Source: an uncultured Candidatus Saccharibacteria bacterium
Lineage (GTDB): Bacteria > Patescibacteriota > WWE3 > UBA101185 > 2-01-FULL-41-18
Length of the DNA stretch: 64,000 nucleotides
Direction of reading: 5' to 3'
NCBI GenBank assembly: GCA_964636285.1
Contig: CAZWQF010000004.1
Location: 67,666 to 131,665, forward strand
This document shows positions 1-64,000 of this stretch, one piece after another; within the stretch, counting starts at the first letter, position 1; the number at the start of each line of letters is the position of its first letter. The position numbers and the translations under genes are program-made. The notes below the pieces were generated by a model. It was not told where the DNA came from. It did no database searches and was given only the letters and a program-made list of their open reading frames with translations.

Positions 1-979
1 CCCAGTTTTATATAAAACGGTTGAAAATCTTCAAAAGCTTCTAATTACTGTTGGGGTTCCTTCAATATTCATTTTGAGCATAATTTTGGCAAATTCACAG
101 GACTGGACTGCAGTTTCAAAGGGAGTTCTTGGTATGGGCGAAGGATATTTTCTTCTTCCCGCAGGAATTTCGATCACATCATTCCTTGCTGCATTAGCCT
201 ATGCAGGAGCAGGCGGAAATTTAAACCTTGCTCAATCCTTCTATATTAAAGAAAAGGGCTACGGAATGGGTAAATATGCAGGGCGAATAACAAGTGTGCT
301 CACAGGAAAGCAGGAGGAAGTTTCTCTCTCTGGATCAACATTTGTTGTGAGTCAAGAAACCAGAAGCAGATTCATGACCTGGTGGAAAAATATAAACATA
401 GAGCACTTTGTAATTTTCTGGTTAACAGGTTCTGTAACGATTGTGTTGCTTGGGCTTCTTTCGTACACAACAACGCATTCAATATCCACTACCCTTTCGG
501 GACTTGATTTTGTATTCCTGGAAGCAGCAGAAATTGGAAAACGAATATTTCCTTTTGCAGGTACATTCTTTTTGCTTGTGGCAGGTTCTACACTGTTTGG
601 AACTCAATTAACCGTGTTTGATGCTACAAGCCGAATATTGACTGAGAACGTGATTCTTTCCTCTTTTGGAAAGCTTACTGAAAAACACATATCAAAGATT
701 TACTATATTGTACTTTGGCTCCAAATTGCAGCGGGGATTGGAATCTTTATGGCAGGGTTTACTCAGCCATTACAGCTATTAACAACAGCTGCGGTGTTAA
801 ATGCTTTTGCAATGTTTGTACACGTTGGACTTACTCTCTGGCTAAACATGACAAGTCTTGAAAAAGCTATTAGGCCATCTGTATTCAGAGTGGTATTCAT
901 GGGAATGGCGTTCTTGTTCTACGGAGGCTTTAGCATTTACACAATCTACACAAGCTGGATCCAACCTTTGTTTAAATAA
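1..979 (+). CDS. 5'-truncated polytopic membrane transporter (open to window start; weak Nramp/SLC11-like resemblance, function uncertain)
   Basis: The frame is open from nt 2 with no stop. The listed TTG at nt 74 is only the ORF-caller start. There are multiple hydrophobic helices. The segment AYAGAGGNLNLAQSFYIKEKG loosely resembles the Nramp TM6 region but lacks the MPH motif. Confidence 0.5.
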   Translation, partial: PVLYKTVENLQKLLITVGVPSIFILSIILANSQDWTAVSKGVLGMGEGYFLLPAGISITSFLAALAYAGAGGNLNLAQSFYIKEKGYGMGKYAGRITSVLTGKQEEVSLSGSTFVVSQETRSRFMTWWKNINIEHFVIFWLTGSVTIVLLGLLSYTTTHSISTTLSGLDFVFLEAAEIGKRIFPFAGTFFLLVAGSTLFGTQLTVFDATSRILTENVILSSFGKLTEKHISKIYYIVLWLQIAAGIGIFMAGFTQPLQLLTTAAVLNAFAMFVHVGLTLWLNMTSLEKAIRPSVFRVVFMGMAFLFYGGFSIYTIYTSWIQPLFK

Positions 980-980
980 C

Positions 981-1090
981 CTGGACGGGTAACGAAAACC
1001 CGCATGGTTAGTGGATATTTATGCAGTTTCTGCATAAATGTGTCCATGTGATTTTCCTGCACCGTTACTGTGTTTTCGTTACCCGTCCAC
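981..1090. repeat. ~110-bp palindromic element between convergent genes
   Basis: TGGACGGGTAACGAAAAC at 982-1000 and its exact reverse complement at 1072-1089 form perfect 17-18-bp terminal inverted repeats. A nested perfect palindrome ATTTATGCAG-ttt-CTGCATAAAT lies at 1038-1060. The same motif family recurs at 4088, 5293, 6669, 59887 and 60126. Confidence 0.7.
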
Positions 1091-1097
1091 ATAAACC

Positions 1098-1664
1098 TTA
1101 CACCCTACAGGAATCATTACTTAAAGACTTCACGCCTAGCCACACCGAATACATAAGCACCACAACAGCTAACACAGACAGCTCCATGCCTTCAAACGGC
1201 AAGGCTACCAAAATGCTGCTACTCAAACCTATTGCAGACAGAGCAGGAACTCCACACGCTGCACAACCCCCAACTACTGCGCCAACAACAGACCCTCCAA
1301 ACGTAAAAGTGGCATGCTTTCCCAGAGCAGACGCTTTTTCCACAAGCAACACTATATTTAAAGCCGTTAACACCCCAGTCACTACCAGAAGCGCAAAACT
1401 CACTGTCTCCATAGATCCACTCAAACCTCTAACAAGCCCAAAAACCAGATTTAATTTCTGCAAAAGAGTCTCTCTGCTACCTGCAAAAGAGTAATAAACA
1501 AGCGAAAAATTCCTCAAAACCGCGGATAAAAGCAGGAATCCTAAAAATACCAATAAAAAGATTGGAACTGCCCTTCTTTTATCCATAGAACAAAAAACCG
1601 CCTTAGCGGATTTTGCCTTGGAATAAGAATTATCAAAAAAGGAACTCATTTGAGGATTATACAA
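1098..1664 (-). CDS. Hypothetical membrane protein with GGCAACG (CxxC) motif in a TM segment
   Basis: 188-aa ORF with signal/TM-like segments and protein-like composition. The overlapping plus-strand ORF 1021..1494 is low-complexity and judged spurious. True start may be the internal Met (MDKRRAVPIFLL). Confidence 0.5.
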   Translation of the reverse strand: MYNPQMSSFFDNSYSKAKSAKAVFCSMDKRRAVPIFLLVFLGFLLLSAVLRNFSLVYYSFAGSRETLLQKLNLVFGLVRGLSGSMETVSFALLVVTGVLTALNIVLLVEKASALGKHATFTFGGSVVGAVVGGCAACGVPALSAIGLSSSILVALPFEGMELSVLAVVVLMYSVWLGVKSLSNDSCRV

Positions 1665-1991
1665 GAGTAGTTGATAATTCGATACCGATTAAGGAACCTA
1701 AAACCAAAAGTAAATTGTCTGGAATTACCTTGGGCGCCCTGGATATAAAAATAAGTCCAGTCCCGAGTGTAACGACTAGCTGAAGCCGTGATCCCCTATA
1801 AACTATTTTGGTTGTCCTCACTCTGTTCCACGGAACAAAAGTATCTGGATTCCCTAGGTTATAAGGTTGAGGAAATCATACAAGGCTTCCATGTCCGACT
1901 ACCTCAGGACGTAACCTTACGGTCATAGATATATTATCAAAATCTAACTGAGAATTCAATGAGTTTTTTAACAAAATATAATAGTAAATTG

Positions 1992-2408
1992 TTACTTACT
2001 TTCTATGGAGTCTTTCTTAACAAAAAATATTGAAAAGGCTACCAAAAACCACCCACTCGCCTGCATCATGATAGGTAAAAGCTTACTAAATAACAGATCC
2101 CCTACGTTAAATTTTCTAGTTGCGGGGTCAACCAGTATAAGTTCCGTAACATTCTCTCTCACATGAGGAATTAAATGCTTTGTATATTCGAATTCAAAAG
2201 TAAGAATCAAAAAACCAAGAGTTAATAAAACATAAAATCTTGAAGGCTTTAAAATGCTTCTGATAAAGCACAAAACAGTAAAAATACCAAAATAAAAAAG
2301 CTCCCAATTATGCGAATAAAAACTGTAAAATGTATTGATCAGATTTATTAAAATTTGCATAACTACCGTGACTTTCTGCAACGAACCCTGCGAAGTGCTT
2401 ATTGCCAC
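1992..2408 (-). CDS. Hypothetical small membrane protein
   Basis: 138-aa ORF with 3-4 hydrophobic helices, directly downstream (same strand) of the M50 protease gene. Confidence 0.4.
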   Translation of the reverse strand: MAISTSQGSLQKVTVVMQILINLINTFYSFYSHNWELFYFGIFTVLCFIRSILKPSRFYVLLTLGFLILTFEFEYTKHLIPHVRENVTELILVDPATRKFNVGDLLFSKLLPIMMQASGWFLVAFSIFFVKKDSIESK

Positions 2409-2414
2409 CCCATA

Positions 2415-3086
2415 TCAAAACAAAAGCTTCATTACAATGTTAACCGGCACCGAAACAAGCCTTTCGGACAATGTGCTTCCCCCTATCGGAACCAAAATTA
2501 CAAAAATCAACATATACATTCCGTATTGAGCAAGCTCAGACCATTGAAGCGCCAAGTCCCTTGGCAAAAGCCCCCAAACAACTTTAAAACCATCCAATGG
2601 GTTTATTGGAATCAAGTTAAAAAACCCAAGCACAAGATTAATTCTTGCGGCTACAAAGAACAATGGAGCCACAATCCCCACAAGTGGACTTCCAAACCCT
2701 ACTCTAAGCACAGCTTCGTGTAAAAAGGCAAAAAGTATTGCAAAAAGGAAGTTACTCACGGGACCTGCCAGAGCAGTCAAAGAAGTATAAAGCCTAGGAT
2801 TGGCAAAGTAATTTGGGTTAAAGGGTACAGGTTTTGCCCACCCGAATCCAGTAAAAGCTAAAAGTGCTGATCCTATTGGATCAAGATGCGCCAAAGGATT
2901 TAAAGTTAGCCTGCCCATAGCTTTTGGTGTTGGATCTCCAAGCCTGTCAGCAATGAAAGCGTGAGCAAATTCGTGCACGGTGAGGCACAGAACTAAAAGC
3001 CCAAAAGTGATTAAAAACATGATTATTCCGGTAATCGGCCCATAAGACGAAAGGAATTCGAATATCATTGCATTAAATAATACCAC
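2415..3086 (-). CDS. Site-2 protease family (peptidase M50) membrane metalloprotease
   Basis: HEFAHA (HExxH) motif inside a TM helix, multi-TM protein, LDG-like downstream motif (NPLDG). Confidence 0.8.
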   Translation of the reverse strand: MVLFNAMIFEFLSSYGPITGIIMFLITFGLLVLCLTVHEFAHAFIADRLGDPTPKAMGRLTLNPLAHLDPIGSALLAFTGFGWAKPVPFNPNYFANPRLYTSLTALAGPVSNFLFAILFAFLHEAVLRVGFGSPLVGIVAPLFFVAARINLVLGFFNLIPINPLDGFKVVWGLLPRDLALQWSELAQYGMYMLIFVILVPIGGSTLSERLVSVPVNIVMKLLF

Positions 3087-3222
3087 ACACCCGTTGCCTT
3101 TTCCCTTTCGTAACCAATGTTTTAGTGGACTGGTTTTTTAATTAGTGCTAGAATCTCAGGGTCACAATTACTTACAATTAAGCCTAAATCCAGTTAAGAT
3201 ATTGTAGGTTTGACTAAAGTTT

Positions 3223-3399
3223 ATGATAGGATTTATTAAAGACTCGTATTACGAGCTTCTCAAGGTAAACTGGCCCACAAAAGACCAGACAGTTCGCTTG
3301 ACGCGATATGTAATAGGTGTTAGTTTAGTCGTCGGCGTCTATGTAGCAATATTGGACGCTGTTTTTAATTTAGGGCTTAAAAACCTTATAATCAAATAA
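3223..3399 (+). CDS. secE: Preprotein translocase subunit SecE (58 aa, absent from the ORF track because it is under 60 aa)
   Basis: Hand translation gives MIGFIKDSYYELLKVNWPTKDQTVRLTRYVIGVSLVVGVYVAILDAVFNLGLKNLIIK. It has the KVxWP motif and one C-terminal TM helix, and sits immediately 5' of nusG in the canonical synteny. Confidence 0.8.
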   Translation: MIGFIKDSYYELLKVNWPTKDQTVRLTRYVIGVSLVVGVYVAILDAVFNLGLKNLIIK

Positions 3400-3401
3400 T
3401 T

Positions 3402-4004
3402 ATGGATGAGCAAAAAAAAGAGCCACAAGTAGAAGCACTTCAGGATAAGGGAGTTTTAATCATATCTGAGGTTGAAAACGAAAAAGCCAGATGGTATGTG
3501 GTTCATACATACTCAGGCCATGAAAACAAAGTTGCTATAGCATTAAAGCAAAGAGTTGAATCTTATGGTTACCAGGACAAAATTTTAAAGGTCCTAGTCC
3601 CCTCTCAAGAAAAAATTGTTATTTCAGAAGGTAAAAAAAGAAAAGTTGACGAGCGAATTTTCCCAGGCTACATTCTTGTAAACATGGAAATGGGAGATGA
3701 TACATGGCATGTTGTCAGATCAACATCAGGAGTTACAGGATTTGTAGGAACTGGCGCAACACCAACAGCCCTTCCAGAAGCCGAGGTTAAATCCATCATG
3801 AAATTCATGAAGATGGAGGCTCCAAAGTTTGAAGCCAAATTCAAAGTTGGAGATTCAGTTAAGATTGTTGATGGACCATTTACAGACTTCCTTGGTAAAG
3901 TTGACGAGGTCAATGACGAACAAGGTAAAGTAAAGGTTCTCATCTCAGTCTTTGGAAGAGAAACCCCAATGGAGCTCGACTTTTTGCAGGTAATCCCACT
4001 TTAA
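3402..4004 (+). CDS. nusG: Transcription termination/antitermination factor NusG
   Basis: NGN domain followed by a C-terminal KOW motif (FKVGDSVKIVDGPFTDFLGKV...). Follows secE. Confidence 0.9.
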   Translation: MDEQKKEPQVEALQDKGVLIISEVENEKARWYVVHTYSGHENKVAIALKQRVESYGYQDKILKVLVPSQEKIVISEGKKRKVDERIFPGYILVNMEMGDDTWHVVRSTSGVTGFVGTGATPTALPEAEVKSIMKFMKMEAPKFEAKFKVGDSVKIVDGPFTDFLGKVDEVNDEQGKVKVLISVFGRETPMELDFLQVIPL

Positions 4005-4087
4005 GCCGGCTCAGGAAACGAGGTCATGCTTCTAGACCTCTCATCCAAACTCTTACAAAGAAAGGGTTCCAAGTATTGATTTTAGTG

Positions 4088-4107
4088 CCCGGGAGACTAA
4101 AACCCGC
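4088..4107 (+). repeat. Single copy of dispersed motif CCCGGGAGACTAAAACCCGC in the rplK leader
   Basis: Exact 20-mer shared with 5293-5312 and 59887-59906; lies 25 nt upstream of rplK start. Confidence 0.7.
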
Positions 4108-4131
4108 GCTACTAAAGGAAATTTTAAGTAT

Positions 4132-4560
4132 ATGGCAGCAAAGAAATTAAAAGCACTAGTTAAACTAAACATACAAGCAGGTAAGGCTACCCCAGCACCT
4201 CCAGTAGGACCAGCACTTGGTCAGCACGGAGTTCCTTTGATGGAATTCTGTAAGGAGTTCAACGCAAGGACCTCAAAGATGGGAGACGATATTGTTCCTA
4301 TTATTATTTCGGTTTATGATGACAGATCTTTCACTTTCATCACCAAAACCCCACCTGCATCTTCCCTACTTGTTAAGGCAGCAGGTATTCCAAAAGGTTC
4401 AGGCAAACCAAATAAAGAAAAAGTAGGAGTAGTCACAAAAGCACAGGTTTCTGAGATTGCTGAGAGAAAAATGAAGGATTTAAATGCAAGGACCATTGAA
4501 GCTGCAATGAAAATAGTAGAAGGAACAGCAAGATCAATGGGAATTACTGTAAAGGAATAA
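4132..4560 (+). CDS. rplK: 50S ribosomal protein L11
   Basis: Conserved N-terminus [34 protein letters not shown]; 142 aa. Confidence 0.95.
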
Positions 4561-4561
4561 T

Positions 4562-5278
4562 ATGGCAAAAGAAACAAAAAAAGCTAAAAAGGGCGATGAG
4601 CTAAAGTCAAAAAAACACCAAATTGCTTCCAAAGTTGTGGATGCAGAAAAGGTGTACACACTTGATGAAGCACTAGACCTTGTTAAAAAATCATCTTACA
4701 CAAAGTTTGATGGTACTGTTGAGCTCCATATCAATCTTGATATAGACATCAAAAAGCCAGATCAAACTCTCAGAACCACAACTTCTCTTCCACACGGAAC
4801 AGGTAAAACTCTTAAGGTTGCAGCCTTCTCCGCTGTTGAGGTAAAAGGCGCAGATCTTTCTTTAAACGAAGAAGGAATCGCCCAAATCGAACAGAACAAA
4901 ATTAAGCCTGGAATCGACTTTGAGGCAGTTTGCGCTGACCCTTCGTTCATGCCAAAACTCACAAAGATTGCAAGAATTCTTGGTCCTAGAGGAATGATGC
5001 CAAATCCAAAGACAGGCACCGTTTCTACAGATCTTGTTAAAGTTGTAGCTGAGCTTAAAAAAGGCAAGGTTGAGCTTAGAAACGAAGCCAACGCACCTAT
5101 CATCCACACAAAGATTGGAAAAGTAAGCTTTTCAAAGGAAGCTTTGGTTGAAAACTACAACGAAATCTTCAAGACTTTAAGAGCTAACAGGCCACAAAAA
5201 GCAGGAACAGGCTGGATCAAGTCAGCATTCATTGCTTCAACAATGGGCCCATCCATTCAGGTGGCTATTGAAGCCTAA
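4562..5278 (+). CDS. rplA: 50S ribosomal protein L1
   Basis: 238 aa, L1 signatures (TLRTTTSLPHGTGK), translationally coupled to rplK. Confidence 0.95.
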   Translation: MAKETKKAKKGDELKSKKHQIASKVVDAEKVYTLDEALDLVKKSSYTKFDGTVELHINLDIDIKKPDQTLRTTTSLPHGTGKTLKVAAFSAVEVKGADLSLNEEGIAQIEQNKIKPGIDFEAVCADPSFMPKLTKIARILGPRGMMPNPKTGTVSTDLVKVVAELKKGKVELRNEANAPIIHTKIGKVSFSKEALVENYNEIFKTLRANRPQKAGTGWIKSAFIASTMGPSIQVAIEA

Positions 5279-5290
5279 CCCCCGTTATTC

Positions 5291-5456
5291 TGCCCGGGAG
5301 ACTAAAACCCGCATTGTTAAAGGAAAATCCCGAGGGTAAAACCTCGGGATTTTTGGTAGTTGTTTGTTCATACCTCTACCTTAACTGAAGCAAAGCTATG
5401 AACAGTGCGTTTTATTCTCCCGGGCAGTTTATTTGACAAAACCCCACCCCTCTAAT
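5291..5456. repeat. Inverted-pair element of the dispersed motif, flanking an intrinsic terminator (rplA 3' end / rplJ leader)
   Basis: CTGCCCGGGAGACTAAAAC at 5291-5309, and its near reverse complement GTTTTATTCTCCCGGGCAG at 5437-5456. Confidence 0.6.
5326..5356 (+). terminator. Rho-independent terminator after rplA
   Basis: TCCCGAGG-gtaaaa-CCTCGGGA stem followed by TTTTT. Confidence 0.75.
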
Positions 5457-5658
5457 ACAATCGTGAAGTTCCTAAGATAGTAAGGTGTCAAAACATAAAG
5501 TTTTGAATTAAATAGTTTAAAGGATTGGCCTACTGAGGAAACAATAGCTTAAGACACTAGTCCACGATAAATCAAGGGCATGTGTAACGCGCAAAAACGG
5601 GTTCCTATTCGTTTTTCATATTCTCCCCTATTGTTATTCTCACAAAGCTTAAAAATAG

Positions 5659-6186
5659 ATGCCAAACAAGAAAAATATCAAAGACGTATCAATGCTTAAA
5701 GAGAAAGTTGCAAAAGCAAAGTCTTTTTACTTTGTTGACTACAAAGGTCTTAAGTCAGTTGATGCTGATAACCTTAGAGCCAAACTTTCCGAAGAAGGCG
5801 CAGAAGTTGAAGTTGCCAAAAACACTTTAATGGAAGTAGCCATGAGAGAGCATGGAATTGACACTACAGTGGCCAAGGAAAATCTTAAAGGCTCAATGAT
5901 GACCATCTTTGCATATAACGATGCAGTCTCCCCTCTTAAAAAGCTTTACGAGTTTGCAAAGACCGTAAACATCCCAACAATGAAGCTTGGATTTGTAGAT
6001 GGAAGATTCTACTCCGCAACCGAAGTAGAAACGCTCAGCAAACTCCCATCAAGAAACGAGCTTATTGCAAGAGTTCTTGCAGGATTTAACACACCTATTT
6101 CAGGCTTTGTTAATGTCCTTTCTGGAACAAAGAAAAATCTAGTATATGCATTAAAGGCTGTTGCGGATAAGAAACAGGCTAACTAA
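5659..6186 (+). CDS. rplJ: 50S ribosomal protein L10
   Basis: 175 aa, L10 family composition; preceded by a ~370-nt leader. Confidence 0.9.
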   Translation: MPNKKNIKDVSMLKEKVAKAKSFYFVDYKGLKSVDADNLRAKLSEEGAEVEVAKNTLMEVAMREHGIDTTVAKENLKGSMMTIFAYNDAVSPLKKLYEFAKTVNIPTMKLGFVDGRFYSATEVETLSKLPSRNELIARVLAGFNTPISGFVNVLSGTKKNLVYALKAVADKKQAN

Positions 6187-6265
6187 CGTTTGGCTGGGAA
6201 CGGCCGAGCATAAGCTTGGTCTCATTCTTAATCGCAGTAGTAAATTTTAGAAGGAGGTGTCAAAA

Positions 6266-6655
6266 ATGGCAGATTTATCAACAAACGCAACAAAAGTAAT
6301 GGAGCTTGTAGAGGGCATGACAGTCCTTGAGCTTAACGACTTAGTAAAGGCTCTTGAAGAAAAGTTCGGAGTCTCAGCTTCAGCACCAGTAATGATGGCA
6401 GCTGCACCAGCAGCAGGACCAGCAGAACCAGTTGAAGAGAAAACACAGTTTGATGTGGTTCTTGAAAACGCAGGAGCAAACAAGATCAACGTAATTAAGG
6501 CTGTAAGAGAAATCAACCAGGCACTTGGACTTGTAGAAGCCAAGAACCTAGTAGAAGCAGCACCAAAGGCTGTTCTTGAAGGAGCAAAGAAAGAAGCAGC
6601 AGAGATTGCAAAGAAGAAGCTTGAGGAAGCAGGCGCAAAAGTCACCCTTAAGTAA
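6266..6655 (+). CDS. rplL: 50S ribosomal protein L7/L12
   Basis: Ala-rich hinge then conserved C-terminal domain ([25 protein letters not shown]). AAGGAGG sits 8 nt upstream of the ATG at 6266. The ORF-track start at 6257 (GTG) overlaps the RBS and is rejected. Confidence 0.95.
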
Positions 6656-6668
6656 TTCTAATTTCTGT

Positions 6669-6690
6669 GGACGGGTAACAAAAACCCGCA
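6669..6690 (+). repeat. Single copy of motif variant GGACGGGTAACAAAAACCCGCA immediately after the rplL stop
   Basis: Same variant as 983-1004; followed by ACTGTTAAAG as in copy 5293. Confidence 0.7.
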
Positions 6691-6717
6691 CTGTTAAAGC
6701 AAAGTTACGATCAAAGA

Positions 6718-6747
6718 AAAACCCCGTCGAAAGGCGGGGTTTTTGGT
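6718..6747 (+). terminator. Rho-independent terminator after rplL
   Basis: AAAAACCCCGTC-gaaag-GCGGGG followed by TTTTT. Confidence 0.7.
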
Positions 6748-7528
6748 ATTTGAATTCAGAGCAAGAATCTTATATACCTTAATAGTGAAGTTTTACAGTT
6801 TATTCCATGATGTTGAAGTGGATAATAGCAAGCTAATCCTTGAGAAGCATGGGGCAGATATTGGAAATCTAATGTTGCTGTTAAATTTATTTTTAGACAG
6901 AATTAATTTACTAAATGGGAAAATAAAAAGCGATGAATACCCATCCTCAACAATCCTAGACATCGCAATTCAAAATATACAACTTTGTGGCAACGCCATG
7001 ATTTTATTCACTCAAGGATATCTTAGAACCACATACATTCTAAATCGAGTTATTGCCGAACAAACTATCCTATCAATGTTTTTTGATGAATTCCCTGATA
7101 AGGAGAGAGAATATGCAACTTTAAACTATAGAGATTTCTTTCGTGACCAGAAGATGGAGGAAATTGTTAAAAGAATTGATAAAGTAGGAGTCAAATATAA
7201 GAGGGGCGAAGGAAAACAATGGTATAAAAGTTTATTTGTGCCCCTCTATAAAGAGCATTCACGCTCAGTGCATTTAGATCTTGATTTTCTGTCTAATATT
7301 CAATGGGATGAAAATATGCAAATCTCCCGCATTACACCCATGTTCCCTAATGAAAAAGCAACACTGGCAACTATGCTTATACTATATCAGTTAACTCTAA
7401 CTGCACTTAACGCATTTGAAACCCATTTCAACAAAGCCTTGCCAGAATTTACAGCTGAGCAGGAAGAAATTTTTCCTCGAGTTATAGAAATAGTAAATAA
7501 ATTAAACCTCAAGCTGAAGTCTAGCTAA
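6743..7528 (+). CDS. Hypothetical protein occupying the position where rpoB would normally follow rplL (start uncertain)
   Basis: 261-aa ORF, but its 5' end overlaps the rplL terminator, so the true start is probably an internal Met (~6870). No recognisable motif. Confidence 0.45.
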   Translation: MVFEFRARILYTLIVKFYSLFHDVEVDNSKLILEKHGADIGNLMLLLNLFLDRINLLNGKIKSDEYPSSTILDIAIQNIQLCGNAMILFTQGYLRTTYILNRVIAEQTILSMFFDEFPDKEREYATLNYRDFFRDQKMEEIVKRIDKVGVKYKRGEGKQWYKSLFVPLYKEHSRSVHLDLDFLSNIQWDENMQISRITPMFPNEKATLATMLILYQLTLTALNAFETHFNKALPEFTAEQEEIFPRVIEIVNKLNLKLKSS

Positions 7529-8621
7529 CAATATTTTCCCTCAAAAGCTTAGCGGCATCTTCTGGTGAAGCTTTATCGTTCACCCAAATCCCCGCTCCAA
7601 GCTCCAGAGCTCCAAACACCTTCAAATGAGGCAAAAAGCCCACGTGCCAGTGGAAAGGATCGTACCTTTGCGTTCTTATCCAAAAGTTTCTATCTGGATA
7701 GTTAAAAGCCTTCCCATAAATCTGCAAAAGCTTCTTCAAAACCACCGCAAAGTCATTTATCTCAGGCTCATCAATCATTCCAAAGTTTGGCCTGTGCGTC
7801 TTTGGCGTGAGCCTTACCTCATACGGCCACCTTGAAGCTTTTGGCGTAATAGCAACAAAATGTGTGCTTTCAATAACTACCCTGCTCTTATTTGGATCGG
7901 TCTCAGCCACTGCATCCTTAATCTCATCGCACCAATAACATGTATTGTGCTCGTCATAATACCTTAAAGCTGATTCTTTCTCTTTTTGCGTAGTTCCAGG
8001 AAAACCTTTCAAAGCAACTATTTGCGAATGGGGATGGTCAAGCGAAGCCCCTGCTTTATGTCCTCTGTTGTTAAAAATGAAGACCTCTTTATCCTCATTT
8101 GTGTGAGCATGAAGCCTATTAAGGTACGCTCGAACAATTCTTGTAACCTGTTCGTTTGAAAGCTCATCTATATCTTTGTTCGAATCTGGGCTGTGGATCA
8201 CAACCTCATGATCCCCTATTATAGGGTACTTGTTTGCAATCACCCTAACATTCCAGTCATCAGCATCCTGATAAAGTGCTGGAGGCGTTAAGTGTTCATT
8301 ACCCTTTGCAAAGAAGTCAATCTTGGGTTTTGGTTGACTAGCCGATTGTGCACCATTTTGCGAATTTGCAGCACTCCCCTGATCTTGACCTGTAGCGTTA
8401 TTACTATTGCTTGTTACCTTACTTGCGTCTTCTAATGAAATTTCTGAGACTTTCACACCATTTGGAACTGGAACAGTTGGCTGAGAAACAGTGTTTTGTG
8501 AATTATTTGAAGCGGGGGTTCCGTTTGTTCCCACCGCACCTGTCTGATCAGGTCTTTTTGACCTATCTGTAGATAAAATTGTTGGATCGCCTGTTAATGG
8601 ATCAAAAATAAAAGAACCCAT
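7521..8621 (-). CDS. GalT-like hexose-1-phosphate uridylyl/adenylyl-transferase (HIT superfamily, HPHSQ motif) with low-complexity N-proximal insertion
   Basis: N-terminus FDPLTGDPTILSTDRSKRP matches the GalT N-terminus (NPLTGxWxLVSxHRxKRP). The HxHxQ active-site motif is HPHSQI. A ~75-aa S/N/Q/T-rich insert lies where the GalT zinc CxxC loop normally sits, leaving IDFFAKGNEHL in place of DCFLCAGN. Confidence 0.75.
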   Translation of the reverse strand: MGSFIFDPLTGDPTILSTDRSKRPDQTGAVGTNGTPASNNSQNTVSQPTVPVPNGVKVSEISLEDASKVTSNSNNATGQDQGSAANSQNGAQSASQPKPKIDFFAKGNEHLTPPALYQDADDWNVRVIANKYPIIGDHEVVIHSPDSNKDIDELSNEQVTRIVRAYLNRLHAHTNEDKEVFIFNNRGHKAGASLDHPHSQIVALKGFPGTTQKEKESALRYYDEHNTCYWCDEIKDAVAETDPNKSRVVIESTHFVAITPKASRWPYEVRLTPKTHRPNFGMIDEPEINDFAVVLKKLLQIYGKAFNYPDRNFWIRTQRYDPFHWHVGFLPHLKVFGALELGAGIWVNDKASPEDAAKLLRENIVS

Positions 8622-8623
8622 AT

Positions 8624-10066
8624 TTACTTTGCTTTCTGCGCCTTTCTAAAATTTATCACTTTTTTATAAAGTTCCGAATAATCAAACGCGCTTGAGTCCC
8701 ATGAAAAATCCTTAGCCATAGCTTTTTTTACCATTCCTTCATACTTTGCACTCCCCCAAAGCTTAACGGCCTTATCTATTGTTCTGAAAAGTGCATCTCC
8801 TTTGAACAAAGTAAACGAAAAACCATCTTTTCCATCCGCAACAGTATCCTTAAGCCCTCCAACCTTATGAACAATTGGCAGAGCACCATATCTCATTGCT
8901 ATCATCTGAGCTAAACCGCATGGCTCCGTCCTAGATGGCATTAAGAAAAAGTCGGAAGCTGCGTAAATTTTTCTTGCTAAGCCCTCATTAAACCCAAGGT
9001 TTATTGATAACTTATCGTGATATTTTTGCATCGAAGCAAGTTTTTTAAAGTTTTCTTCGTAGGTCTTGTCCCCTTTTCCAAGAATGATAAGCTGAACATC
9101 CATCTCAAGAATTTTCCCAATAATATCTCCAAAGATATCAAGTCCTTTTTGATTTGGATCGAGTCTACTTATAAGTGAGATGACCGGGACGTTCTTATCA
9201 GCTAAAACAAGTTCTTTTTGAAGAGCTTTTTTAACTGCAAGCTTACCTTCTTTCCAGTTCTCAGCACCAAATCTCTGCACTAGGTTTACATCTGTTTTGG
9301 GGTTGAAGTATTCGTAATCAAGGCCGTTGATAATTCCAAAAAACCTACCCTGCCTTGATCTTAGTATGTCAGCCATAGGGCCACCAATATCATCAAAAAG
9401 AAGCTCCTTGGCATAAGTTGGAGATACTGTGCTAACGGCATCGCTTGACGCAATCCCTTCTAGCATAAAATTCACATGTTTATCTTCAAGATCCCACTGT
9501 AGAATTTGATGTTCTGGAACGGACAATCCCATTTCGTAAACAAGTTCCATATCCCACTGACCTTGATATGCAATATTGTGGATTGTGAAAAGCGTGGCCG
9601 GTCTATCCTCACCTATCTCCTCTTCCAAAAGATGCGTGACCATACCTGTGTGCCAGTCGTTACAATGCACAAGATCATATGTGTTAAATGAGGCTTTTAT
9701 GAACTCAACCAAGGCTTTATTGAAGAAAGCAAAGCGTTCAACCTCATCTTGTAATGAAGTGAAAGCATCAGAGCCACCGTGAGCCATGTAATCATCGTTT
9801 TTTAAAAGAAAGACATCAACATTGCTACCGGGAAGTTTTGTTTTAAACACACCCACCTCATGAGTTTTATTTGCATAGCCCACCTGTATAGTCATTTGCT
9901 TAATAATTTTAAATTTGTGGAGATCTATGATCTGGTAAAAAGGAATAACAACATCAGCTTCAATGCCAAGCTTTTGAAGCGCTTTTGGAAGCGAACCTGC
10001 TACATCGCCAAGTCCACCTACTTTAACGATTGGGGCCACTTCTGAGGCAGCAAGCAAAATTTTCAT
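8624..10066 (-). CDS. glgA: Glycogen/starch synthase (GT5, GlgA)
   Basis: MKILLAASEVAPIVKVGGLGDV N-terminus (KxGGL motif), 480 aa. Confidence 0.9.
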   Translation of the reverse strand: MKILLAASEVAPIVKVGGLGDVAGSLPKALQKLGIEADVVIPFYQIIDLHKFKIIKQMTIQVGYANKTHEVGVFKTKLPGSNVDVFLLKNDDYMAHGGSDAFTSLQDEVERFAFFNKALVEFIKASFNTYDLVHCNDWHTGMVTHLLEEEIGEDRPATLFTIHNIAYQGQWDMELVYEMGLSVPEHQILQWDLEDKHVNFMLEGIASSDAVSTVSPTYAKELLFDDIGGPMADILRSRQGRFFGIINGLDYEYFNPKTDVNLVQRFGAENWKEGKLAVKKALQKELVLADKNVPVISLISRLDPNQKGLDIFGDIIGKILEMDVQLIILGKGDKTYEENFKKLASMQKYHDKLSINLGFNEGLARKIYAASDFFLMPSRTEPCGLAQMIAMRYGALPIVHKVGGLKDTVADGKDGFSFTLFKGDALFRTIDKAVKLWGSAKYEGMVKKAMAKDFSWDSSAFDYSELYKKVINFRKAQKAK

Positions 10067-10164
10067 CTGTATAAGTGTATCAGGATAGAGGGTATGTTGG
10101 AATAACGAATTTAAACTGATTCTTGAGTACAGGTAGTAAGGTAATAAAACTACTCATTTGTCTA

Positions 10165-13100
10165 TTAATTTATGAGCCACCAGTTAATTGTGGTATCTGA
10201 AGATTGAGAGGCATCAATTAGCACTTCAAACTCGTTGTCTGACAGAATCTTGTATGCAACTGACAATGGCTTATCTTTTGAGGTTACAAACACGAGTGAC
10301 TTTGATGTCAACTTATTGCTTGTAACTTTGACACTCTTGCTACCTGCTTTGATAACTGCACTACCAAGAGCTGCGTTTTGGTTTACATTATCGTCAGCTG
10401 AAACTTGTGAGACATTTAGCTTTTCTATAGAAAGGCTATTAATTACCCCTTCTTCAGCCTCAACCGAGTCAGCTACAAGCTTAACTGCAGTTATGGCCCC
10501 ATCGTTTGAAATTACAACTTTTCCGTTGAAAATGTCCAAGTCTCCTGCAAGAACGTCTGACTGAAGCTTAAGAGTTCCGATTGACGATATTGATTGATCT
10601 GCATCACTTATTGTCAAAAGCCCTACAGTTAATTTACCGGCAACATTAAGATCCGAAAGGAACGACTGCCCTGCCACCCTCAAATCTCCAAGGACTCTTG
10701 CAAATTCGTTGACTTGAAGGCTCTTAACACTTGAGCTGGCTGAAAGCTCAGCTGACTCTGAAGATTCAGAAAGTTCAGAGCTTGATGTAGCTTCGAATGA
10801 TTCGCCGGTAAGAATCTTAAGCGTAGCCTTAAGCGAATCAATTTGAGACTGAAGATCTGTTGCCTGATCTTTTGTGGCAAATTCGTCTGAAAGATTATCA
10901 CCTTCTCTAACATCAGTCGAAAGGGCTTCTGCTGAATTTGAAGATTCAAGAGCAGAAAGCTGACTCTCAAGAGCCAAAATCCTACCTGAAAGCGAATCAA
11001 TCTTTTCGTTTAATGAAGTTGCAACTCCAGAAATTATCGCCTGTGCTTCATCTTTTGAATTTGAAACTCCAAGGGTTCTGTCTATATCTGAAAGCTTAGC
11101 GTCAACTTCTGCTTTTGTATAAGCCTCAGATGTAAGTGATCCTCCATCTGTTAGCGTCATCATAGAGTCAGGAGATGCCCAGTTTGTTGAAACAACCATT
11201 AGCACTCTGTCTTTTGAATCGCCTGGGTTCCAGAATTCAATTGCTCTTCCAAGCATAATTCCTGATTTTGTTGCTTTTTTGGCCATTCCTACAGTTGTAG
11301 AAGATGTAAGATAATCGCCTGGCACAATTGGATCTGAATCTGGTGATATCTTAACGGGAACTCTTCCTGAAATTGCTACTTTTGCGGCTGAGTTGAATTT
11401 ACCACCGCCAACTATGAGGGAAGAATCGGTTGAGATAACACCTAAGAGCTTTCTGTCACTCTCTATTGAAGAAAGCGTAATCTGACCGTTATCGTTAAGT
11501 GATACAACATCACCTGGTTTTGCTTCTGCATATGTTTCAATGTCTCTTTGGTACATCTCTGATATATCTGAGGTTGTCGTCATATCAATACCGCCAGCAA
11601 GACCATCTAAAACCGACGGCTGTGAATTAGCCTGTGTAAGCGAGCTGGGCTCAGGATCGTCCTGCCACGTCCTAACATAATCTATATCATTATTCTCAGA
11701 AGTGGTGTCCGAAGTCTCTGTCTTAAGCATAATATCCATGAGTGTTGTTGCACCGGGAATATTAGTTGTTTTTGAGACTGCTGTGCCGTCCACAGAACAA
11801 ATTACTTGAGGTGTTGTACCATTCTGAAGCCAAACTCTGAGTCTCTGGAATGTTGTTGTTGAGATATCAACACCAGTGCTAGTCACTGATTCGGTTGTCC
11901 CATCAGATGTTATACACTGCCAGGTTGTATCGGCTGCTCTCTTTCCAATATAAGCATGAGCACCTGTAAGAGTGTCAGAACCTGAACCTGGAACAGCTGT
12001 TGAAAGTCCAAAGAAAGCTCTTTGTGAGCCATTTGTATCAGTTCCAAGCTTAACGCTTGTTTCAAATACTGGGTTATTTTGTCTTTGGTAAAAGCCGTTT
12101 GTTAATGTAGCCTGAGTTGAGGTATAGCAGGCACCTGGATTTGTGGTACCAGTTGTATGCCTGAGAACCCCATTAACTACGGCAGTTTGAAATGTGAAGT
12201 TACATGTGGCAGCTCCCGTGGCAGTGGGATTTTGCCAATTATTTGTATCTAACATCCTTCCCATGAAATCATCCTGAAAAGTATTCATACCCTGCATATT
12301 TATAAAACCTTTTACAAGCTCTAGGTTAAAGTAACCTGTACCTGCATTTCTGACATTTAGAGTTGTGTAGTTGTTTGTGTCTGTTGAAGCTCTGTTCCCT
12401 ATAGCAATAGTGGCAGCGTTTGAAGTCGTGGAGTTAATAGTATCAAACATAGCTGAGTAATTTGTGTCTGCACCTGATTGGCCCGCAACATATAAACCAT
12501 ACTTTGTGGATGTTCCATTTGTTGAGGAAGTGCCATTGGCTACGTAAACTCCGTATGAATTCACAGTTCCAGATCCAGATCCTTGGGAAGCTGAAGCTGA
12601 AAAATACCCAGCGTATGCATTTGTGGTGGAAGTATTATACGAGTTTGAAGCAGATACACTGTAGTAACCCCCATACAAGGTCTTTGAACCTCCATCAACT
12701 AAACCAGAATTTGTCACAGTTGTATAATCACCATACATATTCAGGCCACTGATGGTTTGAGTGCTTGAAACAGTATTTCTCAAGCCACTTATTGTACTGC
12801 TGGATGAAGCGCTTTCATCAACGCTAGTAGATAAGTACATATTAGTAGAATAATTAGAAATAGATGGAAGAGCTGTCAAAAACGACTCTATAAGCCCTGT
12901 GTTTGCGGAGGCTGAATTAGAGTAACCGGTAGCTAAAATTGCAGACCCTGTAGTTGCAGATGATCCAATGTCGGCCCTGATGACATCTCCCGTAGTATTT
13001 GTTGAACCTATCGCCCAGATATAACTATCATCATCGCTATTTAATCTTATATCTCCGCTTCCATTTGGCGTAATTGCCAGATCTTCATTTGTACCTGTGG

Positions 13101-16100
13101 ACAAATCAACAGTCATTCCTGAAAGCACTAAGCCTGTATCAGAATCTCCAGAAAGCACATGATTGCTTGAGGCAGACACATCTGAAAGCACCAAAATATC
13201 ATTTCCATCTGTTGCAGCGTCATCTTCAAAGGTCCATGTTCCCCCATTCGCAATCTTAAAAACCGTTGTTGTATCAACTGAGTAAAGATTTGCGTCCCAT
13301 CCAGATCCAAGAGTTACGCCGTACTCTGTGCCTGCTCCAGGAGTAATTGAGGAGACATTAAGACCGTTTAAAGTTCCCGCAGAAATACCGTAGGCTGAAA
13401 CTCTAATACCATTGTTCACAAGTGTGCTGGCAGCACCGGATTGAATAGTGCTAGCTCTTAACGAACTAATTGTACATGCCCCTGAAGCACACCCTGTGAT
13501 AGTTGGAGATGCTGCTTCAATAGATGATACGTCTTTAGTACCAGCACCTGATGTATTTATTGTAGGAGCAACATAAATACCTGATGTTGACGAGTTACCA
13601 GTAGTGTTGGTAGACGCATCTGTGAAAGCTAGATCCAAATATCTTGCTGACTCAGCAGCTGTATGCACATAACTTGCTGTAGAAAGAGTTAAAACGGGTT
13701 CTGTTGTTCTTGAAGTTGCAGAGGGGTATATTTCAAAATTCCCTGTTCCTGTGAGATCAGACACTATGCTTCCCGCGTTAAAAGTCCTAAGTGTCAAATC
13801 ATTGCTCTCAAAAGATTCTCCTGCTTCAAGGTACAGAGGTGCATTGGACTTTATGTAAGAAGCTGTCTGGTTTGTAAACTGAAGATCATATGCTATAGAC
13901 ACGTCACCAGCCGCTGTAAACGAATGTGGAAGGGCAGATGTAATGCCGGTTTCAGAAACTGAGAAGAGTGATGTACCGTTGTCGGTCACATTAAAAAGGT
14001 TTCCTGATGTAGACCCATTCGAACCAATATTAATCCTGAACAGATCTCCTGTAGCTGTAGCTGAAGAGCCTGGTGACCAGTCAAAATACCCAAGCGATCC
14101 GCCTGTGGTTGCAGTTGTCAGTGCAGTAGACTGAGACATAACATTTAGGATTGTGCCTGTTGACAATGTGTTTGCAGAGCCTGTAGTCAGATCCATTAGC
14201 CTACCAGTTGTTAATGAGGAAGAATTAAAGTAGGCACCTGTTCCAGAGGTTAGTGAATTGTTTGAAAAGACCCAAGAAGAGGATGTGGTTCCAGTTGTTG
14301 CAACAGCAGATGTAAAAACTTGAGAACCTGTAGTTGTGGTTAAGTTAAGTGCCCCTACCCCATTCGGTTGAATTGTAAGCGCCTCGTCTGTATCAGCCGT
14401 GGTGATTGTTGCAGAGGAATCATTCAAGCCAAGTGTAAGATCTCCAGTAGAGAGTAATCCTGAATTAGAGTTATCTGTAAGGGTAAGAAGAGAATTTGTG
14501 TTATCTGAAATTGTTAGCGTTCCAGTGTCAGCAATAGAAATCGAAGGGGTTGTTGAGGTCAGGTCTATTTCGTTTCCAGTGCCAGAATTTGAAAGCCTTA
14601 GCGTATCGATATCTCCTGCGGCCTGCTGAGTTAAGCTCATCATAAAAGACGAATCCGTACCTGAAGAGGATGGATTTGTGAAGACTATAGAATCATCCGT
14701 ACCTGAAAGCGTGACAGTAGCATCCGATCCATCTGCGTCGTTAGAGTAAGCTTGCTGGAAAGTAGTGGACGCCCCAGATACATCAGTCCAACCCGATGAA
14801 GTGTACATGTAAAGCCTATCGTCATCCGAGTCGTACGCAAGGTATCCTTCTCCAGTTGATGGGTTTGAAAAAGAGGCAGCTTGTGGAAGTCTTAATCCTT
14901 GAGAAGCTGTAGATCCATATGTTATTGAGCCAAGATCAATATATCCAGTGTTTGGTAACGAAAGGGTTGCCGCTGCTCCATTGTCTGCAATGGTTAGAAG
15001 GTTTTGTGTTCCATCATTAATTGCGAATGTCTCACCGCTTGCAATTCTCATAGTTGGTGTTGTGCCAGCAAAATACATTTCGTAATCCCAGTTGCTACCA
15101 ATATACAATCCAGTACCCACTGCCTGAGGATCGGCTGTGATGCTATTTACATACATGCCGTAAACATTATTTCCAGTACCTGTGTGATCTCTCGCCGGAG
15201 GGTTAACATATATACCAGACTGGGAATCATTGCCGTCCATTGGAATATTAATTGAGTACTCTGGGCCATCTATAGTTAAAGTAGAAATGAACTGAGATCC
15301 AGAGAAATCTGACCCAGTTATGTAATTTCTGAATACGTGGCTAGTTGGCCCTTCGTAATAAAGATTGTCTGTTGCTGCTATAAGCTGAGAATACTTTGTT
15401 GAACCAGGATCAATCGATAGAGAACCATCAATACTAACATCACCACCAAGCGTTATTGTCCCATCCGTATTGTTATCAATTGTCTCTCCATTTTGAAGTC
15501 TAATATCAGTTGTTACTCCTGTAGAAGCAATGTTAAGTGCTGTTGTGATTGTCTGGGCTCCAGATCCAATTGTAATAGCATTTGTTAAAGCTCCTGCTGA
15601 GTTTGTAATATTAACTCCATTTGTTAGTGTACCTGCTCCTGATTGGTCAAGAAGGATACCATTGGTTTTTGTTCCTGATGTATGTGAAGAAGAAAGCTGA
15701 ATGAGCTCTCCCGTACCTGCGTTTGAGATCTGAAGAGCATCTTGTGTTCCAGTGGCTAACTGATCAATGTTTAAAAGGTAGGCGGAGTCTGTTCCAGATG
15801 CTGCTGGGTTTCTAAAGATTAACGAATCATCTGCTGATGTTAAGGCTACTATTGTATCTGATCCAGCAGCATCATTTCCATACGCCTGCTGAAGAGTTGT
15901 TGAAGCTCCGTTTACTGAAACCCAGGAGGAACCATCATAAGCATAAAGAGCGTTATCATCTGCATCCCATGCAAGGTAACCTTCTCCTGAAGTTGGGTTA
16001 GTAAATGAGTTAGCTTGAGGAAGTCTAAATCCTTGATTTGCTGAGGAAGCGTGAGTTACAGCTCCAAGGTCTAAAAATCCTGTTACGCTACTTAAAGTCA

Positions 16101-19100
16101 AACTTGTGGAGGCTGTGATTGCGTCTGAAAAAATGAATCTTGGACTTGACCCAGCAGAGTCAAGAGTAAGAGACCCATCCGCATTTGCAGTAAATGTTGT
16201 AAGGTTAGCCCCGTCAATGCCATCGTCAATAATTAACGTATCTCCTGTTCTGAAATCATATCCATAGACACCAGCCCAAGCATCGGTAGGAGACCCTAAA
16301 GCGTAATAATTATTCCCATCAGGAACAATTGTACCTGCCATAGTAATACCATCGTTAAAAGCAAAACCAGCCCCTGACCCAGCAGCATCAAAAGTAACCG
16401 TTCCTGACCCAGCAGATCCTATTGTTAGATAATAAGTACTGTCATATGCAACTCTTAGCTGAGGGGACGTGGTGCTTCTAACCTCAAGCTTGTTTGCTGT
16501 ACCACTTGAGCCCGTTCCGATACCTACATTCCCCACAAGGTATGAATTTGAAGTTGATGTTGAATAAAGTGCATACCTGCCGGTAGAACCCACATCAATG
16601 GAGGTGTCCATATAAAGGCCGTAGGATGTATTCACAGTCCCAGAATTTGACCAACCGTCCATCCTAACTCCATACACTGTTGGCATTGTTGTAGTGTTGG
16701 CAATTTGCGAAAGAATACCCGTAGCTGAAGTAGAAATTGATCCAGTACCATTAGCCGAAACTCTTCCTTGAACTCCAATTGCAGTACCAATTGAGCCTGA
16801 TGAAGCCAAAAGACTTCCATAGACTCCAGTTGCTGTTGTGATAGATCCCGCACCTGAATTTGCAATACCAAAGTAACCTGATGTTGCTGAGCCTTTTGAG
16901 CCTGATGTTGCTGAGTTTGTTACAGTGGAGCTTACACCATACAGAAAGTTTGCTAGTGTTGTACTGTCTGTTACATTTGAATTAACCCCAACCACTGCAT
17001 TCGCTTCAGTACTCGGAGAATTTGTTAAATCCACTCTAATTCCATCTCCATACCCTAGAGCAGTCGTAGTGTCTACTGTCCCTGAAATTAACAAGGCAGC
17101 GCCAGTATCGTTTATATCTGTTGTAAGTTCAACTAAACCATTTGTTACTCCTGAAGTCCCACCTGAGGGGCCGTTTAATGCCACAGCACTTCCAGAAGTT
17201 AAAGATGCAGCAGTAATTGTATGTGCATCAGTTGTTGTACCTGTATATGTCTGAGTGAATGCCCCAGCTCCTGATGTCATTGTGAAGTTTGCTCCTGCAT
17301 CAAGTGTCACTGCGTTTAATGTTGAGGATGAATCCACATTTAAGGTTGAGGTTGTTGAGATTGCAGTTGTTAAGTTATCAATTCCTGTTTCACCTGTTAA
17401 GGTACCATTTGTTGTAACCGTAACAAAGTTTGAGTTTATAGGTGCATATGTGTTTGCCAATGTTGTTCCGTTTTGGGTAACTGTGTTTACATAAAGGTTA
17501 TCCCATGGAGTTGAGGAAGAACCAAGGTCACTAACTCCTGTTGTTCCTACAGGAATTAGATCATTATCAGTTTGGATAAGTCCATTTACTGTTATTACAT
17601 CAGCAGAGTCACTTCCTAAATTTACGTTCCCATTCGCAACAAAAGCTCCGTTTGCTGTTAACTGCCCTGTTGTGGTCAAAGTGCTGCTTGCTGTGACACC
17701 CTTCGCAAACTCAATTGAATTTGCCACTGCTGCGGTTGTATCAATGTAAAGCCTTCCAGTATTTGTTACATCAAAAATAGCGTATGCACCTGTACTATAT
17801 GCAAGTCTAAATTGAGGCTCTGTTGTGGATAGAACTTCGAGCGGGTTATTAGGATCAGTTGTTCCAATACCAACATCTCCTGCCCCTTCGATTCTTATTC
17901 TCTCTTGGTTATTTGTACCAAGAACTAGTGGTTGCGAAGTAGATGTTCCAACACCCATTCCAAGGTTTGATGCTCCTCCTGCTACTACAAAGTATTTGTC
18001 TGCTCTATCAAGCCCAAAGTAGTCAAAGGATGTGTACCCGGTGCCTCCGTAGAATATACCTCCGTACGATGCCAGCGTGCCTCTGCTGTTTTCAAGGAAG
18101 AGTGCTGCCTGTTGAACATCTGAAGTGCCTGTGGTCTGAATCCTTGCCATGCTTGCGGCTGAGTTGACCACGTCAAGCTGATAGTCTGGGGCGGCTGTGC
18201 CAATTCCTATTCGATCACTGCTGGCGTCTACTGAAAAGGTACTTCCATCAAACGAAAGGCCATTTATCCCACCTGTAAGTGTAAAATCTGTATCGTTTGC
18301 TACAGTTACTGTAGCTGCATTAAGAGTTAGAGTGTCTCCTGACGCGTTGCCTATTGTTGTATTTCCGTTTGATGTAAGATCCCCTGCTAATGTTAATCCA
18401 CCTGTTGAGGTAAAGTCAGTGCCTGAGTTTCCAATGTTAACTACTGTGTTTGCATTAAGATCAATACCATTGGTCATTGTTCCTGTGATGTTAAGTCCTG
18501 TGGTTACTGTACCTGCTGTTCTTGTTAAGTTAAGAAGATTTGTGATGGTACCAGCTCCTGTTTGTTCGATGAGAGCTCCGTTTGTTGTAGATCCTGCTAC
18601 GTTTGCTAGAGATACTTGAAGAGCTTCTCCTGTACCAGCGTTTGAGATCTGAAGAGCGTCTACTGCTCCTGTTGCTAACTGATCAAGATTCATAAGGTAT
18701 CCAGAGTCTGTACCAGATGCTGCTGGGTTTCTTAGGATAAGTGAATCATCTGCTGATGTTAAGGCAAGTATAGAGTTGGAACCATCCGCATCGTTATCAT
18801 ATGCATTTTGTAGTGTTGTAGATGCTCCAGAGACATTCTGCCATGAGGATCCATTGTATGCATAGAGAGCATTATCGTCTGCATCCCAAGCAAGGTAACC
18901 TTCTCCTGATGTTGGATTGGTAAATGAGTTTGCTTGAGGAAGTCTTAAACCTTGGTTTGCTGCGGATCCATGCGTGATTGCAGAGAGATCTATGAATCCT
19001 GTGTTTGGTAACGAAAGAGTTGCAGCTGTTCCATTGTCTGCAATGGTTAGAAGGTTTTGTGTTCCATCGTAAAGAGTAAGTGTGGAAGCATTAGCCAACT

Positions 19101-22100
19101 GAATTCTAGGCGTAGTGTCGCCAAACACCAAATCAGAATCCCAACTTGCACCTATATATACACCGTATTCATTAGCCTGAAGGTCATCTATAGGAAGAGC
19201 ACCCAAATTAATCCCATATACATAGTTAGCGGATCCTGTATGGTTAACGTTTATTGGATCTATGTATAAATGATTAATTATGTTACTTCCAGATGCTGGG
19301 TTTATGCTTGATCCAGCCCCATCTACCATTAAAATAGATTGCTCTACTCCAGGGTTCATAACCTGTGATGAGGATCTAAATATAGACTCTAATGCGTTAG
19401 AAAGTATTAAATTTGACGAGGACGATGAGATATTGGGATAAGATGTGTCTGCACCAAAGTAAACTGACGCATCCTGCACACTCTCCCCAAATATAAATAG
19501 CTCATCATCAACTACTGCCTGATAAACACCATTTGTGTTCCTATCATCTTTAATTAACAAACTGCCCGTCTGTGTCTTAATAATAAAATCCCCGTCTGAA
19601 GCCTCTAGTGTTGTATGAGCTTCGCCAGCCACTCCAGTATTTGCCACCCTTACACTAAATGAGTCTGAATTAGCCGTAGTTAGATCTAGACCGTTTGAGG
19701 CAGTAACTCCAGTAATATCCAAATCCCCTCCTGTAACAACAGCGTCTCCTGTCAATGTTGTTGTACCTGTAGTAATGTTCAAAGTATTGTCACCAAAAGC
19801 AAATGTTGAATCTACTCCTGCAGAGGCATTAAATGTCCACGTTATTCCTGCTTCACTTCCAAACGTAGTAGTGCCTATCTCCGTAGTGTCAAGATTGATT
19901 GTTAATTGATCTGCAACTCCTGAAACATCAACATCAATGCCGTTGGTACCGCCATTAAATAAAACTGTGGCACCAGAAGCAATAAGCCTTGTCTCTGCAT
20001 CGTCTGATGAGTCAACTGTCCATCCTGAGTATCCACCTCCACCTATCTGAATGAATGATGTTCCGTTGTATACATAAAGGGCATCTCCTGAGGTATCGTA
20101 AACAACATCTCCTTCAACTGTCCCTGTAACTCCTGCTGGAGCTCCTGCGTTTGTAGGGAGATTAAGGCCTACGTTGTTGTTGTGAGGAGCTGTTTCAATT
20201 CTTCCGTCTGTAGTAATAGAACCAATGTTTGTTAAATCTCCTGTGGCTGAGATATCCCAATCGGATGTATTAACTTCCATAGTGTCCCCACCATCTCCAA
20301 GGATTACGCTTCCTCCTGGAGTTAGAGTGAATGCTCCAGTTGTTGTAAAGGTTGTTGAAGCTCCATCAAATGCTATGTTTGTATCGGCTATGGAAAGATC
20401 GCCGTTGGAATCTAGAGTTCCGTTTGCGGTTAATGCTCCAGTGGTCACGAGGGTGCTTGACACAGTTACCCCATCTGAGAACGTAAAAGAGGCTCCTGCG
20501 CCTGCTGCATCAAAAGTTACCGCACCATTGCTTGCAACCCCTTCTGTAACATAGTTTGAGCTATCATAAGCTACTCTAAATTGAGGGGATGTAACGCTTC
20601 TTACTTCAAGTTGATTAGAAGGAGCATCTGCTCCCGCACCTATTCCCGTTTGACCCTCAAAAAAATGGTAACCACTACCATCCGAATATATATTGTATTT
20701 ATCCGTAGTAGAAACACCTTGATCTTTAATCCTTAATCCATAATTATTCACAATTGTACCTGTAGAGTCAGGTGTCTCAATGACAACCCCGAAGGCATTT
20801 GTAATTGTAGCGTCAGAATTTGCAGACCAAATCTTTGTCATCAAACCTGTAGCGGTACCTAAGGTTGCAACAACAGCAGGGTCATAATAAATCCCTGCTT
20901 CCATGGACTGCATCTCAGCACCTGAAAGCCTATCTGCTGTTAAAGTTGTGTAAAGATTCGACTTGATGCCAATGTACTTCTCATTACTAATCCCACTAGG
21001 CCACACACTAGTGTCCACAAGCAAACTATTCTGCCAGTTAGTCGTATCTTCAAGGGAACCTGCCACGGTTACAACAGCAGCATTCGGTATGTTTTCAGCA
21101 ACACCACCAAAATATGCATTTCCTGTAAATTCTGCCCAACCATCAACCTCAAGGTTTCCTTCAATGTAAGCATCCTCTCCATCCAGCGCATTATCTGGAG
21201 TACCGTTCCCTAATTTAATATTTCCTGTAAGAACATTAAAAATGTCTGCGGTAGCACCAAGTGTTAAATCTGTTGAGTTTGAATCAAAGCCCAAAGTTGT
21301 ATCGGTTGCAGCGGAAGTACCAAATGTCCATACAAAATCCGATGTAGTTCCCCACGTAGTTGTCCCTATCTCAGTAGAATCAAAAGTGAGTGTCAATGTA
21401 TCTGTTAAACTTGTAGCGGTATCAATACCAACCCCTCCTGTAAACTCAGCGGTGTCATTAGCTGATATTGTCTGATCGCTACCTGAATCACCGGAAAGAG
21501 CCCAGGCAGAGTATGCCCCTCCTGCAACAGGAGTGAAAGTAGCACCATTGTAAACATATAGAACTCCTCCTGATGTATCCCAAACAAGATCCCCTGCTGC
21601 AGAACCTGTAACACCTACTGGAGCTCCAGCATTTGTTGGGATATTCAAACCAACTCCATTGTTATGACCTGCTGTTTCAATTCTTCCGTCTGTAGTAATA
21701 GAACCAATGTTTGTTAAGTCACCAGTTGCTGAGATATCCCAATCGGATGTATCAATAGCACCTGTATCTCCCCCATCTCCAAGTGTGAACACCCCATTCG
21801 CATCCAAAGTGCCATTTGCAGTGAGTGTTCCGTTAGCTGTTGTTGTACCTGCAATGGTCAAACCACCAGATGAATCAAAATCAGTTCCCGCATTTCCAAT
21901 ATTTTCAATAGTGTTTGCGTTCAAATTAATTCCTATTGTTGATCCAGTGACAATATTAACTGCTGTTGAGAGTCCTCCCCCAATATTTATTCCGGTTGTT
22001 ATCGCTCCAGCAGTCTCAGTGATATTAATAGCATTTGTTGTTGTTCCTGCACCAGTTTGATCAATTAAAATACCGTTTGTTCTTGTTCCAGAAGCGTTAG

Positions 22101-25100
22101 AGAGTGTAACCTGCACCCCTTCGCCTGTTCCTGCGTTCCCTACCTGAACTGTATCAACATTTCCGGTTGCAAGCTGGTCAAGATTTATCAGGTAGCCAGA
22201 GTCAGTGCCGGAAGCTGCTGGGTTTCTAAAGACAAGAGAATCATCATCTGACGAAAGAGTAATGACAGTTTCTGAACCGTCAGGATCATTTGAGTAACCT
22301 TGCTGTAATGTTGTTGAAGCGCCTGAAATGTTATTCCACGAACCGCTGTACCAAACTTTAACCTGGTTATCGTCAGTATCAAAAGCCAAAAAACCATCTC
22401 CACTTGAAGGCCCACTTGCCAAAGCAGCCTGCGGAAGCTTAAATCCAGAAATTGCATTAGTAGCGTGCGAAATAGCCGAAAGATCAAAAAATCCTGTTGA
22501 GCTTGTAAGGGATAAAACTGCTCCTGTTCCTGCAAGTGTTTGGTTGCCATCAAACCTAACCGAACCATCCACCTCTAATGTGCCTTCAATATAGCCATCC
22601 TCACCATCAAGTGAAACAGTTGGTGAGCCGTTACCAACTTTAAGATTTCCAGTCAGAACATTGAATAAATCAGTCGCAGCACCTGTTGTTAAATCAAGTG
22701 AGTTTGTATCAACCAAAAATGTTGCGTCAGTGCCTGCGCTTGAATCAAATGTCCAGGTAAAGTCGCTGTTAGCTCCAAACGTAGTTGTTCCAATCTCTGT
22801 AGTGTCAAGATTGATTGTAAGTGTGTCTGTGTTTGATGTAACCGTGTCTATCCCATTCGATCCACCCAAAATATTTGCCGAGTTACCGCTTGAAATTGTC
22901 TGGTTTGTTCCACCCGCGTCGCTTGCAAGAGTCCATGACTGGTAGTTATCAAATGTACTCGAAAGGGCTGTTGCGGCGTCAGTTGTAGTAATTCCTGTTA
23001 AATGACCGTATGTATCAAGAGTGATGTCCTGTATAAAACTTGTCCCCGAATTATCAACGCTTGTTTGTGCAGATGTGTCGTCGTGGTCAATTGTTAAAGT
23101 GTTTGTTAGTGCTGTATATGCTGATGTAAGGGCGTTTCCTCCTGAAATCACTAATGAATCGCCAGATGCAATTGATTCGGATACGGTTCCATCTGAAACT
23201 GTCCATCCTGAGTATCCACCTCCACCTATCTGAATGAATGATGTTCCGTTGTATACATAAAGGGCATCTCCTGAGGTATCGTAAACAACATCTCCTTCAA
23301 CTGTCCCTGTAACTCCTGCTGGAGCTCCTGCGTTTGTAGGGAGATTAAGGCCTACGTTGTTGTTGTGAGGAGCTGTTTCAATTCTTCCGTCTGTAGTAAT
23401 AGAACCAATGTTTGTTAAATCTCCTGTGGCTGAGATATCCCAATCGGATGTATTAACTTCCATAGTGTCCCCACCATCTCCAAGGATTACGCTTCCTCCT
23501 GGAGTTAGAGTGAATGCTCCAGTTGTTGTAAAGGTTGTTGAAGCTCCATCAAATGCTATGTTTGTATCGGCTATGGAGAGATCACCGTTGGAATCTAGAG
23601 TTCCGTTTGCGTTTAAAGTGCTAGTCACTGTTGCAGTACCGTCAAAATTTGCGGACACATTAATGTCTAAAACATCTGCATAAATATTATCCCAGGGCAA
23701 AGACGAACCTCCAAGATCATTTGTCCCTACAGTACCCACTGGGATAACATCAGAATCTTGGGCTACTCTGGCAGTTATTGTAACAATATCGCTAGTAGCG
23801 TTACCTAGTGTCGTATTACCGTTTGCTGTCAGATCAGCTGTTGCAGTGATATTAGAGGTAGCTGTGATTGAGCCAGCAGCCACAACATCCCCACTATTTG
23901 AAATTGTAAGAGAATCAGTCCCATCATACTGCTCAAACACTACAAGACCTGCTGTTTGCCCATTCACACCTTGGACTAAAAATTGAATTTGGTCAGCATC
24001 CCCATCAATTGAGAATTTTGATGACGAAAGTGGGGAGCTTCCACCAAGCACTAACTCATCTGTTGTGTCTGTTAAGTAAACAGTGCTTCCAGAATCTGTC
24101 CACTTTGAACCTCCTGCTCCGCCTGAACAGTTTCCAGAGCTTAAGCAAACGGTGCCTGTTTCGGCTGGCAGTGTAATAGTTGCATCTGCCAAAGCATCTT
24201 CTGAAGTTAATATAACTTCATAGTCATCTGCAGTCACACCCTCAAAATATAATGTATGTCCTTGAGTGCCATCAAAAGCTGCGCCGGAACCAATATTTCC
24301 AACCGCAGTAATATCTCCAACCCCTCCAATACCTGAAGGTGCTGTACATGTCCATGCTCCACCGCCTCCTGATACCCACATGAGTACTTCGGAGTCATTA
24401 CATCCTCCAAGTAGTCTTAGTCCTGATGCATCTGTTTCCAAACCTGAGTTTGATGACGCATTGAGAGTTACTCCTGTTGTGGTCGTATCAAGATCAATTT
24501 GATCAGATCCTGCGGTAAGTCCATTGCCAACTCCAACGGCTAAGGTTGCTGCTCCCCCTTCGCTTGATACATCTCCCGTTAAACCATTTCCTGCCGTGAT
24601 TGAAGCAACATAGTTACCTGTTGTATCTGTTCCAAGTGCTACTGCGTCTGCTGAGATAGTTAAGTTTCCATTCGTACTGTTGATAGTTGCATCCCCTCCT
24701 AATGTTCTAAAGATAGGAGCTGTGGAAGATACACCTACTAGAATCTGACCGTCTGTGCCGGCGGTTGTAGCACCAATTGCTGAAGCTCCATTTCCATAAA
24801 GTATTCCATTTGAGGTTAAGGTTGTTGCTCCTGTTCCACCATTCCCAACTCCAAGCGTTCCAGTAATGTCTGAGCTCGCAAGACCTACAGCACTTGCAGA
24901 TAAAGTTCCAGAGTTGGATTTAACAACACCAGTTCCTAACCCGCTAACAACAAGGCTTCCAAAAGTTCCAGAACCTGTAACAGAAACATCCCCAGAAAAA
25001 GAAACGTCCCCTGTTGAATCTACTACTAAGTATCCTGTAGACCCTGCATTGTTCGTGACACTAAAAACATTGGCACCGCCTGAAGGAGCTTGAGCAACCG

Positions 25101-26346
25101 AAAGACCAGTTACGTTTCCTGCAGTAGGCGTGATTACTTGATTAGTTGCAGGATCCATTAGAACACATGTAGGGCAGCTTCCACTTCCGGCGCTATTCCA
25201 TACTGGATTTCCTCCTGAAACGGTGAGAATCTGACCTGCAGTTCCTATTGGGAGTCTTGAAAGAGTGTTTGCAGAAGATGCATAAAGAATGTCCCCAGTT
25301 ACATAAGAGGTTAGGCCTGTGCCTCCAACTGTTGTACCCACAACTCCGCTGTTCACTGCATTTCCAGAAACACTTGCGCTAGAAGATAGTGTGATCTCAT
25401 CAGCAACATCAGCGTCTGTTATACAACTTGCGCAACCTCCATTGCTCCTAACGTCAGCAAGGTCAAGATTTTCAACGCTACTCAAATCAGCAGATATTGT
25501 TAACCCGTCTATTTGGATATTATCTCCAGCTTCTAGTTCAACATCGCCTTCCTCCCCCTGAAATGTTTTAACGCCCTCTGTTAAATCCCCTGAAAACGAA
25601 ATTGTAGGCGTCTGACCGGCAGTGATTGCCACATTTGTCCCAGCTACTAAACCGTAGATAACATTAGCAGCCGTTATACGACCAGTGCCAAGATTTAAAT
25701 TATACGAATCAGCATCTATATTTCCGTTAATCTCGACTTCGCCATCTAAAAGTGTTTTTCCTTTTACACTTAACCCCTGCTCAACACTAAGCCCAGCATT
25801 AAAATAAGCTGGTATCTGAAACGAAACTTTACCAAGTACTGCGTCCTCAGCAGTGCCTAGAATTGCATAATTGCCTTCAGTAAAGCCCTCAAGCTGAGCA
25901 GTCTCTTTACCAAGAAAAGCGTTTAGAAGCTGAAATGAACCAATGAACCCACTGATAAGTAGCACAAACATCCCAACGATATAAGCGTAAACAGCTCTTT
26001 TTGTAACACTTGTAAAGATTGATTTGGCGTTCCTGCCTGTTGAGATATAAGAGACTAGGTCTTCGTTTTTCTTTGGGTCATACTTGTCTAAGTACTCCTT
26101 GAACAAAGCGCTTTGCCCCGCTCTCTTTTTTGCTATATCAAATTTTCTCTCGACTGAATTTTGGGATAAATAAGATTTAAGTTTTTCTACCTCGGGTTTT
26201 TCGTAAAATCTATATCCAGACGCTCCATCCCTTTTAGACACAATTAAGCCCTCGGCTTCATACCTCCTAAGTGAGGATTTTGAAACTCCAAGAAACTCGG
26301 AGGCATCTTTAATTGATAACAGGTCTTGAGCAGGTACTTCGGGCAT
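10165..26346 (-). CDS. Giant (~5393 aa) cell-surface repeat protein with N-terminal cytoplasmic MerR/excisionase-like HTH, one TM helix, and a Thr/Ser/Gly-rich extracellular region
   Basis: One continuous 16-kb ORF. Start set at ATG 26346 (MPEVPAQDLL) because a TTGACA-16-TATACT promoter lies inside the ORF-track 5' extension. HTH: LSIKDASEFLGVSKSSLRRYEAEGLI. TM: AVYAYIVGMFVLLISGFIGSF. Several ~100-aa modules recur 3-4 times (DWDISATGDLTNIGSITTDGRIETA..., LRLPQANSFTNPTSGEGYLAWDADDNALYAY). A lectin-like region lies at ~11700-12300, a GRVPVK module at ~11160-11560, and a coiled-coil plus a C-terminal beta domain follow. Confidence 0.85.
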   Translation of the reverse strand: MPEVPAQDLLSIKDASEFLGVSKSSLRRYEAEGLIVSKRDGASGYRFYEKPEVEKLKSYLSQNSVERKFDIAKKRAGQSALFKEYLDKYDPKKNEDLVSYISTGRNAKSIFTSVTKRAVYAYIVGMFVLLISGFIGSFQLLNAFLGKETAQLEGFTEGNYAILGTAEDAVLGKVSFQIPAYFNAGLSVEQGLSVKGKTLLDGEVEINGNIDADSYNLNLGTGRITAANVIYGLVAGTNVAITAGQTPTISFSGDLTEGVKTFQGEEGDVELEAGDNIQIDGLTISADLSSVENLDLADVRSNGGCASCITDADVADEITLSSSASVSGNAVNSGVVGTTVGGTGLTSYVTGDILYASSANTLSRLPIGTAGQILTVSGGNPVWNSAGSGSCPTCVLMDPATNQVITPTAGNVTGLSVAQAPSGGANVFSVTNNAGSTGYLVVDSTGDVSFSGDVSVTGSGTFGSLVVSGLGTGVVKSNSGTLSASAVGLASSDITGTLGVGNGGTGATTLTSNGILYGNGASAIGATTAGTDGQILVGVSSTAPIFRTLGGDATINSTNGNLTISADAVALGTDTTGNYVASITAGNGLTGDVSSEGGAATLAVGVGNGLTAGSDQIDLDTTTTGVTLNASSNSGLETDASGLRLLGGCNDSEVLMWVSGGGGAWTCTAPSGIGGVGDITAVGNIGSGAAFDGTQGHTLYFEGVTADDYEVILTSEDALADATITLPAETGTVCLSSGNCSGGAGGSKWTDSGSTVYLTDTTDELVLGGSSPLSSSKFSIDGDADQIQFLVQGVNGQTAGLVVFEQYDGTDSLTISNSGDVVAAGSITATSNITATADLTANGNTTLGNATSDIVTITARVAQDSDVIPVGTVGTNDLGGSSLPWDNIYADVLDINVSANFDGTATVTSTLNANGTLDSNGDLSIADTNIAFDGASTTFTTTGAFTLTPGGSVILGDGGDTMEVNTSDWDISATGDLTNIGSITTDGRIETAPHNNNVGLNLPTNAGAPAGVTGTVEGDVVYDTSGDALYVYNGTSFIQIGGGGYSGWTVSDGTVSESIASGDSLVISGGNALTSAYTALTNTLTIDHDDTSAQTSVDNSGTSFIQDITLDTYGHLTGITTTDAATALSSTFDNYQSWTLASDAGGTNQTISSGNSANILGGSNGIDTVTSNTDTLTINLDTTEIGTTTFGANSDFTWTFDSSAGTDATFLVDTNSLDLTTGAATDLFNVLTGNLKVGNGSPTVSLDGEDGYIEGTLEVDGSVRFDGNQTLAGTGAVLSLTSSTGFFDLSAISHATNAISGFKLPQAALASGPSSGDGFLAFDTDDNQVKVWYSGSWNNISGASTTLQQGYSNDPDGSETVITLSSDDDSLVFRNPAASGTDSGYLINLDQLATGNVDTVQVGNAGTGEGVQVTLSNASGTRTNGILIDQTGAGTTTNAINITETAGAITTGINIGGGLSTAVNIVTGSTIGINLNANTIENIGNAGTDFDSSGGLTIAGTTTANGTLTANGTLDANGVFTLGDGGDTGAIDTSDWDISATGDLTNIGSITTDGRIETAGHNNGVGLNIPTNAGAPVGVTGSAAGDLVWDTSGGVLYVYNGATFTPVAGGAYSAWALSGDSGSDQTISANDTAEFTGGVGIDTATSLTDTLTLTFDSTEIGTTTWGTTSDFVWTFGTSAATDTTLGFDSNSTDLTLGATADIFNVLTGNIKLGNGTPDNALDGEDAYIEGNLEVDGWAEFTGNAYFGGVAENIPNAAVVTVAGSLEDTTNWQNSLLVDTSVWPSGISNEKYIGIKSNLYTTLTADRLSGAEMQSMEAGIYYDPAVVATLGTATGLMTKIWSANSDATITNAFGVVIETPDSTGTIVNNYGLRIKDQGVSTTDKYNIYSDGSGYHFFEGQTGIGAGADAPSNQLEVRSVTSPQFRVAYDSSNYVTEGVASNGAVTFDAAGAGASFTFSDGVTVSSTLVTTGALTANGTLDSNGDLSIADTNIAFDGASTTFTTTGAFTLTPGGSVILGDGGDTMEVNTSDWDISATGDLTNIGSITTDGRIETAPHNNNVGLNLPTNAGAPAGVTGTVEGDVVYDTSGDALYVYNGTSFIQIGGGGYSGWTVDSSDDAETRLIASGATVLFNGGTNGIDVDVSGVADQLTINLDTTEIGTTTFGSEAGITWTFNASAGVDSTFAFGDNTLNITTGTTTLTGDAVVTGGDLDITGVTASNGLDLTTANSDSFSVRVANTGVAGEAHTTLEASDGDFIIKTQTGSLLIKDDRNTNGVYQAVVDDELFIFGESVQDASVYFGADTSYPNISSSSSNLILSNALESIFRSSSQVMNPGVEQSILMVDGAGSSINPASGSNIINHLYIDPINVNHTGSANYVYGINLGALPIDDLQANEYGVYIGASWDSDLVFGDTTPRIQLANASTLTLYDGTQNLLTIADNGTAATLSLPNTGFIDLSAITHGSAANQGLRLPQANSFTNPTSGEGYLAWDADDNALYAYNGSSWQNVSGASTTLQNAYDNDADGSNSILALTSADDSLILRNPAASGTDSGYLMNLDQLATGAVDALQISNAGTGEALQVSLANVAGSTTNGALIEQTGAGTITNLLNLTRTAGTVTTGLNITGTMTNGIDLNANTVVNIGNSGTDFTSTGGLTLAGDLTSNGNTTIGNASGDTLTLNAATVTVANDTDFTLTGGINGLSFDGSTFSVDASSDRIGIGTAAPDYQLDVVNSAASMARIQTTGTSDVQQAALFLENSRGTLASYGGIFYGGTGYTSFDYFGLDRADKYFVVAGGASNLGMGVGTSTSQPLVLGTNNQERIRIEGAGDVGIGTTDPNNPLEVLSTTEPQFRLAYSTGAYAIFDVTNTGRLYIDTTAAVANSIEFAKGVTASSTLTTTGQLTANGAFVANGNVNLGSDSADVITVNGLIQTDNDLIPVGTTGVSDLGSSSTPWDNLYVNTVTQNGTTLANTYAPINSNFVTVTTNGTLTGETGIDNLTTAISTTSTLNVDSSSTLNAVTLDAGANFTMTSGAGAFTQTYTGTTTDAHTITAASLTSGSAVALNGPSGGTSGVTNGLVELTTDINDTGAALLISGTVDTTTALGYGDGIRVDLTNSPSTEANAVVGVNSNVTDSTTLANFLYGVSSTVTNSATSGSKGSATSGYFGIANSGAGSITTATGVYGSLLASSGSIGTAIGVQGRVSANGTGSISTSATGILSQIANTTTMPTVYGVRMDGWSNSGTVNTSYGLYMDTSIDVGSTGRYALYSTSTSNSYLVGNVGIGTGSSGTANKLEVRSTTSPQLRVAYDSTYYLTIGSAGSGTVTFDAAGSGAGFAFNDGITMAGTIVPDGNNYYALGSPTDAWAGVYGYDFRTGDTLIIDDGIDGANLTTFTANADGSLTLDSAGSSPRFIFSDAITASTSLTLSSVTGFLDLGAVTHASSANQGFRLPQANSFTNPTSGEGYLAWDADDNALYAYDGSSWVSVNGASTTLQQAYGNDAAGSDTIVALTSADDSLIFRNPAASGTDSAYLLNIDQLATGTQDALQISNAGTGELIQLSSSHTSGTKTNGILLDQSGAGTLTNGVNITNSAGALTNAITIGSGAQTITTALNIASTGVTTDIRLQNGETIDNNTDGTITLGGDVSIDGSLSIDPGSTKYSQLIAATDNLYYEGPTSHVFRNYITGSDFSGSQFISTLTIDGPEYSINIPMDGNDSQSGIYVNPPARDHTGTGNNVYGMYVNSITADPQAVGTGLYIGSNWDYEMYFAGTTPTMRIASGETFAINDGTQNLLTIADNGAAATLSLPNTGYIDLGSITYGSTASQGLRLPQAASFSNPSTGEGYLAYDSDDDRLYMYTSSGWTDVSGASTTFQQAYSNDADGSDATVTLSGTDDSIVFTNPSSSGTDSSFMMSLTQQAAGDIDTLRLSNSGTGNEIDLTSTTPSISIADTGTLTISDNTNSLLTLTDNSNSGLLSTGDLTLGLNDSSATITTADTDEALTIQPNGVGALNLTTTTGSQVFTSAVATTGTTSSSWVFSNNSLTSGTGAYFNSSSLTTGRLMDLTTGSANTLSTGTILNVMSQSTALTTATTGGSLGYFDWSPGSSATATGDLFRINIGSNGSTSGNLFNVTDNGTSLFSVSETGITSALPHSFTAAGDVSIAYDLQFTNQTASYIKSNAPLYLEAGESFESNDLTLRTFNAGSIVSDLTGTGNFEIYPSATSRTTEPVLTLSTASYVHTAAESARYLDLAFTDASTNTTGNSSTSGIYVAPTINTSGAGTKDVSSIEAASPTITGCASGACTISSLRASTIQSGAASTLVNNGIRVSAYGISAGTLNGLNVSSITPGAGTEYGVTLGSGWDANLYSVDTTTVFKIANGGTWTFEDDAATDGNDILVLSDVSASSNHVLSGDSDTGLVLSGMTVDLSTGTNEDLAITPNGSGDIRLNSDDDSYIWAIGSTNTTGDVIRADIGSSATTGSAILATGYSNSASANTGLIESFLTALPSISNYSTNMYLSTSVDESASSSSTISGLRNTVSSTQTISGLNMYGDYTTVTNSGLVDGGSKTLYGGYYSVSASNSYNTSTTNAYAGYFSASASQGSGSGTVNSYGVYVANGTSSTNGTSTKYGLYVAGQSGADTNYSAMFDTINSTTSNAATIAIGNRASTDTNNYTTLNVRNAGTGYFNLELVKGFINMQGMNTFQDDFMGRMLDTNNWQNPTATGAATCNFTFQTAVVNGVLRHTTGTTNPGACYTSTQATLTNGFYQRQNNPVFETSVKLGTDTNGSQRAFFGLSTAVPGSGSDTLTGAHAYIGKRAADTTWQCITSDGTTESVTSTGVDISTTTFQRLRVWLQNGTTPQVICSVDGTAVSKTTNIPGATTLMDIMLKTETSDTTSENNDIDYVRTWQDDPEPSSLTQANSQPSVLDGLAGGIDMTTTSDISEMYQRDIETYAEAKPGDVVSLNDNGQITLSSIESDRKLLGVISTDSSLIVGGGKFNSAAKVAISGRVPVKISPDSDPIVPGDYLTSSTTVGMAKKATKSGIMLGRAIEFWNPGDSKDRVLMVVSTNWASPDSMMTLTDGGSLTSEAYTKAEVDAKLSDIDRTLGVSNSKDEAQAIISGVATSLNEKIDSLSGRILALESQLSALESSNSAEALSTDVREGDNLSDEFATKDQATDLQSQIDSLKATLKILTGESFEATSSSELSESSESAELSASSSVKSLQVNEFARVLGDLRVAGQSFLSDLNVAGKLTVGLLTISDADQSISSIGTLKLQSDVLAGDLDIFNGKVVISNDGAITAVKLVADSVEAEEGVINSLSIEKLNVSQVSADDNVNQNAALGSAVIKAGSKSVKVTSNKLTSKSLVFVTSKDKPLSVAYKILSDNEFEVLIDASQSSDTTINWWLIN

Positions 26347-26387
26347 TATATTTTTGCGCCGTTGCGCTAAAATTTGGTGATACATTG

Positions 26388-26415
26388 AGTATAGAACCGC
26401 ACCAAAAAATGTCAA
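26388..26415 (-). promoter_or_regulatory. Sigma70-like promoter for the giant gene
   Basis: Minus strand: TTGACA (26415-26410), 16-nt spacer, TATACT (26393-26388), ~40 nt upstream of ATG 26346. Confidence 0.5.
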
Positions 26416-26579
26416 CAATTTAGTGTTATAGAATCAAGGTTTATAAATACTATGGGTACAAAATGAACTATGAAAAGTTAGGAATTTCTGAGAGGTAACT
26501 GAGATTTTTTTAAGGGTTTTTAATCTTGATGTGCGTACGGCTAGTCTCTAATTAAACATTAAACGTGGTGATTCAGGTG

Positions 26580-26915
26580 CTAGAGGCCAAAATTAGACTT
26601 CATCTTTGTTGAAATAAGCTCAACAAGCTCCGGTTCTCCTCTTACATATCTATCCGGAATACCAAAATCTACAATCTTTTTGTTCATGGGCTTAAGAAAA
26701 GGGAATTTTTGATGTAGCTTAAATGAATGCCTGTCGTGCATACCGTCCATTACAACAATAACATCCGCCCACTCTACCATCTCCTTTGTCACAATTTTCT
26801 CTGCGTCAGCATCAACTCCAGCTGATTTTACCTCTACATTGCCCCTACCTTTGTACATGTCTTCTGCTGTAGGGCTTCTATCTTTGTTTCTGGAGCAAAT
26901 AAACAGTATTTTCAC
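26580..26915 (-). CDS. Low-molecular-weight protein-tyrosine phosphatase / ArsC-like (CX5R P-loop)
   Basis: N-terminal KILFICSRNKDRSPTAE is a C-x5-R(S/T) signature; 111 aa. Confidence 0.75.
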   Translation of the reverse strand: MKILFICSRNKDRSPTAEDMYKGRGNVEVKSAGVDADAEKIVTKEMVEWADVIVVMDGMHDRHSFKLHQKFPFLKPMNKKIVDFGIPDRYVRGEPELVELISTKMKSNFGL

Positions 26916-26972
26916 AATTTAAAATAGTACCAAATTGAACCTTAAAATAAAATAGCTAAAACCATGACAATC

Positions 26973-28463
26973 TTACGAACCCCTTTGTTCAGGCTGACCT
27001 CCCCGTATCTCTTTGTATTTTCCTTCGTAACTTTTAATTACTTCTTCCACTTTTTCGTTACCAAGCTCCACCCTAACCAAATCTATGGCATTTATTGCAT
27101 CATAGACGTCAGACTTGTTCTCAAGTTTGTAGTAAGCGTCACGCCAGAGAATGGCTTTTTCATACTCCCCAACTTCAGCTGCTTTTTTCTCTAGTTGTCT
27201 TATCATGTCTATGAAAGCAAGGTACACATTTTCTTTACCAGAAGTCTCAAGGGTCCTTTCCTTAAAAGGTATCCTTAGCACCCCATTTTGCTGAGATGCC
27301 ATATCTCTAATTTTTCCGCTTCTTTGCCAATCTAATGCTGTTGTAACAATCTTTTCGCAAAAATCTTGGCCTTTGTTTACCTCTTCTTGAGTTACATCAG
27401 GAATCCTTTTTAAAACCGAAAGAAGTTTGTAGGCCGCTTCGGTAATCATATCAAGTCCCCACCAAGGTTTGGCAGACGCCCACCAGTAGTGATCACTGGC
27501 AATACACTTGTCCATATCAGCTCTTATCTCAGAATATCCTGAAACAGATTCGTCTAATGCGTGTACTTTATTCAATACAAAATGTAGGAAGTCCCATTGC
27601 ATGGTATGGATTTCGTTGGCTGGATCTGACCATGACAAAAACTGAATATTACTGTCAATATCTTGCTTACTGCTTGCCCAGTTAGATGCTACTGGGCTGA
27701 TTTCCTCAACATTTGGATAAAGACCTATAAGCTCAGAGATCCCCACGAGCCTGTAAGCCTTTGAGGCAAGGATGTCCGACATAAGTTTTTCAAGGCCAGG
27801 CCTGTGGTGACCAAACGTCTCGCCATCCATAGCGGTAATAATGTAGTTTCCCGATCTAATTTCATGCTTCATCCCCTCAAACAGTGTGTCTCCTGATCTT
27901 GGGACCGCAGCCATGATTGTGTTACTGAGTCTCCTCTCCCTAAAGAATGCAAAGACATTAGAACCCTTTATCTTGTAGGTCTTTGAATAATCCACGGTAC
28001 CAACATTCCCGTCTTTGGCAATCTCATCTATTAGTAACCACTTGTACCCAAGCTCCTCAATAATTTTCTCAAGCCCAGGTTTGTAACCCATCTCAGGAGG
28101 AAAAAAGCCGACCGGTTTATAACCTTCGCCAAGAAAATATCTATTAGTGTCATAGTTTATCTTAATCTGTCTATATATTTCTTTCTCTGGTGTTAGTGGC
28201 AAGAAAGCGTGGAACTTGGCTGACCCAGTAAATTCAATTTGCCCGTTCGCGCCAAGCTCTCTCATTAAATCCAAAATGTCATGAAAACCATATTTATCTA
28301 AAAGCTCTGTCAAAGATGCGTTTATATTCAAGTTAATTTTTGCATGAGGATTTGCCTTCAAACTTGTAAGCAGTGGTCTATAGCTCTGCTTTACTACAGC
28401 CTCAATAATGTCTTTGTATTGATCCGCGGGTTGATAAATATGTAAAAAATTTGCCCAAACCAT
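26973..28463 (-). CDS. Glycoside hydrolase family 57 alpha-glucan enzyme (branching enzyme / 4-alpha-glucanotransferase-like)
   Basis: LHIYQP N-terminus, catalytic MDGETFGHH motif, 496 aa. Confidence 0.8.
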   Translation of the reverse strand: MVWANFLHIYQPADQYKDIIEAVVKQSYRPLLTSLKANPHAKINLNINASLTELLDKYGFHDILDLMRELGANGQIEFTGSAKFHAFLPLTPEKEIYRQIKINYDTNRYFLGEGYKPVGFFPPEMGYKPGLEKIIEELGYKWLLIDEIAKDGNVGTVDYSKTYKIKGSNVFAFFRERRLSNTIMAAVPRSGDTLFEGMKHEIRSGNYIITAMDGETFGHHRPGLEKLMSDILASKAYRLVGISELIGLYPNVEEISPVASNWASSKQDIDSNIQFLSWSDPANEIHTMQWDFLHFVLNKVHALDESVSGYSEIRADMDKCIASDHYWWASAKPWWGLDMITEAAYKLLSVLKRIPDVTQEEVNKGQDFCEKIVTTALDWQRSGKIRDMASQQNGVLRIPFKERTLETSGKENVYLAFIDMIRQLEKKAAEVGEYEKAILWRDAYYKLENKSDVYDAINAIDLVRVELGNEKVEEVIKSYEGKYKEIRGGQPEQRGS

Positions 28464-28491
28464 AAAAATTAGCAGGATAAAAAATTATTAA

Positions 28492-29781
28492 CTAATTGGA
28501 GGTCTTCAAAGCACCAAGAATGTTGTCCCTAAGGGTTTTAGCTTCCTTTATCACTCTTTCCTGATCTTTGGGAATTCTATCCACAACCTTCATCAAAATC
28601 TCCAAACTTCTTTTGATCATATTTAAATCATAATAAGGATTCTTGCAGGACCACCAGTACTTATCCGAATTTAAGGCTTTATCTAAAGAAACTCTGAGCT
28701 TTATCACATCTTTAACCTCATTGCTTAACTCCTGATTATTTGAAAGAAGGTTAAAATTCCAAACTGGTAGGTTATTTGCAGACTCTGGAAATGTAGCAAC
28801 CGAAGGATTGGCAAAAGCCGACTTCTCAAGCACATCCTTACAGTAATCAAGTAGCAATTTTTCAAACTGCATAAACTGCTCATGTAAAAAGTTACCCGAA
28901 ATATACCACCTAGGATATAAATTTCCCTGAGCAACATCCTCATCTGAAGCACCCCAGGAAGACTCTACAACTTTTGTTTCTTTCTTGGATCTAAATTCAT
29001 CAACAACTTCTGAGTAAGTTGCAAATGTAGAACCTTGCATCAAGACTTCGTCTACCAAATTCTCCAAAAGCTCTATACCCTCTTTGTTATGGTGCCCAAA
29101 AGTTTCTCCGTCAAGTGCTATAAAAACAAATTTGTGACCACAGGACTTAATATAGTTAAATCCTTCCATAAAGTCAGAAGGGTCTGCATCCCTCTTAAAT
29201 GCCAGTGAGAGGCTCAACGCTCTATTTCTAACAGCAAGGGCAACACTTGTTCCCTCGGCCTTGTGAATATGTGCTAGATCATAAGCAGTGCCCTTATCAA
29301 CGGCTACTTCATCCACGGCAACCCATTCGTAAGCAAGCTCATTTAGCACATTTACAACCTTGGTGCTAACAGACATTTCGGGAGGAAAAAATCCTTTAAT
29401 ACCTTTAATCATCAATGAAGGCTCCCCTTCAAACCCAGATGTCTTCCCAAGATAATAAGCAAGACCTCCTTCGTTTAAAATGATCTGCCTTTCAATCTCA
29501 GGCTCTTCAAATTTTGTTAAGATTGGGTGAAAAGCTCCTGAGCCAACAATTTCTACCCTACCTGCAGCAACAAGACTTTTAATCTCAGGCATAAATGTCT
29601 CAATTTTTTCTTTTTCAAACCATTCAAGAAGGCTGAGTGGAACATTAAGTGTAAGTTTAAGATCTTTCTTTGCTCTTAGAAGCTTTAAAAGTGGCAAGTA
29701 TGATGACTTAGCAATCTCGTGCACAACGTGCGCGTTCTGCTGAGGCGGTTGATAAAGGTGTAGGAGCAATGCAACTTTCAT
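28492..29781 (-). CDS. Second GH57 paralog
   Basis: LHLYQPPQQ N-terminus, ALDGETFGHH motif, 429 aa. Confidence 0.8.
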   Translation of the reverse strand: MKVALLLHLYQPPQQNAHVVHEIAKSSYLPLLKLLRAKKDLKLTLNVPLSLLEWFEKEKIETFMPEIKSLVAAGRVEIVGSGAFHPILTKFEEPEIERQIILNEGGLAYYLGKTSGFEGEPSLMIKGIKGFFPPEMSVSTKVVNVLNELAYEWVAVDEVAVDKGTAYDLAHIHKAEGTSVALAVRNRALSLSLAFKRDADPSDFMEGFNYIKSCGHKFVFIALDGETFGHHNKEGIELLENLVDEVLMQGSTFATYSEVVDEFRSKKETKVVESSWGASDEDVAQGNLYPRWYISGNFLHEQFMQFEKLLLDYCKDVLEKSAFANPSVATFPESANNLPVWNFNLLSNNQELSNEVKDVIKLRVSLDKALNSDKYWWSCKNPYYDLNMIKRSLEILMKVVDRIPKDQERVIKEAKTLRDNILGALKTSN

Positions 29782-29808
29782 AACGGCTTTTTTGTATCTC
29801 AGATGTAA

Positions 29809-31407
29809 CTAAAGACCTGATGTGTGATAAATTTCTGGCACTCTCTGCTTAAAATCTATCGATTTATTATATATCCTAACATAATCCTTTGCACTTCTAG
29901 ACCACGAATAATCTTTTTGCATTGCGTTTACCTGAATCTGTCTCCAAACTTCCTTATGCCTGTAGGTCTCTACTGCTCGAACAAGCTGGCCATAAAAAGA
30001 AATTACGTTAAAGTCCTCGAATACAAAACCTGTTCCTGTTTTTGTCTCCGGGTCAAAGTCTTCAACCGTATCAGAAAGACCTCCAACTTTTCTTACAATT
30101 GGAATTGCACCGTACCTCATGGCTTCAAGCTGAACAATTCCGCAAGGCTCAAATCTTGAAGGGTACAAAATCATATCGCATCCCGAAAAAAGCATTCGTG
30201 GGAGAGTAAAGTTAGGCATTGTATGAACTCCTACGTTTTTTGGAAATGTTGCTTTGAGCTCTCGAGCCTTACCTGCAATACCTGTATCTCCTCCACCAAC
30301 TAATACAAACTGAACTCCAAATTCTCTGATAAGGTAACCTACCCCTTCGAGAACTAAATCTATGCCCTTTTGGAAATCAAGCCTACCTACAAACCCAAGC
30401 ATTGGAGTTGTCTCAGATACTTTCAGATCAAATTCTTTTTGAAGCGCAAGTTTGTTAGCAACTCTATTATCAAGAGTGCTAATGTCATAGTTCTTCTCTA
30501 TCAGTGGGTCACTTGATGGATTAAAGACTTCATAGTCTATTCCGTTTAACACACCATAAAGCTTTCCCCTAACTTCGGTTAAAAGCTTATCAAGCCCTTC
30601 GCCATATTGAGGCGTTAAAACTTCTCTAGAATAGGTTGGCGAAACAGTGACAAGCAAATCCGAATAGATAATTCCCCTCTTCATGAAGTTCTGCTTTGCA
30701 AGAGTGTCGCTAAAAAATGGTGCAATTGGAGACTTTCCATCATCAAAATCAAGCTCGCTTATGTTTCTTGGATCAAACATACCTTGATAGCTTAAATTGT
30801 GAATTGCAAGAATTGTAGAAATCTTTGAAAGCACGGGGTCGTGTGTGTATTCGGTTTTCAAATAATTTGGGAGGACTGCTGTGTGCCAGTCATTCACATG
30901 AATAACCTGAGGAATAAAGGTCTTTGTATCAGAGTCTAAAGCCTCATCTATGTGCTTCAAGAACTCAAGGGCACCTCTAGATAAAAGAACCCATCTTGTA
31001 GGATCATCGCTGTATCCATATACATTAGCTCTTTTCTCATAGTATTCCATGTTTTCCAAAAAATAGTTTGTAACACCATTTTTTAGCTTGTGCATTTTTA
31101 CATTACAGATAAGCTCTGGGGTTGAATGATCCCCTGTTGGAACTCTAAGCCCTTTAAGAACCATCTTTGTTTTAAATTTTTCCTCATCAAGAAATCCAAA
31201 TTTTGGAGTAAAAACTCGCACGTCATGACCAAGACTGACAAGTTCGGCTGAAAGAGACTCTATTACTCTTGAGAAACCGCCAACGGCAGCAAAAGGTGCA
31301 ACTTCAGCGGCCACTATCAATATTTTTAATGGGTTTGCTTCCTGATTTAATGGGGACTGTTTCAATACCACGTATAGATTGTAACTCAAAAACAAAAATA
31401 TTGACAA
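29809..31407 (-). CDS. Second GlgA-like alpha-glucan synthase (GT5/GT4), start uncertain
   Basis: LKILIVAAEVAPFAAVGGFS matches the GlgA N-terminus. No in-frame ATG near the 5' end; likely a GTG start around 31350. Confidence 0.75.
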   Translation of the reverse strand: MSIFLFLSYNLYVVLKQSPLNQEANPLKILIVAAEVAPFAAVGGFSRVIESLSAELVSLGHDVRVFTPKFGFLDEEKFKTKMVLKGLRVPTGDHSTPELICNVKMHKLKNGVTNYFLENMEYYEKRANVYGYSDDPTRWVLLSRGALEFLKHIDEALDSDTKTFIPQVIHVNDWHTAVLPNYLKTEYTHDPVLSKISTILAIHNLSYQGMFDPRNISELDFDDGKSPIAPFFSDTLAKQNFMKRGIIYSDLLVTVSPTYSREVLTPQYGEGLDKLLTEVRGKLYGVLNGIDYEVFNPSSDPLIEKNYDISTLDNRVANKLALQKEFDLKVSETTPMLGFVGRLDFQKGIDLVLEGVGYLIREFGVQFVLVGGGDTGIAGKARELKATFPKNVGVHTMPNFTLPRMLFSGCDMILYPSRFEPCGIVQLEAMRYGAIPIVRKVGGLSDTVEDFDPETKTGTGFVFEDFNVISFYGQLVRAVETYRHKEVWRQIQVNAMQKDYSWSRSAKDYVRIYNKSIDFKQRVPEIYHTSGL

Positions 31408-31437
31408 TAAAGTACTAAGTGCATTAGAGTAAACATA

Positions 31438-32112
31438 GTACGCTTTGAGAATCCGCTTTCATTAAGCGGTAAGGAGACAGCCATAGTACATGGAGTACTC
31501 ATTAGAAGCTCTTAGGCAGATACTCTTAAGATAAGATTTTTTTCACTGCCCTAGCCTGAAAGCCTCGTGATGATTATCGGCCCGGACTGCACCACGGTTC
31601 CAATTTTGGTGTGCTCCACATCCATGAGCTCGTTGAAACTTGAATAGCCTAAATCTGCAAATACTCAGAGGAAAAGCACTGTCCGATTTTTTAGTCAGTG
31701 TCCCCTCGCCCCAAATCCACGTCGCGTACCTTATCCTTCAGGCATAACTGGTATGATGACAAGTTTGGTCAAAGTATAGTCAGGAGAGGAGAGCTCTTTT
31801 GTAGCTGGATAGCTACTTAAAGCCCCCTAGCGGCACAGGTATATATTCATTCCCTAGAAAATTCTTTCATTTGGCAGTCAAATGTTGTTACTGTTAATTT
31901 GGTTGGTTTATCTTTTCACATCAAGTAAAGCATTTGGATTCGGCCCTATTTGGTATCCCAAGGCACGGTTAATTGTAAAAGCATGTATGCATTTGGTTTG
32001 ATTCGGTACATCCGGGTCCTAAGAGTCATGTTGAATCACAGTTTATGTAAGTTTCTACAACCAAAGTCAATTTTCCGTTTATGAGTGTGACCCCCGCGAG
32101 GGGGCTTTTTTC
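31438..32112 (+). ncRNA. Candidate ~680-nt non-coding RNA of unknown class
   Basis: No ORF of 60 aa or more on either strand across 780 bp, and GC is locally raised to ~45%. A plus-strand TTGACA (31401-31406) with an 18-nt spacer and TAGAGT (31425-31430) sits upstream. A plus-strand intrinsic terminator CCCCC-gcga-GGGGG then TTTTTT lies at 32091-32112. Only short ORFs (39 aa or less) lacking SD sites are present. Confidence 0.35.
32089..32112 (+). terminator. Plus-strand intrinsic terminator with no annotated plus-strand gene upstream
   Basis: GC stem followed by a U6 run on the plus strand only; the minus-strand reading lacks a U-run. Confidence 0.6.
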
Positions 32113-32187
32113 GTGCTTATTTTTGTATACATTTTGGAAAATTACTAGGTATGGAGCATTTAATGCGCAGATGAGGTACAGCAAAAA

Positions 32188-34086
32188 CTAGCTTTGAACC
32201 ATGTCAAGTTCGCCTGCCAACTCGTCCTCCCCACCATCAAGAAGATCTTTTCTAAGCCTCACAAGCGATACAACTTTAAGACCGTGCATTTCTTTTACAG
32301 TCTCAAAAATCACTTTATCGTCAGAGACAATAAGGCAAAGCTGAGCAGCATCTCTTTCACAAGGTTTAAGCTGAAGTGACTTTTCAAAAAATCCCCTGTG
32401 CTCGGGCTTTACATACGCATGAAGTATAGAGAAAGGTCGGATAGATTTATAAAGAGACATGCCAGCGTACATAGTGAAACAGTAAGGAATCATGGATGTG
32501 TTAGCAGACTTGTTAAGAGAGTGCGCAAGTTCTTTGAGACCTGACAAGCCACTTGTGTAGTAATTAAAAACACCATCACTTTTTTCAGGAGTTTTTATTT
32601 CCTGGGGCTTTTCAACTGGCTGAACTGGTTGTGCGGGTCTAATTTCAGAAACTCGTGCTGTTGCAGGCTGATACACCACTTCAGGTCTGGGCTCAGGTCT
32701 TACCTCCTGCTGAGGCGCTTGAGCTGGCTCTGGTCTTGGCTCAGGCTTATATTCAACCCTAGGCTCGGGCCTCTGAACTGGCGGAACCTGAGGTTGTTGA
32801 ACCTGCTGGGATGACTGAACCTGAGGTTGCTGAACAAACTGCGGAATCTGATTTGCCGAAACAGGTTGAGGTACAGGCTGTGGTTGCGCCTGCTGTGCAT
32901 ACCTTTGAGCCAAAGCCTCCCTATCCTGTTTAACTTTCATTTCCCATGTCATTTGATTTGTCATTGCGGGTTCCGTGTTTTGTGGACCCACTGGAGCTGT
33001 TGCCTGAGCCTGCTGCTGGGGGGTCTGACCAACCTGTGAAGCCTGGACGGGCTGACCTTGTTGACCCATCTCTGCCTTTGACTTCTCAAGTTCTGCCTTT
33101 GCAGCCTTAAACCTTGCTAACCAATCTACGGCAACTGGTTTTTCCTCTACAGGAGGCTGGGGTACAAAAGCAGGTTGCGGCTGTTGAACCACCTGCGGTT
33201 GTGTCTGAGGTTGATAAGGCATTTGCTGTGCTTGAGGCATCTGTGGCATAGGCTGAACCGTAGCCTGATACTGCGGGACGCGCTGGTAACCCTGTTGATC
33301 GTATGGATAAGCTCCAGAATTTGGCATTTGAGCGAATGGGGTGGGCTGACCAAAGTTCTGCGCAGGATTATGCATAGGGTTCTGCATAGAATTTTGACCC
33401 TGATCGTGCTTCAAAAAGTCCATAGGTTCATCCATATCCTGACCTCCCGTAGTCTGCTGAGCAAAAGGCGGAACCTGATGCGTAGGATTCATTGTTGGAG
33501 GCACCGCTGGAAACACTGGCTGAGAAACTCCCTGCCTGCTAAGTCTTGCTTTTTGAGCCTCTCTAAATTTGGCTAACCAATCAATAGGCTCTTCTGGTTG
33601 AGCATTCGGTTGAGGTACTTGCTGGGAAATTGGCTGGGAGCCTACTTGTGAGTAAGGACGTGCAACTGGCGAAGCAAAACCTTGATTCGTCTGACCAATA
33701 GGATTCAAGGGCTCTAGGTAATCCGATTCTTTGTAACTTGCGGCTTTACTTGCAATGTCACTTACTTTTGCTCCTGTCTGAGGTCTTACAAAATCTTCTT
33801 TTACCAATTCATGATCTGTCCTGCTGTCTACCTCAACTCTTAAATCTGTCTCAAAAGGCTTACTTCTATCTTGGGAATCCGGATATAAAAATTCTAAAAT
33901 GTTATTTTTTGAAAATCTGTGCCTTCCAGTTGCTGTTTTAATATCTGCTTTAAGGCTACCCTCTTCAAGGTATCTATAAACAGATCTTAGGCTTACCCCA
34001 AGTATATCGGCAACTTCAGTGCTTGAATAAAGTCTATCTTCAAGATTCATAGTTCCCAATGTGACATAAGTTGAAAATGATGTCAA
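32188..34086 (-). CDS. HTH (MerR/excisionase-like) protein with long Pro/Gln-rich disordered region and a C-terminal globular domain
   Basis: N-terminal STEVADILGVSLRSVYRYLEEGSLKADIKTATGRHRFSKNNI is the same HTH type as in the giant proteins. Duplicated motif PIDWLAKFREAQKARL (~33570-33600) and VAVDWLARFKAAKAEL (~33105-33145). No TM. Confidence 0.7.
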   Translation of the reverse strand: MTSFSTYVTLGTMNLEDRLYSSTEVADILGVSLRSVYRYLEEGSLKADIKTATGRHRFSKNNILEFLYPDSQDRSKPFETDLRVEVDSRTDHELVKEDFVRPQTGAKVSDIASKAASYKESDYLEPLNPIGQTNQGFASPVARPYSQVGSQPISQQVPQPNAQPEEPIDWLAKFREAQKARLSRQGVSQPVFPAVPPTMNPTHQVPPFAQQTTGGQDMDEPMDFLKHDQGQNSMQNPMHNPAQNFGQPTPFAQMPNSGAYPYDQQGYQRVPQYQATVQPMPQMPQAQQMPYQPQTQPQVVQQPQPAFVPQPPVEEKPVAVDWLARFKAAKAELEKSKAEMGQQGQPVQASQVGQTPQQQAQATAPVGPQNTEPAMTNQMTWEMKVKQDREALAQRYAQQAQPQPVPQPVSANQIPQFVQQPQVQSSQQVQQPQVPPVQRPEPRVEYKPEPRPEPAQAPQQEVRPEPRPEVVYQPATARVSEIRPAQPVQPVEKPQEIKTPEKSDGVFNYYTSGLSGLKELAHSLNKSANTSMIPYCFTMYAGMSLYKSIRPFSILHAYVKPEHRGFFEKSLQLKPCERDAAQLCLIVSDDKVIFETVKEMHGLKVVSLVRLRKDLLDGGEDELAGELDMVQS

Positions 34087-34117
34087 TGCTATACAAGCAA
34101 AATGCTGCCACAGAGCC

Positions 34118-35125
34118 TTAATTAGACCTAAGCTGAAAGCTGTTCTTGTTCTTTATGCTGTCAAAATACACTAATATAGGAAAATAAGGGAAAGCTTTGA
34201 GAATTCGCTTAAATCTAGCCATACTAGGCTCCTGAAGAAGCCTAAAAATCCATTCAAGCCCAAGCTTCTGCACAAACACAGGGGCTCTTTTTTTTGAGCC
34301 TCGAATGAAGTCAAAAGTACCCCCAACACCCGCAATTACCTTAAAGGGCAAATCATTTTTGTGCTTTTGAATCCAAAACTCCTGCCTTTTGTGCCCTGTC
34401 CCTACAAACACAAAGTCTACAGTATTAAGCTGGTATTTAGCTAAATCAGAAAGGATTTTACTCTTAACAAGCTCAAAATCTACATCCTTCATTCGACCAA
34501 AGTTCTCAGAAACTGCCGTATCTTTTGAGCCTGAACTAGCCTGAAATGAGTCCAAACCCACTTCTTGCCTACAACTGACACTACCAACTAGCTTTGCATT
34601 AGGAAATTCCTTTTGTAGAGCCTTAAAAGCCTCGTTCGCACTCTCAATACCCGACTGATACCTTGTACCTATAAAATAGAAGGTTTTATCAGGGTAAGAA
34701 GAGATGAGGTCTTTAACCAGATTAGACCCTTGGTACCTTTCAAACTCGTAGTTTCTACCCTCCAAACTCAGTAAAGAAACTTCAGAGTGAAAACTATGAC
34801 AAACAACATTTAGAGCCTCAAATAAGCCTAGAATCGGCTTTAGCAACTCTACTTTGCAAGAGCTTATTTTTGACAAGTAAATGAGGGCAAGTTCTAGACC
34901 TTTTCCGTCAACCAAGGACAAATCCGCCTGATTTAGGGCCTCACAAAACAGTGGGTCAGACTGAGCATCCACAACAATTTCAGGATTAGGCGTAAAAACG
35001 GTATAACCACGAACGCTATCTCCAAGCTGACCAAGCATATCAAGAACTAATTTCTTTGTTAAAAGATCAACAGGAACTTTTAAGATTTTTACCCTATTTT
35101 CATGTAACTTCATACTATTTGTCAT
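34118..35125 (-). CDS. WecB/TagA/CpsF family glycosyltransferase (GT26)
   Basis: C-terminal signature LGLEWIFRLLQEPSMARFKRILKAFPYF (GLEW...EP.R..RY), 335 aa. Confidence 0.85.
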   Translation of the reverse strand: MTNSMKLHENRVKILKVPVDLLTKKLVLDMLGQLGDSVRGYTVFTPNPEIVVDAQSDPLFCEALNQADLSLVDGKGLELALIYLSKISSCKVELLKPILGLFEALNVVCHSFHSEVSLLSLEGRNYEFERYQGSNLVKDLISSYPDKTFYFIGTRYQSGIESANEAFKALQKEFPNAKLVGSVSCRQEVGLDSFQASSGSKDTAVSENFGRMKDVDFELVKSKILSDLAKYQLNTVDFVFVGTGHKRQEFWIQKHKNDLPFKVIAGVGGTFDFIRGSKKRAPVFVQKLGLEWIFRLLQEPSMARFKRILKAFPYFPILVYFDSIKNKNSFQLRSN

Positions 35126-35142
35126 ATATTTACATGTTATTG

Positions 35143-36147
35143 CTACTTCTTGGTGAGGCTTTTGTTGTACAGCTCAAGGTTATCAAGAGCTATTGCAATA
35201 CCTTTTACAACACACAAAAGTGGGCTATCAGCAACGTGCGCTGGTACAGATGTGGCCTGAGAAATAAAGGAGTCCAGATTCCTGAGCTGGCTAGTTCCCC
35301 CGCTAAGTACAAAACCCTTATCCAAAATATCAGACGACAACTCAGGGGGTGTCTGTTCCAAAACCGACCTAATTGCAGACACTATCTGAGACAAGGGGCT
35401 CTGAATTGCTTGGCTGATTTCAGTGGATGTAACAGTAATAGTTTTGGGTAAACCGGAGATAAAATCCCGCCCCCTAACCTCTAGTGTCTCTTCTTTAGCC
35501 AAAGGATAGGCACTTCCTATCGTTTTTTTCACGTCCTCAGCGGTCTTATCGCCTACCAGCAGTCCGTGCTTTCGCCTGATATGTTGGCTTATAGCCTCAT
35601 CTATCTTGTTTCCAGCCACCCTAATACTTCCGTAAGCCACCAAACCATATAGCGAGATAACGGCTATTTCGCTTGTCCCACCTCCAATATTTACAATCAT
35701 ATTGCCCGAAGGCTCTGAAATAGGAAGCCCCGTCCCAATCGCTGCAGCAAGAGGCTCAGGAATCAAATAGGCACTTTTTGCTCCAGCAGAATAAGCCGCA
35801 TCAAGCACAGCCCTAGCCTCAACTGAGGTAACCCCAGCAGGCACGGAAACCATCACATCAGGCCTAAAGAGCCTAGATCCCCCTATCGATTTGTTAATGA
35901 AATACCTAAGCATTGCCTCAGTTACGGCATAATCTGCAATAACACCATCCCTTAAAGGTCTACAGGCCGTAATGCCCTCAGGGGTTTTTCCAAGCATATC
36001 CCTAGCATCGTTACCCACGGCCACAACTCTCCCGTCGTCATCTGAAACAGCCACAACTGTAGGCTCATTCAGAACGATGCCCCTTCCAAGAACATACACC
36101 AAAGAGTTTGCGGTGCCTAAATCTATTGCAATTCGTTTTCCAAACAT
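35143..36147 (-). CDS. mreB: Rod-shape determining actin homolog MreB
   Basis: IAIDLGTANSLVYV N-terminus and actin-fold motifs throughout, 334 aa. Confidence 0.9.
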   Translation of the reverse strand: MFGKRIAIDLGTANSLVYVLGRGIVLNEPTVVAVSDDDGRVVAVGNDARDMLGKTPEGITACRPLRDGVIADYAVTEAMLRYFINKSIGGSRLFRPDVMVSVPAGVTSVEARAVLDAAYSAGAKSAYLIPEPLAAAIGTGLPISEPSGNMIVNIGGGTSEIAVISLYGLVAYGSIRVAGNKIDEAISQHIRRKHGLLVGDKTAEDVKKTIGSAYPLAKEETLEVRGRDFISGLPKTITVTSTEISQAIQSPLSQIVSAIRSVLEQTPPELSSDILDKGFVLSGGTSQLRNLDSFISQATSVPAHVADSPLLCVVKGIAIALDNLELYNKSLTKK

Positions 36148-36263
36148 TCGATACCTATTATAAATGGAATATTGAAAATTTACATGGTAGTATATATCCA
36201 GACCTCAGTAATTTTTATATAAAAGGAACAAGGAAAGTTTCAAAAACAACCTAATTAAAATAT

Positions 36264-37526
36264 ATGAGCAAAACATCCATTATTACTGCTGTTTCAGCCC
36301 TTGTGCTTGTGGGAGCAACTGTTGGAGTGTACATGTACACATCCGGCCTAAGAATAGACAAAAAAGGTGAGCTAAAATCCACAGGTATGGTTGCTGTAAA
36401 GTCAGTACCGAACGGAGCAAATGTTTATCTTAACGACGAACTTACCACAGCCACAGACGGTAGCGTTCAGGGTCTAAATCCCGGAAAATACAACCTTAAA
36501 GTGGTAAAAAACGGATTCACCACATGGGAAAAAGAAATCGAAGTTTTTGAACAACTTGTTACCGACATCACCGCAGTTCTAGTTTCTAAAACACCAAGGC
36601 TTGAACCTCTTACAAATACAGGAGCAAGAAATCCCGTAATCTCCCCTTCGTTAACCAAAATCGCCTATTTTACAAAAGATGGAGAAAATCCAGGAGTCTG
36701 GGTTTATCCACTTGGAGGCAATCTTCAGGTCAACCTTTTCAAAAACTCACCCGGAGTAGTTCTTGAAGACACAGCAAAAGCAATTTACTCAAACGGCGAG
36801 GCAATTGAATGGAGCCCAGATGAAAGAGAGATCCTTGTTACACTTAGTGATTCAAAATCAATGGGACTTTTTAGCAGGACAGCACTACCGGTTGCTAAAG
36901 AAGCTGGAGCAACTGCAACACCAACCCCTACCCCAACAATAAACCCATTAAAACCAGCTGTTCCTGATGTCAAAAAGTTCTTTATTGTGAAGCTTGATAA
37001 ACAAGTTGCAGAGTCTACATCAAGCGCAGAGCTCACAAGAGCTGGCTGGAAAAATGATGTTGCCCAAAAAAGAGAGCTCTTCCTCTCAAAACTTCAGCTA
37101 GAGGACCAAGTAACCAAACTTGCAAACGATCCCGGCTCAGTTTGGTCACCAGATGAAAAGAAATTCCTTTATAAAGAAGAATTTGGAGACGAGGTTGTAT
37201 ATAAAGTTTATAACCTTGAAAAACCACTTCCAGTAGGCGAAAAGACAAACTACACCGTATTCTCAGTCAAAAAGACGGAGATGCAACCAAAAATATACTG
37301 GTATTCAGATAGCTTTCACTTGATTTTGGTATCAGGAGATGTTGAGAAGGAGAAAAAAGGAACCATATACCTTGTCAGAATCGACGGAACAAACAAAGTT
37401 GAGCTATACAATAACACTTTGTACTCGGATATTGCCTACTCTACGCCAAGCGGAGACAAGATTGTAATCCTAGCTGGATTCAAGTCTGATGGTCAGCCAG
37501 ACCTATACGCAATTGGAATCAGGTAA
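36264..37526 (+). CDS. Membrane-anchored PEGA-domain protein with TolB-like beta-propeller repeats
   Basis: N-terminal TM; PEGA-like VAVKSVPNGANVYLNDELTTATDGSVQGLNPGKYNLKVVKNGFTTWEKEIEV; repeated WSPDE.. motifs. Confidence 0.65.
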   Translation: MSKTSIITAVSALVLVGATVGVYMYTSGLRIDKKGELKSTGMVAVKSVPNGANVYLNDELTTATDGSVQGLNPGKYNLKVVKNGFTTWEKEIEVFEQLVTDITAVLVSKTPRLEPLTNTGARNPVISPSLTKIAYFTKDGENPGVWVYPLGGNLQVNLFKNSPGVVLEDTAKAIYSNGEAIEWSPDEREILVTLSDSKSMGLFSRTALPVAKEAGATATPTPTPTINPLKPAVPDVKKFFIVKLDKQVAESTSSAELTRAGWKNDVAQKRELFLSKLQLEDQVTKLANDPGSVWSPDEKKFLYKEEFGDEVVYKVYNLEKPLPVGEKTNYTVFSVKKTEMQPKIYWYSDSFHLILVSGDVEKEKKGTIYLVRIDGTNKVELYNNTLYSDIAYSTPSGDKIVILAGFKSDGQPDLYAIGIR

Positions 37527-37588
37527 GCAAAAATACAATTCTAAATCAAAATTAAATTGTTAGCGTAATAGCAGCCGTACTTTGTTGA

Positions 37589-38260
37589 TTATTGTACTTT
37601 TATAAGTCTTGAGGTAACTACAAGCCTGTTAAATGTAGTTCCCGGAGGGTCACATGTCTGCAATGTTAATGTTGGCTCAAGAACGGTTCTAGTTAACGAA
37701 TAAGTATTCCACCCACTTACAACTTCTTTACCAAGAACTTCGTAAATATAATCCTTGTTCTGATAAAAAAGGTGGACTTGATCGCCTTTATCAAGCTTCC
37801 TTAATAAATTAAAAACAGCCGCGTATTTTGAGAACCTAAAAAACCCAAGTGACGAATGGGCAAAGATGTACACGTTTCCCTTTTCGCCTGGCAAAGCAGT
37901 TCCTACTGCGTGCGCAACACCGTTATCAAGTGACTTCATGTACTCATTTTCATCTGTCACAGAAACATTTTTAACAACTGGTGCGCTAACTCCAATCTTT
38001 TCAATCGCAATTGAAAAATCTGAATTAACAGGCTGAAGTGGCAAAGGACCGCTCTTTAAATACTGAGAAAACACACTTACATTGTCAGGTTTTTGAACGG
38101 TTTTTGCGGTGAGAGTGTAGGTCATTTTCCTAAGCTTCATGATCTGGTACCACACTTCCCCGCCAATGATTGGTAGGTAGGTATAACCCAAAATCACAAA
38201 CCCTCCAAGAATGAGGGCATTTGCAACGAGCCTAGCAACAAAGAGTTTTATTTTTCCCAT
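37589..38260 (-). CDS. Sortase family transpeptidase
   Basis: N-terminal TM anchor, conserved His (YIFAHS) and catalytic TLQTC motif, 223 aa. Confidence 0.8.
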   Translation of the reverse strand: MGKIKLFVARLVANALILGGFVILGYTYLPIIGGEVWYQIMKLRKMTYTLTAKTVQKPDNVSVFSQYLKSGPLPLQPVNSDFSIAIEKIGVSAPVVKNVSVTDENEYMKSLDNGVAHAVGTALPGEKGNVYIFAHSSLGFFRFSKYAAVFNLLRKLDKGDQVHLFYQNKDYIYEVLGKEVVSGWNTYSLTRTVLEPTLTLQTCDPPGTTFNRLVVTSRLIKVQ

Positions 38261-38266
38261 AAAGTT

Positions 38267-38342
38267 TGGTCGGAGTGTCCGGACTTGAACCGGAAACCTC
38301 TGCTTCCCGAAAGCAGCGCGCTACCAATTGCGCTACACCCCG
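38267..38342 (-). tRNA. tRNA-Pro (anticodon CGG), CCA encoded
   Basis: Reverse complement folds as a 76-nt cloverleaf with a 7-bp acceptor stem (CGGGGTG/CACTCCG). D-arm is GCGC-AATTGGTA-GCGC and the anticodon arm is CTGCT-TTCGGGA-AGCAG. T-arm is TCCGG-TTCAAGT-CCGGA, followed by discriminator A and CCA. Confidence 0.85.
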
Positions 38343-38345
38343 AAA

Positions 38346-39401
38346 TTACTTGCGGAATCTTCTTTCAAGTAGCTTAAATATTATCACTAGTGCTACTACA
38401 AGTGCCACTATACTTATTAAAAGCTGTAACGGCGTAGAACTTCCAAAGGTAAAAAAGCTTGCCTTTGTCTCCAAAAACTTGTCTCCAGCCTCCCCATACC
38501 TCAAAACAATTTTGGCATTATACATGCCAGGACTGACAAATGCCCTTAAAACAGTGAGCTTAATATCAAAAGCCCTGATTGTCTCTGGCAAAACAAGAAG
38601 TGACCCTTCGTTTAAAATGCCTTTTGCAACCAGCTCTCCAAACACGTCTCTAACTTCAACACTTCCATGAGGGGTAAGTTGAACATTCCCTGTATTCTTA
38701 AATCTCAAACTATAAGATTCTGGAAAAAGATAATCCCCCATTCGTTTAGGTGTAAAACTTGAGACCTCCCCTTGCTCCATTGCAGACTCAGTACCTCCAC
38801 TCACAAATACAAGCGTTGCAAGAATGCTCTTAACTGACACCGACCCACTTTTTTCACTCTCAAGCGGTATGATTTGCCCCAAGATGCTTGCGTAGTGACC
38901 ACCCTGACTCAGTCTATCCTTTTCAAAAAAAACTTTAACCTTGGCCGTCTCAAGAGGTCCAAGTGTGACCGATTCTCTATCAAACTTAATCCAAGACGCT
39001 AGAGAATACTTGTAGTTCTGAGAATCTTTTTTGTCCAAAAATTTAACCTTCCACCCGTCCTCCATTTCGGTAAAGTCAGATGCGGAAAATCTTATCTCAA
39101 TATTTGAGTTTGTGTTGTTCTCATAAAGAATTTCTGTGCTTGTTGATTTTGAAAGATCTAGTTTAATAATCGAAGGGGTAACGCTCACGCCTTTTTCTGC
39201 TATGGCTGGAGCCGACTTGGCGGACTTTGTAGACTCATCATCACTTAACTTTGTTTGAAGCAAAACTGGAACTTCATCCTCAGCATGCGCAGTAGGGAGC
39301 AACCCCAGAAGCAGAGATCCTGGAAGCGAAGCCCCCAGAAGTACCAAGCCAAGTGCAAGGGCAGCAAAATATGTAAGGGCAAGCGCATTTAGCTTCTTCA
39401 C
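38346..39401 (-). CDS. Secreted surface protein with N-terminal signal peptide and C-terminal TM anchor (paralog A)
   Basis: Signal peptide, then beta-rich ectodomain, then C-terminal TM LLISIVALVVALVIIF plus a basic tail. Architecture resembles DUF916-type Gram-positive surface proteins. Confidence 0.6.
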   Translation of the reverse strand: MKKLNALALTYFAALALGLVLLGASLPGSLLLGLLPTAHAEDEVPVLLQTKLSDDESTKSAKSAPAIAEKGVSVTPSIIKLDLSKSTSTEILYENNTNSNIEIRFSASDFTEMEDGWKVKFLDKKDSQNYKYSLASWIKFDRESVTLGPLETAKVKVFFEKDRLSQGGHYASILGQIIPLESEKSGSVSVKSILATLVFVSGGTESAMEQGEVSSFTPKRMGDYLFPESYSLRFKNTGNVQLTPHGSVEVRDVFGELVAKGILNEGSLLVLPETIRAFDIKLTVLRAFVSPGMYNAKIVLRYGEAGDKFLETKASFFTFGSSTPLQLLISIVALVVALVIIFKLLERRFRK

Positions 39402-39429
39402 AAGTATCCTAAGCTATATTTAAGCTTCA

Positions 39430-40500
39430 CTATTGAACTTTTGAGTTGTTGATTTGTTTTTTGATGTAAGCTCCAAGAACAAACTTAAAGAGTACAAAAC
39501 CAATTATCAAAACTCCTAATATGATGGCGATCAATGTGTAAGGAATTACCCAGAATGTGGTTACTCCTTCTATCAGGACATCTTTATTACCGCCGTCAAA
39601 TACAAGCTTCATTTCTGCGCTGTATTTTCCAAATCTGAACGAGGTCAGCTTGTTTAGGTTAAAAGTAAGCTTTGTAACTGGATTTCCATTTTTATCAAGC
39701 CTTACTTCCCCGTTCTCTGTTACAGGCTCTCTGACAAAGAACCCATCTTTCCAACCTGTTTCAAAGCTTCTCTGTGAGTCAGGAAGAATTCTTCCATTCT
39801 CAGAATTTACTTCAATAATTCCAATGTCTTTTCCACCTGATTCTTTTTTGATGAATATATTTCCTCTTGGTCTGATATGTACATTTCCAGTATTTCTTAG
39901 GGTAGCAACAAACTCTACAGGAAGATACTCATTAATATTGTTTTTTGGTTTAAAATCTAAAAGCTGAGCAGAGGAAACTGCCCCGTCCTTCACTACTGCA
40001 ACAAGAAGCGGAACGCCCACTTCACCTGAAAGTGCTGTCTGACCATCCTGAACATCTGGAGACTGAGTCTTTTTAAAAGTAACCATGTAGTAATAACCAA
40101 ACGCAGCGTCAGAAGGGACATCAAGCGTAAAATTAATATTTCCCCACTCCCCAGGCTTAATGACAATCTCCGGATTTTCAAACTTCACCCAACTAATGTA
40201 TTCATCCAGAGCAGAGGGCTCTAAGACATCAATTTTCTCATCTTTTGAAACAAGCTTTTTTACTGTTGCAGTAAGGGAAAGATCTCCTCTTGTGTTATTT
40301 CTAATTTTTATTTTATCCGAAATAGATACACCAGGTTCAACCCTTAGATCCAAGAATACTGGCGAAATTGTAACATCAACACCCTGCTGAGCTTCCTGAG
40401 CTTGTGTGAAACTTAAGAATCCAAGAAAGAAAACTGTTGAAAGGAGTGCCCCGGTTAATACTTTTTTGACGTTCGCGTTCTTAGTTGTAAGATGCATCAT
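39430..40500 (-). CDS. Secreted surface protein with C-terminal TM anchor (paralog B)
   Basis: Same architecture as 38346..39401 (signal, ectodomain, C-terminal TM VIPYTLIAIILGVLIIGFVLF). Confidence 0.6.
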   Translation of the reverse strand: MMHLTTKNANVKKVLTGALLSTVFFLGFLSFTQAQEAQQGVDVTISPVFLDLRVEPGVSISDKIKIRNNTRGDLSLTATVKKLVSKDEKIDVLEPSALDEYISWVKFENPEIVIKPGEWGNINFTLDVPSDAAFGYYYMVTFKKTQSPDVQDGQTALSGEVGVPLLVAVVKDGAVSSAQLLDFKPKNNINEYLPVEFVATLRNTGNVHIRPRGNIFIKKESGGKDIGIIEVNSENGRILPDSQRSFETGWKDGFFVREPVTENGEVRLDKNGNPVTKLTFNLNKLTSFRFGKYSAEMKLVFDGGNKDVLIEGVTTFWVIPYTLIAIILGVLIIGFVLFKFVLGAYIKKQINNSKVQ

Positions 40501-40544
40501 AAATCATAATTGCGGGGCAGAGCGCTTTAAACCTAATCTAATAA

Positions 40545-41618
40545 TTAAAACCTACCCGCTGCTACTACAGTGAGTACGTCTGTGTAATCTGTGGCTGCTG
40601 CTGTAACGGCTGAGATTGTGGCTCTTGCAGTAAGCGTGAGCACATCACCATCAGTGGTTCCATTTGACCTTGCAATTGGCTGAAAGTTTGTTGAAAGTGT
40701 ACCACCACCTGATGCAGTTCCTACATACTCTGCACCATAACCTGCTGGCTGTGATACAGTACCGTCTCCTGTAGCACTGTCTGTTGTTATATCAACATCA
40801 AGGACGTAGCCATTAGTGCCTGTAGACAAAACTGAAGGTGTGTCATCAACTGAGCCTGTTGTTCCAATTGTTTCACCTGTAATGGTGGAGGAAAGACCAA
40901 CGTTTGCACTTCTAACCCAAGCTATCCAACCATTTTGAGCATTTGTTGCCATTGTTGCTGTTCTGCCGTTTGTAGAGACCACGGCGGATGATGAGAGGTT
41001 GGATGTGAACGTATCGGTACTATTACTCAATGAGAAAGAGAACGTAGATGGTACTGTAGCTGTTATAGTAATCTGATCACTTGACACCGTGGCTGTTGCC
41101 CAAGTTGACTGATCAATTGTTGCCGCTGCACCTGTCCTTGTAGTAATGGTGCCTGTTCTATCTGAACCTGTTGTCCCTGGGTTTGTAAGTGTAGAAGTTC
41201 CAGTAAAATTAAAACAATAGGTTGTACCTACGGAAAGTTCACCACTTGGGAAGGTAACTACATTTCCTGTAACATCTGTAGCAGTTCCAATACCTACCCA
41301 GGCAGAAGTACCTGAAGGTAAGTCTGTAGTAGTAACTGTCCAGTTAGTATCAGTAGGGTTGACTGTAAAAGACGCCGGAAACTCAACTTGAACATCGGCT
41401 TCAGTATTTGCTGTATTAGGCCTTGCACAAACTGTCCCACCTGTGGCCTGTGAGGTATTCATCCTGTCTAGTCTTACATATGCTTCTTGAAAGATTGCGT
41501 GTGAATCATTTGAAAGCCATCCAAAATAATATGATGTAGAAAGCATTAAACCGGCAATAATTGGGGCGACCTTTAGGGAATTTTTTAAAATTTGTTTTTT
41601 GGTGCAGGTATTTCTCAT
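40545..41618 (-). CDS. Secreted Thr/Ser-rich surface protein
   Basis: Signal/TM at the N-terminus, T/S/G-rich beta repeats. C-terminus ...TDYTDVLTVVAAGRF is shared with the next gene. Confidence 0.55.
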   Translation of the reverse strand: MRNTCTKKQILKNSLKVAPIIAGLMLSTSYYFGWLSNDSHAIFQEAYVRLDRMNTSQATGGTVCARPNTANTEADVQVEFPASFTVNPTDTNWTVTTTDLPSGTSAWVGIGTATDVTGNVVTFPSGELSVGTTYCFNFTGTSTLTNPGTTGSDRTGTITTRTGAAATIDQSTWATATVSSDQITITATVPSTFSFSLSNSTDTFTSNLSSSAVVSTNGRTATMATNAQNGWIAWVRSANVGLSSTITGETIGTTGSVDDTPSVLSTGTNGYVLDVDITTDSATGDGTVSQPAGYGAEYVGTASGGGTLSTNFQPIARSNGTTDGDVLTLTARATISAVTAAATDYTDVLTVVAAGRF

Positions 41619-41735
41619 AGTTAAGAACTATCGTAAGCAGTTACAAACTTGTTGTCAACAACTTTGTAATAAATTTTGGAACATAGACAAATATCTATAC
41701 TCAAAAACCTTTAAACACCGCTGTAAAAGCAAATA

Positions 41736-42932
41736 CTAAAAAGCTGACGATGCAACCACCGTGATAACATCTGAATAGTCTGTAGATGCCGGAGTAACAG
41801 CTGTGACTTTTGCTTTTAGCTCAAAACTTGCTCTTCCTGATGTTACAGGCTGGGCGTTTGAGTCAAACATCAATCTTTTTTCCGTGTCTATTGGACCCAC
41901 AATATCCCCTCCCCCGTTGTAGGGTGCCGCTATCTGCATAGGACCTCCAGAGGCTTCATCTACAGAAACGCCTTTTGCACCATAACCTTCAGACAGACTT
42001 GTGAGATTTCCTGTAACAGTTCCAATCGTGTGAGTTGTTGCTTCACTTAATAGTCCAGTGTTTGTTCCATAAACGTACACAGCCCCTCCAGCCATTCCGT
42101 TAGTTGATACATCAACCCAAACCTTATCTGGAGATGTAACAACTGAATCCGCTGTAAGATTTCCTATGTTTAGCTCAAAAGGAGGTTCGTTATCTGTATC
42201 CGTGGGCGCTACATCTATATCAAAGGTAAGCTTTGTAATTGAAGTAACGGCAGAAGCAGTGGGTCCAAATCCCGATTCGGTATCGGCGCCTCTTTTTGCA
42301 GCAACTTTAACTGAATAAGTTGTGCCAGGAAGAAGGTCTATTATGTAAAAACCAGACGCGCCTCCCCAAGTGGTGTAATCCTGCCAATCTTCGACTCCCA
42401 ATGTTGTGTTAACAGTGTTATCACTCTGCACATATCTTGTATCCGAAACAAAGTTATCAGCGGATATTGCTATGGCATATAAAGCATCTGATGGGTTTGC
42501 ACCAGTATTTATAATCAACTGAAGCCTGTTGTAGTTATCATCGGTATTTGTAAGCGAAGGGGCTGGCGGGACATTTGCCATCATTGTGTATAAAAGACCT
42601 CCTCCAATCTTGTAAGCTCCTGATGCGGACTGGCCTGCTTGAAGTTCGCCTGTGACGCCAAGAATTGAGTAGTTTGATGAAGAAACCGAATCCCCTCCCC
42701 CACCAAAGCTGTAATCTTTTAATTCATATGTTGAACTTGAAGGCCCTGCAAATACTGTGTGCAAAAAGCTAGATACGGGCATTCCTGAAAAATAAAATAA
42801 AGTGGAGGTCAGTAAATAAAAAACAACAACCTTTTTTGCCTTTCTTTTAATGGAAGTTTTGGATTTAATAACAGGATTTTTGACTTTAGAGTCAAGTTTG
42901 CTACTTCTGACTTGGTGATTGAGCAGGAACAT
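41736..42932 (-). CDS. Secreted surface protein with FN3-like domain
   Basis: N-terminal TM/signal; FN3-like segment (PGTTYSVKVAAK); C-terminus ...TDYSDVITVVASSAF paralogous to 40545..41618. Confidence 0.55.
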   Translation of the reverse strand: MFLLNHQVRSSKLDSKVKNPVIKSKTSIKRKAKKVVVFYLLTSTLFYFSGMPVSSFLHTVFAGPSSSTYELKDYSFGGGGDSVSSSNYSILGVTGELQAGQSASGAYKIGGGLLYTMMANVPPAPSLTNTDDNYNRLQLIINTGANPSDALYAIAISADNFVSDTRYVQSDNTVNTTLGVEDWQDYTTWGGASGFYIIDLLPGTTYSVKVAAKRGADTESGFGPTASAVTSITKLTFDIDVAPTDTDNEPPFELNIGNLTADSVVTSPDKVWVDVSTNGMAGGAVYVYGTNTGLLSEATTHTIGTVTGNLTSLSEGYGAKGVSVDEASGGPMQIAAPYNGGGDIVGPIDTEKRLMFDSNAQPVTSGRASFELKAKVTAVTPASTDYSDVITVVASSAF

Positions 42933-43140
42933 AAGCCTATATTCTACTACATCTGTAAAGTAGAATTTTTACTACCAATACATAATAGCACATTGAGTTT
43001 TTTAACTCAGAACCCATAAAGATTAAAAGATTTATTGAGTACATTTAACTTATCAAAATTAAAGAAAGTGCGGGCTTTGCCCGCACTTCTTGGTTAACTC
43101 TTTAATAATCTTCATTATTTAATCACGATATTTTGATCAA

Positions 43141-43155
43141 TGCAACTTAGTTGCA
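43141..43155. promoter_or_regulatory. Perfect 15-bp palindrome TGCAACT-t-AGTTGCA overlapping the -35 region of the micro-ORF promoter (candidate operator)
   Basis: Palindrome read directly from the sequence. TTGCAC with a -10-like TATTAT/TATGTT lies downstream, ~60 nt upstream of the ATG at 43215. Confidence 0.45.
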
Positions 43156-43214
43156 CAGATTTATTATTTATGTTATCTTAGCAACACCGGAGACCCAACG
43201 AAAGGAGAAAAACC

Positions 43215-43292
43215 ATGACGCGCATCAATGTGTCGCAGTGCAAGAACTGCGGCGACTCCAGCTGCTCGGGCTGCGGTGGCGGCGATAACTAA
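43215..43292 (+). CDS. 25-aa Cys/Gly/Ser-rich micro-protein MTRINVSQCKNCGDSSCSGCGGGDN (two CxxC pairs)
   Basis: Strong SD AAAGGAG 7 nt upstream of the ATG. Codons are almost uniformly GC3-rich (acg cgc atc gtg tcg cag tgc ggc ...), unlike the flanking AT3-rich genes. A hairpin plus T-run lies downstream (43294-43376). Confidence 0.5.
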   Translation: MTRINVSQCKNCGDSSCSGCGGGDN

Positions 43293-43399
43293 GCCCCACA
43301 AGCGCTGAGCACTGCCTCACCCAACGCTATCTAAAGGATCACGGGATCAACAGGAATAGCATTGGGTGGGGCAAACTTTTTAAAACTAAAATAACTAGT

Positions 43400-44185
43400 A
43401 TGACTTCAAGCACGTTAAATCAAAAAAATATGATTCAGGAGTATGCAAACTATGTAGGTGCTGATGACCTATCGCCAAAAACAGTACAAAAAGGTGTGAA
43501 GATATATAACAAACTTTTAAAAGATCAAAGTCTAGTCAATGCTGGGATAAGCCTAAAAGCAGACTCCAAAATGCAGAACGCAATTCTATCAATTCTTACT
43601 GGAATGTCTGCTGAAACAGGAGCGAACAACGGATCATTTAATAACCTGACTCTTGAGCAAGTAAAACTTTTAAGCCGAGTAATTGAAAAGGAAACTGGGG
43701 GAAATTGTTACATCAACAGAGCTCAAGAAAAACCATACCTGGTCACTTATGCTATTAACACTGCAAGGTTTATAAAAACAATTAAAAGGTATCCAAACTA
43801 TTTTAAATTCTTAAACCAGTTTGCAGATAAGAAGCGGTACAGCCTAAGTCAATTCAGGACCTTTATTGATAGTTCGTCCTCAAAATGGTACGTGCATTTC
43901 AGAGAAAGAAACCAAAATAAGGAATCCTTAATTAGGTATGGCCTTCTGAGCGGCTACCCCCTCCAAGCTACAATTAGCTTTTTTGACATGGAATCCCTGC
44001 CTCACCACGTAGTTCAACTACCATTTGGGGGCTACATTGGATTTAATAAAGAAATTGACAATATTTTTGCAGAGAAGAGGTTTATCATGGTCAAGGATGC
44101 TTACAATTCATTTAGTGACACTTGGAACAAAGACCAAAAAACTCAATTGCATGATCTTCAGCCTCAAAACCGGAATTTACTTTAA
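43400..44185 (+). CDS. Hypothetical protein
   Basis: 261-aa ORF; its 3' end overlaps the convergent Fur-family gene by ~74 nt; no recognisable motif. Confidence 0.4.
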   Translation: MTSSTLNQKNMIQEYANYVGADDLSPKTVQKGVKIYNKLLKDQSLVNAGISLKADSKMQNAILSILTGMSAETGANNGSFNNLTLEQVKLLSRVIEKETGGNCYINRAQEKPYLVTYAINTARFIKTIKRYPNYFKFLNQFADKKRYSLSQFRTFIDSSSSKWYVHFRERNQNKESLIRYGLLSGYPLQATISFFDMESLPHHVVQLPFGGYIGFNKEIDNIFAEKRFIMVKDAYNSFSDTWNKDQKTQLHDLQPQNRNLL

Positions 44186-44576
44186 ACCCCTCTTCAAGGC
44201 CTTTGATACATTTTTCTAACTCCTCAGAATGAAAATCTAAAACACATCCGCAGCTTTTACACACCAAATGATGGTGATGCTCAAGAGAGGCAAGTTCGTA
44301 CATCTTTTTTTCGCCTGATAAAACCACCTCTTTTAGCACCCCTCTGGTCAAAAGCTTATCAATCTCTCTATAAACACTAGTCTTATTAATCTTTTTCCCG
44401 CTTTTGCTTAGTGCTTGCAGAATCTCAGAAGCCGAAACTGGTTTTCCTGAGGCTACAAATTTATATAGCACGTAACACCTTAATGATGAGTGATTTAGAC
44501 TACTTTCATTTAAGATACGCTGGATCTTTTTTTCAATTTGAGCTTTACTCGATTTTTGACTGACTTCATTTTTCAT
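44112..44576 (-). CDS. Fur-family metalloregulator (Fur/Zur/PerR)
   Basis: N-terminal wHTH and C-terminal metal site HHHHLVCKSCGCV...GLCSKCH, typical of Fur proteins. Confidence 0.8.
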   Translation of the reverse strand: MKNEVSQKSSKAQIEKKIQRILNESSLNHSSLRCYVLYKFVASGKPVSASEILQALSKSGKKINKTSVYREIDKLLTRGVLKEVVLSGEKKMYELASLEHHHHLVCKSCGCVLDFHSEELEKCIKGLEEGFKVNSGFEAEDHAIEFFGLCSKCH

Positions 44577-44612
44577 AGCAGCTCAGACTAAAACACAAAA
44601 GAGTACGAACAA

Positions 44613-45602
44613 CTACAACTTAATGTAGTACACTGACCGCCCTTTCCCATGAGGGGCAATAAGGCCCATATCTGCAAGTCTGGCAAGGTCTCTTGATGCA
44701 GTTATCTGTGAAACATTAAATTTTGACTGAACCATTCTATTTGTAACCGAAAGCCCAGGATCCTCAAAAAGCTTAAGAACTTTCTTTTGCCTCTCGTTTA
44801 AATCCCAAAACTCACCACCAGCACTTGAAATAGTCTCATCTTTGGCAATGTTTCTTAATGCCTTCTCTAGGCTCAAAGTCATGGAGTGTATAAAAAATTC
44901 AAGCCATTCGTTTAAGTTTCCACTTTTGAGCGCACTTTGTATCCCACCGGGCAAAATTGACGGGTTTGAAAGGAATTCTTCAATAACAAGAAGTCTTCTG
45001 ACATCGTAACCCTCTTTGTACAAGAAAATGTACGTTAGCAATAGGTTTATTCTGTTGCTAAGTTGACCGAATGGAGCCATGTTACCAAGGTAAATGTAAG
45101 ATACAGCAGATTTAACAACTGGATGGTCGTTGCCTGATTGAAGATACTTCAAAAGCCTCTCCAAGGACTTCTCAAAAATATCGTATTTAACAAAATCTTT
45201 CTTCTGATCTTTTGGAAGTAAGCTATTAAGCCTCTCAAACATCTGAAGGACGGTGGCTACAGTTACCTCGTTTTTGGATGCTTTCCAATCTAAAAAGATG
45301 TCAAAAAGCTCATCTTTGTAGGATTGAAGCAGGAAGACCTGAAGATTTAGTGCCTGATTTGAGCCGTTTTTTGAGTCCGCGCTCATCAAAATCTTTGCCA
45401 GCTTCTCTTTTGACTGGATGACCTGGTTCCCAGCTAAAACAGTGTCCATAGAAAAATACATCCTATCAAGCATAGCCTCCCAAGCTAATGAAGCTTCCAC
45501 TCTTGGGTTGATGTTTTTAGTCAAAATCTGGTTTTTTAGGCTGTCCAGCTCCTTAAGCTGTTCTTTAATCGAAGAATTGATGTTATAGGATAACGTTAAC
45601 AC
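44613..45602 (-). CDS. Fic-fold protein with degenerate active-site motif and C-terminal winged-helix domain
   Basis: HPVVKSAVSYIYLGNMAPFGQLSNRINLLLTYIFLYKEGY aligns with the Fic core HPxxxxAxxH....IHPFxDGNGRxGRLL. The catalytic His is replaced by Ala and the GNGR motif is absent. A C-terminal wHTH (SQITASRDLARLADMGLI) is present. Confidence 0.6.
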   Translation of the reverse strand: MLTLSYNINSSIKEQLKELDSLKNQILTKNINPRVEASLAWEAMLDRMYFSMDTVLAGNQVIQSKEKLAKILMSADSKNGSNQALNLQVFLLQSYKDELFDIFLDWKASKNEVTVATVLQMFERLNSLLPKDQKKDFVKYDIFEKSLERLLKYLQSGNDHPVVKSAVSYIYLGNMAPFGQLSNRINLLLTYIFLYKEGYDVRRLLVIEEFLSNPSILPGGIQSALKSGNLNEWLEFFIHSMTLSLEKALRNIAKDETISSAGGEFWDLNERQKKVLKLFEDPGLSVTNRMVQSKFNVSQITASRDLARLADMGLIAPHGKGRSVYYIKL

Positions 45603-45765
45603 CTCTTAATCTTATCCTAATCATGTCAAAGTGTCAAATAATTTGTTTTCTTGTATTTTAGGCTTAAAAATAACACTTATATAAGATTAAGATAAGATAA
45701 TGTTCAAGCCACTTAACCCTTGACAAGCTAAAGATAAGAATATTTAATAATAAGTAAGGTTGTAG

Positions 45766-48700
45766 ATGAGCCGAACTAAGCCTATTTATAGGCTACCACT
45801 GCCCAGTTTAATTACGAACACTCGTGCCCTTGCAGAAAAACACATAAAAGGGTTGGGGTCTTTTTATACAATTTTAGCCTCTGTAAGTTTATTTTTCCTT
45901 ATAGCTACAACCTTTATAGCTTTTAACACCTCCTTACTCCGTAGTGCTAACGCTGCTACTGGTATAAATAGGCAAATTTCCTTTCAAGGTAAGGTTGTAA
46001 ACATTAACGGCACAAATGTAACTAACGGAAACTATAATTTTGTCTTCCGAATATACACTGTAGATACTGGAGGGTCCCCAATCTGGACAGAAACCAGAAC
46101 AGGAGGAAATCAGCTAACAGTGACTGATGGTATTTTTAGAGCTAGCCTTGGCTCAGTAACATCTCTCCCAGGCTCAATAGACTTTAACACCGACAATATT
46201 TACCTAAGCGTTGAGTTCAACACAACCGATGGCACAAACGAAATGAGTCCTAGAATTCGTTTTTCTGCTGTCCCGTACGCTATCAACGCTGAAAAAGTCT
46301 CAGGACTGACCGTAACAAACACAACAGGTACTTTAACGATTCCAAACTCAAAGACCCTTTCGATTGCAGACGATTTTTCAACGTCTGGTGCATTTGGACT
46401 AACTTTAACCACCACTGCATCTACCAATGTAACCCTACCCACTACAGGGACGCTTTCAACGCTTGCAGGCACTGAGATTCTTACAAATAAATCCATAGGG
46501 TCAACAGGACTAGTATTCTCTGGAGCTACTACGGATATAACTACAGCAACTGATGAGGACTTCACTGTGACCGTCAACGGAACTGGAGATTACATAATAA
46601 ACACGGATGCAGACACCCAGTTTAGACTTGCTGGGCTTGCTAACTGCGACAGCATTGACACTGACGCAAGTGGAAATCTTGCTTGCGGAACTGATGCAGG
46701 AGCCTCATCTTCCCCATTTAATACTGCAGTCGGCGTTATTGATAAGGCAACACTTGGAGATAGATTAAGGCTTAGATACGGAGATGTGGCGGACACACAG
46801 CTTGAGATCGAAAACACATTCCTTGGGTCTGCTCCAACAGCAGATGCAATGGTGATTGACCTTACAGGAGGCGCATCGGGTATTGTAACAAACGGGGTTG
46901 ATGCTCTTTCTATTTCAGCCGAATTTGGAAACGGAACTTCAAGCACAAATTCAGGTTTAAATATAATAATCACGCCTGTTGGATCCCCAACCGGCGACGA
47001 AACATTTTACGGATTGAACATTGCAACTTTAACCGGTACAAGCGCAACAGAAACAGCGGTAAACATTGGTGCGGGCTGGGACACTGGAATTAATTTAAAC
47101 GCTAATACACTTGTAAATATTGGTGATTCAGGTACAGACTTTACCCCAACTGGCGGGCTAACACTGGCCGGAGCTCTTCAGATTAACAACACCATAAATG
47201 CAACCGGAACCGCAACATTTGACGGGACTTTAGACGCCAACGGAATTTTTACTTTAGGCGATGGGGCCGAAATCGGCACAATTGACACTTCCGACTGGGA
47301 TATATCACTTACAGGAGACTTAACAGGTATCAGCTTTGACGCTAACGGAACAGGAAACTCAATCACAAACATTGAGTCAGCGGACATTCTTGATGGTACT
47401 ATTGCTCCTACAGACCTTAATCTAACAACTTCCGACTCCCCTAACGATGAGGACTGTCTAACTTTTGAAAATTCGACTACAGACTTTGAATGGCAAACAT
47501 GCCAGGTTTCCTGGAATAATTTAACAGCCCCTTCCGACAATCTTTCATTATCAATGGCTTCAAATACAACAACTTTTACATGGGGTAATGCAACAGGAGC
47601 CAGCGATATGTTCACTCTAACAGACACTACAAATAATACCGGAACTGGAGCAGTATTTAGTGTTAGCACTGCATCAGGCTCAACTGCTACACCTTTTGAG
47701 GTTTCAGCTCAAGGAAACCCTGCAATAACCGTGAGCAGTAGAGCAAATGTGGGAATTAAAAACATAAATCCACAAGAAGCTCTTGAGGTTGGAAATGACA
47801 CAACTAGAGCTAATATGAAAATATATGGGGACATACTTAAAGATGGATATATTGATTCTACAGGTTTAGCAAATGTTACTGATGTTTTTATTTACGACAC
47901 AACAAGAGACAGCGATGGAGGAGCATGGACTAATGGAACAATAGCTCAAGGACTTTCCTGGTATACCGAGACAAAAGATAATACAAGTACAGCATGCAGT
48001 ATCACAACTGATGATAGATGCGGTAGAAGCGAATTCCCAAAAAAAGCCTTAATTATTTCAACACCAAGCGCCGCATACATCTTTGATGCAAGAGATAATA
48101 CAATGTGGATGAAATTCAACCAGAATTCTGCTGGCTACGCTATTGGGGTGGATACAAACAACAACCCGACCGGAGTATTTGCGCTAAATGGGACCGTTTA
48201 CATTGGAATGAATGGTAGCGCTGCTAGCGGTCTGTACGCTATTAATTTTACAAATGACACTCTACTTAATTACGACTCAGTTGATAGAACCCAGGGAGAT
48301 AAAAACATTGCAAACAGGAATTCTGCAGTGAGCTACGCCACTAATGCTAATACAGCTTTTTCAATCACAGACAACATTGTAAATGATGTACATGGTGCGG
48401 TAATTTTTGGATCCACCACTGCGGGTAGCCCTCTGAATGGAGGTACCTTTATTGCGGCCGCAACAGACTCGGGCACCGCTGTAATAAACTTAACTGCTGG
48501 AAGAGTAATACGGTATGCAGGTACAACAATCACAAATGATATAAATCAGGTTTGGTTAACACGAAGAGGAAGGCTTTACCAGACAAATGAAGCGTTGTTA
48601 CAGGTTGAAAGATTTAATGATATAGAAGCTGATACAGCAAACCAAACTTCAGCAGACGATATTTATGACGAACAGTCAGCAAATGTACCTCACTTGGCAA

Positions 48701-51700
48701 AAACAGCTCCAACTATTTCCACATCTCCGGGCGCACTCTTTGTTCTTGAGAGAGCGTCAGTAGTAGATGATCAAGGAGATGTTCTGTACGTTGGACATTC
48801 GTTGGGATTGTCCGAACTACACCTTGGAAATACAGTATCCGCAACTGCAGTAGGATGGGCAAAATACTACACAATAGACGGTTCTTATCAGTACCTATCC
48901 GGAAACATAAGGGGAGCTTTTGCTATGAATGGGGCTTCAGGAGATATTACGGATCTTTCAATGAGAAATAATGTTCTGGATGTTAAAAACTCCCCTACTT
49001 ATGGTGTTGCAGGAGTACGCGGAAAAGCTATGTCATTTAATGGGACCAACCAGTATGCGTGTTCGGACACCAATAACGACGGCACTTGCGATCTGGATGC
49101 AGATTTCAGCCCTGCGGCTGTTTCATTTCATATTGAAGCCTGGTTCAAACACTCAACGGCTATATCAGGGACTGACGTTCTCATTGACCACACCTATACC
49201 ACAGCGCCAGCATACGCTGGAGGCTATAGAATTTTCATGAATGCATCAGGACAGATGGTATTTGGAATAGACGATGATGCTACTGCGTGGGGAGATGATG
49301 ATGTTGTGACATCTACCCAAACATATAACGATAATCAGTGGCACCACCTTGTTGCTGTAAACACAGACACTGGAATTTGTTTGTACATAGATGGCAAGCT
49401 GGCCGTAGCTTGTGACACCTCTTTACTTGCTACTGCCACACTTACAATTGCAAATGTGGTGCTTGGAGTTGGTGCTGATTGTTCTGTAGGGGCAAACTGC
49501 TCCACAGGCGCAAACTTTTGGACTGGGGAAATTGATGATGTAAACATATCTATGGGCGGATCCACAACATCGGATTCACTAACACAAGCACAAGTCAGGA
49601 AAAAATATCTTGAGGGCAGAGCAGCGCTATCTAGACCCCTGGTACAGGTTACGGATGCAACAACGGCTTCTTCTACAACTATTGGAGATTCAGCAGAAAC
49701 CTGGATTCCAAATCAGCTCTCAGGTTCTGTAGTTGAGATCACTCAAGGCACGGGAGTTGGTCAAACAAGGAGAGTTGTCTCAAATACGGCTACTACACTT
49801 ACAGTCACACCTGCATTTACAACCACACCAGATACCACCTCTGATTTTGAAATCGTACCCGAACAGCTCTACGGAGCAACAAACACAGTTACTTCGATTG
49901 CAGTTCAGGATACTGACGTGCTTGGGTACGGAAAGACACTAATGGTTGGAACAAATAATGGTTCAGACGGTGGAGGTGTGACGATATTTGGTGGACAAGG
50001 CCATGCATATATCACGGATGTTTACCACGCAGATGCAGGAAAAACCGATGATAATGCCGCAACATATTCCGGAACAGACTACGACGATATAACTGCTGTA
50101 GCTGCTAAGTCAGGGGTAAGGGTTGTAGGTAATCTGGCTGGGTTCTGGACAGAAACAGATAACAAAGAATACGAAGCAAACATAGACAGAATTATGAATG
50201 AGATTACAAACATGAAGCAGGAACTTCTGGTTGATGGTATTACGGGTACATCAACAGAGACCGGACTTATGGGAGGAGCGGATCTTGCTGAGTACTACTA
50301 CTCCACCGAGCTACTTGAGGCAGGAGAAGTTGTGGCAATAGATAAAACTTTGAATGCAGGAGTTAAAAGATCCAGCACAGCCTACCAAACTGATGTAATA
50401 GGCATTGTTGCTACGTACCCAGGAATTATTCTTGGCACTAAAACTGATAATTCATTTCCTATCGCTTTATCTGGAAGAGTGCCAGTAAAAGTGAGTATTG
50501 AGAACGGTATAATTTTGGCAGGAGATAGATTAACAGCGTCAAGTGTACCAGGGCATGCTATGAGAACAGATACTGCAGGTAGAGTTATAGGGGTTGCAAT
50601 TGAAGACATGAGCCTTGATTCTCTTAGTGCCTGCGTGGATAACAACGGCCAGCCAATTACAAACTCGCAAGGTGAGGTCAAAAAGTGCGGAACAATAACA
50701 GCTTTTGTAAACCTTTCGGATTACAATAAAAATTCAGACGACACATTACTTAGTAGCTGGTACCAACAGCAAGCTGCAACTGAGCTCTACACAAAACTTT
50801 ACGAATCAGAGAGCGCAAATCAGGAGAGTACAGAATCAGCAACAATTCAAAGCTGTATTGACAACAACTGCACAGATAACGCGCTAGCAAGGCAAAGAAC
50901 AAAAGTTAAAGAGATACTTTCTATACTCAAAAATGCCAGTGAGGCCGGTGAGAAAGAAGGAACCATGTCTGCTCTCACAAAGCTACCTGAACTGCTAGCC
51001 AAAAAAATAACTGCAAGTCAAGAAATTATCACTCCTCTACTCTCTTCGCTTGTTGTGAACTCTGAAGAAGTAAACTCGGTAAAAATTAAGTCTGACTACT
51101 TGGAGGCTGGTTCACTTAAAACAGATTCGATTCAAGCAAATAATAAGGACATTAAGATCAACGTAGCCGAGGATGGAAAGGTGATTCTTTTTGGCACTGA
51201 TTCAAATGGCAAACCAAAAGACATTATCACTTTTGATCAATATGGAAACGCAAGTTTTAACGGCGACATAACCGCTGGAACAATCACCGCCGACAAAATC
51301 AAAGCAAATCAGATAGAAGGCATGGAGATTGTTACGGACAAGCTATCTTCGATCTCCAAAGAGCTCTCAGTGCTCTCAAAACAGTCCTCAGAGAGCGCTT
51401 TTATTAATCCTGAAGATCCTGAGGGAACTCTAATAAAAGGCATCAAGATAGGCGCCCTAGAGGCTCAGACGGCCAAGGTTATAGACATCACTGCTCTTGG
51501 AAAGATGTTCGTTAAAAAATCTTTGACTGTGGATGGACCTGCAACGTTTAAGGCAAATACTTTCTTTGAAAAACTTGCCGTCTTTATTAACAAAGTAATC
51601 TTTAAAAACGAAGTAATTTTTGAACAAGTTCCTACTTTCAACAGCGATACAGCAGGCTTTGCAATTATTAAGGAAGGTGACGATAGAGTAAGAATCAAGT

Positions 51701-52224
51701 TTGAGAAGGAATATAAAGATTTGCCGGTTGTTAACGCCTCTATTGCTTTATATAAGGACGACGATGGCAAAGAGAAAGACCAGGAATTTAAAGATAGACA
51801 GGATAGGGTTTTGGATCACGAATACCCATACATTGTGAGCGAACTTTCAACTGAAGGATTCACAATTATCTTGGGCAAAGAGGCAAAGGAATCAATCAAC
51901 TTTAGCTGGGTGGCATTTGCGGTTAAAGACGCAGTAACAGCAGGCGAAGAAAAAAAGGTCAAAGATCAGGTTGAGAGGCTCTTAAATCCAGACTTTGTGA
52001 AGAAGGCACAGGAGAATGAAGACAAAGAGAATAAAGATGAAAATAAAAACGAAGTAAAAGAAGAAAAGAAAGAGGAGCCTGTAAAAGATGAGCTCAAAAA
52101 TGAGAATTCAGATTCTGGTTCTTCAAGCTCTGTGTTAGGAGCAAGCACAAACTCAAATTTTGTGGAGACTTTGTTTAACACCGGATTATCCGGCGGGAAA
52201 GAAAGCTCAAGTTCGGCAAGGTAA
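45766..52224 (+). CDS. Giant (2152 aa) secreted/anchored surface protein, paralog of the 16-kb gene, with LamG/concanavalin-like lectin domain
   Basis: Short cytoplasmic N-terminus plus TM (FYTILASVSLFFLIATTFIAF), no HTH. Shares the NLNANTLVNIG...DTSDWDISLTGDLT module with the 16-kb gene. LamG-like region ~48980-49460 (MSFNGTNQYA...NQWHHLVAVNTDTGICLYIDGKL). ALSGRVPVKVS module ~50260-50620, then coiled-coil and a K/E-rich tail. Confidence 0.85.
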   Translation: MSRTKPIYRLPLPSLITNTRALAEKHIKGLGSFYTILASVSLFFLIATTFIAFNTSLLRSANAATGINRQISFQGKVVNINGTNVTNGNYNFVFRIYTVDTGGSPIWTETRTGGNQLTVTDGIFRASLGSVTSLPGSIDFNTDNIYLSVEFNTTDGTNEMSPRIRFSAVPYAINAEKVSGLTVTNTTGTLTIPNSKTLSIADDFSTSGAFGLTLTTTASTNVTLPTTGTLSTLAGTEILTNKSIGSTGLVFSGATTDITTATDEDFTVTVNGTGDYIINTDADTQFRLAGLANCDSIDTDASGNLACGTDAGASSSPFNTAVGVIDKATLGDRLRLRYGDVADTQLEIENTFLGSAPTADAMVIDLTGGASGIVTNGVDALSISAEFGNGTSSTNSGLNIIITPVGSPTGDETFYGLNIATLTGTSATETAVNIGAGWDTGINLNANTLVNIGDSGTDFTPTGGLTLAGALQINNTINATGTATFDGTLDANGIFTLGDGAEIGTIDTSDWDISLTGDLTGISFDANGTGNSITNIESADILDGTIAPTDLNLTTSDSPNDEDCLTFENSTTDFEWQTCQVSWNNLTAPSDNLSLSMASNTTTFTWGNATGASDMFTLTDTTNNTGTGAVFSVSTASGSTATPFEVSAQGNPAITVSSRANVGIKNINPQEALEVGNDTTRANMKIYGDILKDGYIDSTGLANVTDVFIYDTTRDSDGGAWTNGTIAQGLSWYTETKDNTSTACSITTDDRCGRSEFPKKALIISTPSAAYIFDARDNTMWMKFNQNSAGYAIGVDTNNNPTGVFALNGTVYIGMNGSAASGLYAINFTNDTLLNYDSVDRTQGDKNIANRNSAVSYATNANTAFSITDNIVNDVHGAVIFGSTTAGSPLNGGTFIAAATDSGTAVINLTAGRVIRYAGTTITNDINQVWLTRRGRLYQTNEALLQVERFNDIEADTANQTSADDIYDEQSANVPHLAKTAPTISTSPGALFVLERASVVDDQGDVLYVGHSLGLSELHLGNTVSATAVGWAKYYTIDGSYQYLSGNIRGAFAMNGASGDITDLSMRNNVLDVKNSPTYGVAGVRGKAMSFNGTNQYACSDTNNDGTCDLDADFSPAAVSFHIEAWFKHSTAISGTDVLIDHTYTTAPAYAGGYRIFMNASGQMVFGIDDDATAWGDDDVVTSTQTYNDNQWHHLVAVNTDTGICLYIDGKLAVACDTSLLATATLTIANVVLGVGADCSVGANCSTGANFWTGEIDDVNISMGGSTTSDSLTQAQVRKKYLEGRAALSRPLVQVTDATTASSTTIGDSAETWIPNQLSGSVVEITQGTGVGQTRRVVSNTATTLTVTPAFTTTPDTTSDFEIVPEQLYGATNTVTSIAVQDTDVLGYGKTLMVGTNNGSDGGGVTIFGGQGHAYITDVYHADAGKTDDNAATYSGTDYDDITAVAAKSGVRVVGNLAGFWTETDNKEYEANIDRIMNEITNMKQELLVDGITGTSTETGLMGGADLAEYYYSTELLEAGEVVAIDKTLNAGVKRSSTAYQTDVIGIVATYPGIILGTKTDNSFPIALSGRVPVKVSIENGIILAGDRLTASSVPGHAMRTDTAGRVIGVAIEDMSLDSLSACVDNNGQPITNSQGEVKKCGTITAFVNLSDYNKNSDDTLLSSWYQQQAATELYTKLYESESANQESTESATIQSCIDNNCTDNALARQRTKVKEILSILKNASEAGEKEGTMSALTKLPELLAKKITASQEIITPLLSSLVVNSEEVNSVKIKSDYLEAGSLKTDSIQANNKDIKINVAEDGKVILFGTDSNGKPKDIITFDQYGNASFNGDITAGTITADKIKANQIEGMEIVTDKLSSISKELSVLSKQSSESAFINPEDPEGTLIKGIKIGALEAQTAKVIDITALGKMFVKKSLTVDGPATFKANTFFEKLAVFINKVIFKNEVIFEQVPTFNSDTAGFAIIKEGDDRVRIKFEKEYKDLPVVNASIALYKDDDGKEKDQEFKDRQDRVLDHEYPYIVSELSTEGFTIILGKEAKESINFSWVAFAVKDAVTAGEEKKVKDQVERLLNPDFVKKAQENEDKENKDENKNEVKEEKKEEPVKDELKNENSDSGSSSSVLGASTNSNFVETLFNTGLSGGKESSSSAR

Positions 52225-52263
52225 AACTTAATATGCCCTGAAAAGGGCTCCAAAATTTAATCT

Positions 52264-52300
52264 AAGCGGCGGGTTCATCTACAACCTAACCCCGCCGCTT
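52264..52300. other. Strong 10-bp-stem hairpin after the giant gene
   Basis: AAGCGGCGGG-(17 nt)-CCCGCCGCTT, with an A-run on the plus side and no canonical U-run on either strand. Confidence 0.5.
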
Positions 52301-52559
52301 AAAAAATGTACAGACTTGGGAGTTTTGAAGTGTAAGGTTAAAAATTAAATTTGATATAAGTAAATTCCGCGGGTGCAAGTCAAAGTGTTTTAAACGCAAA
52401 ACAGCCCGGCCTCCACACTCATCATTCGTAACTTTCGTCACAAAATCAAAGTTTTGGATTCCGGGCTGTCACTAGCACCTAGGCTAGATTTTTGTCATTT
52501 TTACTCAGTCACTTGGGCGGAAGTGTGAGCTCGGATGACTTCCGATTTAGAGCAAGAGA

Positions 52560-53081
52560 TCAGGCGCGGGCGGATGTACGCATGGTACGATTCCGCTTGT
52601 TGACCGACTTCTTGCTTTTGCCGCCGCCCATCTGTGGACCACCCTGACCCCCGGTGCCCTTGGCTTTCTGGCACGCGGCGGCGCGGTTCTGCTGGCGGGC
52701 CTTGCGAGCGGCCTCTTTCTGGTTCCGAACACGATTCGCCTCGGCTTTATCCTGTTGCGAAGCGCCCTGCGTAGCGTATTGGACAAACGCCTTGGTGGCA
52801 AGTTCAACAGCGGTCTTGCGGTTGACGGCGGCGTTGCGATAGCCGATCCACTCTTCATTGGCAGCCTCTCGCGCCGCGTGGTAGCTAGCACAGGACTTGT
52901 CGCAGAAGCGGTGAACCACCTCATGAGAACCCTCTTGGACGGGGGGGAAAGACCACCCAGACAAGGAGGTACGCATGAGCACCGCAGGCGCAGCGCCCGA
53001 TCGGCTCGGGCTCCAGTTCCTTGATCGTAACCTTGCTCAAGCTCGACAAAGAAACTTCCGATGCAAAGTAGTGGGACATGA
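52560..53081 (-). pseudogene. Island ORF a: possibly frameshifted gene (basic, Gly-rich C-terminal tail) split at a G7/C7 homopolymer
   Basis: A 52-aa ORF with SD AAGGAGG (start ~53081, MSHYFASEV...) ends just upstream of the 140-aa frame 52560..52982 (…KTAVELATKAFVQYAT…KSKKSVNKRNRTMRTSARA). The frames change at the run GGGGGGG 52938-52944. Either a true pseudogene or a sequencing error. Confidence 0.35.
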
Positions 53082-53328
53082 CTGCCTCCTTGCCTTTTTA
53101 GGGCATGAAAAAAGAACGAAAATTGAGCCACTTCTAACAACTTCTTTGTTATAACAAAGCCGTCAAAAGCGGCCCAACTTCTCTTTTTGGGAGGACTGCC
53201 CTCCCCCATTCGGTTAATAGTATTGTTGAGATTTGAAAAGCGAATAGATACAAAAAAGGGGCGTCTGCCAGCGAATGCTACGGCATCTTTATTAGAAAAT
53301 TAAAACTAAATTGAAAACGCCTCCGAGT

Positions 53329-53484
53329 TGGGATGATACCAAGTTCGGAGGCGCCTATGAATGCAGTCCCTGATTTTATACCGGTTCGGGCTTGCTTGCC
53401 TTTCTCGCTAATACATAAAGGCAAACGAATTATTCCGGCAACCACGCCCGCGTTGTGCGAAGGTGGCTAATGAAGGGAAGGCAG
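53329..53484. repeat. Island intergenic repeat R2, copy a (hairpin plus conserved ~130-nt body)
   Basis: Hairpin GCCTCCGA-(loop)-TCGGAGGC. The body is shared with 55453-55622 through the conserved blocks TACCGGTTCGGG, AATTCCGGCAACCACG, GCGAAG-TGG-TAATGA and AGGCAG. Confidence 0.55.
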
Positions 53485-53876
53485 TCTATTTTTGCACAAC
53501 CCTTTTAACATGCATCAAATTTCTAATGTTGACCCGCTTACTGCGATAATCTGCAGAAAGCCCCGTTGTAGTTAGGTCTCATCTACGCCTGATGCAGGCG
53601 AGGCAGCTAGCAAGTTCCTAAGAACCTGTTTTGCCGGAGTACTCGACACCAGTTGACGATCAAACTGTCAACTAGTCGTTGTTCCACCCACTCATCCCCT
53701 TAACCGCGCCCTTTTCTCTGCGGGATAAATCATTACGGGGATTGCGGAAGCTCTCTGGACCCTTTCCATCTAGGAACCCAGTGCAGAAAGTGAGCTTCAT
53801 TCATTAAGCCCAGAACGTACCTGGACAGGATTTACTGATCGATGGGTTGATCAGCTGCACATCCTTTTTTCCAAGG

Positions 53877-54197
53877 CTATTTCGGAGTCGACGGCAACGG
53901 CAGGTAAAGCAGAAGGTATCCGCTAACCATACCAAAGTCGTACGTCAGAACCGAAAAGCGAGTGACCACCTCAGTTGCAGCCATGACCATGTCAGCTTGC
54001 AGAATCTGCATGCGCATGGGAACTTCAAGCTGCTTCTTGGTGGGCTTAATCGCAAGGACGTAAACATCCTTACTCGCTTTGCACCAAGCAAAGCGACCAC
54101 CAAGCCTCTCACGCAGCACCCTGGCATCCTCAAACTGCTTTCCAGGCTTTTTGTGCGTGAACTCGAGCTTGCCGATCTTGAAATCCTTGGGAGGCAT
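53877..54197 (-). CDS. Island ORF b: hypothetical 106-aa protein
   Basis: SD AAGGGGGT 7 nt upstream of ATG; protein-like composition. Confidence 0.5.
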   Translation of the reverse strand: MPPKDFKIGKLEFTHKKPGKQFEDARVLRERLGGRFAWCKASKDVYVLAIKPTKKQLEVPMRMQILQADMVMAATEVVTRFSVLTYDFGMVSGYLLLYLPLPSTPK

Positions 54198-54198
54198 G

Positions 54199-54405
54199 TT
54201 AATACCCCCTTCTGGATAAGAGCGAGCTCAAGAACAGGAGCCCCGCCCAAAACAACGCCACGGTGATACAAGCAAGAGGTACCGCTACCTCAAAGCTCAT
54301 ACCGTGACGGCTTGACGACAACATGGAGGCTGAAAAGACAACCACATTCACCGCCAAGACCAACATCGACGCCTTGACACGATCTTTCCAACTGTTTTTT
54401 CCCAT
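54199..54405 (-). CDS. Island ORF c: 68-aa two-TM membrane peptide (holin-like topology)
   Basis: Two hydrophobic helices and a charged C-terminus. SD AAAGGAAGG upstream. Ends 1 nt before ORF b. Confidence 0.4.
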   Translation of the reverse strand: MGKNSWKDRVKASMLVLAVNVVVFSASMLSSSRHGMSFEVAVPLACITVALFWAGLLFLSSLLSRRGY

Positions 54406-54849
54406 GGTAGGGAAACCTTCCTTTCGGAATACTCATAAACGCTGTTGGAAAGCGTTTCTGAGAGGTTTATCGGATTGAAGTACTTTGATAAACCCAAATA
54501 GAACAACTCGATTCTATTTGTTATCCTATTTTGATTTACCAAGTAGCTCTCAACTTTAGCCTGCTTTCGTCTTGCCTTTCGGAAGACTCATCAGTACCTC
54601 TTTGAGGTAAAGCAGGACAAGACACGCGTTCGATTTAAGATTTTAGAACATAGTGTACTAAAATCCCCTGCTTGGAGGTTTTGGCTATATCTCATGAACC
54701 AGCTTGCTTCCGCATCGGGTTTCTCTCCTCTGCAACAGGCTGCACGCTTCCTTCTCTAATTGCTTAGAGCTAGTACGCTATGACCTGCGCTTCAACGGGC
54801 GAGTGTCCCTACGGAGTTTTTAACTTAGGGCTAGCCATGAGATGCGATT

Positions 54850-55158
54850 TTAGGCGATTCGAGTTACAACTTTGGCCTTGAGCTGACTCACGTCAGAGAC
54901 CGCGGTGTGTACTGTCCATCCATTCTCACGCTTGTTCTGCGCAAGAGGAACGGCCAGGTAACTTTCGCCAATCTGCAGACCACCAAAAAGCTTGGAAGTC
55001 GCAGGCACTGCACCTAAAGCCTCAACGAGGCTCTTGGTATCCGGGTGTCCCACGTAATGCGGGGTGCCGGACAAGTCTTGCGGAAAGGCTACTTCTTTAC
55101 ATTCAAAAGTGCCTCCCGTAAGAACAGTGCTGGATAGAATCGCAACATACTTAGCCAT
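54850..55158 (-). CDS. Island ORF d: hypothetical 102-aa protein
   Basis: SD GGAGGTG 6 nt upstream of the ATG. Sequence MAKYVAILSSTVLTGGTFECKEV... Confidence 0.5.
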   Translation of the reverse strand: MAKYVAILSSTVLTGGTFECKEVAFPQDLSGTPHYVGHPDTKSLVEALGAVPATSKLFGGLQIGESYLAVPLAQNKRENGWTVHTAVSDVSQLKAKVVTRIA

Positions 55159-55384
55159 TTTTCACCTCCGTGTGGGCTGGCTAGCCCATGAAAATCCCCT
55201 ACCCGCTGGCTTTCGTTTTGGGTTACGCCTCTTTAATTACTTGAGGGAAAAACCTGCTAAAAATTCTATTACAGACTTTTCCCCCAAGTAATTATTGAGA
55301 ATATATCGAACTGCGTATCTTGCCACATAGGTTAATCTTTATTAATTTGTTGAAGATAACCTACAGAGAGAGTTGCTAAATTAG

Positions 55385-55448
55385 CTTCTTCCCTCGTTTA
55401 GCTAAAGAAACACCTACCAAGCCTTCTTTAGCTAAATGAAGAAAGAGT
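55385..55448. repeat. Island repeat R1, copy a (hairpin-containing ~64-bp direct repeat)
   Basis: ~94% identical to 56036-56099. Internal hairpin TAGCTAAAGAA-(14 nt)-TTCTTTAGCTA. Confidence 0.7.
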
Positions 55449-55452
55449 TTGT

Positions 55453-55622
55453 TTAAGCGCCCCTCAGGTTATACCACTATTGGGGCGCTTAAGGATGAAC
55501 TCGTTCTATACCCTAGTTTTACACCGGTTCGGGTCATCTATGCCAGCAAATGATGATCGAACAATAAATTCCGGCAACCACGTTCGCCTAAGCGAAGATG
55601 GGTTAGTGATGCGCTAGGCAGG
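55453..55622. repeat. Island repeat R2, copy b
   Basis: 11-bp-stem hairpin TTAAGCGCCCC-(loop)-GGGGCGCTTAA, then a body homologous to 53353-53484. Confidence 0.55.
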
Positions 55623-55952
55623 AATCAAATCCCCCCAACTCCAGCTAGAAAAGTCGGGACCATACTCCCACACCACATTCTCAAGCTGGAATTCCCACTC
55701 TCCTTGGAGCCGCCAAGCATGGATGTGCTCACATAGAATGTCGGCGGGCTCATCGTCCTCGTGCACCTCGCTCGGAAGGTGGGCAGTGCATGGCCATTTG
55801 GACGTCCCAGGATCCACAGGCTCAATCATGAACCAGTTGGCCTCTCCAAACACTGCTCTAAAAGACCTGCGCTCCAGCGTCCCCTCACAGTACACGCCTC
55901 GCGATATTTGGGTATCGTAAGGTTCCCACATTGAGATATAAACCTGAAGCAT
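55614..55952 (-). CDS. Island ORF e: hypothetical 112-aa acidic protein
   Basis: SD AAAGGAG ~8 nt upstream of the ATG. Trp/Glu-rich (…EHIHAWRLQGEWEFQLENVVWEYGPDFSSWSW). Confidence 0.5.
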   Translation of the reverse strand: MLQVYISMWEPYDTQISRGVYCEGTLERRSFRAVFGEANWFMIEPVDPGTSKWPCTAHLPSEVHEDDEPADILCEHIHAWRLQGEWEFQLENVVWEYGPDFSSWSWGDLIPA

Positions 55953-56035
55953 TTAGCACTACTCCTTTCTTGGAGTTACAACCGTTATCCCGTGCTTGGA
56001 TAATGGAGGTTAGTTAGAGAAAAGAACTCTGGAAA

Positions 56036-56099
56036 CTTCTTCCCTCGTTCAGTTAAAGAAACACCTACCAAGCTTTCTTTAGCTAAATGAAGAAAGAGT
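56036..56099. repeat. Island repeat R1, copy b
   Basis: Direct repeat of 55385-55448, upstream of ORF e and adjacent to the right island border. Confidence 0.7.
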
Positions 56100-56375
56100 G
56101 TGCACGCCCGGCCTGACTTATATCCAATTCACGAAATTTTATTTACTAGAGTAAAACCAAAAAAGCCGAGGCTTTTGAGAAACCACTTTCTCCAAAATCT
56201 CGGCCTTTCCAAACTTAGAATATCACCTAGGTAATAGTTTGAGAGGTAGGTTTTGGTAGGTTTCACCTATAATCTCTTACATGACAATTATATCCTATAG
56301 TATATAATAGGTCAACAGTGACCGCTTTGAACAAGTAGTCTTACATTCAATTTTTAAAACTTGTAGTATTAGGAC

Positions 56376-59093
56376 ATGTCTAAGTACTCACCTACTCAGG
56401 ACGACTTGGAATCCGATCAGAGTATAAAAATTGAAGAACAAAGAGCTACAATCGAATCTGTAGAAAAAATCCTAGTATTACTTGAAAATTTTGAGTTTGA
56501 GGAAGCCATGTATCTCAAGGAGGAAATCCTTCAAACTCCAAGTGATGACATCACAGAGATCCTTAGATCAGATGAGGAGCTTAGGCAGCGTGTGCTTGAC
56601 ACCATAAATCTCTACGCAACTAAATATTCAGCTAAAAAGTATTTACTAAACGAGGAACATTTGGAAACCTACGTGAAAACCAGGAATTTGATAAAGATTT
56701 TTGGAGTTGCACCAGATATGTATCCTGAAAGTATTGAGAATGCGATGGTGAGAACAATAAAAGCACTCTCGGTACATGATGGCTTTGCAACAACATTAGG
56801 AAGGTGTGAGGAACTCCATCTAGAAAGGGCACCGCATGTTTATGACACAGTCAGAAAAACACTTTATGAGTGCGCAGTGGAACAACCAATAATCTATGGC
56901 TCGTCTGATGAAGCTTTCATGTATACAAGATGTATTGAAATAATGGCCAATTTATATGAATACAAGGATGAAGAGATATCAAACCTACTTACAGAAGCGT
57001 TTATACATCCACTAGATGACTATGCAAACTGGTCTCGTGAAACTCGTATTGTAATGAGCGCAGTAGAGTACTTTGGCGTAGCTGATCCCGTTTATTCAAA
57101 TCCAGAGGTAATAAGCCACGTTAGAGATAAATTCGTATACTTTATAGAAAGTGACACAACAGGAATTCCAGAATACATAGCTGAAAAGTGCGCGGTACAG
57201 CTGGATGTTCAAGCTCCAGAATACCCACATGGCATGACGTATGCAGACTTAATTAAAGTAAGAGGCTCCGATGAGGCGGCAGGTAAATGGAACCTTAAAA
57301 GGATGCGTGGGTTAACCTATCTTGTGAAATCAGATGCGCTGCAAATTATTGCAGCACAAGGAGACGGGGCTTCTCATTACTTCCATGAGATTTCAAAAGG
57401 TATCCCCTCTTCTAATCAAGTAGAGCGAGAAGAAATAGAATTTTATGTTTATATTGCTAAAAAGTATGGGGTGCAGGCTAGATCGGTATTGGTAAATCTT
57501 GTAAACCGAAAAGGTACTGACATAGCAGATCAAAAAGCTGATATAGACATTTATATGGCATCTGTCGGAGTACCAGATCAAAAGCTTCTCGATGAATTCA
57601 AACATACGGAACAAGACCCAATAGCGCGAGAGGCGTTAGTAAGTAGGGTTAATACAATGAAAAAAGGGGCAATTGATGCAGATTCAGATTCGCTATGGCA
57701 ACCGGGTGGAGTAGCAGTTTTATATAGTGTTTTTCCTCCAACCTCTTCGGTAACATCTGCAGAATATCAAAGAATGTTATCTAACAGATGTGACTACAGT
57801 TTAGATGCAAATTTATCAAACATAAATAATAGGAGAGTAAGAGTACCTACGGGTAGATTAATGTTTGAATCCGGGGCAGAACTTGACAGAGACCTCTGGG
57901 ACTTGATTAACAACGCGATTGAAAATGCTAATACAAACCCGGCAGGATCGATAGATTCAAATGCAATTGCATTAAAACTTATTAAATCTGCCGTTTCTGG
58001 ACAGGAAGCCGATCAAGACTTGATAGAGCTTTTATACAGATTTCATTTACAAAGCGGTGGCGCTAAAGTGGAGCCAGCTGAAGACTCCTCTTATCAATCA
58101 TTAGCAAGGCTCTCTGAGTTTGTGAGAACAGAGATTGCTGGAAAATATATCCCGCAGGTACTCCAAACTTATTCACAAGAACATGCCGAGGAGTGGGCAC
58201 AGATAGAATCAGAGCTATTTAACAGAGTTAAAAAAACTAGGGAAAAGGATTTTGCTAGAGTTAAGAGTCTAATGCTAGGGTTAAAAAAATCAAAAAACCC
58301 TAGCGATGCTGAAAGATCTACTCAGATGCTACAGGAGACCCTGGAAAAATACGCATTATCTATTGCTGAGGCACAGATAATGGATGAAGATAGATTAAAA
58401 TCAATGATTGAAGCAGTCCCAGTGACTGAAGATGAAGATATACAGAGATCCGAGGACTACTACAACTCCCCTGAATTTCACAGGGCTTTAGATAAATTTG
58501 AAGAAAAGTACGATAGAAATAAGCTGGCTATAGGTAAGATCAGAGATCAGGCGATGAACCCTTTAATTAGATCCATGAACACAGAACTTGGAAAATTTAC
58601 TACCGAAGGTGATATAGAGGAGGAATCCAGAGAATTAGAATTAATTATAACCAAAAAACATGCTCACTCTATTGCAGGTTTCAATATGGGCGTGTGCACC
58701 GTGATTGATGAAGACCTGTGGGACAACCCAAACTTTATGAATTGCATCCTAGTAGATAGGGACAGAAACCTTGGGTTAGGTGGCATGCACTTGTTTGTCG
58801 CTGGTGGATACCTCACACTTCCAGGAATAAATCCATCAAATGAAGCGTTATCCAACGTAGAGTTAGGCAACCTAACGGATCAGATGCTTGAGTACTCTAA
58901 AGAAGTTGCTCGAGCCCTAAATTTAAGGGGAGTGCTTATACCCACCGACAAGTATATCGCTTCGAACAGGTCTAGGGTTTACTCATATCTGGAGGATCAA
59001 AAGTGGCCAAAGCTGAGATTACCAGCCCCAGTACACTTTGCAACAGTTGGTAACACATCTTACGAAATTAGAGACTGCTGGGTAGTTAAATAA
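56376..59093 (+). CDS. Large (905 aa) hypothetical cytoplasmic protein, mostly alpha-helical, with possible Cys/His C-terminal domain
   Basis: AT-rich, host-like codon usage. No signal peptide. C-terminal segment IAGFNMGVCTVIDEDLWDNPNF...LGLGGMHLFVAGGYLTLPG has a conserved-looking Cys/His pair. Confidence 0.5.
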   Translation: MSKYSPTQDDLESDQSIKIEEQRATIESVEKILVLLENFEFEEAMYLKEEILQTPSDDITEILRSDEELRQRVLDTINLYATKYSAKKYLLNEEHLETYVKTRNLIKIFGVAPDMYPESIENAMVRTIKALSVHDGFATTLGRCEELHLERAPHVYDTVRKTLYECAVEQPIIYGSSDEAFMYTRCIEIMANLYEYKDEEISNLLTEAFIHPLDDYANWSRETRIVMSAVEYFGVADPVYSNPEVISHVRDKFVYFIESDTTGIPEYIAEKCAVQLDVQAPEYPHGMTYADLIKVRGSDEAAGKWNLKRMRGLTYLVKSDALQIIAAQGDGASHYFHEISKGIPSSNQVEREEIEFYVYIAKKYGVQARSVLVNLVNRKGTDIADQKADIDIYMASVGVPDQKLLDEFKHTEQDPIAREALVSRVNTMKKGAIDADSDSLWQPGGVAVLYSVFPPTSSVTSAEYQRMLSNRCDYSLDANLSNINNRRVRVPTGRLMFESGAELDRDLWDLINNAIENANTNPAGSIDSNAIALKLIKSAVSGQEADQDLIELLYRFHLQSGGAKVEPAEDSSYQSLARLSEFVRTEIAGKYIPQVLQTYSQEHAEEWAQIESELFNRVKKTREKDFARVKSLMLGLKKSKNPSDAERSTQMLQETLEKYALSIAEAQIMDEDRLKSMIEAVPVTEDEDIQRSEDYYNSPEFHRALDKFEEKYDRNKLAIGKIRDQAMNPLIRSMNTELGKFTTEGDIEEESRELELIITKKHAHSIAGFNMGVCTVIDEDLWDNPNFMNCILVDRDRNLGLGGMHLFVAGGYLTLPGINPSNEALSNVELGNLTDQMLEYSKEVARALNLRGVLIPTDKYIASNRSRVYSYLEDQKWPKLRLPAPVHFATVGNTSYEIRDCWVVK

Positions 59094-59150
59094 AAAAATA
59101 ACTGCAGTCTCTTGAACTTTACCCACCCAAACCCTATCATTAAGTAGTCT

Positions 59151-59882
59151 ATGCAAAACTCAATGAACCCCAAACTTAAAAGGGTTCTGACGTCTCTTGG
59201 CGTTGTCCTCTTAATAGCGCTTGCCGCGGCCCCTGCTTACTACTTTTACCAAAAGTACCAAAGGGCTCAGTCACTTGTTCGAGATCCTGAAATGGCTTTA
59301 AGAGAAGAAAAAGCCGACCTTTTAAAAACTGTTTCAAAGCTAATCCAACTACCAGCATCAGAAGAACCTACTATTGCAACCGTATCCGATGTTGAAAAAA
59401 TTAAGGATCAGCCCTTTTTTGCAAAGTCTCAGAACGGCGACAAAGTAATAATTTATGCTCAAGATAAAAAGGCGTACCTCTATAGACCTTCGGAAAAAAG
59501 ACTTGTTGATGTGGCTCCAATAAATTTAGGAACACAGGAGGTTGCAGGTGCAAACACAACGCAGGAGAACATAACTTTAAGATTAGCTTTGTTTAATGGC
59601 ACTCAGATTAACGGCCTGACAAAACAAGTAGACATAAAACTTTTAAAGAATGTATCCTTAAGTTACGAAGTAGTGACGCGAAAAAACGCAGTTAAGACCA
59701 ACTACGCAAAGACCCTTGTGATAGATCTTAGTACTGATGAAAGTGGAAAAGGTAAGTTTGCAGATCAAGCAAAAGAAATTGCAAATGCACTTGGAGGAGA
59801 GGTACTAGCACTCCCACAAGAAGAAGCAAAACCAGAAGGAGCCGATATTTTAATTATTGCAGGCCCTAACCTTCAAGACTAA
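59151..59882 (+). CDS. Membrane-anchored LytR_C (LytR/CpsA/Psr C-terminal)-like domain protein
   Basis: N-terminal TM, then a C-terminal ~90 aa with LRLALFNGTQINGLTKQV...TNYAKTLVIDLSTDESGK...ADILIIAGPNLQ, resembling the LytR_C fold pattern. Confidence 0.55.
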   Translation: MQNSMNPKLKRVLTSLGVVLLIALAAAPAYYFYQKYQRAQSLVRDPEMALREEKADLLKTVSKLIQLPASEEPTIATVSDVEKIKDQPFFAKSQNGDKVIIYAQDKKAYLYRPSEKRLVDVAPINLGTQEVAGANTTQENITLRLALFNGTQINGLTKQVDIKLLKNVSLSYEVVTRKNAVKTNYAKTLVIDLSTDESGKGKFADQAKEIANALGGEVLALPQEEAKPEGADILIIAGPNLQD

Positions 59883-59886
59883 TCTG

Positions 59887-60144
59887 CCCGGGAGACTAAA
59901 ACCCGCATTCCATAAGCATTTGTAGTGTTAAGCTTTTAAAACACAGTGAAAATCATGCGCTAACGCCAAACCAACCTTACTAACTTTAAGCCCAATTCAT
60001 TAAAGCTAAATCAAAGTAAAAACCTGGTACTAGAAAAGTCACCCAAAACTATCCCATAGAACAAATTTTTAGCAATAAATAAACTACCCTATATTATTTT
60101 CACTATCAATTTATCCAATGATAATGCGGGTTTTAGTCTCCCGG
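59887..60144. repeat. Inverted-pair element of the dispersed motif (~260 bp)
   Basis: CCCGGGAGACTAAAACCCGCATT at 59887-59909, right after the stop of the LytR_C gene, and its reverse complement at 60123-60144 (AATGCGGGTTTTAGTCTCCCGG). Confidence 0.7.
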
Positions 60145-60299
60145 ACTGAAAATTGAACACACTATACCCTGCAAAAATACTCATTGTAGGAATATTTAAT
60201 ACTACAAAATAAACTATTGCATAATTCAATCCCATAATGCTAATATCTAGAAATTGAATCCACATCATTTCGCCCCACAACGGGAAATGACACAGATTT

Positions 60300-63200
60300 A
60301 TGACAACTGCCCAAAATGTACTCAAATCCAATGATGCTGCAAAGAAGCTTGGAATTTCCAAGTCTACATTGCTTCGTTACCAAAAAGAGGGCCTTGTCAC
60401 TGCAACAAAAAACCCCAAAACGGGCTATCAATATTTTAACCTTGAAGACATTAATGCGCTTAAAAAAACACTCTCAGAAACCGAATCGGATAGAAGAGCG
60501 GAGATTGCCAGAAAAAGAGCTGGAAGAAGCGCTATATATCAGCAAAGCCACCCATCAATTAAGGTAGAAGATACCGCAGTTGACCCAAAAATAAACAAGG
60601 TTGAGACCCAAATAAAACCACTAAACAGTAAAAAAACTAAGTCAGGAGAACAACAGACTGCAAAATCAAGACTTAGGGAAAGCTCTGAAGCAGATGGCTT
60701 GTTAAACAATCCCCTCTCATCAATACCCTCCTCTACTCCATCTGAAATTGAAAAGCTTGAGGAGCTCAACCTTAAGACCGCAAGAATGGTCTCAACCATT
60801 AGAAATCTTCTTGTTATTGTTGCAATAGTCATAATGCTAGGCATTCCAGCAATTCTTTATTTTTCCACAGGTACAAACATGATCTTCTTCACCCAGCAGG
60901 GAGATTCTAGTAAACAGATGGGAGTTAAGGAAAACGCACAAGCCCAAAACAGCGGAAAAAACGGAGGAGCCGGAAATGTATACCCAAGCGCTGGAGAAGG
61001 AAACGGAAATACAAACGACAAAGGCCTTACCATCCCAACTGAAAATTCAGGAGGCGGCCCTGTTTCTGCTTTTTTTAACTTTTTTGGCGGTTCAGGCCCA
61101 ACAAACAATTCGGATATTAATGAGATCAATATTTCAGACAACCCGCATTTCAATTCGGTTACAACAAATTCCCTTAACGCTTCAAACATAGACACTGACA
61201 GCCTAGATACACAAAGCATTAAAGCCTCAGGGACATCATATTTTGCCGGAGCAGAATTTTCTGGACAAGTTAGCTTAAACGGAGGCGCTACTTTTGGAGG
61301 CGATATAAATGCACAAGGAAAAACGCTCAATCTTGGCGACGGAAAACTCACAGCATCAAATGTTTTATACGGAATAAAGGCTGGAGACGGCGTCACCATA
61401 ACAGGAGAGGCGCAGAACCCAACAATTAGTGTGGATTTGGCAGGTCTTAATTCGCAACTCAAAGAAGAGGTTGTAACAACATTTCAAGGCCTAACCGGAG
61501 CTGTAACACTTAAAGCTGGAAACGGTGTAAAAATCTCTGGCACAGAAATAACAGTTGATGCAACCATGACAGAGATTCTAGAAAATGGTGACTGCAGTGG
61601 CTGTATTTATAACGAAAACATCAGCGACGCTCTCACTATCTCCGATGCAGGAAGTGTTTCCACACTCGCACTTGTAGGTGCTGTGGGAACCGCAAAAGGA
61701 GGCACAGGAATTACCGATTACGCACCAGGTGACATTTTATATGCTTCTGGAGCAGACATTCTCTCAAAGCTTCCTGTGGGCTCTACAAACCAAGTGCTTG
61801 CAATCATTGGTGGGATGCCAACATGGACAACGCTAGCTGGAGGTGGAAGTTGTCCTGAATGTTTGATCAACAATCCGGTGTCAACTCAAACTATCTTGGC
61901 AAGTGCTACTAGTGCGATTGGGCTTTCTATTGAGCAACCGTCTGGAGGAACTGCGGATGTGTTCCGTGTCACAAATTCCGGAGGCGGAACAAGCTACATG
62001 CGAATAAATTCCTCAGGAAATGTTTTGCTTTCAGGAAGTTTAAATGCGAATGGGGTTGTGACCTCTTCCCTTTCGGCAACATCTAGTACCGTGACAACTG
62101 AAAATGTCACGAATTTAACGGTTTCATCAGGCGTTACTTTCTCTGGAATCTCAACTGGCGTTTTGAAGTCATCTTCAGGAACAATTTCATCTGGAAGTGT
62201 TAATTTGGCTTCAGAAGTAACTGGAACGCTTGGTGTTAACAGAGGCGGTACTGGGACTGCTACTTTCACCTCAAATGGACTTTTATTCGGTAATGGCACG
62301 TCAGCAATTGGGGCAACTACAGCAGGAACAGATGGTCAACTTTTGGTTGGAGTGACGGGCTCTGCTCCAGTATTTAGAAGCCTTTCAGGTGATGCAACCA
62401 TCAATAGCACAACAGGTGTACTCAGTATTTCATCAGATTCGGTTACATTGGGTACAGATACAACAGGTAACTATGTGTCCGGTATCACAGCAGGAAATGG
62501 ACTTATCGGCACTGTAGCTAGTGAAGGTGCTAATGCTACTCTTAATATAGGAGCAGGAAATGGAATCACAGTTAATGCAGACGATATTACAATTGATGCT
62601 ACAACAACAGGTACAACTGCAACTGCATCTTCCAACTCTGGTATTGAAGTTACCTCCGAAGGTATAAGACTTCTTGGGGGATGTACAAATAACTATGTTT
62701 TGGCATGGGTTTCAGGTGGGGGCGGAGCGTGGACATGCACAGACCCTAACACATTATTTTCAGGCGGGTATGCCAGCTGGACTGTATCTGACGGATCAGC
62801 AAGCGAAGCCGTTGCATCAGGCAATACAGTCACATTTAGCGGAGGCAACGCACTAACTGCTACTTACAACACAGGCACAAACACCCTAACAATTGATCAC
62901 GACGACACTTCTTCACAGGCTAGTGTGGACAACTCCGGCGCAAACTTTATACAAGACATACTACTTGATGCAAATGGCCATTTAACAGGGATCGTAACGG
63001 CAGATGCGGCGGTAGCACTTTCGGGCTCCTTTGATAATTATCAATCCTGGTCACTTGTAAGTGATGCCGGAGGAATAAATCAAACAATTTCCAGTGGAAA
63101 CTCAGCAAATATTCTTGGTGGAACAAACGGTATAGATACAGTAACCAGCAACACAGACACGCTTACAATTAACCTAGACACCACAGAGATTGGAACAACA

Positions 63201-64000
63201 ACATTTGGATCTGGAAGTGACTTCGCATGGACATTTGGGTCAAGCGCTGTGACCGACCCTACCCTAGCCTTTACCTCAGGCGCTGTCAGTTTGGATTCGA
63301 ATGGAGCAGTTAATGTTACAACAGGCTCTGCTTCAGATTCGTTTAATGTGTTGTCTGGAAATATAAAAGTTGGAAACGGAACACCTAATACAACACTTAA
63401 TGGCGAAGATCTTTATGTTGAGGGCACGCTGGAAGCTGATGGAAGCGTAAGATTTGACGGAGCTATACAGACAGCGCTTTCATCCGGAGTCCTCTACTCT
63501 AATTCTGGAACTGTAACAAGTGAAGCTCAGCTTGATGTAACAAGAGGAGGTACAGGCGCCTCCACTTTGACAGCGAACAGCCTATTATTAGGAAACGGAA
63601 CATCTGCTATTGGTGTGGTTAGCGCAGGATTAGATGGGCAACTTTTAGTTGGAGTGACGGGATCTGCTCCAGTTTTTAGAAGCCTCTCAGGAGACGCAAC
63701 TATCAACAGCGGAACTGGAGCGCTAACAATTTCTACGAACGCAGTAACTCTAAGTACTGATACAGCAGGAAACTATATTGCAAACATTACAGGTAGTTCG
63801 CAGATAACTGTTAACGGTACAGGATCAGAAAACGCCACGGCATCACTTAGCATCACAGGGAACTCGGTAGACTTTACGCAACTTGCCAATTCGCTTTCAC
63901 TTGATGCTTCTACTGATATAGCTGTTACCGGTTCAAATGTTTTGTCTGTCACAAATTCAGGAAGCGCAAACTCCTTTGTAGTTAATGACCAAGCCTCCGA
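60300..64000 (+). CDS. Third giant surface-protein paralog (3'-truncated by window end) with N-terminal MerR/excisionase-like HTH + TM
   Basis: Hand-translated frame from ATG 60300 is open to the window end. It is absent from the ORF track because it has no stop. HTH: NDAAKKLGISKSTLLRYQKEGLVTATKNPKTGYQYF. TM: LLVIVAIVIMLGIPAILYF at ~60801-60857. Downstream is a T/S/G-rich ectodomain with segments near-identical in pattern to the 16-kb gene (GGTGITDYAPGDILYASGADILSKLPVGSTNQVLAIIGG...GSCPECL). Candidate promoter TTGCAT-18-TAATAT lies at ~60215-60245. Confidence 0.8.
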   Translation, partial: MTTAQNVLKSNDAAKKLGISKSTLLRYQKEGLVTATKNPKTGYQYFNLEDINALKKTLSETESDRRAEIARKRAGRSAIYQQSHPSIKVEDTAVDPKINKVETQIKPLNSKKTKSGEQQTAKSRLRESSEADGLLNNPLSSIPSSTPSEIEKLEELNLKTARMVSTIRNLLVIVAIVIMLGIPAILYFSTGTNMIFFTQQGDSSKQMGVKENAQAQNSGKNGGAGNVYPSAGEGNGNTNDKGLTIPTENSGGGPVSAFFNFFGGSGPTNNSDINEINISDNPHFNSVTTNSLNASNIDTDSLDTQSIKASGTSYFAGAEFSGQVSLNGGATFGGDINAQGKTLNLGDGKLTASNVLYGIKAGDGVTITGEAQNPTISVDLAGLNSQLKEEVVTTFQGLTGAVTLKAGNGVKISGTEITVDATMTEILENGDCSGCIYNENISDALTISDAGSVSTLALVGAVGTAKGGTGITDYAPGDILYASGADILSKLPVGSTNQVLAIIGGMPTWTTLAGGGSCPECLINNPVSTQTILASATSAIGLSIEQPSGGTADVFRVTNSGGGTSYMRINSSGNVLLSGSLNANGVVTSSLSATSSTVTTENVTNLTVSSGVTFSGISTGVLKSSSGTISSGSVNLASEVTGTLGVNRGGTGTATFTSNGLLFGNGTSAIGATTAGTDGQLLVGVTGSAPVFRSLSGDATINSTTGVLSISSDSVTLGTDTTGNYVSGITAGNGLIGTVASEGANATLNIGAGNGITVNADDITIDATTTGTTATASSNSGIEVTSEGIRLLGGCTNNYVLAWVSGGGGAWTCTDPNTLFSGGYASWTVSDGSASEAVASGNTVTFSGGNALTATYNTGTNTLTIDHDDTSSQASVDNSGANFIQDILLDANGHLTGIVTADAAVALSGSFDNYQSWSLVSDAGGINQTISSGNSANILGGTNGIDTVTSNTDTLTINLDTTEIGTTTFGSGSDFAWTFGSSAVTDPTLAFTSGAVSLDSNGAVNVTTGSASDSFNVLSGNIKVGNGTPNTTLNGEDLYVEGTLEADGSVRFDGAIQTALSSGVLYSNSGTVTSEAQLDVTRGGTGASTLTANSLLLGNGTSAIGVVSAGLDGQLLVGVTGSAPVFRSLSGDATINSGTGALTISTNAVTLSTDTAGNYIANITGSSQITVNGTGSENATASLSITGNSVDFTQLANSLSLDASTDIAVTGSNVLSVTNSGSANSFVVNDQAS

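Follow-up and report, generated by a model that had tools for sequence, protein, structure and literature searches.

Zur regulons are known to comprise importers, COG0523 GTPases and zinc-free paralogues. The Zur box of B. subtilis is TCGTAATnATTACGA, and classical half-sites are the AT-rich TCGTAAT or TGATAAT. Classical Fur-family operators and Zur regulons have been reviewed (PMC6103462, PMC8000910). Zur-controlled small peptides and sRNAs were first characterised in 2025–2026, in one pathogen: the S. aureus ZinS/ZinP locus (rsaX20) produces a Zur-repressed dual-function sRNA of 274 nt with a 34-aa small ORF (sORF), and comprises a Zur box at the promoter, a Shine-Dalgarno sequence (SD), the sORF and a Rho-independent terminator (PMC13586535, PMC13556194). 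The encoded 34-aa ZinP is amphipathic and, with a pI of 12.2, highly basic; its description does not mention Cys richness (PMC13586535). Very small proteins (<70 aa) in which the C(P)XCG motif occurs twice form an established class and are considered capable of binding a zinc ion (PMC10716476, PMC6562870); zinc binding was characterised in the case of HVO_0758, an NMR-characterised member from Haloferax volcanii (PMC10716476). In Synechococcus WH8102, Zn-Zur activates bmtA at high zinc; BmtA belongs to the SmtA family with its multi-zinc cluster (PMC9337993).

Within the 64-kb stretch of DNA analysed here (the window), we predict a unit consisting of a promoter with a Zur-type box, a leader of ~47 nt, an SD, a 25-aa ORF with four Cys, and a long hairpin followed by a T-run (Table 1). 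That this is a stand-alone unit of ~210 nt, repressed by a Zur-like regulator, whose peptide would bind Zn(II) in zinc starvation, has in our judgement about even chances of being correct. S. aureus ZinS/ZinP is the closest analogue of the unit, the peptides being unrelated. In both loci a Zur box lies in the core promoter, the transcript is short and stand-alone (274 nt in S. aureus, a predicted ~210 nt in the window) with a 3′ part that ends in a Rho-independent terminator, a very small ORF with an SD of AGGAG type is placed close to the 5′ end, and induction by zinc limitation is expected. In contrast to ZinP, as far as its description allows comparison, the peptide encoded here has 25 aa, is about neutral and carries four Cys in two CxxCG motifs. 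Phylum and operator sequence are different as well, and a regulatory 3′ part is known for ZinS only.

With classical Fur-family operators the locus shares a 15-bp inverted repeat of 7-1-7 type over the core promoter and a Fur-family repressor gene nearby, and in the manner of classical Zur operators the same box heads zur-znuABC, ZIP and CobW operons in relatives. Its half-site, however, is yGCAAsT instead of AT-rich TCGTAAT or TGATAAT, and its target is a Cys-rich micro-ORF rather than a transporter, a COG0523 GTPase or a Cys-free ribosomal paralogue. The bmtA system resembles the locus in its Cys-rich product (zinc-binding in the case of BmtA) and in a promoter with Zur boxes, whereas the box geometry found here is that of repression and the peptide has only four Cys; the Pfam metallothionein profile gave no match to it.

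Table 1. Features of the predicted unit and its surroundings (positions in the window)
Feature	Position	Strand	Basis
Strong GC hairpin of 11 bp with a loop of 3, then a T-run	43065-43089	-	terminator scan
-35-like hexamer TTGATC, 2 nt 5′ of the box	43133-43138	+	alignment with relatives' promoters; predicted
Zur-type operator, perfect 7-1-7 palindrome TGCAACTtAGTTGCA / TGCAACTTAGTTGCA	43141-43155	.	PWM from relatives' sites
-10-like hexamer CAGATT, 17-nt spacer	43156-43161	+	alignment register; weak match (3/6), predicted
Mini-ORF ATG-TTA-TCT-TAG at the predicted 5′ end	43170-43181	+	sequence, promoter alignment
Shine-Dalgarno AGGAG, 7 nt 5′ of the ATG	43203-43207	+	read from sequence
25-aa ORF MTRINVSQCKNCGDSSCSGCGGGDN, two CxxCG knuckles, TAA stop	43215-43292	+	direct translation
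Intrinsic-terminator-like element: hairpin with 18-bp arms, inner stem, T-run	43313-43381	+	fold/terminator scan
Orphan 261-aa ORF, no SD, directly 3′ of the micro-gene	43400-44185	+	context only, not demonstrably part of the unit
Fur-family (Zur-like) regulator, 154 aa, presumed binder of the box	44112-44576	-	Pfam FUR E=5e-21

Operator and promoter

An earlier, sequence-only reading of this DNA had described a 15-bp perfect palindrome overlapping the -35 region of the micro-ORF. The palindrome is present, but alignment with promoters of relatives puts it in the spacer between TTGATC and CAGATT, so that the operator overlaps the predicted core promoter. In this alignment, TTGATC falls on the TTGA(C) that is invariant in the zur promoters of six relatives, and CAGATT stands in the register of their TATAAT, TACAAT and TAAGAT hexamers. 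The register common to the window and the relatives is TTGAC-N2-3-box-(-10), and transcription of the micro-gene is predicted to start at ~43168.

A position weight matrix built from the autoregulatory sites of the six relatives only, with the window site left out, scored the latter at 19.3 bits; the next best site in the 64 kb reached 10.3, and a score of 19.3 was attained in 1 of 200 shuffles. The box is oriented toward the micro-ORF, its TTGA -35 being a plus-strand element, and agrees fully in core and register with the sites in the zur promoters of six independent relatives. Within the 64-kb window it is the only one of its type. The motif GCAAC-N3-GTTGC occurs once in each of the loci L044-L050 (three of the lineages) and in L171, and is absent from 296 kb of unrelated loci. 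In literature on Zur in Patescibacteria we found no description of a yGCAAsT-type box, the search being non-exhaustive. The operator alignment is a usable Zur-box model for a group of Fur-family regulators, one member of which is annotated as Candidatus Roizmanbacteria; regulation in this group is essentially unstudied, and the model would make its zinc regulons predictable from metagenomes.

In the relatives, this promoter type drives zur itself. In the window, by comparison, zur lies inverted at 1 kb distance and has no box of its own, and the alignment column of the relatives' zur start codon is taken by the mini-ORF at 43170-43181.

The Fur-family regulator

The Fur-family regulator that had been reported 0.8 kb from the micro-ORF is indeed encoded there, 0.82 kb from the micro-ORF stop. 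It has an HHHH motif and two CxxC pairs; its metal sites and its recognition-helix motif NKTSVYR are conserved in homologues that carry the same operator. Because such homologues head operons with znuABC (L048, L172), ZIP (L174) or NAS+CobW (L044), with which they are co-transcribed, we regard the clade of the regulator as Zur-like. None of the NCBIfam equivalogs for Fur, PerR and Zur reaches its cut-off with the regulator, and they do not discriminate between the three. Sampling of the host lineage is very sparse, the nearest Fur homologue having 44% identity. The indication of zinc specificity comes solely from the neighbours of distant homologues. PF01297/ABC-3 importers can also transport Mn.

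The proposal that the micro-gene is under metal-responsive control via the 7-1-7 box is supported, and considerably strengthened, by sequence comparison: the box is the operator, in the same register, of homologues co-transcribed with ZnuABC, ZIP or NAS+CobW genes. Since the micro-gene lies behind the likely site of a Zur-like regulator, it would probably be switched on by metal shortage. The metal-loaded Fur-family neighbour would bind the box in the promoter spacer and block RNA polymerase; upon shortage, most likely of zinc, transcription would start at ~43168 and end at the hairpin with its T-run (43313-43381). The resulting stand-alone transcript of ~210 nt is probably derepressed under zinc limitation, and would offer a strong SD and a 25-codon ORF for translation.

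Transcript and GC-rich tract

The terminator begins 20 nt past the micro-ORF stop, its arms extending over 43313-43330 and 43356-43373 and its TTTTT over 43377-43381. The transcript has a fold z-score of -4.5, which is explained by the terminator hairpin; without the 3′ arm of the latter the z-score is -1.0 and thus shuffle-like. As the ORF segment is not unusually structured, RNA structure does not account for its composition. On both strands, Rfam searches gave nothing inside 43168-43381 at E up to 1 and nothing at the gathering score, and a scan for sRNA-target duplexes with 29 start regions in the window yielded nothing interpretable.

A GC spike had been noted at the ORF, and it exists: it covers 204 nt (43176-43379), with a peak of 0.62 where the window averages 0.42 (sd 0.055, 120-nt windows). 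It is, however, not confined to the ORF, but takes in some of the leader on the 5′ side, the terminator hairpin and the 3′ UTR, whose GC is 0.70. A foreign origin tied to the region at 52-56 kb, as derived from the spike, is not supported, given this extension into the UTRs and a promoter that carries the operator type of the regulator's own clade. The tract has no second copy in the window, and we found no sequence shared with the region at 52-56 kb to which it had been likened. An rRNA operon in that region was considered and rejected on an Rfam search.

The 261-aa ORF downstream may be reached by terminator read-through or from its own promoter. Its sole match among 5.8 billion clusters is itself; the protein has no Pfam, NCBIfam or PDB match, and its AF2 model is poor (pLDDT 48).

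The micro-ORF and its peptide

Two CxxC pairs, a strong SD and GC3-rich codons foreign to the neighbouring genes had been listed as the hallmarks of the micro-ORF, and all three are borne out. The AGGAG is the sole strong SD among 30 ORF starts surveyed in the window, and the ATG at 43215 is the only in-frame start. Codons ending in G or C amount to 21 of 24, compared with 8.5 expected from host codon usage (exact tail probability 1.2e-7). Thus GC3 is 0.875 vs. a GC1 of 0.42, a period-3 GC pattern exactly in the SD-ATG frame, while the host has a GC3 of 0.33 (0.27-0.43 across all 24 host ORFs tested). Host-rare codons are used, such as CGC (1%), ACG (8%) and TCG (9%). When the GC-rich tract was dinucleotide-shuffled 20,000 times, 0.16% of the shuffles contained an ATG-to-stop ORF with two CxxC motifs and none contained one with two CxxCG motifs. 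Together, SD, period-3 GC pattern and double CxxCG motif favour 43215-43292 being coding. The host hardly uses SD sequences and its codon usage is opposite to that of the micro-ORF, therefore efficient translation in the host is not assured.

The peptide contains the motifs CKNCG (C9/C12) and CSGCG (C17/C20), with the four residues GDSS between C12 and C17 and 8 residues ahead of the first Cys. It has four Cys, no His, a net charge of ~0 (R3, K10, D14, D24) and a core rich in Cys, Ser and Gly. Two CxxCG knuckles spaced by four residues would suit one tetrahedral Cys4 metal site. The peptide fits the definition of the C(P)XCG micro-proteins (<70 aa, two motifs; PMC10716476). What it has in common with the Haloferax representatives is the very small size and two knuckles that could jointly bind one Zn(II); it differs in having only 25 aa, in being bacterial (CPR-like) and in its predicted metal regulation. 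The Haloferax C(P)XCG proteins have ~40-70 aa and a linker long enough for a pair of zinc-ribbon/rubredoxin-like hairpins. With only 25 aa and GDSS between C12 and C17, the fold of the peptide described here must be different.

Of the two products offered by the sequence-only reading, a metal-binding peptide or a ribosomally synthesised and modified peptide (RiPP), the former is plausible but unproven: a translated Cys4 metal-binding peptide would be consistent with the motif content. The RiPP is not supported, for want of an adjacent maturase and of a precursor-family HMM match and because of the short leader. In a zinc-starved cell, the peptide would most likely be a Zn(II) ligand, acting as scavenger, buffer or hand-over ligand, and the GC-rich RNA may also be regulatory, as in the S. 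aureus ZinS/ZinP locus. If the unit is real, zinc-starvation micro-genes exist also in ultra-small uncultivated bacteria, with a quite different, thiol-rich product, and it would have to be asked what a zinc-starved cell gains from producing a ligand for zinc. To our knowledge, a zinc-binding peptide made in zinc shortage is no established strategy of Zur regulons. We suggest only tentatively, and with some doubt, that the micro-gene encodes an effector new to Zur regulons, namely a Cys4 "minimal zinc knuckle" of 25 residues which a reduced-genome (CPR-type) bacterium would make only during zinc starvation, behind a yGCAAsT-N-AsTTGCr Zur box so far undescribed for this group of bacteria. Within the cell, such an effector might scavenge zinc, hand it over, or buffer it so that the Zur switch becomes sharper, its RNA possibly being regulatory too.

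Search for relatives of the peptide

The proposed tblastn/HMM search for similar micro-ORFs brought up no relative. Exhaustive HMMER comparison of a 30-aa translation with 1.84 billion cluster representatives gave 0 matches, the 25-aa peptide had no Pfam or NCBIfam match at E up to 10, and tblastn and blastn against plasmids returned nothing significant for the micro-gene. We further searched with the architecture pattern ATG-N21-CxxCG-N3-CxGCG. It matched 42 times in GTDB species genomes, almost all of these being, on translation, chance frames in GC-rich DNA; two matches in viral contigs were due to chance, and a strict degenerate peptide pattern had 0 matches in viral contigs. In a metagenome scan for the operator plus four Cys (loose pattern), at least 120 loci were found, with an SD-led small CxxCG ORF in none of those listed. 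We likewise found no Cys micro-ORF in 75 kb around the zur genes of six relatives. The only other contig with the locus is 100% identical and thus offers no variation for analysis. As candidates we discarded the Saccharibacteria locus L013 (MENIDKKQCAVCGSGDCKGCGQGG... plus a TM helix), whose six-member family keeps the TM segment and not the Cys tail, and the weak PDB matches of the peptide, which were to the zinc knuckle of bL32 and to a FYVE domain (E >=0.35). Since the searches brought up no relative, any function given here for the peptide is guesswork, and what the RNA does is likewise inferred.

Alternative interpretations

The unit could instead express a purely non-coding, Zur-repressed sRNA, a zinc-sparing riboregulator comparable to the Fur-controlled RyhB and IsrR and to the regulatory part of ZinS, with the ORF arising incidentally because a functional RNA is GC-rich while the genome is AT-rich. 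We regard this as unlikely, though with a chance that has to be taken seriously. A GC-rich tract that covers leader, ORF, 3′ UTR and terminator from just past the predicted start is expected of a functional RNA. The short stand-alone architecture with own promoter and terminator, the overlapping ORFs that stop-poor GC-rich sequence yields in several frames, the rarity of SDs in host genes and the failure to find a protein homologue point the same way. On the other hand, two CxxCG motifs in 0/20,000 shuffles and a strong GC periodicity exactly in the SD-ATG frame are at odds with an incidental ORF, the RNA body folds like shuffles (z -1.0), and no Rfam family matches. A non-functional foreign high-GC fragment could also have come by chance to lie behind a former zur promoter, an explanation we hold to be improbable. 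GC3 and SD are both alien to the host, the promoter is of the type that drives zur in relatives while here zur is inverted and boxless, and a three-codon ATG...TAG marks the position of the relatives' zur start. Yet the unit is tidy, with SD, single start, intact ORF, stop and a terminator 20 nt on; donor-like sequence for the tract was found neither in plasmids and phages nor in genomes and metagenomes; and neutral DNA in a genome of ~40% GC is expected to decay in composition.

Two further explanations involve the 261-aa gene. Translation of a Cys-rich, rare-codon leader peptide might decide on formation of the 43313-43373 hairpin, and hence on read-through into 43400-44185. The terminator ends 27 nt 5′ of this ORF, which itself lacks an SD or clear promoter, and an alternative pairing exists between 43230-43241 (in the ORF) and 43309-43320 (5′ foot of the terminator; 12 nt, 83% complementary); the micro-ORF codons are rare in the host. 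We nevertheless assign attenuation a small probability: there is no tandem run of a single regulatory codon, the alternative helix is short, imperfect and not favoured in the minimum-energy fold, and a weak promoter-like site, TTGGGT-N18-TAAAAT, could give the 261-aa gene its own leaderless transcript. Since this gene is a functionally uncharacterised orphan, no amino-acid logic for attenuation can be derived. We consider it very improbable that the peptide is a RiPP precursor with a Cys/Ser/Gly-rich core on which an unrecognised enzyme acts, the 261-aa protein being a candidate, and that the hairpin sets the ratio of precursor to enzyme. A precursor-hairpin-gene layout is common among RiPP operons, and the adjacent co-directional protein is of no detectable family. 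But 8 residues before the first Cys are too short for a typical leader peptide, Pfam and NCBIfam hold no matching precursor family, and control by a metal regulator suggests metal physiology. The earlier statement that no modification enzymes are adjacent agrees with our Pfam scan of 27 window ORFs, in which no YcaO, radical SAM, LanB/C/M, MNIO (DUF692) or other maturase domain and no transporter or protease domain was detected.

Upstream hairpin

Upstream of the micro-gene, the GC hairpin at 43065-43089 gave weak Rfam matches to L20_leader and sroD, which reflect nothing but the hairpin itself. It acts as a terminator or insulator that separates the promoter of the micro-gene from the 398-aa gene, which is divergent.

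A probable operator shared with relatives of the neighbouring regulator

The 15-bp palindrome in the promoter of the micro-ORF unit (the micro-ORF with its promoter, leader and terminator) is, judging from promoter comparison, very probably a binding site of the neighbouring Fur-family (Zur-like) regulator, and the unit very probably belongs to its regulon. For comparison we used six independent homologues of the regulator, the relatives at loci L044, L045, L048, L171, L172 and L174. Upstream of each of their regulator genes, a 15-bp palindrome is found 2-3 nt past a TTGAC(A/T) -35 element and immediately 5' of the -10 element. A 7-1-7 layout such as this is typical of the boxes bound by the Fur family. 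The yGCAAsT half-site is unlike those of Fur, Zur and PerR in model bacteria, which are AT-rich. The window promoter, with the layout TTGATC-AA-TGCAACTTAGTTGCA-CAGATT, matches those of the relatives column for column, TTGA, GCAA, T and TTGC being invariant in the alignment. The palindrome is thereby placed between -35 and -10, and not on the -35 element as the sequence-only reading had it. Four of the relatives contain the core GCAAC-N3-GTTGC, in a single copy each; the 64-kb window likewise has one copy, and 296 kb of unrelated loci have none. Using a position matrix derived from the six relatives' sites alone (window site left out), the window site scored 19.3 bits versus 10.3 for the runner-up, and 1 of 200 shuffled windows got as high.

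Features of the micro-ORF unit and its surroundings, and operator palindromes of the relatives
Feature	Position	Strand	Description
Upstream terminator	43065-43089	-	strong separate hairpin, canonical terminator, 5' of the unit; no gene immediately upstream on this strand
Candidate operator	43141-43155		perfect 15-bp palindrome TGCAACTTAGTTGCA
GC-rich tract	43176-43379		204 nt; GC up to 0.62 (window mean 0.42)
Shine-Dalgarno (SD) AGGAG	43203-43207	+	7 nt 5' of the micro-ORF ATG
Micro-ORF	43215-43292	+	translation MTRINVSQCKNCGDSSCSGCGGGDN
Terminator hairpin	43313-43330 and 43356-43373 (arms)	+	long, with inner stem, 3' of the micro-ORF stop
T-run TTTTT	43377-43381	+	after the terminator hairpin
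Fur-family regulator gene	44112-44576	-	154 aa; Pfam FUR 5e-21
Operator, L044			CGCAACTAGGTTGCG
Operator, L045			CGCAACTTGGTTGCG
Operator, L048			CGCAACTGGGTTGCG
Operator, L171			CGCAACTCGGTTGCG
Operator, L172			TGCAAGTGACTTGCA
Operator, L174			TGCAAATCGTTTGCA

In the relatives, zur starts about 12 nt past the operator, just beyond the -10 element (L044, 4823-4838; L048, 4988-5003; L171, 4126-4141), and these mRNAs are therefore probably leaderless. The called 171-aa Fur-family ORF of L045 (P0004, 5001-5516) is over-extended at its 5' end, with operator and -10 element (5061-5081) falling inside it; translation probably begins at an ATG near 5088 instead. The alignment column of the relatives' zur start codons is occupied in the window by a mini-ORF, ATG-TTA-TCT-TAG (43170-43181), where the unit's transcript is predicted to begin. 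This mini-ORF may be what is left of an ancestral zur start, or it may be a start-stop element.

The regulator and its signal

The regulator has no close relatives (best homologues 36-44% identical). The window protein and its relatives keep the recognition-helix segment (I/V)NKTSVYR(E/Q)L as well as the HHHH and CxxC metal ligands; NCBIfam equivalog models do not separate Fur, PerR and Zur for this group. The regulator gene is followed by ZnuA/ABC/ABC-3 importers in L048 and L172, by a ZIP transporter in L174 (homologues P0033-P0042, one annotated by NCBI as Candidatus Roizmanbacteria), by a nicotianamine-synthase-like (NAS) gene and two CobW/COG0523 genes in L044, and by a GTPase in L045. 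Zinc is most likely the signal sensed, because ZnuABC, ZIP and CobW plus NAS genes neighbour these distant homologues, whose regulator genes are headed by the same palindrome type; manganese is also carried by these importer families. The metal-responsive control suggested earlier is strongly supported by comparative evidence, namely the operator common to the relatives' regulator promoters and the metal genes beside them. A non-exhaustive literature search yielded no paper on Zur in Patescibacteria.

In this genome, the position matrix, run over the 64-kb window, detected no such box for the regulator gene itself, which follows a 329-aa winged-helix gene (44577-45602; winged helix C-terminal, ArsR/SmtB-like or DeoR-like) and is convergent to the unit. 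The Zur-like gene and an orphan 261-aa ORF 3' of the unit are convergent and overlap by 74 nt at their 3' ends (44112-44185). Transcripts from the box promoter that ran past the terminator hairpin would be antisense to zur, and minus-strand transcripts from zur would run antisense through the 261-aa ORF and the micro-ORF before reaching the upstream terminator, which separates the unit from a divergent 398-aa surface-protein gene.

Composition, coding potential and alternatives

The micro-ORF, its strong SD, the perfect palindrome, the G/C-ending codons, the GC spike and the neighbouring Fur-family gene were all found as described in the sequence-only reading. The spike, the sharpest GC peak of the window if 32.6-33.1 kb and 52.5-55.9 kb are left aside, is confirmed in height and refined in extent, since it begins within the leader and continues past the micro-ORF through the 3' UTR (0.70) and the terminator hairpin. 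After the ATG, 21 of 24 codons end in G or C, compared with the 8.5 that host usage predicts (24 ORFs, 15,885 codons; GC3 0.33, range 0.27-0.43; exact tail probability 1.2e-7), and GC at the three codon positions is 0.42, 0.63 and 0.88.

This period-3 pattern runs in the SD-ATG frame, where no other start codon lies between an upstream TAG (43179-43181) and the ATG, the only one among 30 ORF starts surveyed in the window to have a strong SD. When the GC-rich tract was dinucleotide-shuffled 20,000 times, 0.16% of the shuffles contained an ATG-to-stop ORF carrying two CxxC motifs, and none contained one carrying two CxxCG motifs. Against coding count the codons, which are the host's rarest (among synonyms CGC 1%, ACG 8%, TCG 9%), the host's infrequent use of SD sequences, and the continuation of GC-richness beyond the reading frame, which a functional RNA would also show. 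The fold z-score of the whole region (-4.5) is due to the 43313-43373 hairpin; once its 3' arm is removed, the other 178 nt fold like shuffles (z -1.0), so that unusual RNA structure does not account for the composition of the micro-ORF. Both strands of 43100-43400 were compared with Rfam, and no family matched with an E of 1 or less. We regard translation of the micro-ORF as fairly probable and a function of the predicted peptide as plausible, while a purely non-coding, Zur-controlled sRNA appears rather unlikely.

The unit could also be a leader with attenuator for the orphan 261-aa gene, for which an alternative helix pairing 43230-43241 with 43309-43320 speaks; this helix is weak, however, and we consider the option improbable. 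Foreign DNA without function, lying behind what was once a zur promoter, would suit a tract whose composition is alien to the host, but is equally improbable: the foreign origin and the link to a 52-56 kb island proposed earlier are not supported, as no donor-like sequence was found for the tract, nothing is shared with that region, and the promoter bears the operator type of the regulator's own clade. The RiPP precursor also considered in the earlier reading is very improbable; the 261-aa neighbour, which matches no family and no solved structure and has no usable structure model, neither aids nor excludes it.

Proposed mode of action and known systems

The best-supported reading is a translated, Zur-controlled micro-ORF, for which we infer every step beyond the box match. 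Metal-loaded regulator would occupy the box in the promoter spacer, a geometry found in all six autoregulated promoters of the relatives, and block initiation; when zinc runs short, transcription would yield an RNA of about 210 nt that ends at the hairpin and T-run. The encoded 25 residues, about neutral in charge, contain four Cys in two CxxCG knuckles with GDSS between them, a compact Cys4 set that would suit one tetrahedral Zn(II); the peptide is below zinc-ribbon length. It would serve as an intracellular zinc ligand made during starvation (scavenger, hand-over ligand or buffer), and the RNA possibly acts in trans as well.

C(P)XCG zinc-finger micro-proteins are expected to adopt a hairpin-pair fold, which is excluded here by the linker of just four residues; the peptide is also very short for such a protein. 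By operational definition, it falls among the C(P)XCG zinc-finger micro-proteins of Haloferax (PMC10716476, PMC6562870). The closest system in mode of working is ZinS/ZinP (rsaX20) of S. aureus, a 274-nt sRNA with Zur as sole repressor, whose promoter carries a Zur box and whose transcript has an AGGAGG SD ahead of a 34-aa sORF and stops at a Rho-independent terminator; the 3' part of ZinS represses zinc-enzyme mRNAs (PMC13586535, PMC13556194). The unit shares the anatomy of box, SD, sORF and terminator, as predicted from sequence, but its peptide does not belong with ZinP because charge and Cys content differ, ZinP being highly basic (pI 12.2) and amphipathic. A zinc protein rich in Cys is already known to be controlled by Zur in Synechococcus, where bmtA, a true metallothionein, is activated at high zinc (PMC9337993). 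The unit appears to be a Zur-controlled micro-gene or sRNA locus, with a predicted Cys4 product unrelated to ZinP, in a CPR-type genome.

For the peptide, 1.84 billion cluster representatives were searched exhaustively with a profile and no match appeared, the 25-residue query being weak and such short ORFs seldom called. Degenerate DNA patterns hit chance frames only in 185,579 species genomes and viral contigs, and likewise in metagenomes among the matches listed; plasmids yielded nothing, and no similar micro-ORF was found in 75 kb surrounding the regulator genes of the six relatives. The sole other contig carrying the locus is identical in sequence. A Saccharibacteria membrane protein (L013) with a superficially similar N-terminus was rejected as a relative, its family conserving the transmembrane part and not the cysteines. 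Encoded at 5489-5824 (-) of L013 in an uncultured Candidatus Saccharibacteria MAG, it forms a small family with P0062-P0067 (six clusters, 92-119 aa; no match in Pfam or NCBIfam) in which the HHLVKVILKLIIIIIIFWCG transmembrane segment is conserved and is followed by a Gly/Pro-rich tail, whereas the Cys/His-rich tail at the N-terminus varies; it may represent a metal-binding membrane micro-protein.

Other regions of the window

No link was seen between the unit and the 52.2-56.4 kb region, a GC-rich (mean 0.48-0.50, up to 0.70), ORF-poor stretch of 4 kb (52200-56400) between the 2152-aa and 905-aa genes, with GC peaks at 52529-52825, 52747-53067 and 55663-55838. An rRNA operon was rejected, there being no rRNA and no Rfam match; its three best ORFs had no Pfam match, and no similarity to phage or plasmid DNA was found.

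The window carries a single tRNA gene and encodes NusG, L1, MreB, a sortase and giant surface proteins. An SD sequence is almost never found ahead of its genes (ORF starts, e.g., at 3402, 35143-36147 and 44576), the micro-ORF's AGGAG being the exception. Giant ORFs of 5417 aa (10165-26418, -) and 2152 aa (45766-52224, +) lie on either side of a group of genes for secreted or sortase-associated proteins (37589-42932). A 356-aa neighbour shows weak matches only to Fn3-like and WxL-interacting domains, and the translation of the 2152-aa ORF is rich in Thr, Gly and Asn.

Follow-up and report, generated by a model that had tools for sequence, protein, structure and literature searches.

A probable laterally acquired gene islet in a Patescibacteria chromosome with a candidate cA4 ring nuclease and a candidate type III hammerhead ribozyme

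Phage morons and small genomic islets consist of accessory genes that were acquired laterally and carry promoters and terminators of their own. Cyclic tetra-adenylate (cA4) is the second messenger from type III CRISPR Cas10, and the type III hammerhead ribozyme is recognized by the core CUGANGA ... GAAA, with U16.1-H17 at the cleavage site and an A15.1-U16.1 pair. For the DUF1874 proteins, His47 of SIRV1 gp29 has been described as the absolutely conserved catalytic histidine, and the duf1874 gene of phage THSA-485A has anti-CRISPR activity by experiment (10.1101/778746). In prophages, bacterial hammerheads are known on either side of individual genes or of short blocks of genes, one example being the anti-restriction gene ardA in Agrobacterium tumefaciens (Perreault et al. 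2011, PMC3088659). Here we compare with these systems a short gene cluster found in a 64,000-nucleotide stretch of DNA (the window) from an uncultured Candidatus Saccharibacteria bacterium. We favor, with moderate confidence, the view that it is a small, non-autonomous islet of accessory genes that a Patescibacteria (CPR) chromosome acquired laterally, most likely from a phage or another mobile element. The islet combines known kinds of parts and is a new example rather than a new kind of system.

The entire islet (52401..56114, minus strand) is set apart by GC content, GC content at third codon positions (GC3) and tetranucleotide signature. The GC content of 52404-56114 was 49.4%, compared with 41.3% for the remaining window, and this is the most GC-rich of the window's 3.7-kb stretches, at ~3.8 SD over the sliding-window mean. 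An earlier, sequence-only reading had described an island of 58-60% GC; the enrichment held, but not at that level throughout, as 60-62% was reached only at 52500-53100 (ORF e), the other ORFs being at 51-54% and the spacers at a host-like 40-46%. Its description of codon usage as GC3-rich and unlike the host was borne out: GC3 of the five islet ORFs was 0.50-0.70 versus 0.27-0.44 in host ORFs (n=28), with all five outside the host range. The islet and host tetranucleotide frequencies correlated with an r of 0.54, compared with 0.81 +/- 0.035 for other 3.7-kb windows, and the mononucleotide-normalized signature lay ~8 SD off those windows. The islet is sited between a 2152-aa gene and a 905-aa gene.

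All five ORFs (a-e) are on the minus strand, as had been proposed, and the spacing previously given as 450-650 bp was found to be 455 bp (a-b), 444 bp (b-c), -1 bp (c-d, which are coupled) and 797 bp (d-e). The islet contains 187 start-like triplets, of which only 4 are preceded by a Shine-Dalgarno (SD) match of at least 6 nt; three of these are the starts of ORFs a, b and e1, and the matches of ORFs c and d were 5 and 4 nt. Strong SD sites coincide with called gene starts, in agreement with the SD sites noted earlier. Like phage morons and small genomic islets, the locus has a composition unlike that of its host, units that each have an apparent promoter and terminator of their own, and genes that mostly lack relatives. 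It differs from them in that the chromosome carries no recognizable prophage here, in its unusually low coding density, with spacers of 450-800 bp, and in having its own duplicated 5' and 3' modules (repeats A and B, below).

The abrupt shift in composition, and the lack of known relatives for four of the five ORFs (three of which, a, d and e, were searched, and c was not), would be expected if DNA of a higher-GC organism had been joined into a CPR contig, an alternative that the sequence-only reading had also raised. An assembly chimera is unlikely, however, because the Logan assembly of run SRR12762304, an independent assembly, contains a 5350-bp contig identical to window positions 52278-57627. 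This contig reaches 1.5 kb past the right junction and extends 126 bp beyond the left 9-mer described below, covering the left GC transition. The host-like GC of the spacers within the islet and the presence of GC-rich ORF b homologues in related CPR genomes also count against a chimera, which we regard as the least probable of the explanations considered here.

ORF b (55158-54850, minus strand; 102 aa) is, by fold and motif, a divergent DUF1874 (AcrIII-1/Crn2; PF08960) protein and a candidate cA4 ring nuclease, contrary to the earlier statement that no ORF of the islet matched a recognized family. It conforms to the DUF1874 (B116-like) fold, and its top viral match in Foldseek was the THSA-485A protein. 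Alignment of the ORF b family to DUF1874 by hhalign gave a probability of 70% and an E of 4e-5 over 63 columns. His38, invariant in 25 homologues, lies within a V-G-H-P-x-T sequence (GHPxT motif) and was aligned with IGH47DST in both hhalign runs, so that it would correspond to the catalytic His47, with moderate confidence in the alignment. The protein differs from AcrIII-1 and Crn2 in having diverged beyond the reach of the Pfam model: PF08960 gave 100.7 bits with SIRV1 gp29 itself, no match to ORF b at E <= 1, and a match to only 1 of 25 family members (E 0.023). It differs also in genomic setting. The ORF b clade is mainly from Patescibacteria MAGs, no adjoining type III CRISPR genes were seen, and, within the window scanned, ORF b lacks the placement in a type III CRISPR-Cas locus, or the fusion to one, that marks the cellular, CRISPR-associated Crn2 use of the family; no cas domain was identified in ~20 window proteins scanned and no CRISPR-like array in the output of TRF, which is not a dedicated CRISPR search. 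By analogy with AcrIII-1/Crn2 proteins, which are dimers that bind and cleave cA4, ORF b is predicted to cleave cA4, and because cA4 is the second messenger of type III CRISPR Cas10, this cleavage would switch off effectors activated by cyclic oligoadenylate (cOA).

The homologues of ORF b (n=42) come from Patescibacteria MAGs, one viral contig in IMG/VR, which also encodes DNA polymerase A, PDDEXK and DUF932 proteins, and two cultured phages (Firmicutes phages), in which the identity is 41%. These relatives do not bear out an actinobacterial donor, and no donor was identified for the islet. The other part of that proposal, horizontal acquisition from outside, is supported by the foreign GC3 and tetranucleotide signature and by the position of the ORF b homologue in two syntenic relatives (L006 and L002), where it lies between WecG and glycogen synthase, at a locus other than the one described here. 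ORF b is 71.6% identical to its L006 homologue, compared with 67% for MreB, and ORF b homologues have GC contents 10-16 points higher than those of their CPR hosts.

Some of the same data could be explained by a native, lineage-specific locus with no recent transfer, in which the atypical codon usage would stem from, for example, high expression or amino-acid composition, and ORF b would be a long-resident cellular Crn2-like gene that has moved. In three genome pairs, the identity of ORF b scaled with that of glycogen synthase (77% vs 67%, 70.6% vs 56.5% and 69.6% vs 58%), and the GC content of ORF b rises with that of its host. Since an identity of 70-77% tracks a glycogen-synthase identity of 57-67%, and GC tracks host GC, long residence of ORF b in the clade fits these data as well as transfer does. 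The host-like GC of the spacers is in line with a native locus, as are the long hairpin-rich spacers found also in host intergenic regions and beside ORF b homologues on other CPR contigs. Nevertheless, we consider a native origin unlikely: all five ORFs have GC3 values beyond those of the 28 host genes, the tetranucleotide signature is far from that of other windows, no homologues of ORFs a, d and e were found, even among related MAGs, and ORF b is better conserved than MreB relative to L006, yet occupies a different locus. Lateral acquisition remains our preferred reading of the islet, with a phage or another mobile element as its probable source.

A candidate type III hammerhead ribozyme was identified at 54559..54617 (minus strand), 233 nt downstream of ORF b, by Rfam search, folding and descriptor search. 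The Rfam model Hammerhead_3 (RF00008) gave 24.5 bits (E 0.06), under its gathering score of 48.5. The core elements CUGAUGA and GAAA are present together with the cleavage triplet CUU, and this CUGAUGA/GAAA core is unique in the islet on both strands. The minimum-energy fold is a three-way junction, in which stem I (6 bp) and stem II (7 bp with a bulge) are closed and stem III (5 bp + 3 more) is open around the core. A descriptor for the core plus three stems matched once in the window and not at all in 300 shuffled windows. If the candidate self-cleaves, the b-c-d transcript would be split 233 nt past ORF b into a b mRNA with a terminal 2',3'-cyclic phosphate and a c-d mRNA with a 5'-OH at its start. 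The arrangement resembles that of the prophage hammerheads (PMC3088659) in that a canonical type III hammerhead occupies an intergenic spacer of a small accessory-gene cluster, in the sense orientation, and adjoins a gene of anti-defense type (ORF b). In contrast to those, the islet has one hammerhead instead of two or three flanking copies, its cleavage triplet is CUU where GUC is common, its Rfam score is sub-threshold, and there is no integrase or prophage body near the islet.

Two families of hairpin-containing repeats, noted earlier, were confirmed in the spacers and are here called A and B. Repeat A is 67 nt long, and its two copies, at 56036..56102 (A1; a ~26-bp hairpin 84 nt upstream of ORF a) and 55385..55451 (A2; a leader hairpin 227 nt upstream of ORF b), both on the minus strand, are 94% identical and retain the consensus hairpin; two differences between the copies fall within the stem and are wobble-compatible in the minus sense only. 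Repeat B, also on the minus strand, lies at 55505..55592 (B1), at the 3' end of the ORF a unit, and at 53362..53456 (B2), at the 3' end of the b-c-d unit. Alignment of its copies shows two conserved cores, which read CGTGGTTGCCGGAAT and CCCGAACCGGTGTAAAA in B1, on either side of a variable hairpin in which three pairs are altered on both sides. Covariance models of A and B gave no matches beyond the two islet copies of each, neither repeat was found in 18 related loci, viral contigs, or phage and plasmid records, and the matches to B in metagenomes fell in GC-rich coding DNA and appear to be due to chance. Both repeats are specific to the islet and may serve as 5' (A) and 3' (B) modules.

From these elements we infer three minus-strand transcription units. 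Unit 1 would comprise leader hairpin A1, ORF a and module B1. Its end and the start of unit 2 would fall at a hairpin read from the sequence at 55455..55490 (minus strand), with the extended -10-like TGGTATAAC in its loop; this hairpin aligns with the equivalent hairpin past B2. Unit 2 would comprise leader hairpin A2, ORF b, the hammerhead, ORFs c and d, module B2 and a terminator. The leader of ORF b contains a further, long hairpin of ~24 bp (inverted repeat I2; 55223..55304, minus strand), which is present in the minimum-energy fold and for which Rfam returned only spurious sub-threshold microRNA matches. The unit 2 terminator, a hairpin with a T-run at 53314..53355 (minus strand), has in its loop a TG-extended -10 (TATCAT) that would be the promoter of unit 3; a promoter scan returned TTCATA-17-TATCAT with TG at 53361-53333 on the minus strand. 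Unit 3 would consist of this promoter, the frameshifted ORF e and a terminator-like hairpin past it (inverted repeat I7; 52401..52469, minus strand) followed by TTTTGCGTTT. The spacers do fold far better than shuffled sequence (z -4.2, -5.4 and -6.7), consistent with their earlier description as structured, but the property is not specific to the islet, since host intergenic regions fold strongly too (e.g. 42933-43399, z -6.9). Part of the signal reflects DNA palindromy, because the opposite strand of the islet spacers also folds.

Small, co-oriented ORFs separated by hairpin repeats would also be seen in an integron-like or other cassette array, with A and B as recombination sites, or in a non-autonomous transposon bounded by terminal inverted repeats or a target-site duplication. 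Integron arrays and CALINs share with the islet the small same-orientation ORFs, the foreign composition and the intervening hairpin repeats, and attC sites have the form R''-L''...L'-R' with the core consensus RYYYAAC / GTTRRRY. The repeat A sequence GCTAAAC / GTTTAGC does not, by inspection, fit attC cores, and A and B, with two copies each, do not follow b, c-d or e in an attC-like pattern: an attC at each cassette boundary with intI, or a CALIN pattern, was not found, as repeats are present at some boundaries only. The islet differs from integrons in lacking attC architecture and integrase and in its long, promoter-containing spacers, and the absence of A and B from the related loci and other records searched, with only chance-like metagenome matches to B, also counts against recombination sites.

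The borders give such an array or transposon some further support. The 9-mer GCCCGGCCT occurs exactly twice in the window, as a left copy at 52404-52412 and a right copy at 56106..56114 (plus strand), the latter between a -10-like TATAAG and repeat A1, and a 14-nt inverted repeat (13/14 matching; pair I6) lies just outside the borders at 52348-52361 and 56116-56129. No extended similarity was found around the two 9-mers, and we estimate that two 150-bp border zones share some 9-mer by chance about 1 time in 10 and that inverted repeats as long as I6 are expected by chance in 4 kb. The sequence-only reading was correct that a direct repeat is present at both borders, but the 9-mer is weak evidence for an att core or target-site duplication, because its left copy belongs to the terminator stem of ORF e, on its 3' arm, and the islet has neither an integrase nor a transposase. 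We consider a cassette array or transposon very unlikely. Any mobility of the islet is putative: no integrase, transposase, capsid or tail gene is located in or adjoining it, and no empty site was found, there being no close relative that could show one.

A much bolder reading, which we think improbable, is that the ORF b family constitutes a previously unrecognized, Patescibacteria-wide clade of cOA ring nucleases that is missed by Pfam, travels in ribozyme-processed, hairpin-rich mini-cassettes bounded by A and B, and silences cOA immune signaling. If this were true, episymbiotic CPR cells might silence the cOA signaling of their own cell or of the host cell to which they are attached, and the islet would represent a new type of small mobile anti-defense cassette.

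None of ORFs a-e had a PADLOC, Pfam, NCBIfam or PHROG match. ORF a (55952-55614, minus strand; SD match 6 nt) encodes an acidic protein of 112 aa (pI 4.3) with GC1/2/3 of 0.58/0.43/0.61; it had no homologue in 5.8 billion proteins, and its AF2 model was unusable (pLDDT 39.6). ORF c (54405-54199, minus strand; SD match 5 nt) encodes a basic protein of 68 aa with two hydropathy peaks, corresponding to the two hydrophobic segments of the 2-TM peptide described earlier. The TAA of ORF c and the ATG of ORF d (54197-53877, minus strand; 106 aa) are 1 nt apart, consistent with translational coupling, and the homologue search with ORF d was empty. This coupling and the hydrophobic segments of ORF c could point to a toxin-antitoxin, addiction or anti-phage defense cassette, the last two having been proposed before, in which, for example, ORF c would be a membrane toxin or holin and ORF d its partner; small genes without relatives are typical of such systems in islands. 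The absence of matches for any ORF in the four databases and the anti-defense or signal-degrading fold of ORF b, the sole identifiable gene, make this distinctly unlikely and point instead to anti-defense or signal removal.

ORF e (53079-52560, minus strand) is one gene in two frames, e1 (53079-52921) and e2 (52982-52560), and exhaustive HMMER searching returned no homologue. As had been noted, a G7 run on the plus strand (52941-52947) interrupts the gene, with a +1 shift at the corresponding C7 run. The fused product would be 172 aa, rather than the 185 aa given earlier for the largest ORF, with the cysteines of a CxC...CxxxC pattern straddling the break and a basic tail. An SD match of 7 nt precedes e1 and none precedes the GTG of e2, and GC3 is 0.68 and 0.70 for e1 and e2, respectively, each in its own frame. 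The C7 run is identical in the Logan contig.

The islet (52404-56114) is a real, compositionally foreign, non-autonomous accessory-gene cluster, and the parts that we could identify within it are a candidate divergent AcrIII-1/Crn2-like gene and a candidate hammerhead ribozyme; such content is of the kind carried by phages and other mobile elements in their accessory regions. With a GC content of 49.4% compared to 41.3% elsewhere, it is the highest-GC 3.7-kb segment in the window. A sequence-only reading had put the GC content at 58-60%, a level reached only by ORF e: the profile oscillates between 60-62% in ORF e (52500-53100), 51-54% in the other ORFs, and 40-46% in the spacers, which is the host level. 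All five small minus-strand ORFs proposed in that reading were found: ORF a (55952-55614; 112 aa), ORF b (55158-54850; 102 aa), ORF c (54405-54199; 68 aa), ORF d (54197-53877; 106 aa), and ORF e (53079-52560), which occupies two frames (e1 and e2). The gaps between them, from a to e, are 455, 444, -1, and 797 bp rather than a uniform 450-650 bp, and the -1 bp gap indicates that ORFs c and d are translationally coupled. Shine-Dalgarno matches of at least 6 nt occur at only 4 of the 187 start-like triplets on the minus strand of the islet, three of which are the starts of ORFs a, b, and e1; the GTG of e2 has no match. The suggested GC3-rich, non-host codon usage was evident, with GC3 of 0.50-0.70 in the islet ORFs versus 0.27-0.44 in 28 host ORFs. 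Together, the Shine-Dalgarno matches at the called starts and GC3 values outside the host range indicate that the islet ORFs are real genes with foreign codon usage. With base composition normalized out, the correlation between the tetranucleotide signatures of the islet and of the remaining window is r = 0.54, compared to 0.81 +/- 0.035 (minimum 0.73) for other 3.7-kb windows.

An assembly chimera, the alternative raised from sequence alone, would also join DNA of different composition. In the Logan assembly of run SRR12762304, however, a 5350-bp contig reproduces window 52278-57627 without a difference, homopolymer frameshift included, and extends 1.5 kb across the right junction and more than 120 bp across the left GC transition. 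This contig may derive from the same reads as the MAG, and even so a single-assembler chimera is an improbable source of the islet. The surrounding window encodes two glycogen/starch synthases, GH57 enzymes, MreB, WecG, a PEGA protein, a sortase, and two giant proteins of 5417 aa (10165-26418) and 2152 aa (45766-52224), the latter with a hydrophobic segment at the N-terminus and rich in T, S, G, and N. This gene block is syntenic with L006 and L002, two Patescibacteria MAG contigs that carry homologs of ORF b. Synteny with L006 stops at a tRNA-Pro (38267-38342), which is followed by a group of ORFs (38346-45602) that have no confident match in Pfam.

Scans of all ORFs and of a fused ORF e against Pfam, PHROG, PADLOC, and NCBIfam returned nothing usable. 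Among ORFs a, b, d, and e, relatives were detected for ORF b alone: word-index searches with ORFs a and d and an exhaustive HMMER search with ORF e2 returned only the query itself, and no relatives of fused ORF e were found. The AF2 model of ORF a, built from one sequence, was unusable (pLDDT 39.6). ORFs a, c, d, and e do not co-occur at any of the loci with ORF b homologs by tblastn, and the islet DNA matched no phage or plasmid record. Apart from the ORF b set and the hammerhead, the islet is an ordinary cluster of laterally acquired genes that have no known relatives.

The earlier impression that no ORF belongs to a recognized family fails for ORF b, which its fold and profile alignment place in the DUF1874 superfamily. 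Its relatives comprise 42 proteins with 45-76% identity from Patescibacteria MAGs and one 53-kb contig listed as viral in IMG/VR, which also encodes DNA polymerase A, PDDEXK, and DUF932 proteins; matches of 41% were found in Moorella phage MTATph1 and Parageobacillus phage JGon-2020a. Structural comparison of ORF b listed 8y7g_B (7.7; Marinitoga Csx1-Crn2), 2j6c_A (7.3; AFV3-109), 8y7f_B (7.1; Csx1-Crn2, CARF domain absent), and 2j85_B (5.9; STIV B116). Against viral models, Foldseek ranked a protein of Thermoanaerobacterium phage THSA-485A first, followed by one of Stygiolobus rod-shaped virus, with STIV B116 at rank 7. The duf1874 gene of THSA-485A is a bacteriophage gene that abolishes cA4-dependent type III CRISPR immunity (Athukoralage et al., 10.1101/778746), and His47 of SIRV1 gp29 is the absolutely conserved general acid (10.1101/778746). 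Profile-profile alignment by hhalign of the ORF b family with a DUF1874 set of eight proteins, from archaeal viruses and THSA-485A, gave a probability of 70% and an E-value of 4e-5 over 63 columns, pairing the invariant V-G-H38-P-x-T of the family with I-G-H47-D-S-T and R77..G80 of ORF b with the RLxEG loop. The Pfam DUF1874 model did not match ORF b and matched one of 25 family members (E 0.023). From the modeled fold and these alignments, ORF b probably belongs to the DUF1874 superfamily, as a divergent representative, and is a candidate for a cA4 ring nuclease. The window proteins scanned included no cas product, so the host-encoded "Crn2" label, which needs CRISPR association, is unsupported. 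The ORF b set would thereby constitute divergent DUF1874 (AcrIII-1/Crn2-like) proteins, mostly from Patescibacteria, that are missed by current Pfam, PHROG, NCBIfam, and PADLOC models; a full-text literature search pairing "Patescibacteria" and "ring nuclease" found no paper. Were ORF b active, this would suggest that cyclic-oligoadenylate signaling matters to CPR bacteria or their phages.

Several features favor mobility of ORF b. In L006 and L002 the homolog sits between WecG and glycogen synthase, a slot that in the window is occupied by a gene for a 632-aa HTH_17 protein, with ORF b lying 20 kb off. Identity to L006 is 71.6% for ORF b, compared to 67% for MreB and 58% for glycogen synthase, and the GC content of the ORF b homologs is 10-16 points above that of their CPR hosts, yet equal to that of the viral contig. 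On the other hand, ORF b and glycogen-synthase identities move together across genome pairs (77/67, 70.6/56.5, and 69.6/58) and ORF b GC follows host GC, patterns by which ORF b may have resided in the clade for a long time, moving only locally. The proposed horizontal acquisition agrees with the foreign composition of the islet, and these ORF b patterns fit long residence as well as transfer. Higher GC3 and a lack of relatives suggest that ORFs a, d, and e arrived more recently; ORF c also has high GC3. The 632-aa protein (32188-34086) carries an HTH_17/MerR-type domain at its N-terminus, and its gene contains a GC-rich patch of 51-54% (especially 32601-33300) and a 15-nt tandem repeat at 32784-32835. 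Directly after the stop of the ORF b homolog, L002 (641-700) and L006 (8289-8345) share a motif consisting of CTGAATNAGATTCGG, a hairpin, and CAGAAT, which the window copy lacks.

The second identifiable part is a candidate type III hammerhead ribozyme on the minus strand (54617-54559), 233 nt 3' of the ORF b stop. It reads CCUGC-U-U / UACCUC-AAA-GAGGUA / CUGAUGA / GUCUUCC-GAAA-GGCAAGAC / GAAA / GCAGG, matches the type III consensus at every core position with a CUU cleavage triplet, and has a three-way junction as its minimum-energy fold. Its Rfam score of 24.5 bits is below the gathering score of 48.5; a descriptor of the core and three stems of at least 4 bp matched once in the window and in none of 300 dinucleotide-shuffled windows. 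At permissive E-values, Rfam otherwise yielded spurious microRNA or snoRNA matches and no further ribozyme class; no second hammerhead core was found in the islet, nor any hammerhead by descriptor scans of ORF b-homolog loci elsewhere. Perreault et al. (PMC3088659) describe how hammerheads of bacteria often border single prophage genes or short gene blocks, ardA among them, and propose that they process transcripts. The islet offers the same kind of setting, and the predicted ribozyme would be a further instance of a hammerhead beside an anti-defense-type gene, in line with the idea that such ribozymes process mobile-element accessory transcripts. A 17-nt direct repeat, ATGAGTNTTCCGAAAGG (minus strand), places one copy in the hammerhead core and stem II (54575-54591) and the other directly 5' of the ORF c ribosome-binding site (54420-54436); it may be left over from a second ribozyme or act as an alternative-pairing element.

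Both hairpin repeat families noticed in the spacers were confirmed, each with two minus-strand copies. Repeat A (56102-56036 and 55451-55385; 94% identity) is a hairpin of ~26 bp 5' of ORFs a and b, whose two stem differences preserve pairing, as G-U, only when read in the minus sense. In repeat B (55592-55505 and 53456-53362), the conserved cores CGTGGTTGCCGGAAT and CCCGAACCGGTRTAAAA flank a variable hairpin, three pairs of which are altered on both sides between copies. After each B copy comes a hairpin with a TG-extended -10-like element in its loop; the one after B2 doubles as a T-run terminator, and its -10-like element was picked up by a promoter scan. The islet would accordingly comprise three transcription units, A1-a-B1, A2-b-hammerhead-c-d-B2, and e. 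Neither repeat occurs elsewhere in the window, at 17 other loci, in viral contigs, or among phage and plasmid records; covariance models matched only the islet among 18 sources, and pattern searches of viral contigs gave nothing. Thirteen metagenome-contig matches to the B pattern were judged to be chance, since all lie in GC-rich coding-like DNA without the flanking conserved bases. Possible roles for A and B, with two copies each, are mRNA end-stabilizers, processing sites, or operators.

The islet spacers fold much better than their shuffled counterparts (z -4.2 to -6.7), as do their opposite strands and some host intergenic regions, and long spacers around the ORF b homologs in L002, L006, and L029, another CPR contig, reach z -5.5 to -10.5. 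Because strong folding extends beyond the islet, hairpin-rich long spacers are a wider trait of these genomes rather than an islet mark, and may be general to their accessory regions. Such spacers lie within L029 2940-9150 (a Logan SRR14092381 contig), L002 641-1099, and L006 7553-7979; the genes around ORF b homologs in CPR contigs are of unknown function, with spacers of 330-1200 bp. A host divergent intergenic region (42933-43399) that is very strongly folded (z -6.9) has no sequence in common with the islet repeats.

ORF e is the gene that had been described as broken at a G7 homopolymer, and this was verified. A 7-nt Shine-Dalgarno match precedes e1, and e2 carries on in the +1 frame past a C7 run (G7 on the plus strand, 52941-52947), with GC3 of ~0.7 for each in its own frame. 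Removing one C yields a 172-aa fused ORF in which CxC...CxxxC cysteines lie across the break and the tail is strongly basic. ORF e is either a pseudogene, a phase-variable gene, or subject to a programmed +1 shift at CCC-C. We rejected an alternative 220-aa ORF (52547-53209), which lacks a Shine-Dalgarno match and whose R/P/S/A-rich translation is typical of GC-rich DNA read out of frame.

The 9-bp border repeat GCCCGGCCT does occur in the window only at 52404 and 56106, as had been seen. Its interpretation as an att core or target-site duplication is weak: the left copy makes up the 3' arm of the terminator hairpin behind ORF e (52401-52469), the islet contains no recombinase, and the absence of similarity around the two copies led us to reject an extended att site. 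Just outside both copies is a 14-nt inverted repeat, AATTTGATATAAGT / ACTTATATCCAATT (52348-52361 and 56116-56129; 13/14 matching); by our estimate, it and the direct repeat are each near chance expectation. Each arm of the inverted repeat holds an inward-facing -10-like TATAAG. A search of genome contigs for an empty site with the 905-aa flanking protein returned only relatives of 24-27% from Omnitrophota and Planctomycetales. Directly upstream of the islet, two overlapping, near-consensus sigma-70-type promoters on opposite strands (56281-56315) have 11/12 matches each, and ~80 nt beyond the minus-strand promoter is a strong hairpin with a T-run terminator (56207-56160), so that window 56155-56315 (fold z -2.7) may give rise to a ~120-nt transcript, either a small RNA or a leader.

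Follow-up and report, generated by a model that had tools for sequence, protein, structure and literature searches.

The promoter-early stem-loop (PeSL) elements of T4-type phages are terminator/promoter cassettes that flank ORFans and recombine (Arbiol et al. 2010, PMC2839356; Comeau et al. 2014, PMC4122927). The published "DUF1874 motif" is a candidate RNA or single-stranded DNA that occurs in consecutive intergenic regions (Weinberg et al. 2017, PMC5737381), and hammerhead ribozymes flank single genes in prophages (Perreault et al. 2011, PMC3088659). Here we analyse two families of repeats, R1 and R2, from the intergenic spacers of a small gene island inside a 64-kb stretch of DNA (the window). 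By analogy, their closest relatives in kind appear to be the PeSL cassettes and the DUF1874 motif. We propose, with moderate confidence, that R1 and R2 do not code for protein and act in cis as modules at the boundaries of minus-strand small gene cassettes in an acquired island. The features of the locus are collected in Table 1.

The island spans around 3.8 kb and has a GC content of 0.45-0.63, against around 0.38-0.42 in its flanks, which encode cellular functions (GH57, starch synthase and WecG). It is a horizontally acquired, mobile-element-like segment inside a Patescibacteria-type chromosome. All of its genes are on the minus strand and a strong Shine-Dalgarno sequence can be read before each of them, and four of the five island ORFs are orphan or unmatched. 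ORF102 is the only island gene with homologues, namely 41 relatives besides itself, the nearest of them in Patescibacteria MAGs. Its AF2 model (pLDDT 85) gave 6scf, 2j6b, 2x4i, 8y7f and 2j85 as top Foldseek matches, and from this modelled fold ORF102 is predicted to be an anti-CRISPR-like gene. Regarding the remaining structured segments, hairpin H3 is stable on the minus strand only (-41.3 kcal/mol, z -6.6, versus -19.8, z -0.2, on the plus strand), and the promoter-like site and U6 hairpin between 56151 and 56315 could, judging from their sequence, give a transcript of ~130 nt or a leader at the head of the island.

Table 1. Positions of the repeats, genes and motifs of the island, numbered along the window.
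Feature	Position	Strand	Description
ORF52 and ORF140	52560-53079	minus	overlap in different frames, C7 run near 52943-52949; ORF140 orphan
Hairpin H3	53109-53188	minus	~33 bp, G-U-rich; ends 30 nt upstream of ORF52
R2a	53306-53484	minus	structured core 53368-53484 (CUGCCU ... AGGG); reciprocal nhmmer match to R2b
Candidate promoter in R2a	53333-53361	minus	TTCATA, 17 nt, TATCAT, TG upstream; scan 9/12
ORF106	53877-54197	minus	orphan
ORF68	54199-54405	minus	two hydrophobic segments suggested (by eye)
Hammerhead stem II copy AUGAGUAUUCCGAAAGG	54420-54436	minus	94% identity; remaining core decayed
Type III hammerhead motif	54616-54560	minus	Rfam Hammerhead_3 and strict descriptor
ORF102	54850-55158	minus	DUF1874/AcrIII-1 (ring nuclease) fold, predicted model
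Hairpin I2	55229-55299	minus	~28 bp, ORF102 leader; -33.6 kcal/mol, z -6.4, on minus, -28.4 on plus
R1, downstream copy	55385-55451	minus	between R2b and ORF102 leader; repeat search
R2b	55453-55621	minus	core 55511-55621; reciprocal nhmmer match to R2a
Candidate extended -10-like TGGTATAAC	55468-55476	minus	R2b hairpin loop, read from sequence
ORF112	55614-55952	minus	orphan; strong Shine-Dalgarno
R1, upstream copy	56036-56102	minus	start codon of ORF112 84 nt further downstream; repeat search
Candidate -10-like TTGGATATAAG	56118-56128	minus	15 nt upstream of upstream R1; read from sequence
Long hairpin with U6	56218-56151	minus	3' of the TTGACC/TATAAT site; fold
Strong promoter-like site	56315-56287	minus	TTGACC, 17 nt, TATAAT; promoter scan

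A repeat search of the window found R1 as two copies of 67 nt with 94% identity. The initial annotation had reported about 64 bp for R1; both copies and their identity stand, and the length is extended to 55451 and 56102. A third copy was not found in the 64-kb window, where the other 13-mer matches are scattered and carry 1-2 mismatches. R2 is a gapped, diverged repeat of ~170 nt, also with two copies, which share ~67% identity. Self-blastn aligned 55621-55511 with 53484-53368 (66.7% over 120 nt, E 2e-5), and with nhmmer each copy retrieved the other at E 4e-7 to 5e-7 in the 0.88 Mb searched. Both copies contain ACCGGTTCGGG and (A)TTCCGGCAACCACG without any change, and neither block has another mismatch-free match in the window. 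GCGAAG..TGG..TGA and AGGCAG are likewise common to both. These results bear out the earlier view of R2 as conserved short blocks amid diverged sequence, but several of its details had to be corrected. The first base of the quoted blocks differs between the copies (TACCGG versus CACCGG), position 53329, given as the start of R2a, falls within the loop of a GC hairpin that starts at 53316-53318, and R2b ends at 55621 instead of 55622. The first base of its core is also the last of the ORF112 stop codon, a one-base overlap, and at its other side R2b and the downstream R1 adjoin, 1 nt apart. Both repeats had been placed upstream of the small genes, which holds for R1 only, as R2 is 3' of ORF112 and of ORF68-ORF106. 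R2a has no ORF directly before it, and the spacer of ~390 nt between ORF106 and R2a is unexplained.

The contact of R2b with the ORF112 stop codon, as well as the plus-strand ATG mini-ORFs that follow GGAGG/GGGG in both R2 copies, might suggest that R2 is a decayed duplicated gene end, an option already raised in the initial annotation, or that it encodes small plus-strand peptides. However, the similarity between the copies ends at the end of ORF112, before the gene itself, and no ORF ends in R2a. Furthermore, the plus-strand mini-ORFs of the two copies translate the common blocks in different frames and give unrelated peptides, and the distances from block to block change by 2 and 7 nt, which are not multiples of 3. 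The similarity limit, the block spacing and the frames largely refute both a gene end and a protein-coding R2, which we consider extremely improbable, and R2 is non-coding, as had been claimed.

When R2 is folded on the minus strand, the hairpins P1-P4 meet in a junction, and after them comes a GC hairpin of 11 bp with an 18-nt loop. In the R2a core, P2 is formed by CCACCUUCGC/GCGGGCGUGG, P3 is the helix UGCCGG/CCGGUA extended by UUCG/CGAA, and P4 is variable. The GC hairpin of R2a (53316-53355) has 11-12 bp and an 18-nt loop and runs into the U-rich tract UUUUCAAUUU; that of R2b (55453-55492) pairs UUAAGCGCCCC with GGGGCGCUUAA around a loop of the same length, without a U-tract. The minus-strand fold of R2a reaches -67.8 kcal/mol (z -4.3), that of R2b has a z of -3.1, and the GC hairpins alone give -22.9 kcal/mol (z -5.8) in R2a and -22.0 kcal/mol (z -4.7) in R2b.

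When the two copies were aligned by hand, the canonical pairs amounted to 40/40 and 34/34 on the minus strand versus 36/40 and 31/34 on the plus strand. Of the 41 pairs, eight are not the same in the two copies and all eight are still canonical, four of them via G-U and four via changes on both sides. In the same alignment, P4 and the terminal GC stem differ in sequence from copy to copy but remain paired, and unpaired nucleotides are conserved at the junction. RNAalifold, proposed earlier as a check on the two copies, also favoured the minus strand (-42.8 versus -35.1 for the plus strand). Thus the covariation that had been described as typical of a structured RNA is present in the form of structure-preserving substitutions, although it comes from two sequences with an alignment fitted by hand, and statistics are impossible because homologues were not found. 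A lack of both compensatory changes and homologues had been named as what would speak against such an RNA: the former exist (the four both-side changes), whereas in all the searchable collections neither R1 nor R2 had a homologue beyond the two copies of each. The pairing points to the minus strand as the functional strand of R2, opposite to the one described in the initial annotation. The GC hairpin that was said to begin R2 does exist in both copies, but on the minus strand it ends the repeat.

In the model that we propose, R2 would be the 3' module, whose sense transcript would form the P1-P4 junction and then the GC-rich hairpin. This hairpin most likely ends or protects the transcript of the upstream cassette. 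Its loop carries TGGTAT(C/A)A in both copies (GGUAU(C/A)A in the aligned RNA), which resembles an extended -10 element for the next cassette, and the hairpin, the U-rich tract of R2a and the loop motif together may form a composite terminator/promoter. The -10-like element of R2a, a match to the consensus only, sits within the loop of the GC hairpin. In R2b, TGGTATAAC lies 16 nt upstream of R1, and 20 nt separate the -35-like hexamer from the -10-like one. Regarding termination, R2a has the stem and the U-tract of an intrinsic terminator and R2b has the stem without the tract; the 18-nt loops of both are atypical for intrinsic terminators and the loop limit of the terminator scan was 8 nt. Promoter or operator roles had been suggested for the repeats as such; they seem possible for parts only, that is, the R2 hairpin loops and the TTTAGCTAAA palindromes of R1. 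The model of a terminator/promoter leaves the conserved junction core upstream of the R2 hairpin unaccounted for.

The order seen in R2a, with a junction, then a hairpin and then a U-tract, also resembles an aptamer with its expression platform, and the two paralogous R2 copies precede two different genes. R2 might then be a cis-regulatory leader of the next gene, similar to a riboswitch or an attenuator, with the junction as sensor and the GC hairpin as terminator. We find this very unlikely, since R2 is 240-300 nt away from the next start codon with further large hairpins between, R2b lacks the U-tract and starts within the stop codon of the gene before it, no other pairing that could serve as an antiterminator is apparent, and no Rfam riboswitch matched.

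R1 would be the 5' module of the boundary model, a 22-bp hairpin placed 15-16 nt past a -10-like motif. It probably belongs to the 5' leader of the transcript that follows, where it would stabilise the RNA, be processed by an RNase III-type enzyme or serve as an operator. In the copy at 55385-55451 the hairpin is near-perfect (9 + 13 bp), with two TTTAGCTAAA palindromes inside. It had been described as perfect, which is true of the arms TTTAGCTAAAGAA/TTCTTTAGCTAAA in this copy, without any mismatch, but not of the copy at 56036, where one arm has two substitutions (TTCAGTTAAAGAA). Folding of the downstream copy gave -29.9 kcal/mol (z -3.9) on the minus strand and -28.9 kcal/mol (z -5.5) on the plus strand, so R1 is equally stable on both strands and, given its DNA palindromes, could act as DNA. 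We considered whether the repeats are DNA operator arrays, in which the TTTAGCTAAA palindromes bind a dimeric regulator of ORF112 and ORF102. R1 has four of these palindromes in total, plus GCTAAATTAGC adjoining one copy, each arm holds a perfect 10-bp palindrome, and a sequence that folds equally on both strands upstream of two genes would suit an operator. Nevertheless, none of the island genes encodes a recognisable DNA-binding protein, the upstream copy retains one of its palindromes only in degraded form, the conservation goes beyond the palindromes to all 67 nt including the loop, and R2 would be left unexplained, which makes operator arrays an unlikely account.

The two R1 copies enclose exactly one cassette of 651 bp, composed of ORF112 and R2b. 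Because they are 94% identical and bracket it, they would be a substrate for its gain or loss by homologous recombination. One could go further and regard R1 and/or R2 as DNA recombination sites by which cassettes are shuffled, either attC-like folded single-stranded DNA in an integrase-less, integron-like array or hot spots of homologous recombination. In favour of this, the enclosure is exact, the cassette genes are orphan, and repeated spacers also flank ORF102 relatives at other loci; PeSLs recombine and give mini-circles (PMC2839356), and the DUF1874 motif, with its RNA-ORF-RNA-ORF order, has been discussed as a possible unusual attC (PMC5737381). However, a reading of the inverted ends revealed no RYYYAAC/GTTRRRY core sites, the sole near-match being GTTGGGA, which is in a loop. 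As no island ORF matched a Pfam family, no recombinase or integrase domain was detected among them, and at 67% identity the R2 copies are too diverged for homologous recombination. Moreover, the R2 helices use G-U pairs of the sense strand, which turn into A-C mismatches on the opposite strand, the one on which attC sites fold. We thus think it improbable that either repeat is a dedicated recombination site.

The island also contains a type III hammerhead motif, in which the core CUGAUGA / GAAA, the U16.1-A15.1 pair and a U at H17 are present; aligned to RF00008, the core is intact. Its stems I/II/III have 6/5/5 bp, with a GAAA tetraloop on stem II, and a copy of stem II (AUGAGUAUUCCGAAAGG) lies just upstream of the ORF68 start. 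The motif satisfies a strict descriptor (CUGANGA ... GAAA, A15.1-U16.1, H17 not G, three stems), with an Rfam score of 24.5 bits (E 0.056), below the gathering threshold of 48.5 bits. This descriptor was satisfied by five other motifs, all five beside ORF102 homologues. Hammerhead motifs next to ORF102 relatives that satisfy it also stay below the Rfam threshold, with 26.6-44.6 bits. Ribozymes are found at four loci of ORF102 relatives (L051, L061, L050 and L056), and a genuine twister-sister adjoins the relative in L056. In addition, ORF102 relatives at six loci (L015, L008, L082, L006, L052 and L061) are flanked on both sides by repeated hairpin spacers of their own, which are lineage-specific; those of L015 form four copies, 602-844 nt apart.

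These surroundings raise the question of whether the junction core of R2 functions as an RNA in its own right, either as a new self-cleaving or processing RNA in the place that hammerhead, twister or twister-sister ribozymes take beside such cassettes, or as a stable small RNA derived from a 3'-UTR. A hammerhead motif lies 0.9-1 kb from each R2 copy, hammerheads and a twister-sister adjoin ORF102 relatives, and ribozymes cluster near other ribozymes and particular phage genes (PMC10085705). The conserved unpaired nucleotides of the junction and the lack of an Rfam match for R2 agree with this, but no cleavage-site signature could be assigned in R2, there are two copies only, and most structured motifs near ribozymes do not cleave (PMC10085705). 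Such an autonomous RNA is a minor possibility, and we are even more doubtful that the ~115-nt core is an undescribed catalytic or processing class, for example a new self-cleaving ribozyme. If it were catalytic, it would play the same part for anti-defence cassettes as the hammerhead and the twister-sister beside DUF1874/AcrIII-1-like genes elsewhere. R2 is a candidate for a new structured RNA in the kind of setting that has yielded new ribozyme classes before, and a lead rather than a discovery because there are just two copies.

Regarding known families, the Rfam 15 gathering scan of the 64-kb window returned only tRNA-Pro, with no match to R1 or R2, and the scans at E<=10 of 52200-56400 and of each R2 slice gave for the repeats just spurious matches of miRNA/snoRNA type. 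The twister and twister-sister models did not match R2 even at E<=10 (221-nt slices). The repeated spacers of L015 and L008 matched no Rfam family, and no family named after the DUF1874 motif was matched by these spacers or by R2. We take R2 to resemble twister loosely, with ACUGCC, GCCGG..CCGG, AUAAAA and AGGG in what is presumably the same order and optional hairpins at presumably equivalent places. Twister is recognised by P1-P2-P4, a 4-bp P2 beside the conserved GC of loop L2, the T1/T2 pseudoknots and a U-A cleavage site (PMC5408937). By hand, the 4-bp P2 and T1/T2 could not be placed consistently in both copies: P2 differs between them around GCC and AAAA, and R2b lacks the GGG for T1. 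We therefore rejected twister.

Compared with known systems, R2 shares with the attC sites of integrons its association with cassettes and a structure with poor sequence conservation and short conserved blocks. However, it lacks the R''/R' core sites, the end-to-end hairpin and the integrase, and its wobble pairs favour the sense strand. As with the prophage hammerheads, structured RNAs flank single genes or short gene blocks that vary in identity and belong to a long sense transcript, and a type III motif occurs in the island and beside ORF102 relatives, but R1 and R2 themselves have no hammerhead core.

The likeness to PeSLs goes further. Both systems have short repeated intergenic modules between small ORFan genes (here among the orphans ORF112, ORF106 and ORF140, with the R1 copies bracketing ORF112 and R2b). 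In both, a GC-rich terminator stem-loop goes with a sigma70-like promoter whose -10 box may overlap it, these being candidate elements in our case, and copies flank single genes, so that indels or mini-circles by recombination are possible. Nevertheless, R1 and R2 lie in an island of a Patescibacteria-type chromosome and not in a T4-type phage, they have no sequence similarity to PeSLs, and R2 adds a conserved junction domain of ~115 nt that PeSLs do not have. If our model is true, the small anti-defence/ORFan cassette arrays of ultra-small (CPR) bacteria would follow the modular logic of phage hyperplastic regions, in which a punctuation of structured RNAs (hairpins, ribozymes and terminator/promoter composites) delimits and mobilises single genes. 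With the DUF1874 motif, R2 shares by description a multistem structure with conserved unpaired nucleotides that recurs between ORFs, beside DUF1874-family genes and with no integrase nearby. ORF102 has the predicted fold of that family and R2 occupies two intergenic regions of one island, although its copies are three ORFs apart and not in strictly consecutive spacers. Across these loci the DUF1874/AcrIII-1-like family recurs between such elements and self-cleaving ribozymes, and these settings give a concrete handle on the unexplained arrangement of the DUF1874 motif.

The two repeat families lie within a foreign stretch of 3.8 kb, here called the island, with a GC content of 0.45-0.63 (about 0.38-0.42 in the flanks). 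The flanks carry genes for the cellular enzymes GH57, starch synthase and WecG, together with two giant ORFs of a kind typical of CPR surface proteins; both island junctions were present at 100% identity in an independent Logan assembly. The five island ORFs are all on the minus strand, each preceded by a strong Shine-Dalgarno sequence. None of them matched Pfam or PHROG, and no relative of ORF112, ORF106 or ORF140 was found among billions of proteins. At a C7 run, ORF52 overlaps ORF140, which is in another frame. This could mark a frameshift in a Cys/His-rich, basic-tailed protein, whether programmed, caused by a sequencing error or indicating a pseudogene.

Features of the island in minus-strand order, followed by the flanking ORFs and by features of other loci (own contig coordinates)
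Feature	Positions	Strand	Details
Island	about 52400-56130
Promoter-like site	56315-56287	minus	TTGACC, 17 nt, TATAAT
Hairpin + U6	56218-56151	minus	about 60 nt past the promoter-like site
-10-like motif	56128-56118	minus	TTGGATATAAG; 15 nt before R1
R1	56036-56102		followed by 84-nt leader
ORF112		minus
R2b	55453-55621	minus	TGGTATAAC in hairpin loop; 16 nt before R1
R1	55385-55451
I2 hairpin	55229-55299	minus
ORF102	54850-55158	minus
Hammerhead motif	54616-54560	minus	type III
Stem II copy	54420-54436	minus	AUGAGUAUUCCGAAAGG
ORF68		minus
ORF106		minus
Spacer	53485-53876	minus	about 390 nt
Spacer hairpin	53651-53673		AGTTGACGATCAAACTGTCAACT
R2a	53306-53484	minus	TGGTATCAT in loop; then U-rich tract
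GC hairpin of R2a	53316-53355	minus
H3 hairpin	53109-53188	minus
ORF52	52921-53079	minus
ORF140	52560-52982	minus
C7 run	near 52943-52949
Giant ORF	10165-26418	minus	5417 aa
Giant ORF	45766-52224	plus	2152 aa; ends about 200 nt before island
L056 ribozymes	4097-4162, 4573-4641	plus	type II hammerhead, twister-sister
L015 repeat	1233-3566		4 copies, 602-844 nt apart; 13-bp GC hairpin + second hairpin
L008 repeat	5475-6751		element as in L015; gene duplicated
L082 repeat	2924-3967		127 nt
L061 repeat	4741-6386		122 nt; brackets gene and its hammerhead

Both families had been noticed in the initial annotation and both were recovered. R1 is a direct repeat of 67 nt whose two copies are 94% identical, with no third copy within the 64-kb window. 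It folds as a long hairpin without strand preference, with the palindrome TTTAGCTAAA within each arm and two substitutions in one arm of the upstream copy. Such palindromes are what DNA operators would show, although no regulator is recognisable and we regard this reading of R1 as unlikely.

The copies of R2 have diverged and align with gaps. In self-blastn 55621-55511 matched 53484-53368 (66.7% over 120 nt, E 2e-5), and in reciprocal nhmmer searches of 0.88 Mb each copy retrieved the other with an E of about 4e-7. The shared blocks ACCGGTTCGGG and TTCCGGCAACCACG are indeed identical in R2a and R2b and occur nowhere else in the window. The left boundary of R2a had been set at 53329, a position that falls in the loop of the GC hairpin. 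The earlier view that R2 does not code for protein agrees with the gaps between blocks, which differ by non-multiples of three. Furthermore, the blocks fall in different frames of the plus-strand mini-ORFs, and the similarity ends at ORF112 and does not extend into the gene; therefore, plus-strand peptides or a decayed gene end were rejected as explanations.

Regarding the fold, the minus strand is the sense strand. There R2 has CUGCCU at its 5' end; in R2b the first base of this block is also the last of the ORF112 stop codon. Hairpin P2 (CCACCUUCGC/GCGGGCGUGG in R2a, CCAUCUUCGC/GCGAACGUGG in R2b) is followed by helix P3 (UGCCGG/CCGGUR, lengthened by UUCG/CGAA), which encloses hairpin P4, unrelated in sequence between the copies (UUUGCCUUU/AAAGGCAAG in R2a and UCAUC/GAUGA in R2b). 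The 3' part consists of UAAAA..AGGG and then the GC hairpin of 11 bp, whose stem differs between the copies and whose 18-nt loops have GGUAU(C/A)A in common. The single-sequence folds of the copies had z-scores of -4.3 and -3.1. The consensus was analysed with ViennaRNA on an alignment of the two sequences fitted by hand to the structure; MAFFT by itself shifts P2 by one base. On the minus strand this hand alignment leaves no modelled pair non-canonical (40/40 and 34/34); on the plus strand 36/40 and 31/34 are canonical, and the RNAalifold values are -42.8 for minus and -35.1 for plus. Eight of 41 pairs changed between R2a and R2b and all eight are still paired, four via G-U and four via double changes. 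The proposal of a structured RNA is partly supported, with pairing kept on the minus strand; coming from two hand-aligned sequences, this pattern is suggestive of a sense-strand RNA fold and is not statistical. We infer that the conserved junction core is a 3'-UTR RNA domain. A riboswitch-like leader is very improbable for R2, since the distances and the U-tract missing from R2b speak against it.

Two further spacers contain long hairpins. H3, upstream of ORF52, is a G-U-rich hairpin of about 33 bp that reaches -41.3 kcal/mol (z -6.6) on the minus strand and -19.8 (z -0.2) on the plus strand. H3 is stable on the minus strand only, which is clear evidence that the sense transcript is structured as RNA. 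I2, upstream of ORF102, has about 28 bp and a modest minus preference (-33.6 vs -28.4). Each might serve as a leader structure or as a site of the RNase III type. At the island's head, the near-consensus promoter-like site, oriented divergently from a promoter-like site for ORF905, is followed by a long hairpin and U6, and 56151-56315 could be a small RNA of roughly 130 nt or a terminated leader. The spacer between ORF106 and R2a contains a hairpin, and neither an ORF of at least 40 aa ending at R2a nor a recognised RNA was found in it.

ORF102 is the only island gene with homologues: 41 relatives, the nearest in Patescibacteria/Saccharibacteria/WWE3 MAGs, and the VGHP.T motif is invariant in the 42 members. 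Its AlphaFold model (pLDDT 85) matched AcrIII-1 (6scf), AFV3-109, SIRV1 ORF114, Crn2 and STIV B116, and the predicted fold matches the DUF1874/AcrIII-1 viral ring nucleases (anti-type III CRISPR). Between ORF102 and ORF68 there is a complete hammerhead motif with core CUGAUGA/GAAA, a U16.1-A15.1 pair, U at H17 and stems of 6/5/5 bp; it scores 24.5 bits (E 0.056), under the Rfam gathering threshold, and satisfies a strict structural descriptor. Only 6 motifs in 580 kb satisfied this descriptor, all on the sense strand and adjoining ORF102 relatives: in L051 (one each side of the gene), L061/L085, L050 and the window. Those of the other loci score 26.6-44.6 bits, likewise under threshold. In L056 a type II hammerhead at gathering level and a twister-sister lie 0.4-0.9 kb upstream of the ORF102 relative, and genes of the DUF1874-like family seem to be associated with ribozymes. 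A second copy of stem II with a decayed core, just upstream of ORF68, looks from its sequence like a ribozyme relic, and its 3' part is the ORF68 Shine-Dalgarno region. In prophages, hammerheads were reported on the borders of individual genes and of short blocks of genes whose identity varies (Perreault et al. 2011, PMC3088659). This genomic context favours R2 as a new ribozyme or processing RNA; however, R2 lacks a cleavage signature and we give this reading little chance. Twister and twister-sister were rejected, with no model match and with helices inconsistent between R2a and R2b. Known from two copies only, R2 is kept as a candidate for a new structured RNA whose surroundings are associated with ribozymes.

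The two-block pattern of R2 had 0 matches in genome contigs and 0 in metagenome contigs, and a looser pattern gave 3 in viral contigs, all in high-GC coding DNA. Single blocks had 8 and at least 118 chance matches in viral contigs, none with other R2 features. Blastn of R2 against GenBank phages found no match, and six related phage contigs from nhmmer (E 0.06-0.23) were discarded, being an opposite-strand gene start (SD + ATG). R1, R2, I2, H3 and the other spacers found nothing by nhmmer in 84 ORF102 loci and 5 closest-relative Logan contigs, and in the synteny comparison the remaining island proteins and spacers were absent at all ORF102 loci.

Many of these loci have their own lineage-specific repeated hairpin elements in the spacers on both sides of the gene, L006, L052 and L079 among them. 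In L015, L008, L082 and L061 the repeats are 600-1500 nt apart and stand on both sides of ORF102 relatives and of small ORFs close by; the second hairpin of L015/L008 has a possible CCCGCCC/GGGCGGG pseudoknot and then a Shine-Dalgarno sequence. None of the repeats resembles R1 or R2 in sequence, and those tested against Rfam, including the L015 spacer, had no match. The repeated spacers of these four loci may be the published DUF1874 motif; this motif recurs as RNA-ORF-RNA-ORF, and a possible unusual attC was discussed for it (Weinberg et al. 2017, PMC5737381). For R1 and R2, attC-like or other recombination sites appear improbable: wobble pairs favour the sense strand, and the island has neither core sites nor a detected integrase, so attC identity was rejected.

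The order of the elements along the minus strand suggests that cassette units would be closed by R2 and opened by R1 or a long hairpin, and the 651-bp unit of ORF112 and R2b could be gained or lost via the near-identical R1 pair. PeSLs of T4-type phages are defined by a stem-loop overlapping a -10 box between ORFans; they terminate transcripts from upstream, initiate those downstream and, by recombining, shuffle cassettes (PMC2839356). The island is PeSL-like in that the R2 stem-loop, with a -10-like motif in its loop, lies between ORFans; in R2a a promoter scan matched this motif with TTCATA at -35, a consensus match only. Because of this layout, we read the R2 GC hairpin as a putative composite terminator/promoter and R1 as a probable transcribed 5' leader hairpin, which might have a stabilising role or be processed by an RNase III-type enzyme; the termination, promoter, leader and recombination activities are inferred. 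R1 and R2 are new sequences without a family; as a kind of element, structured repeats that punctuate mobile ORFan/anti-defence cassettes are already known.
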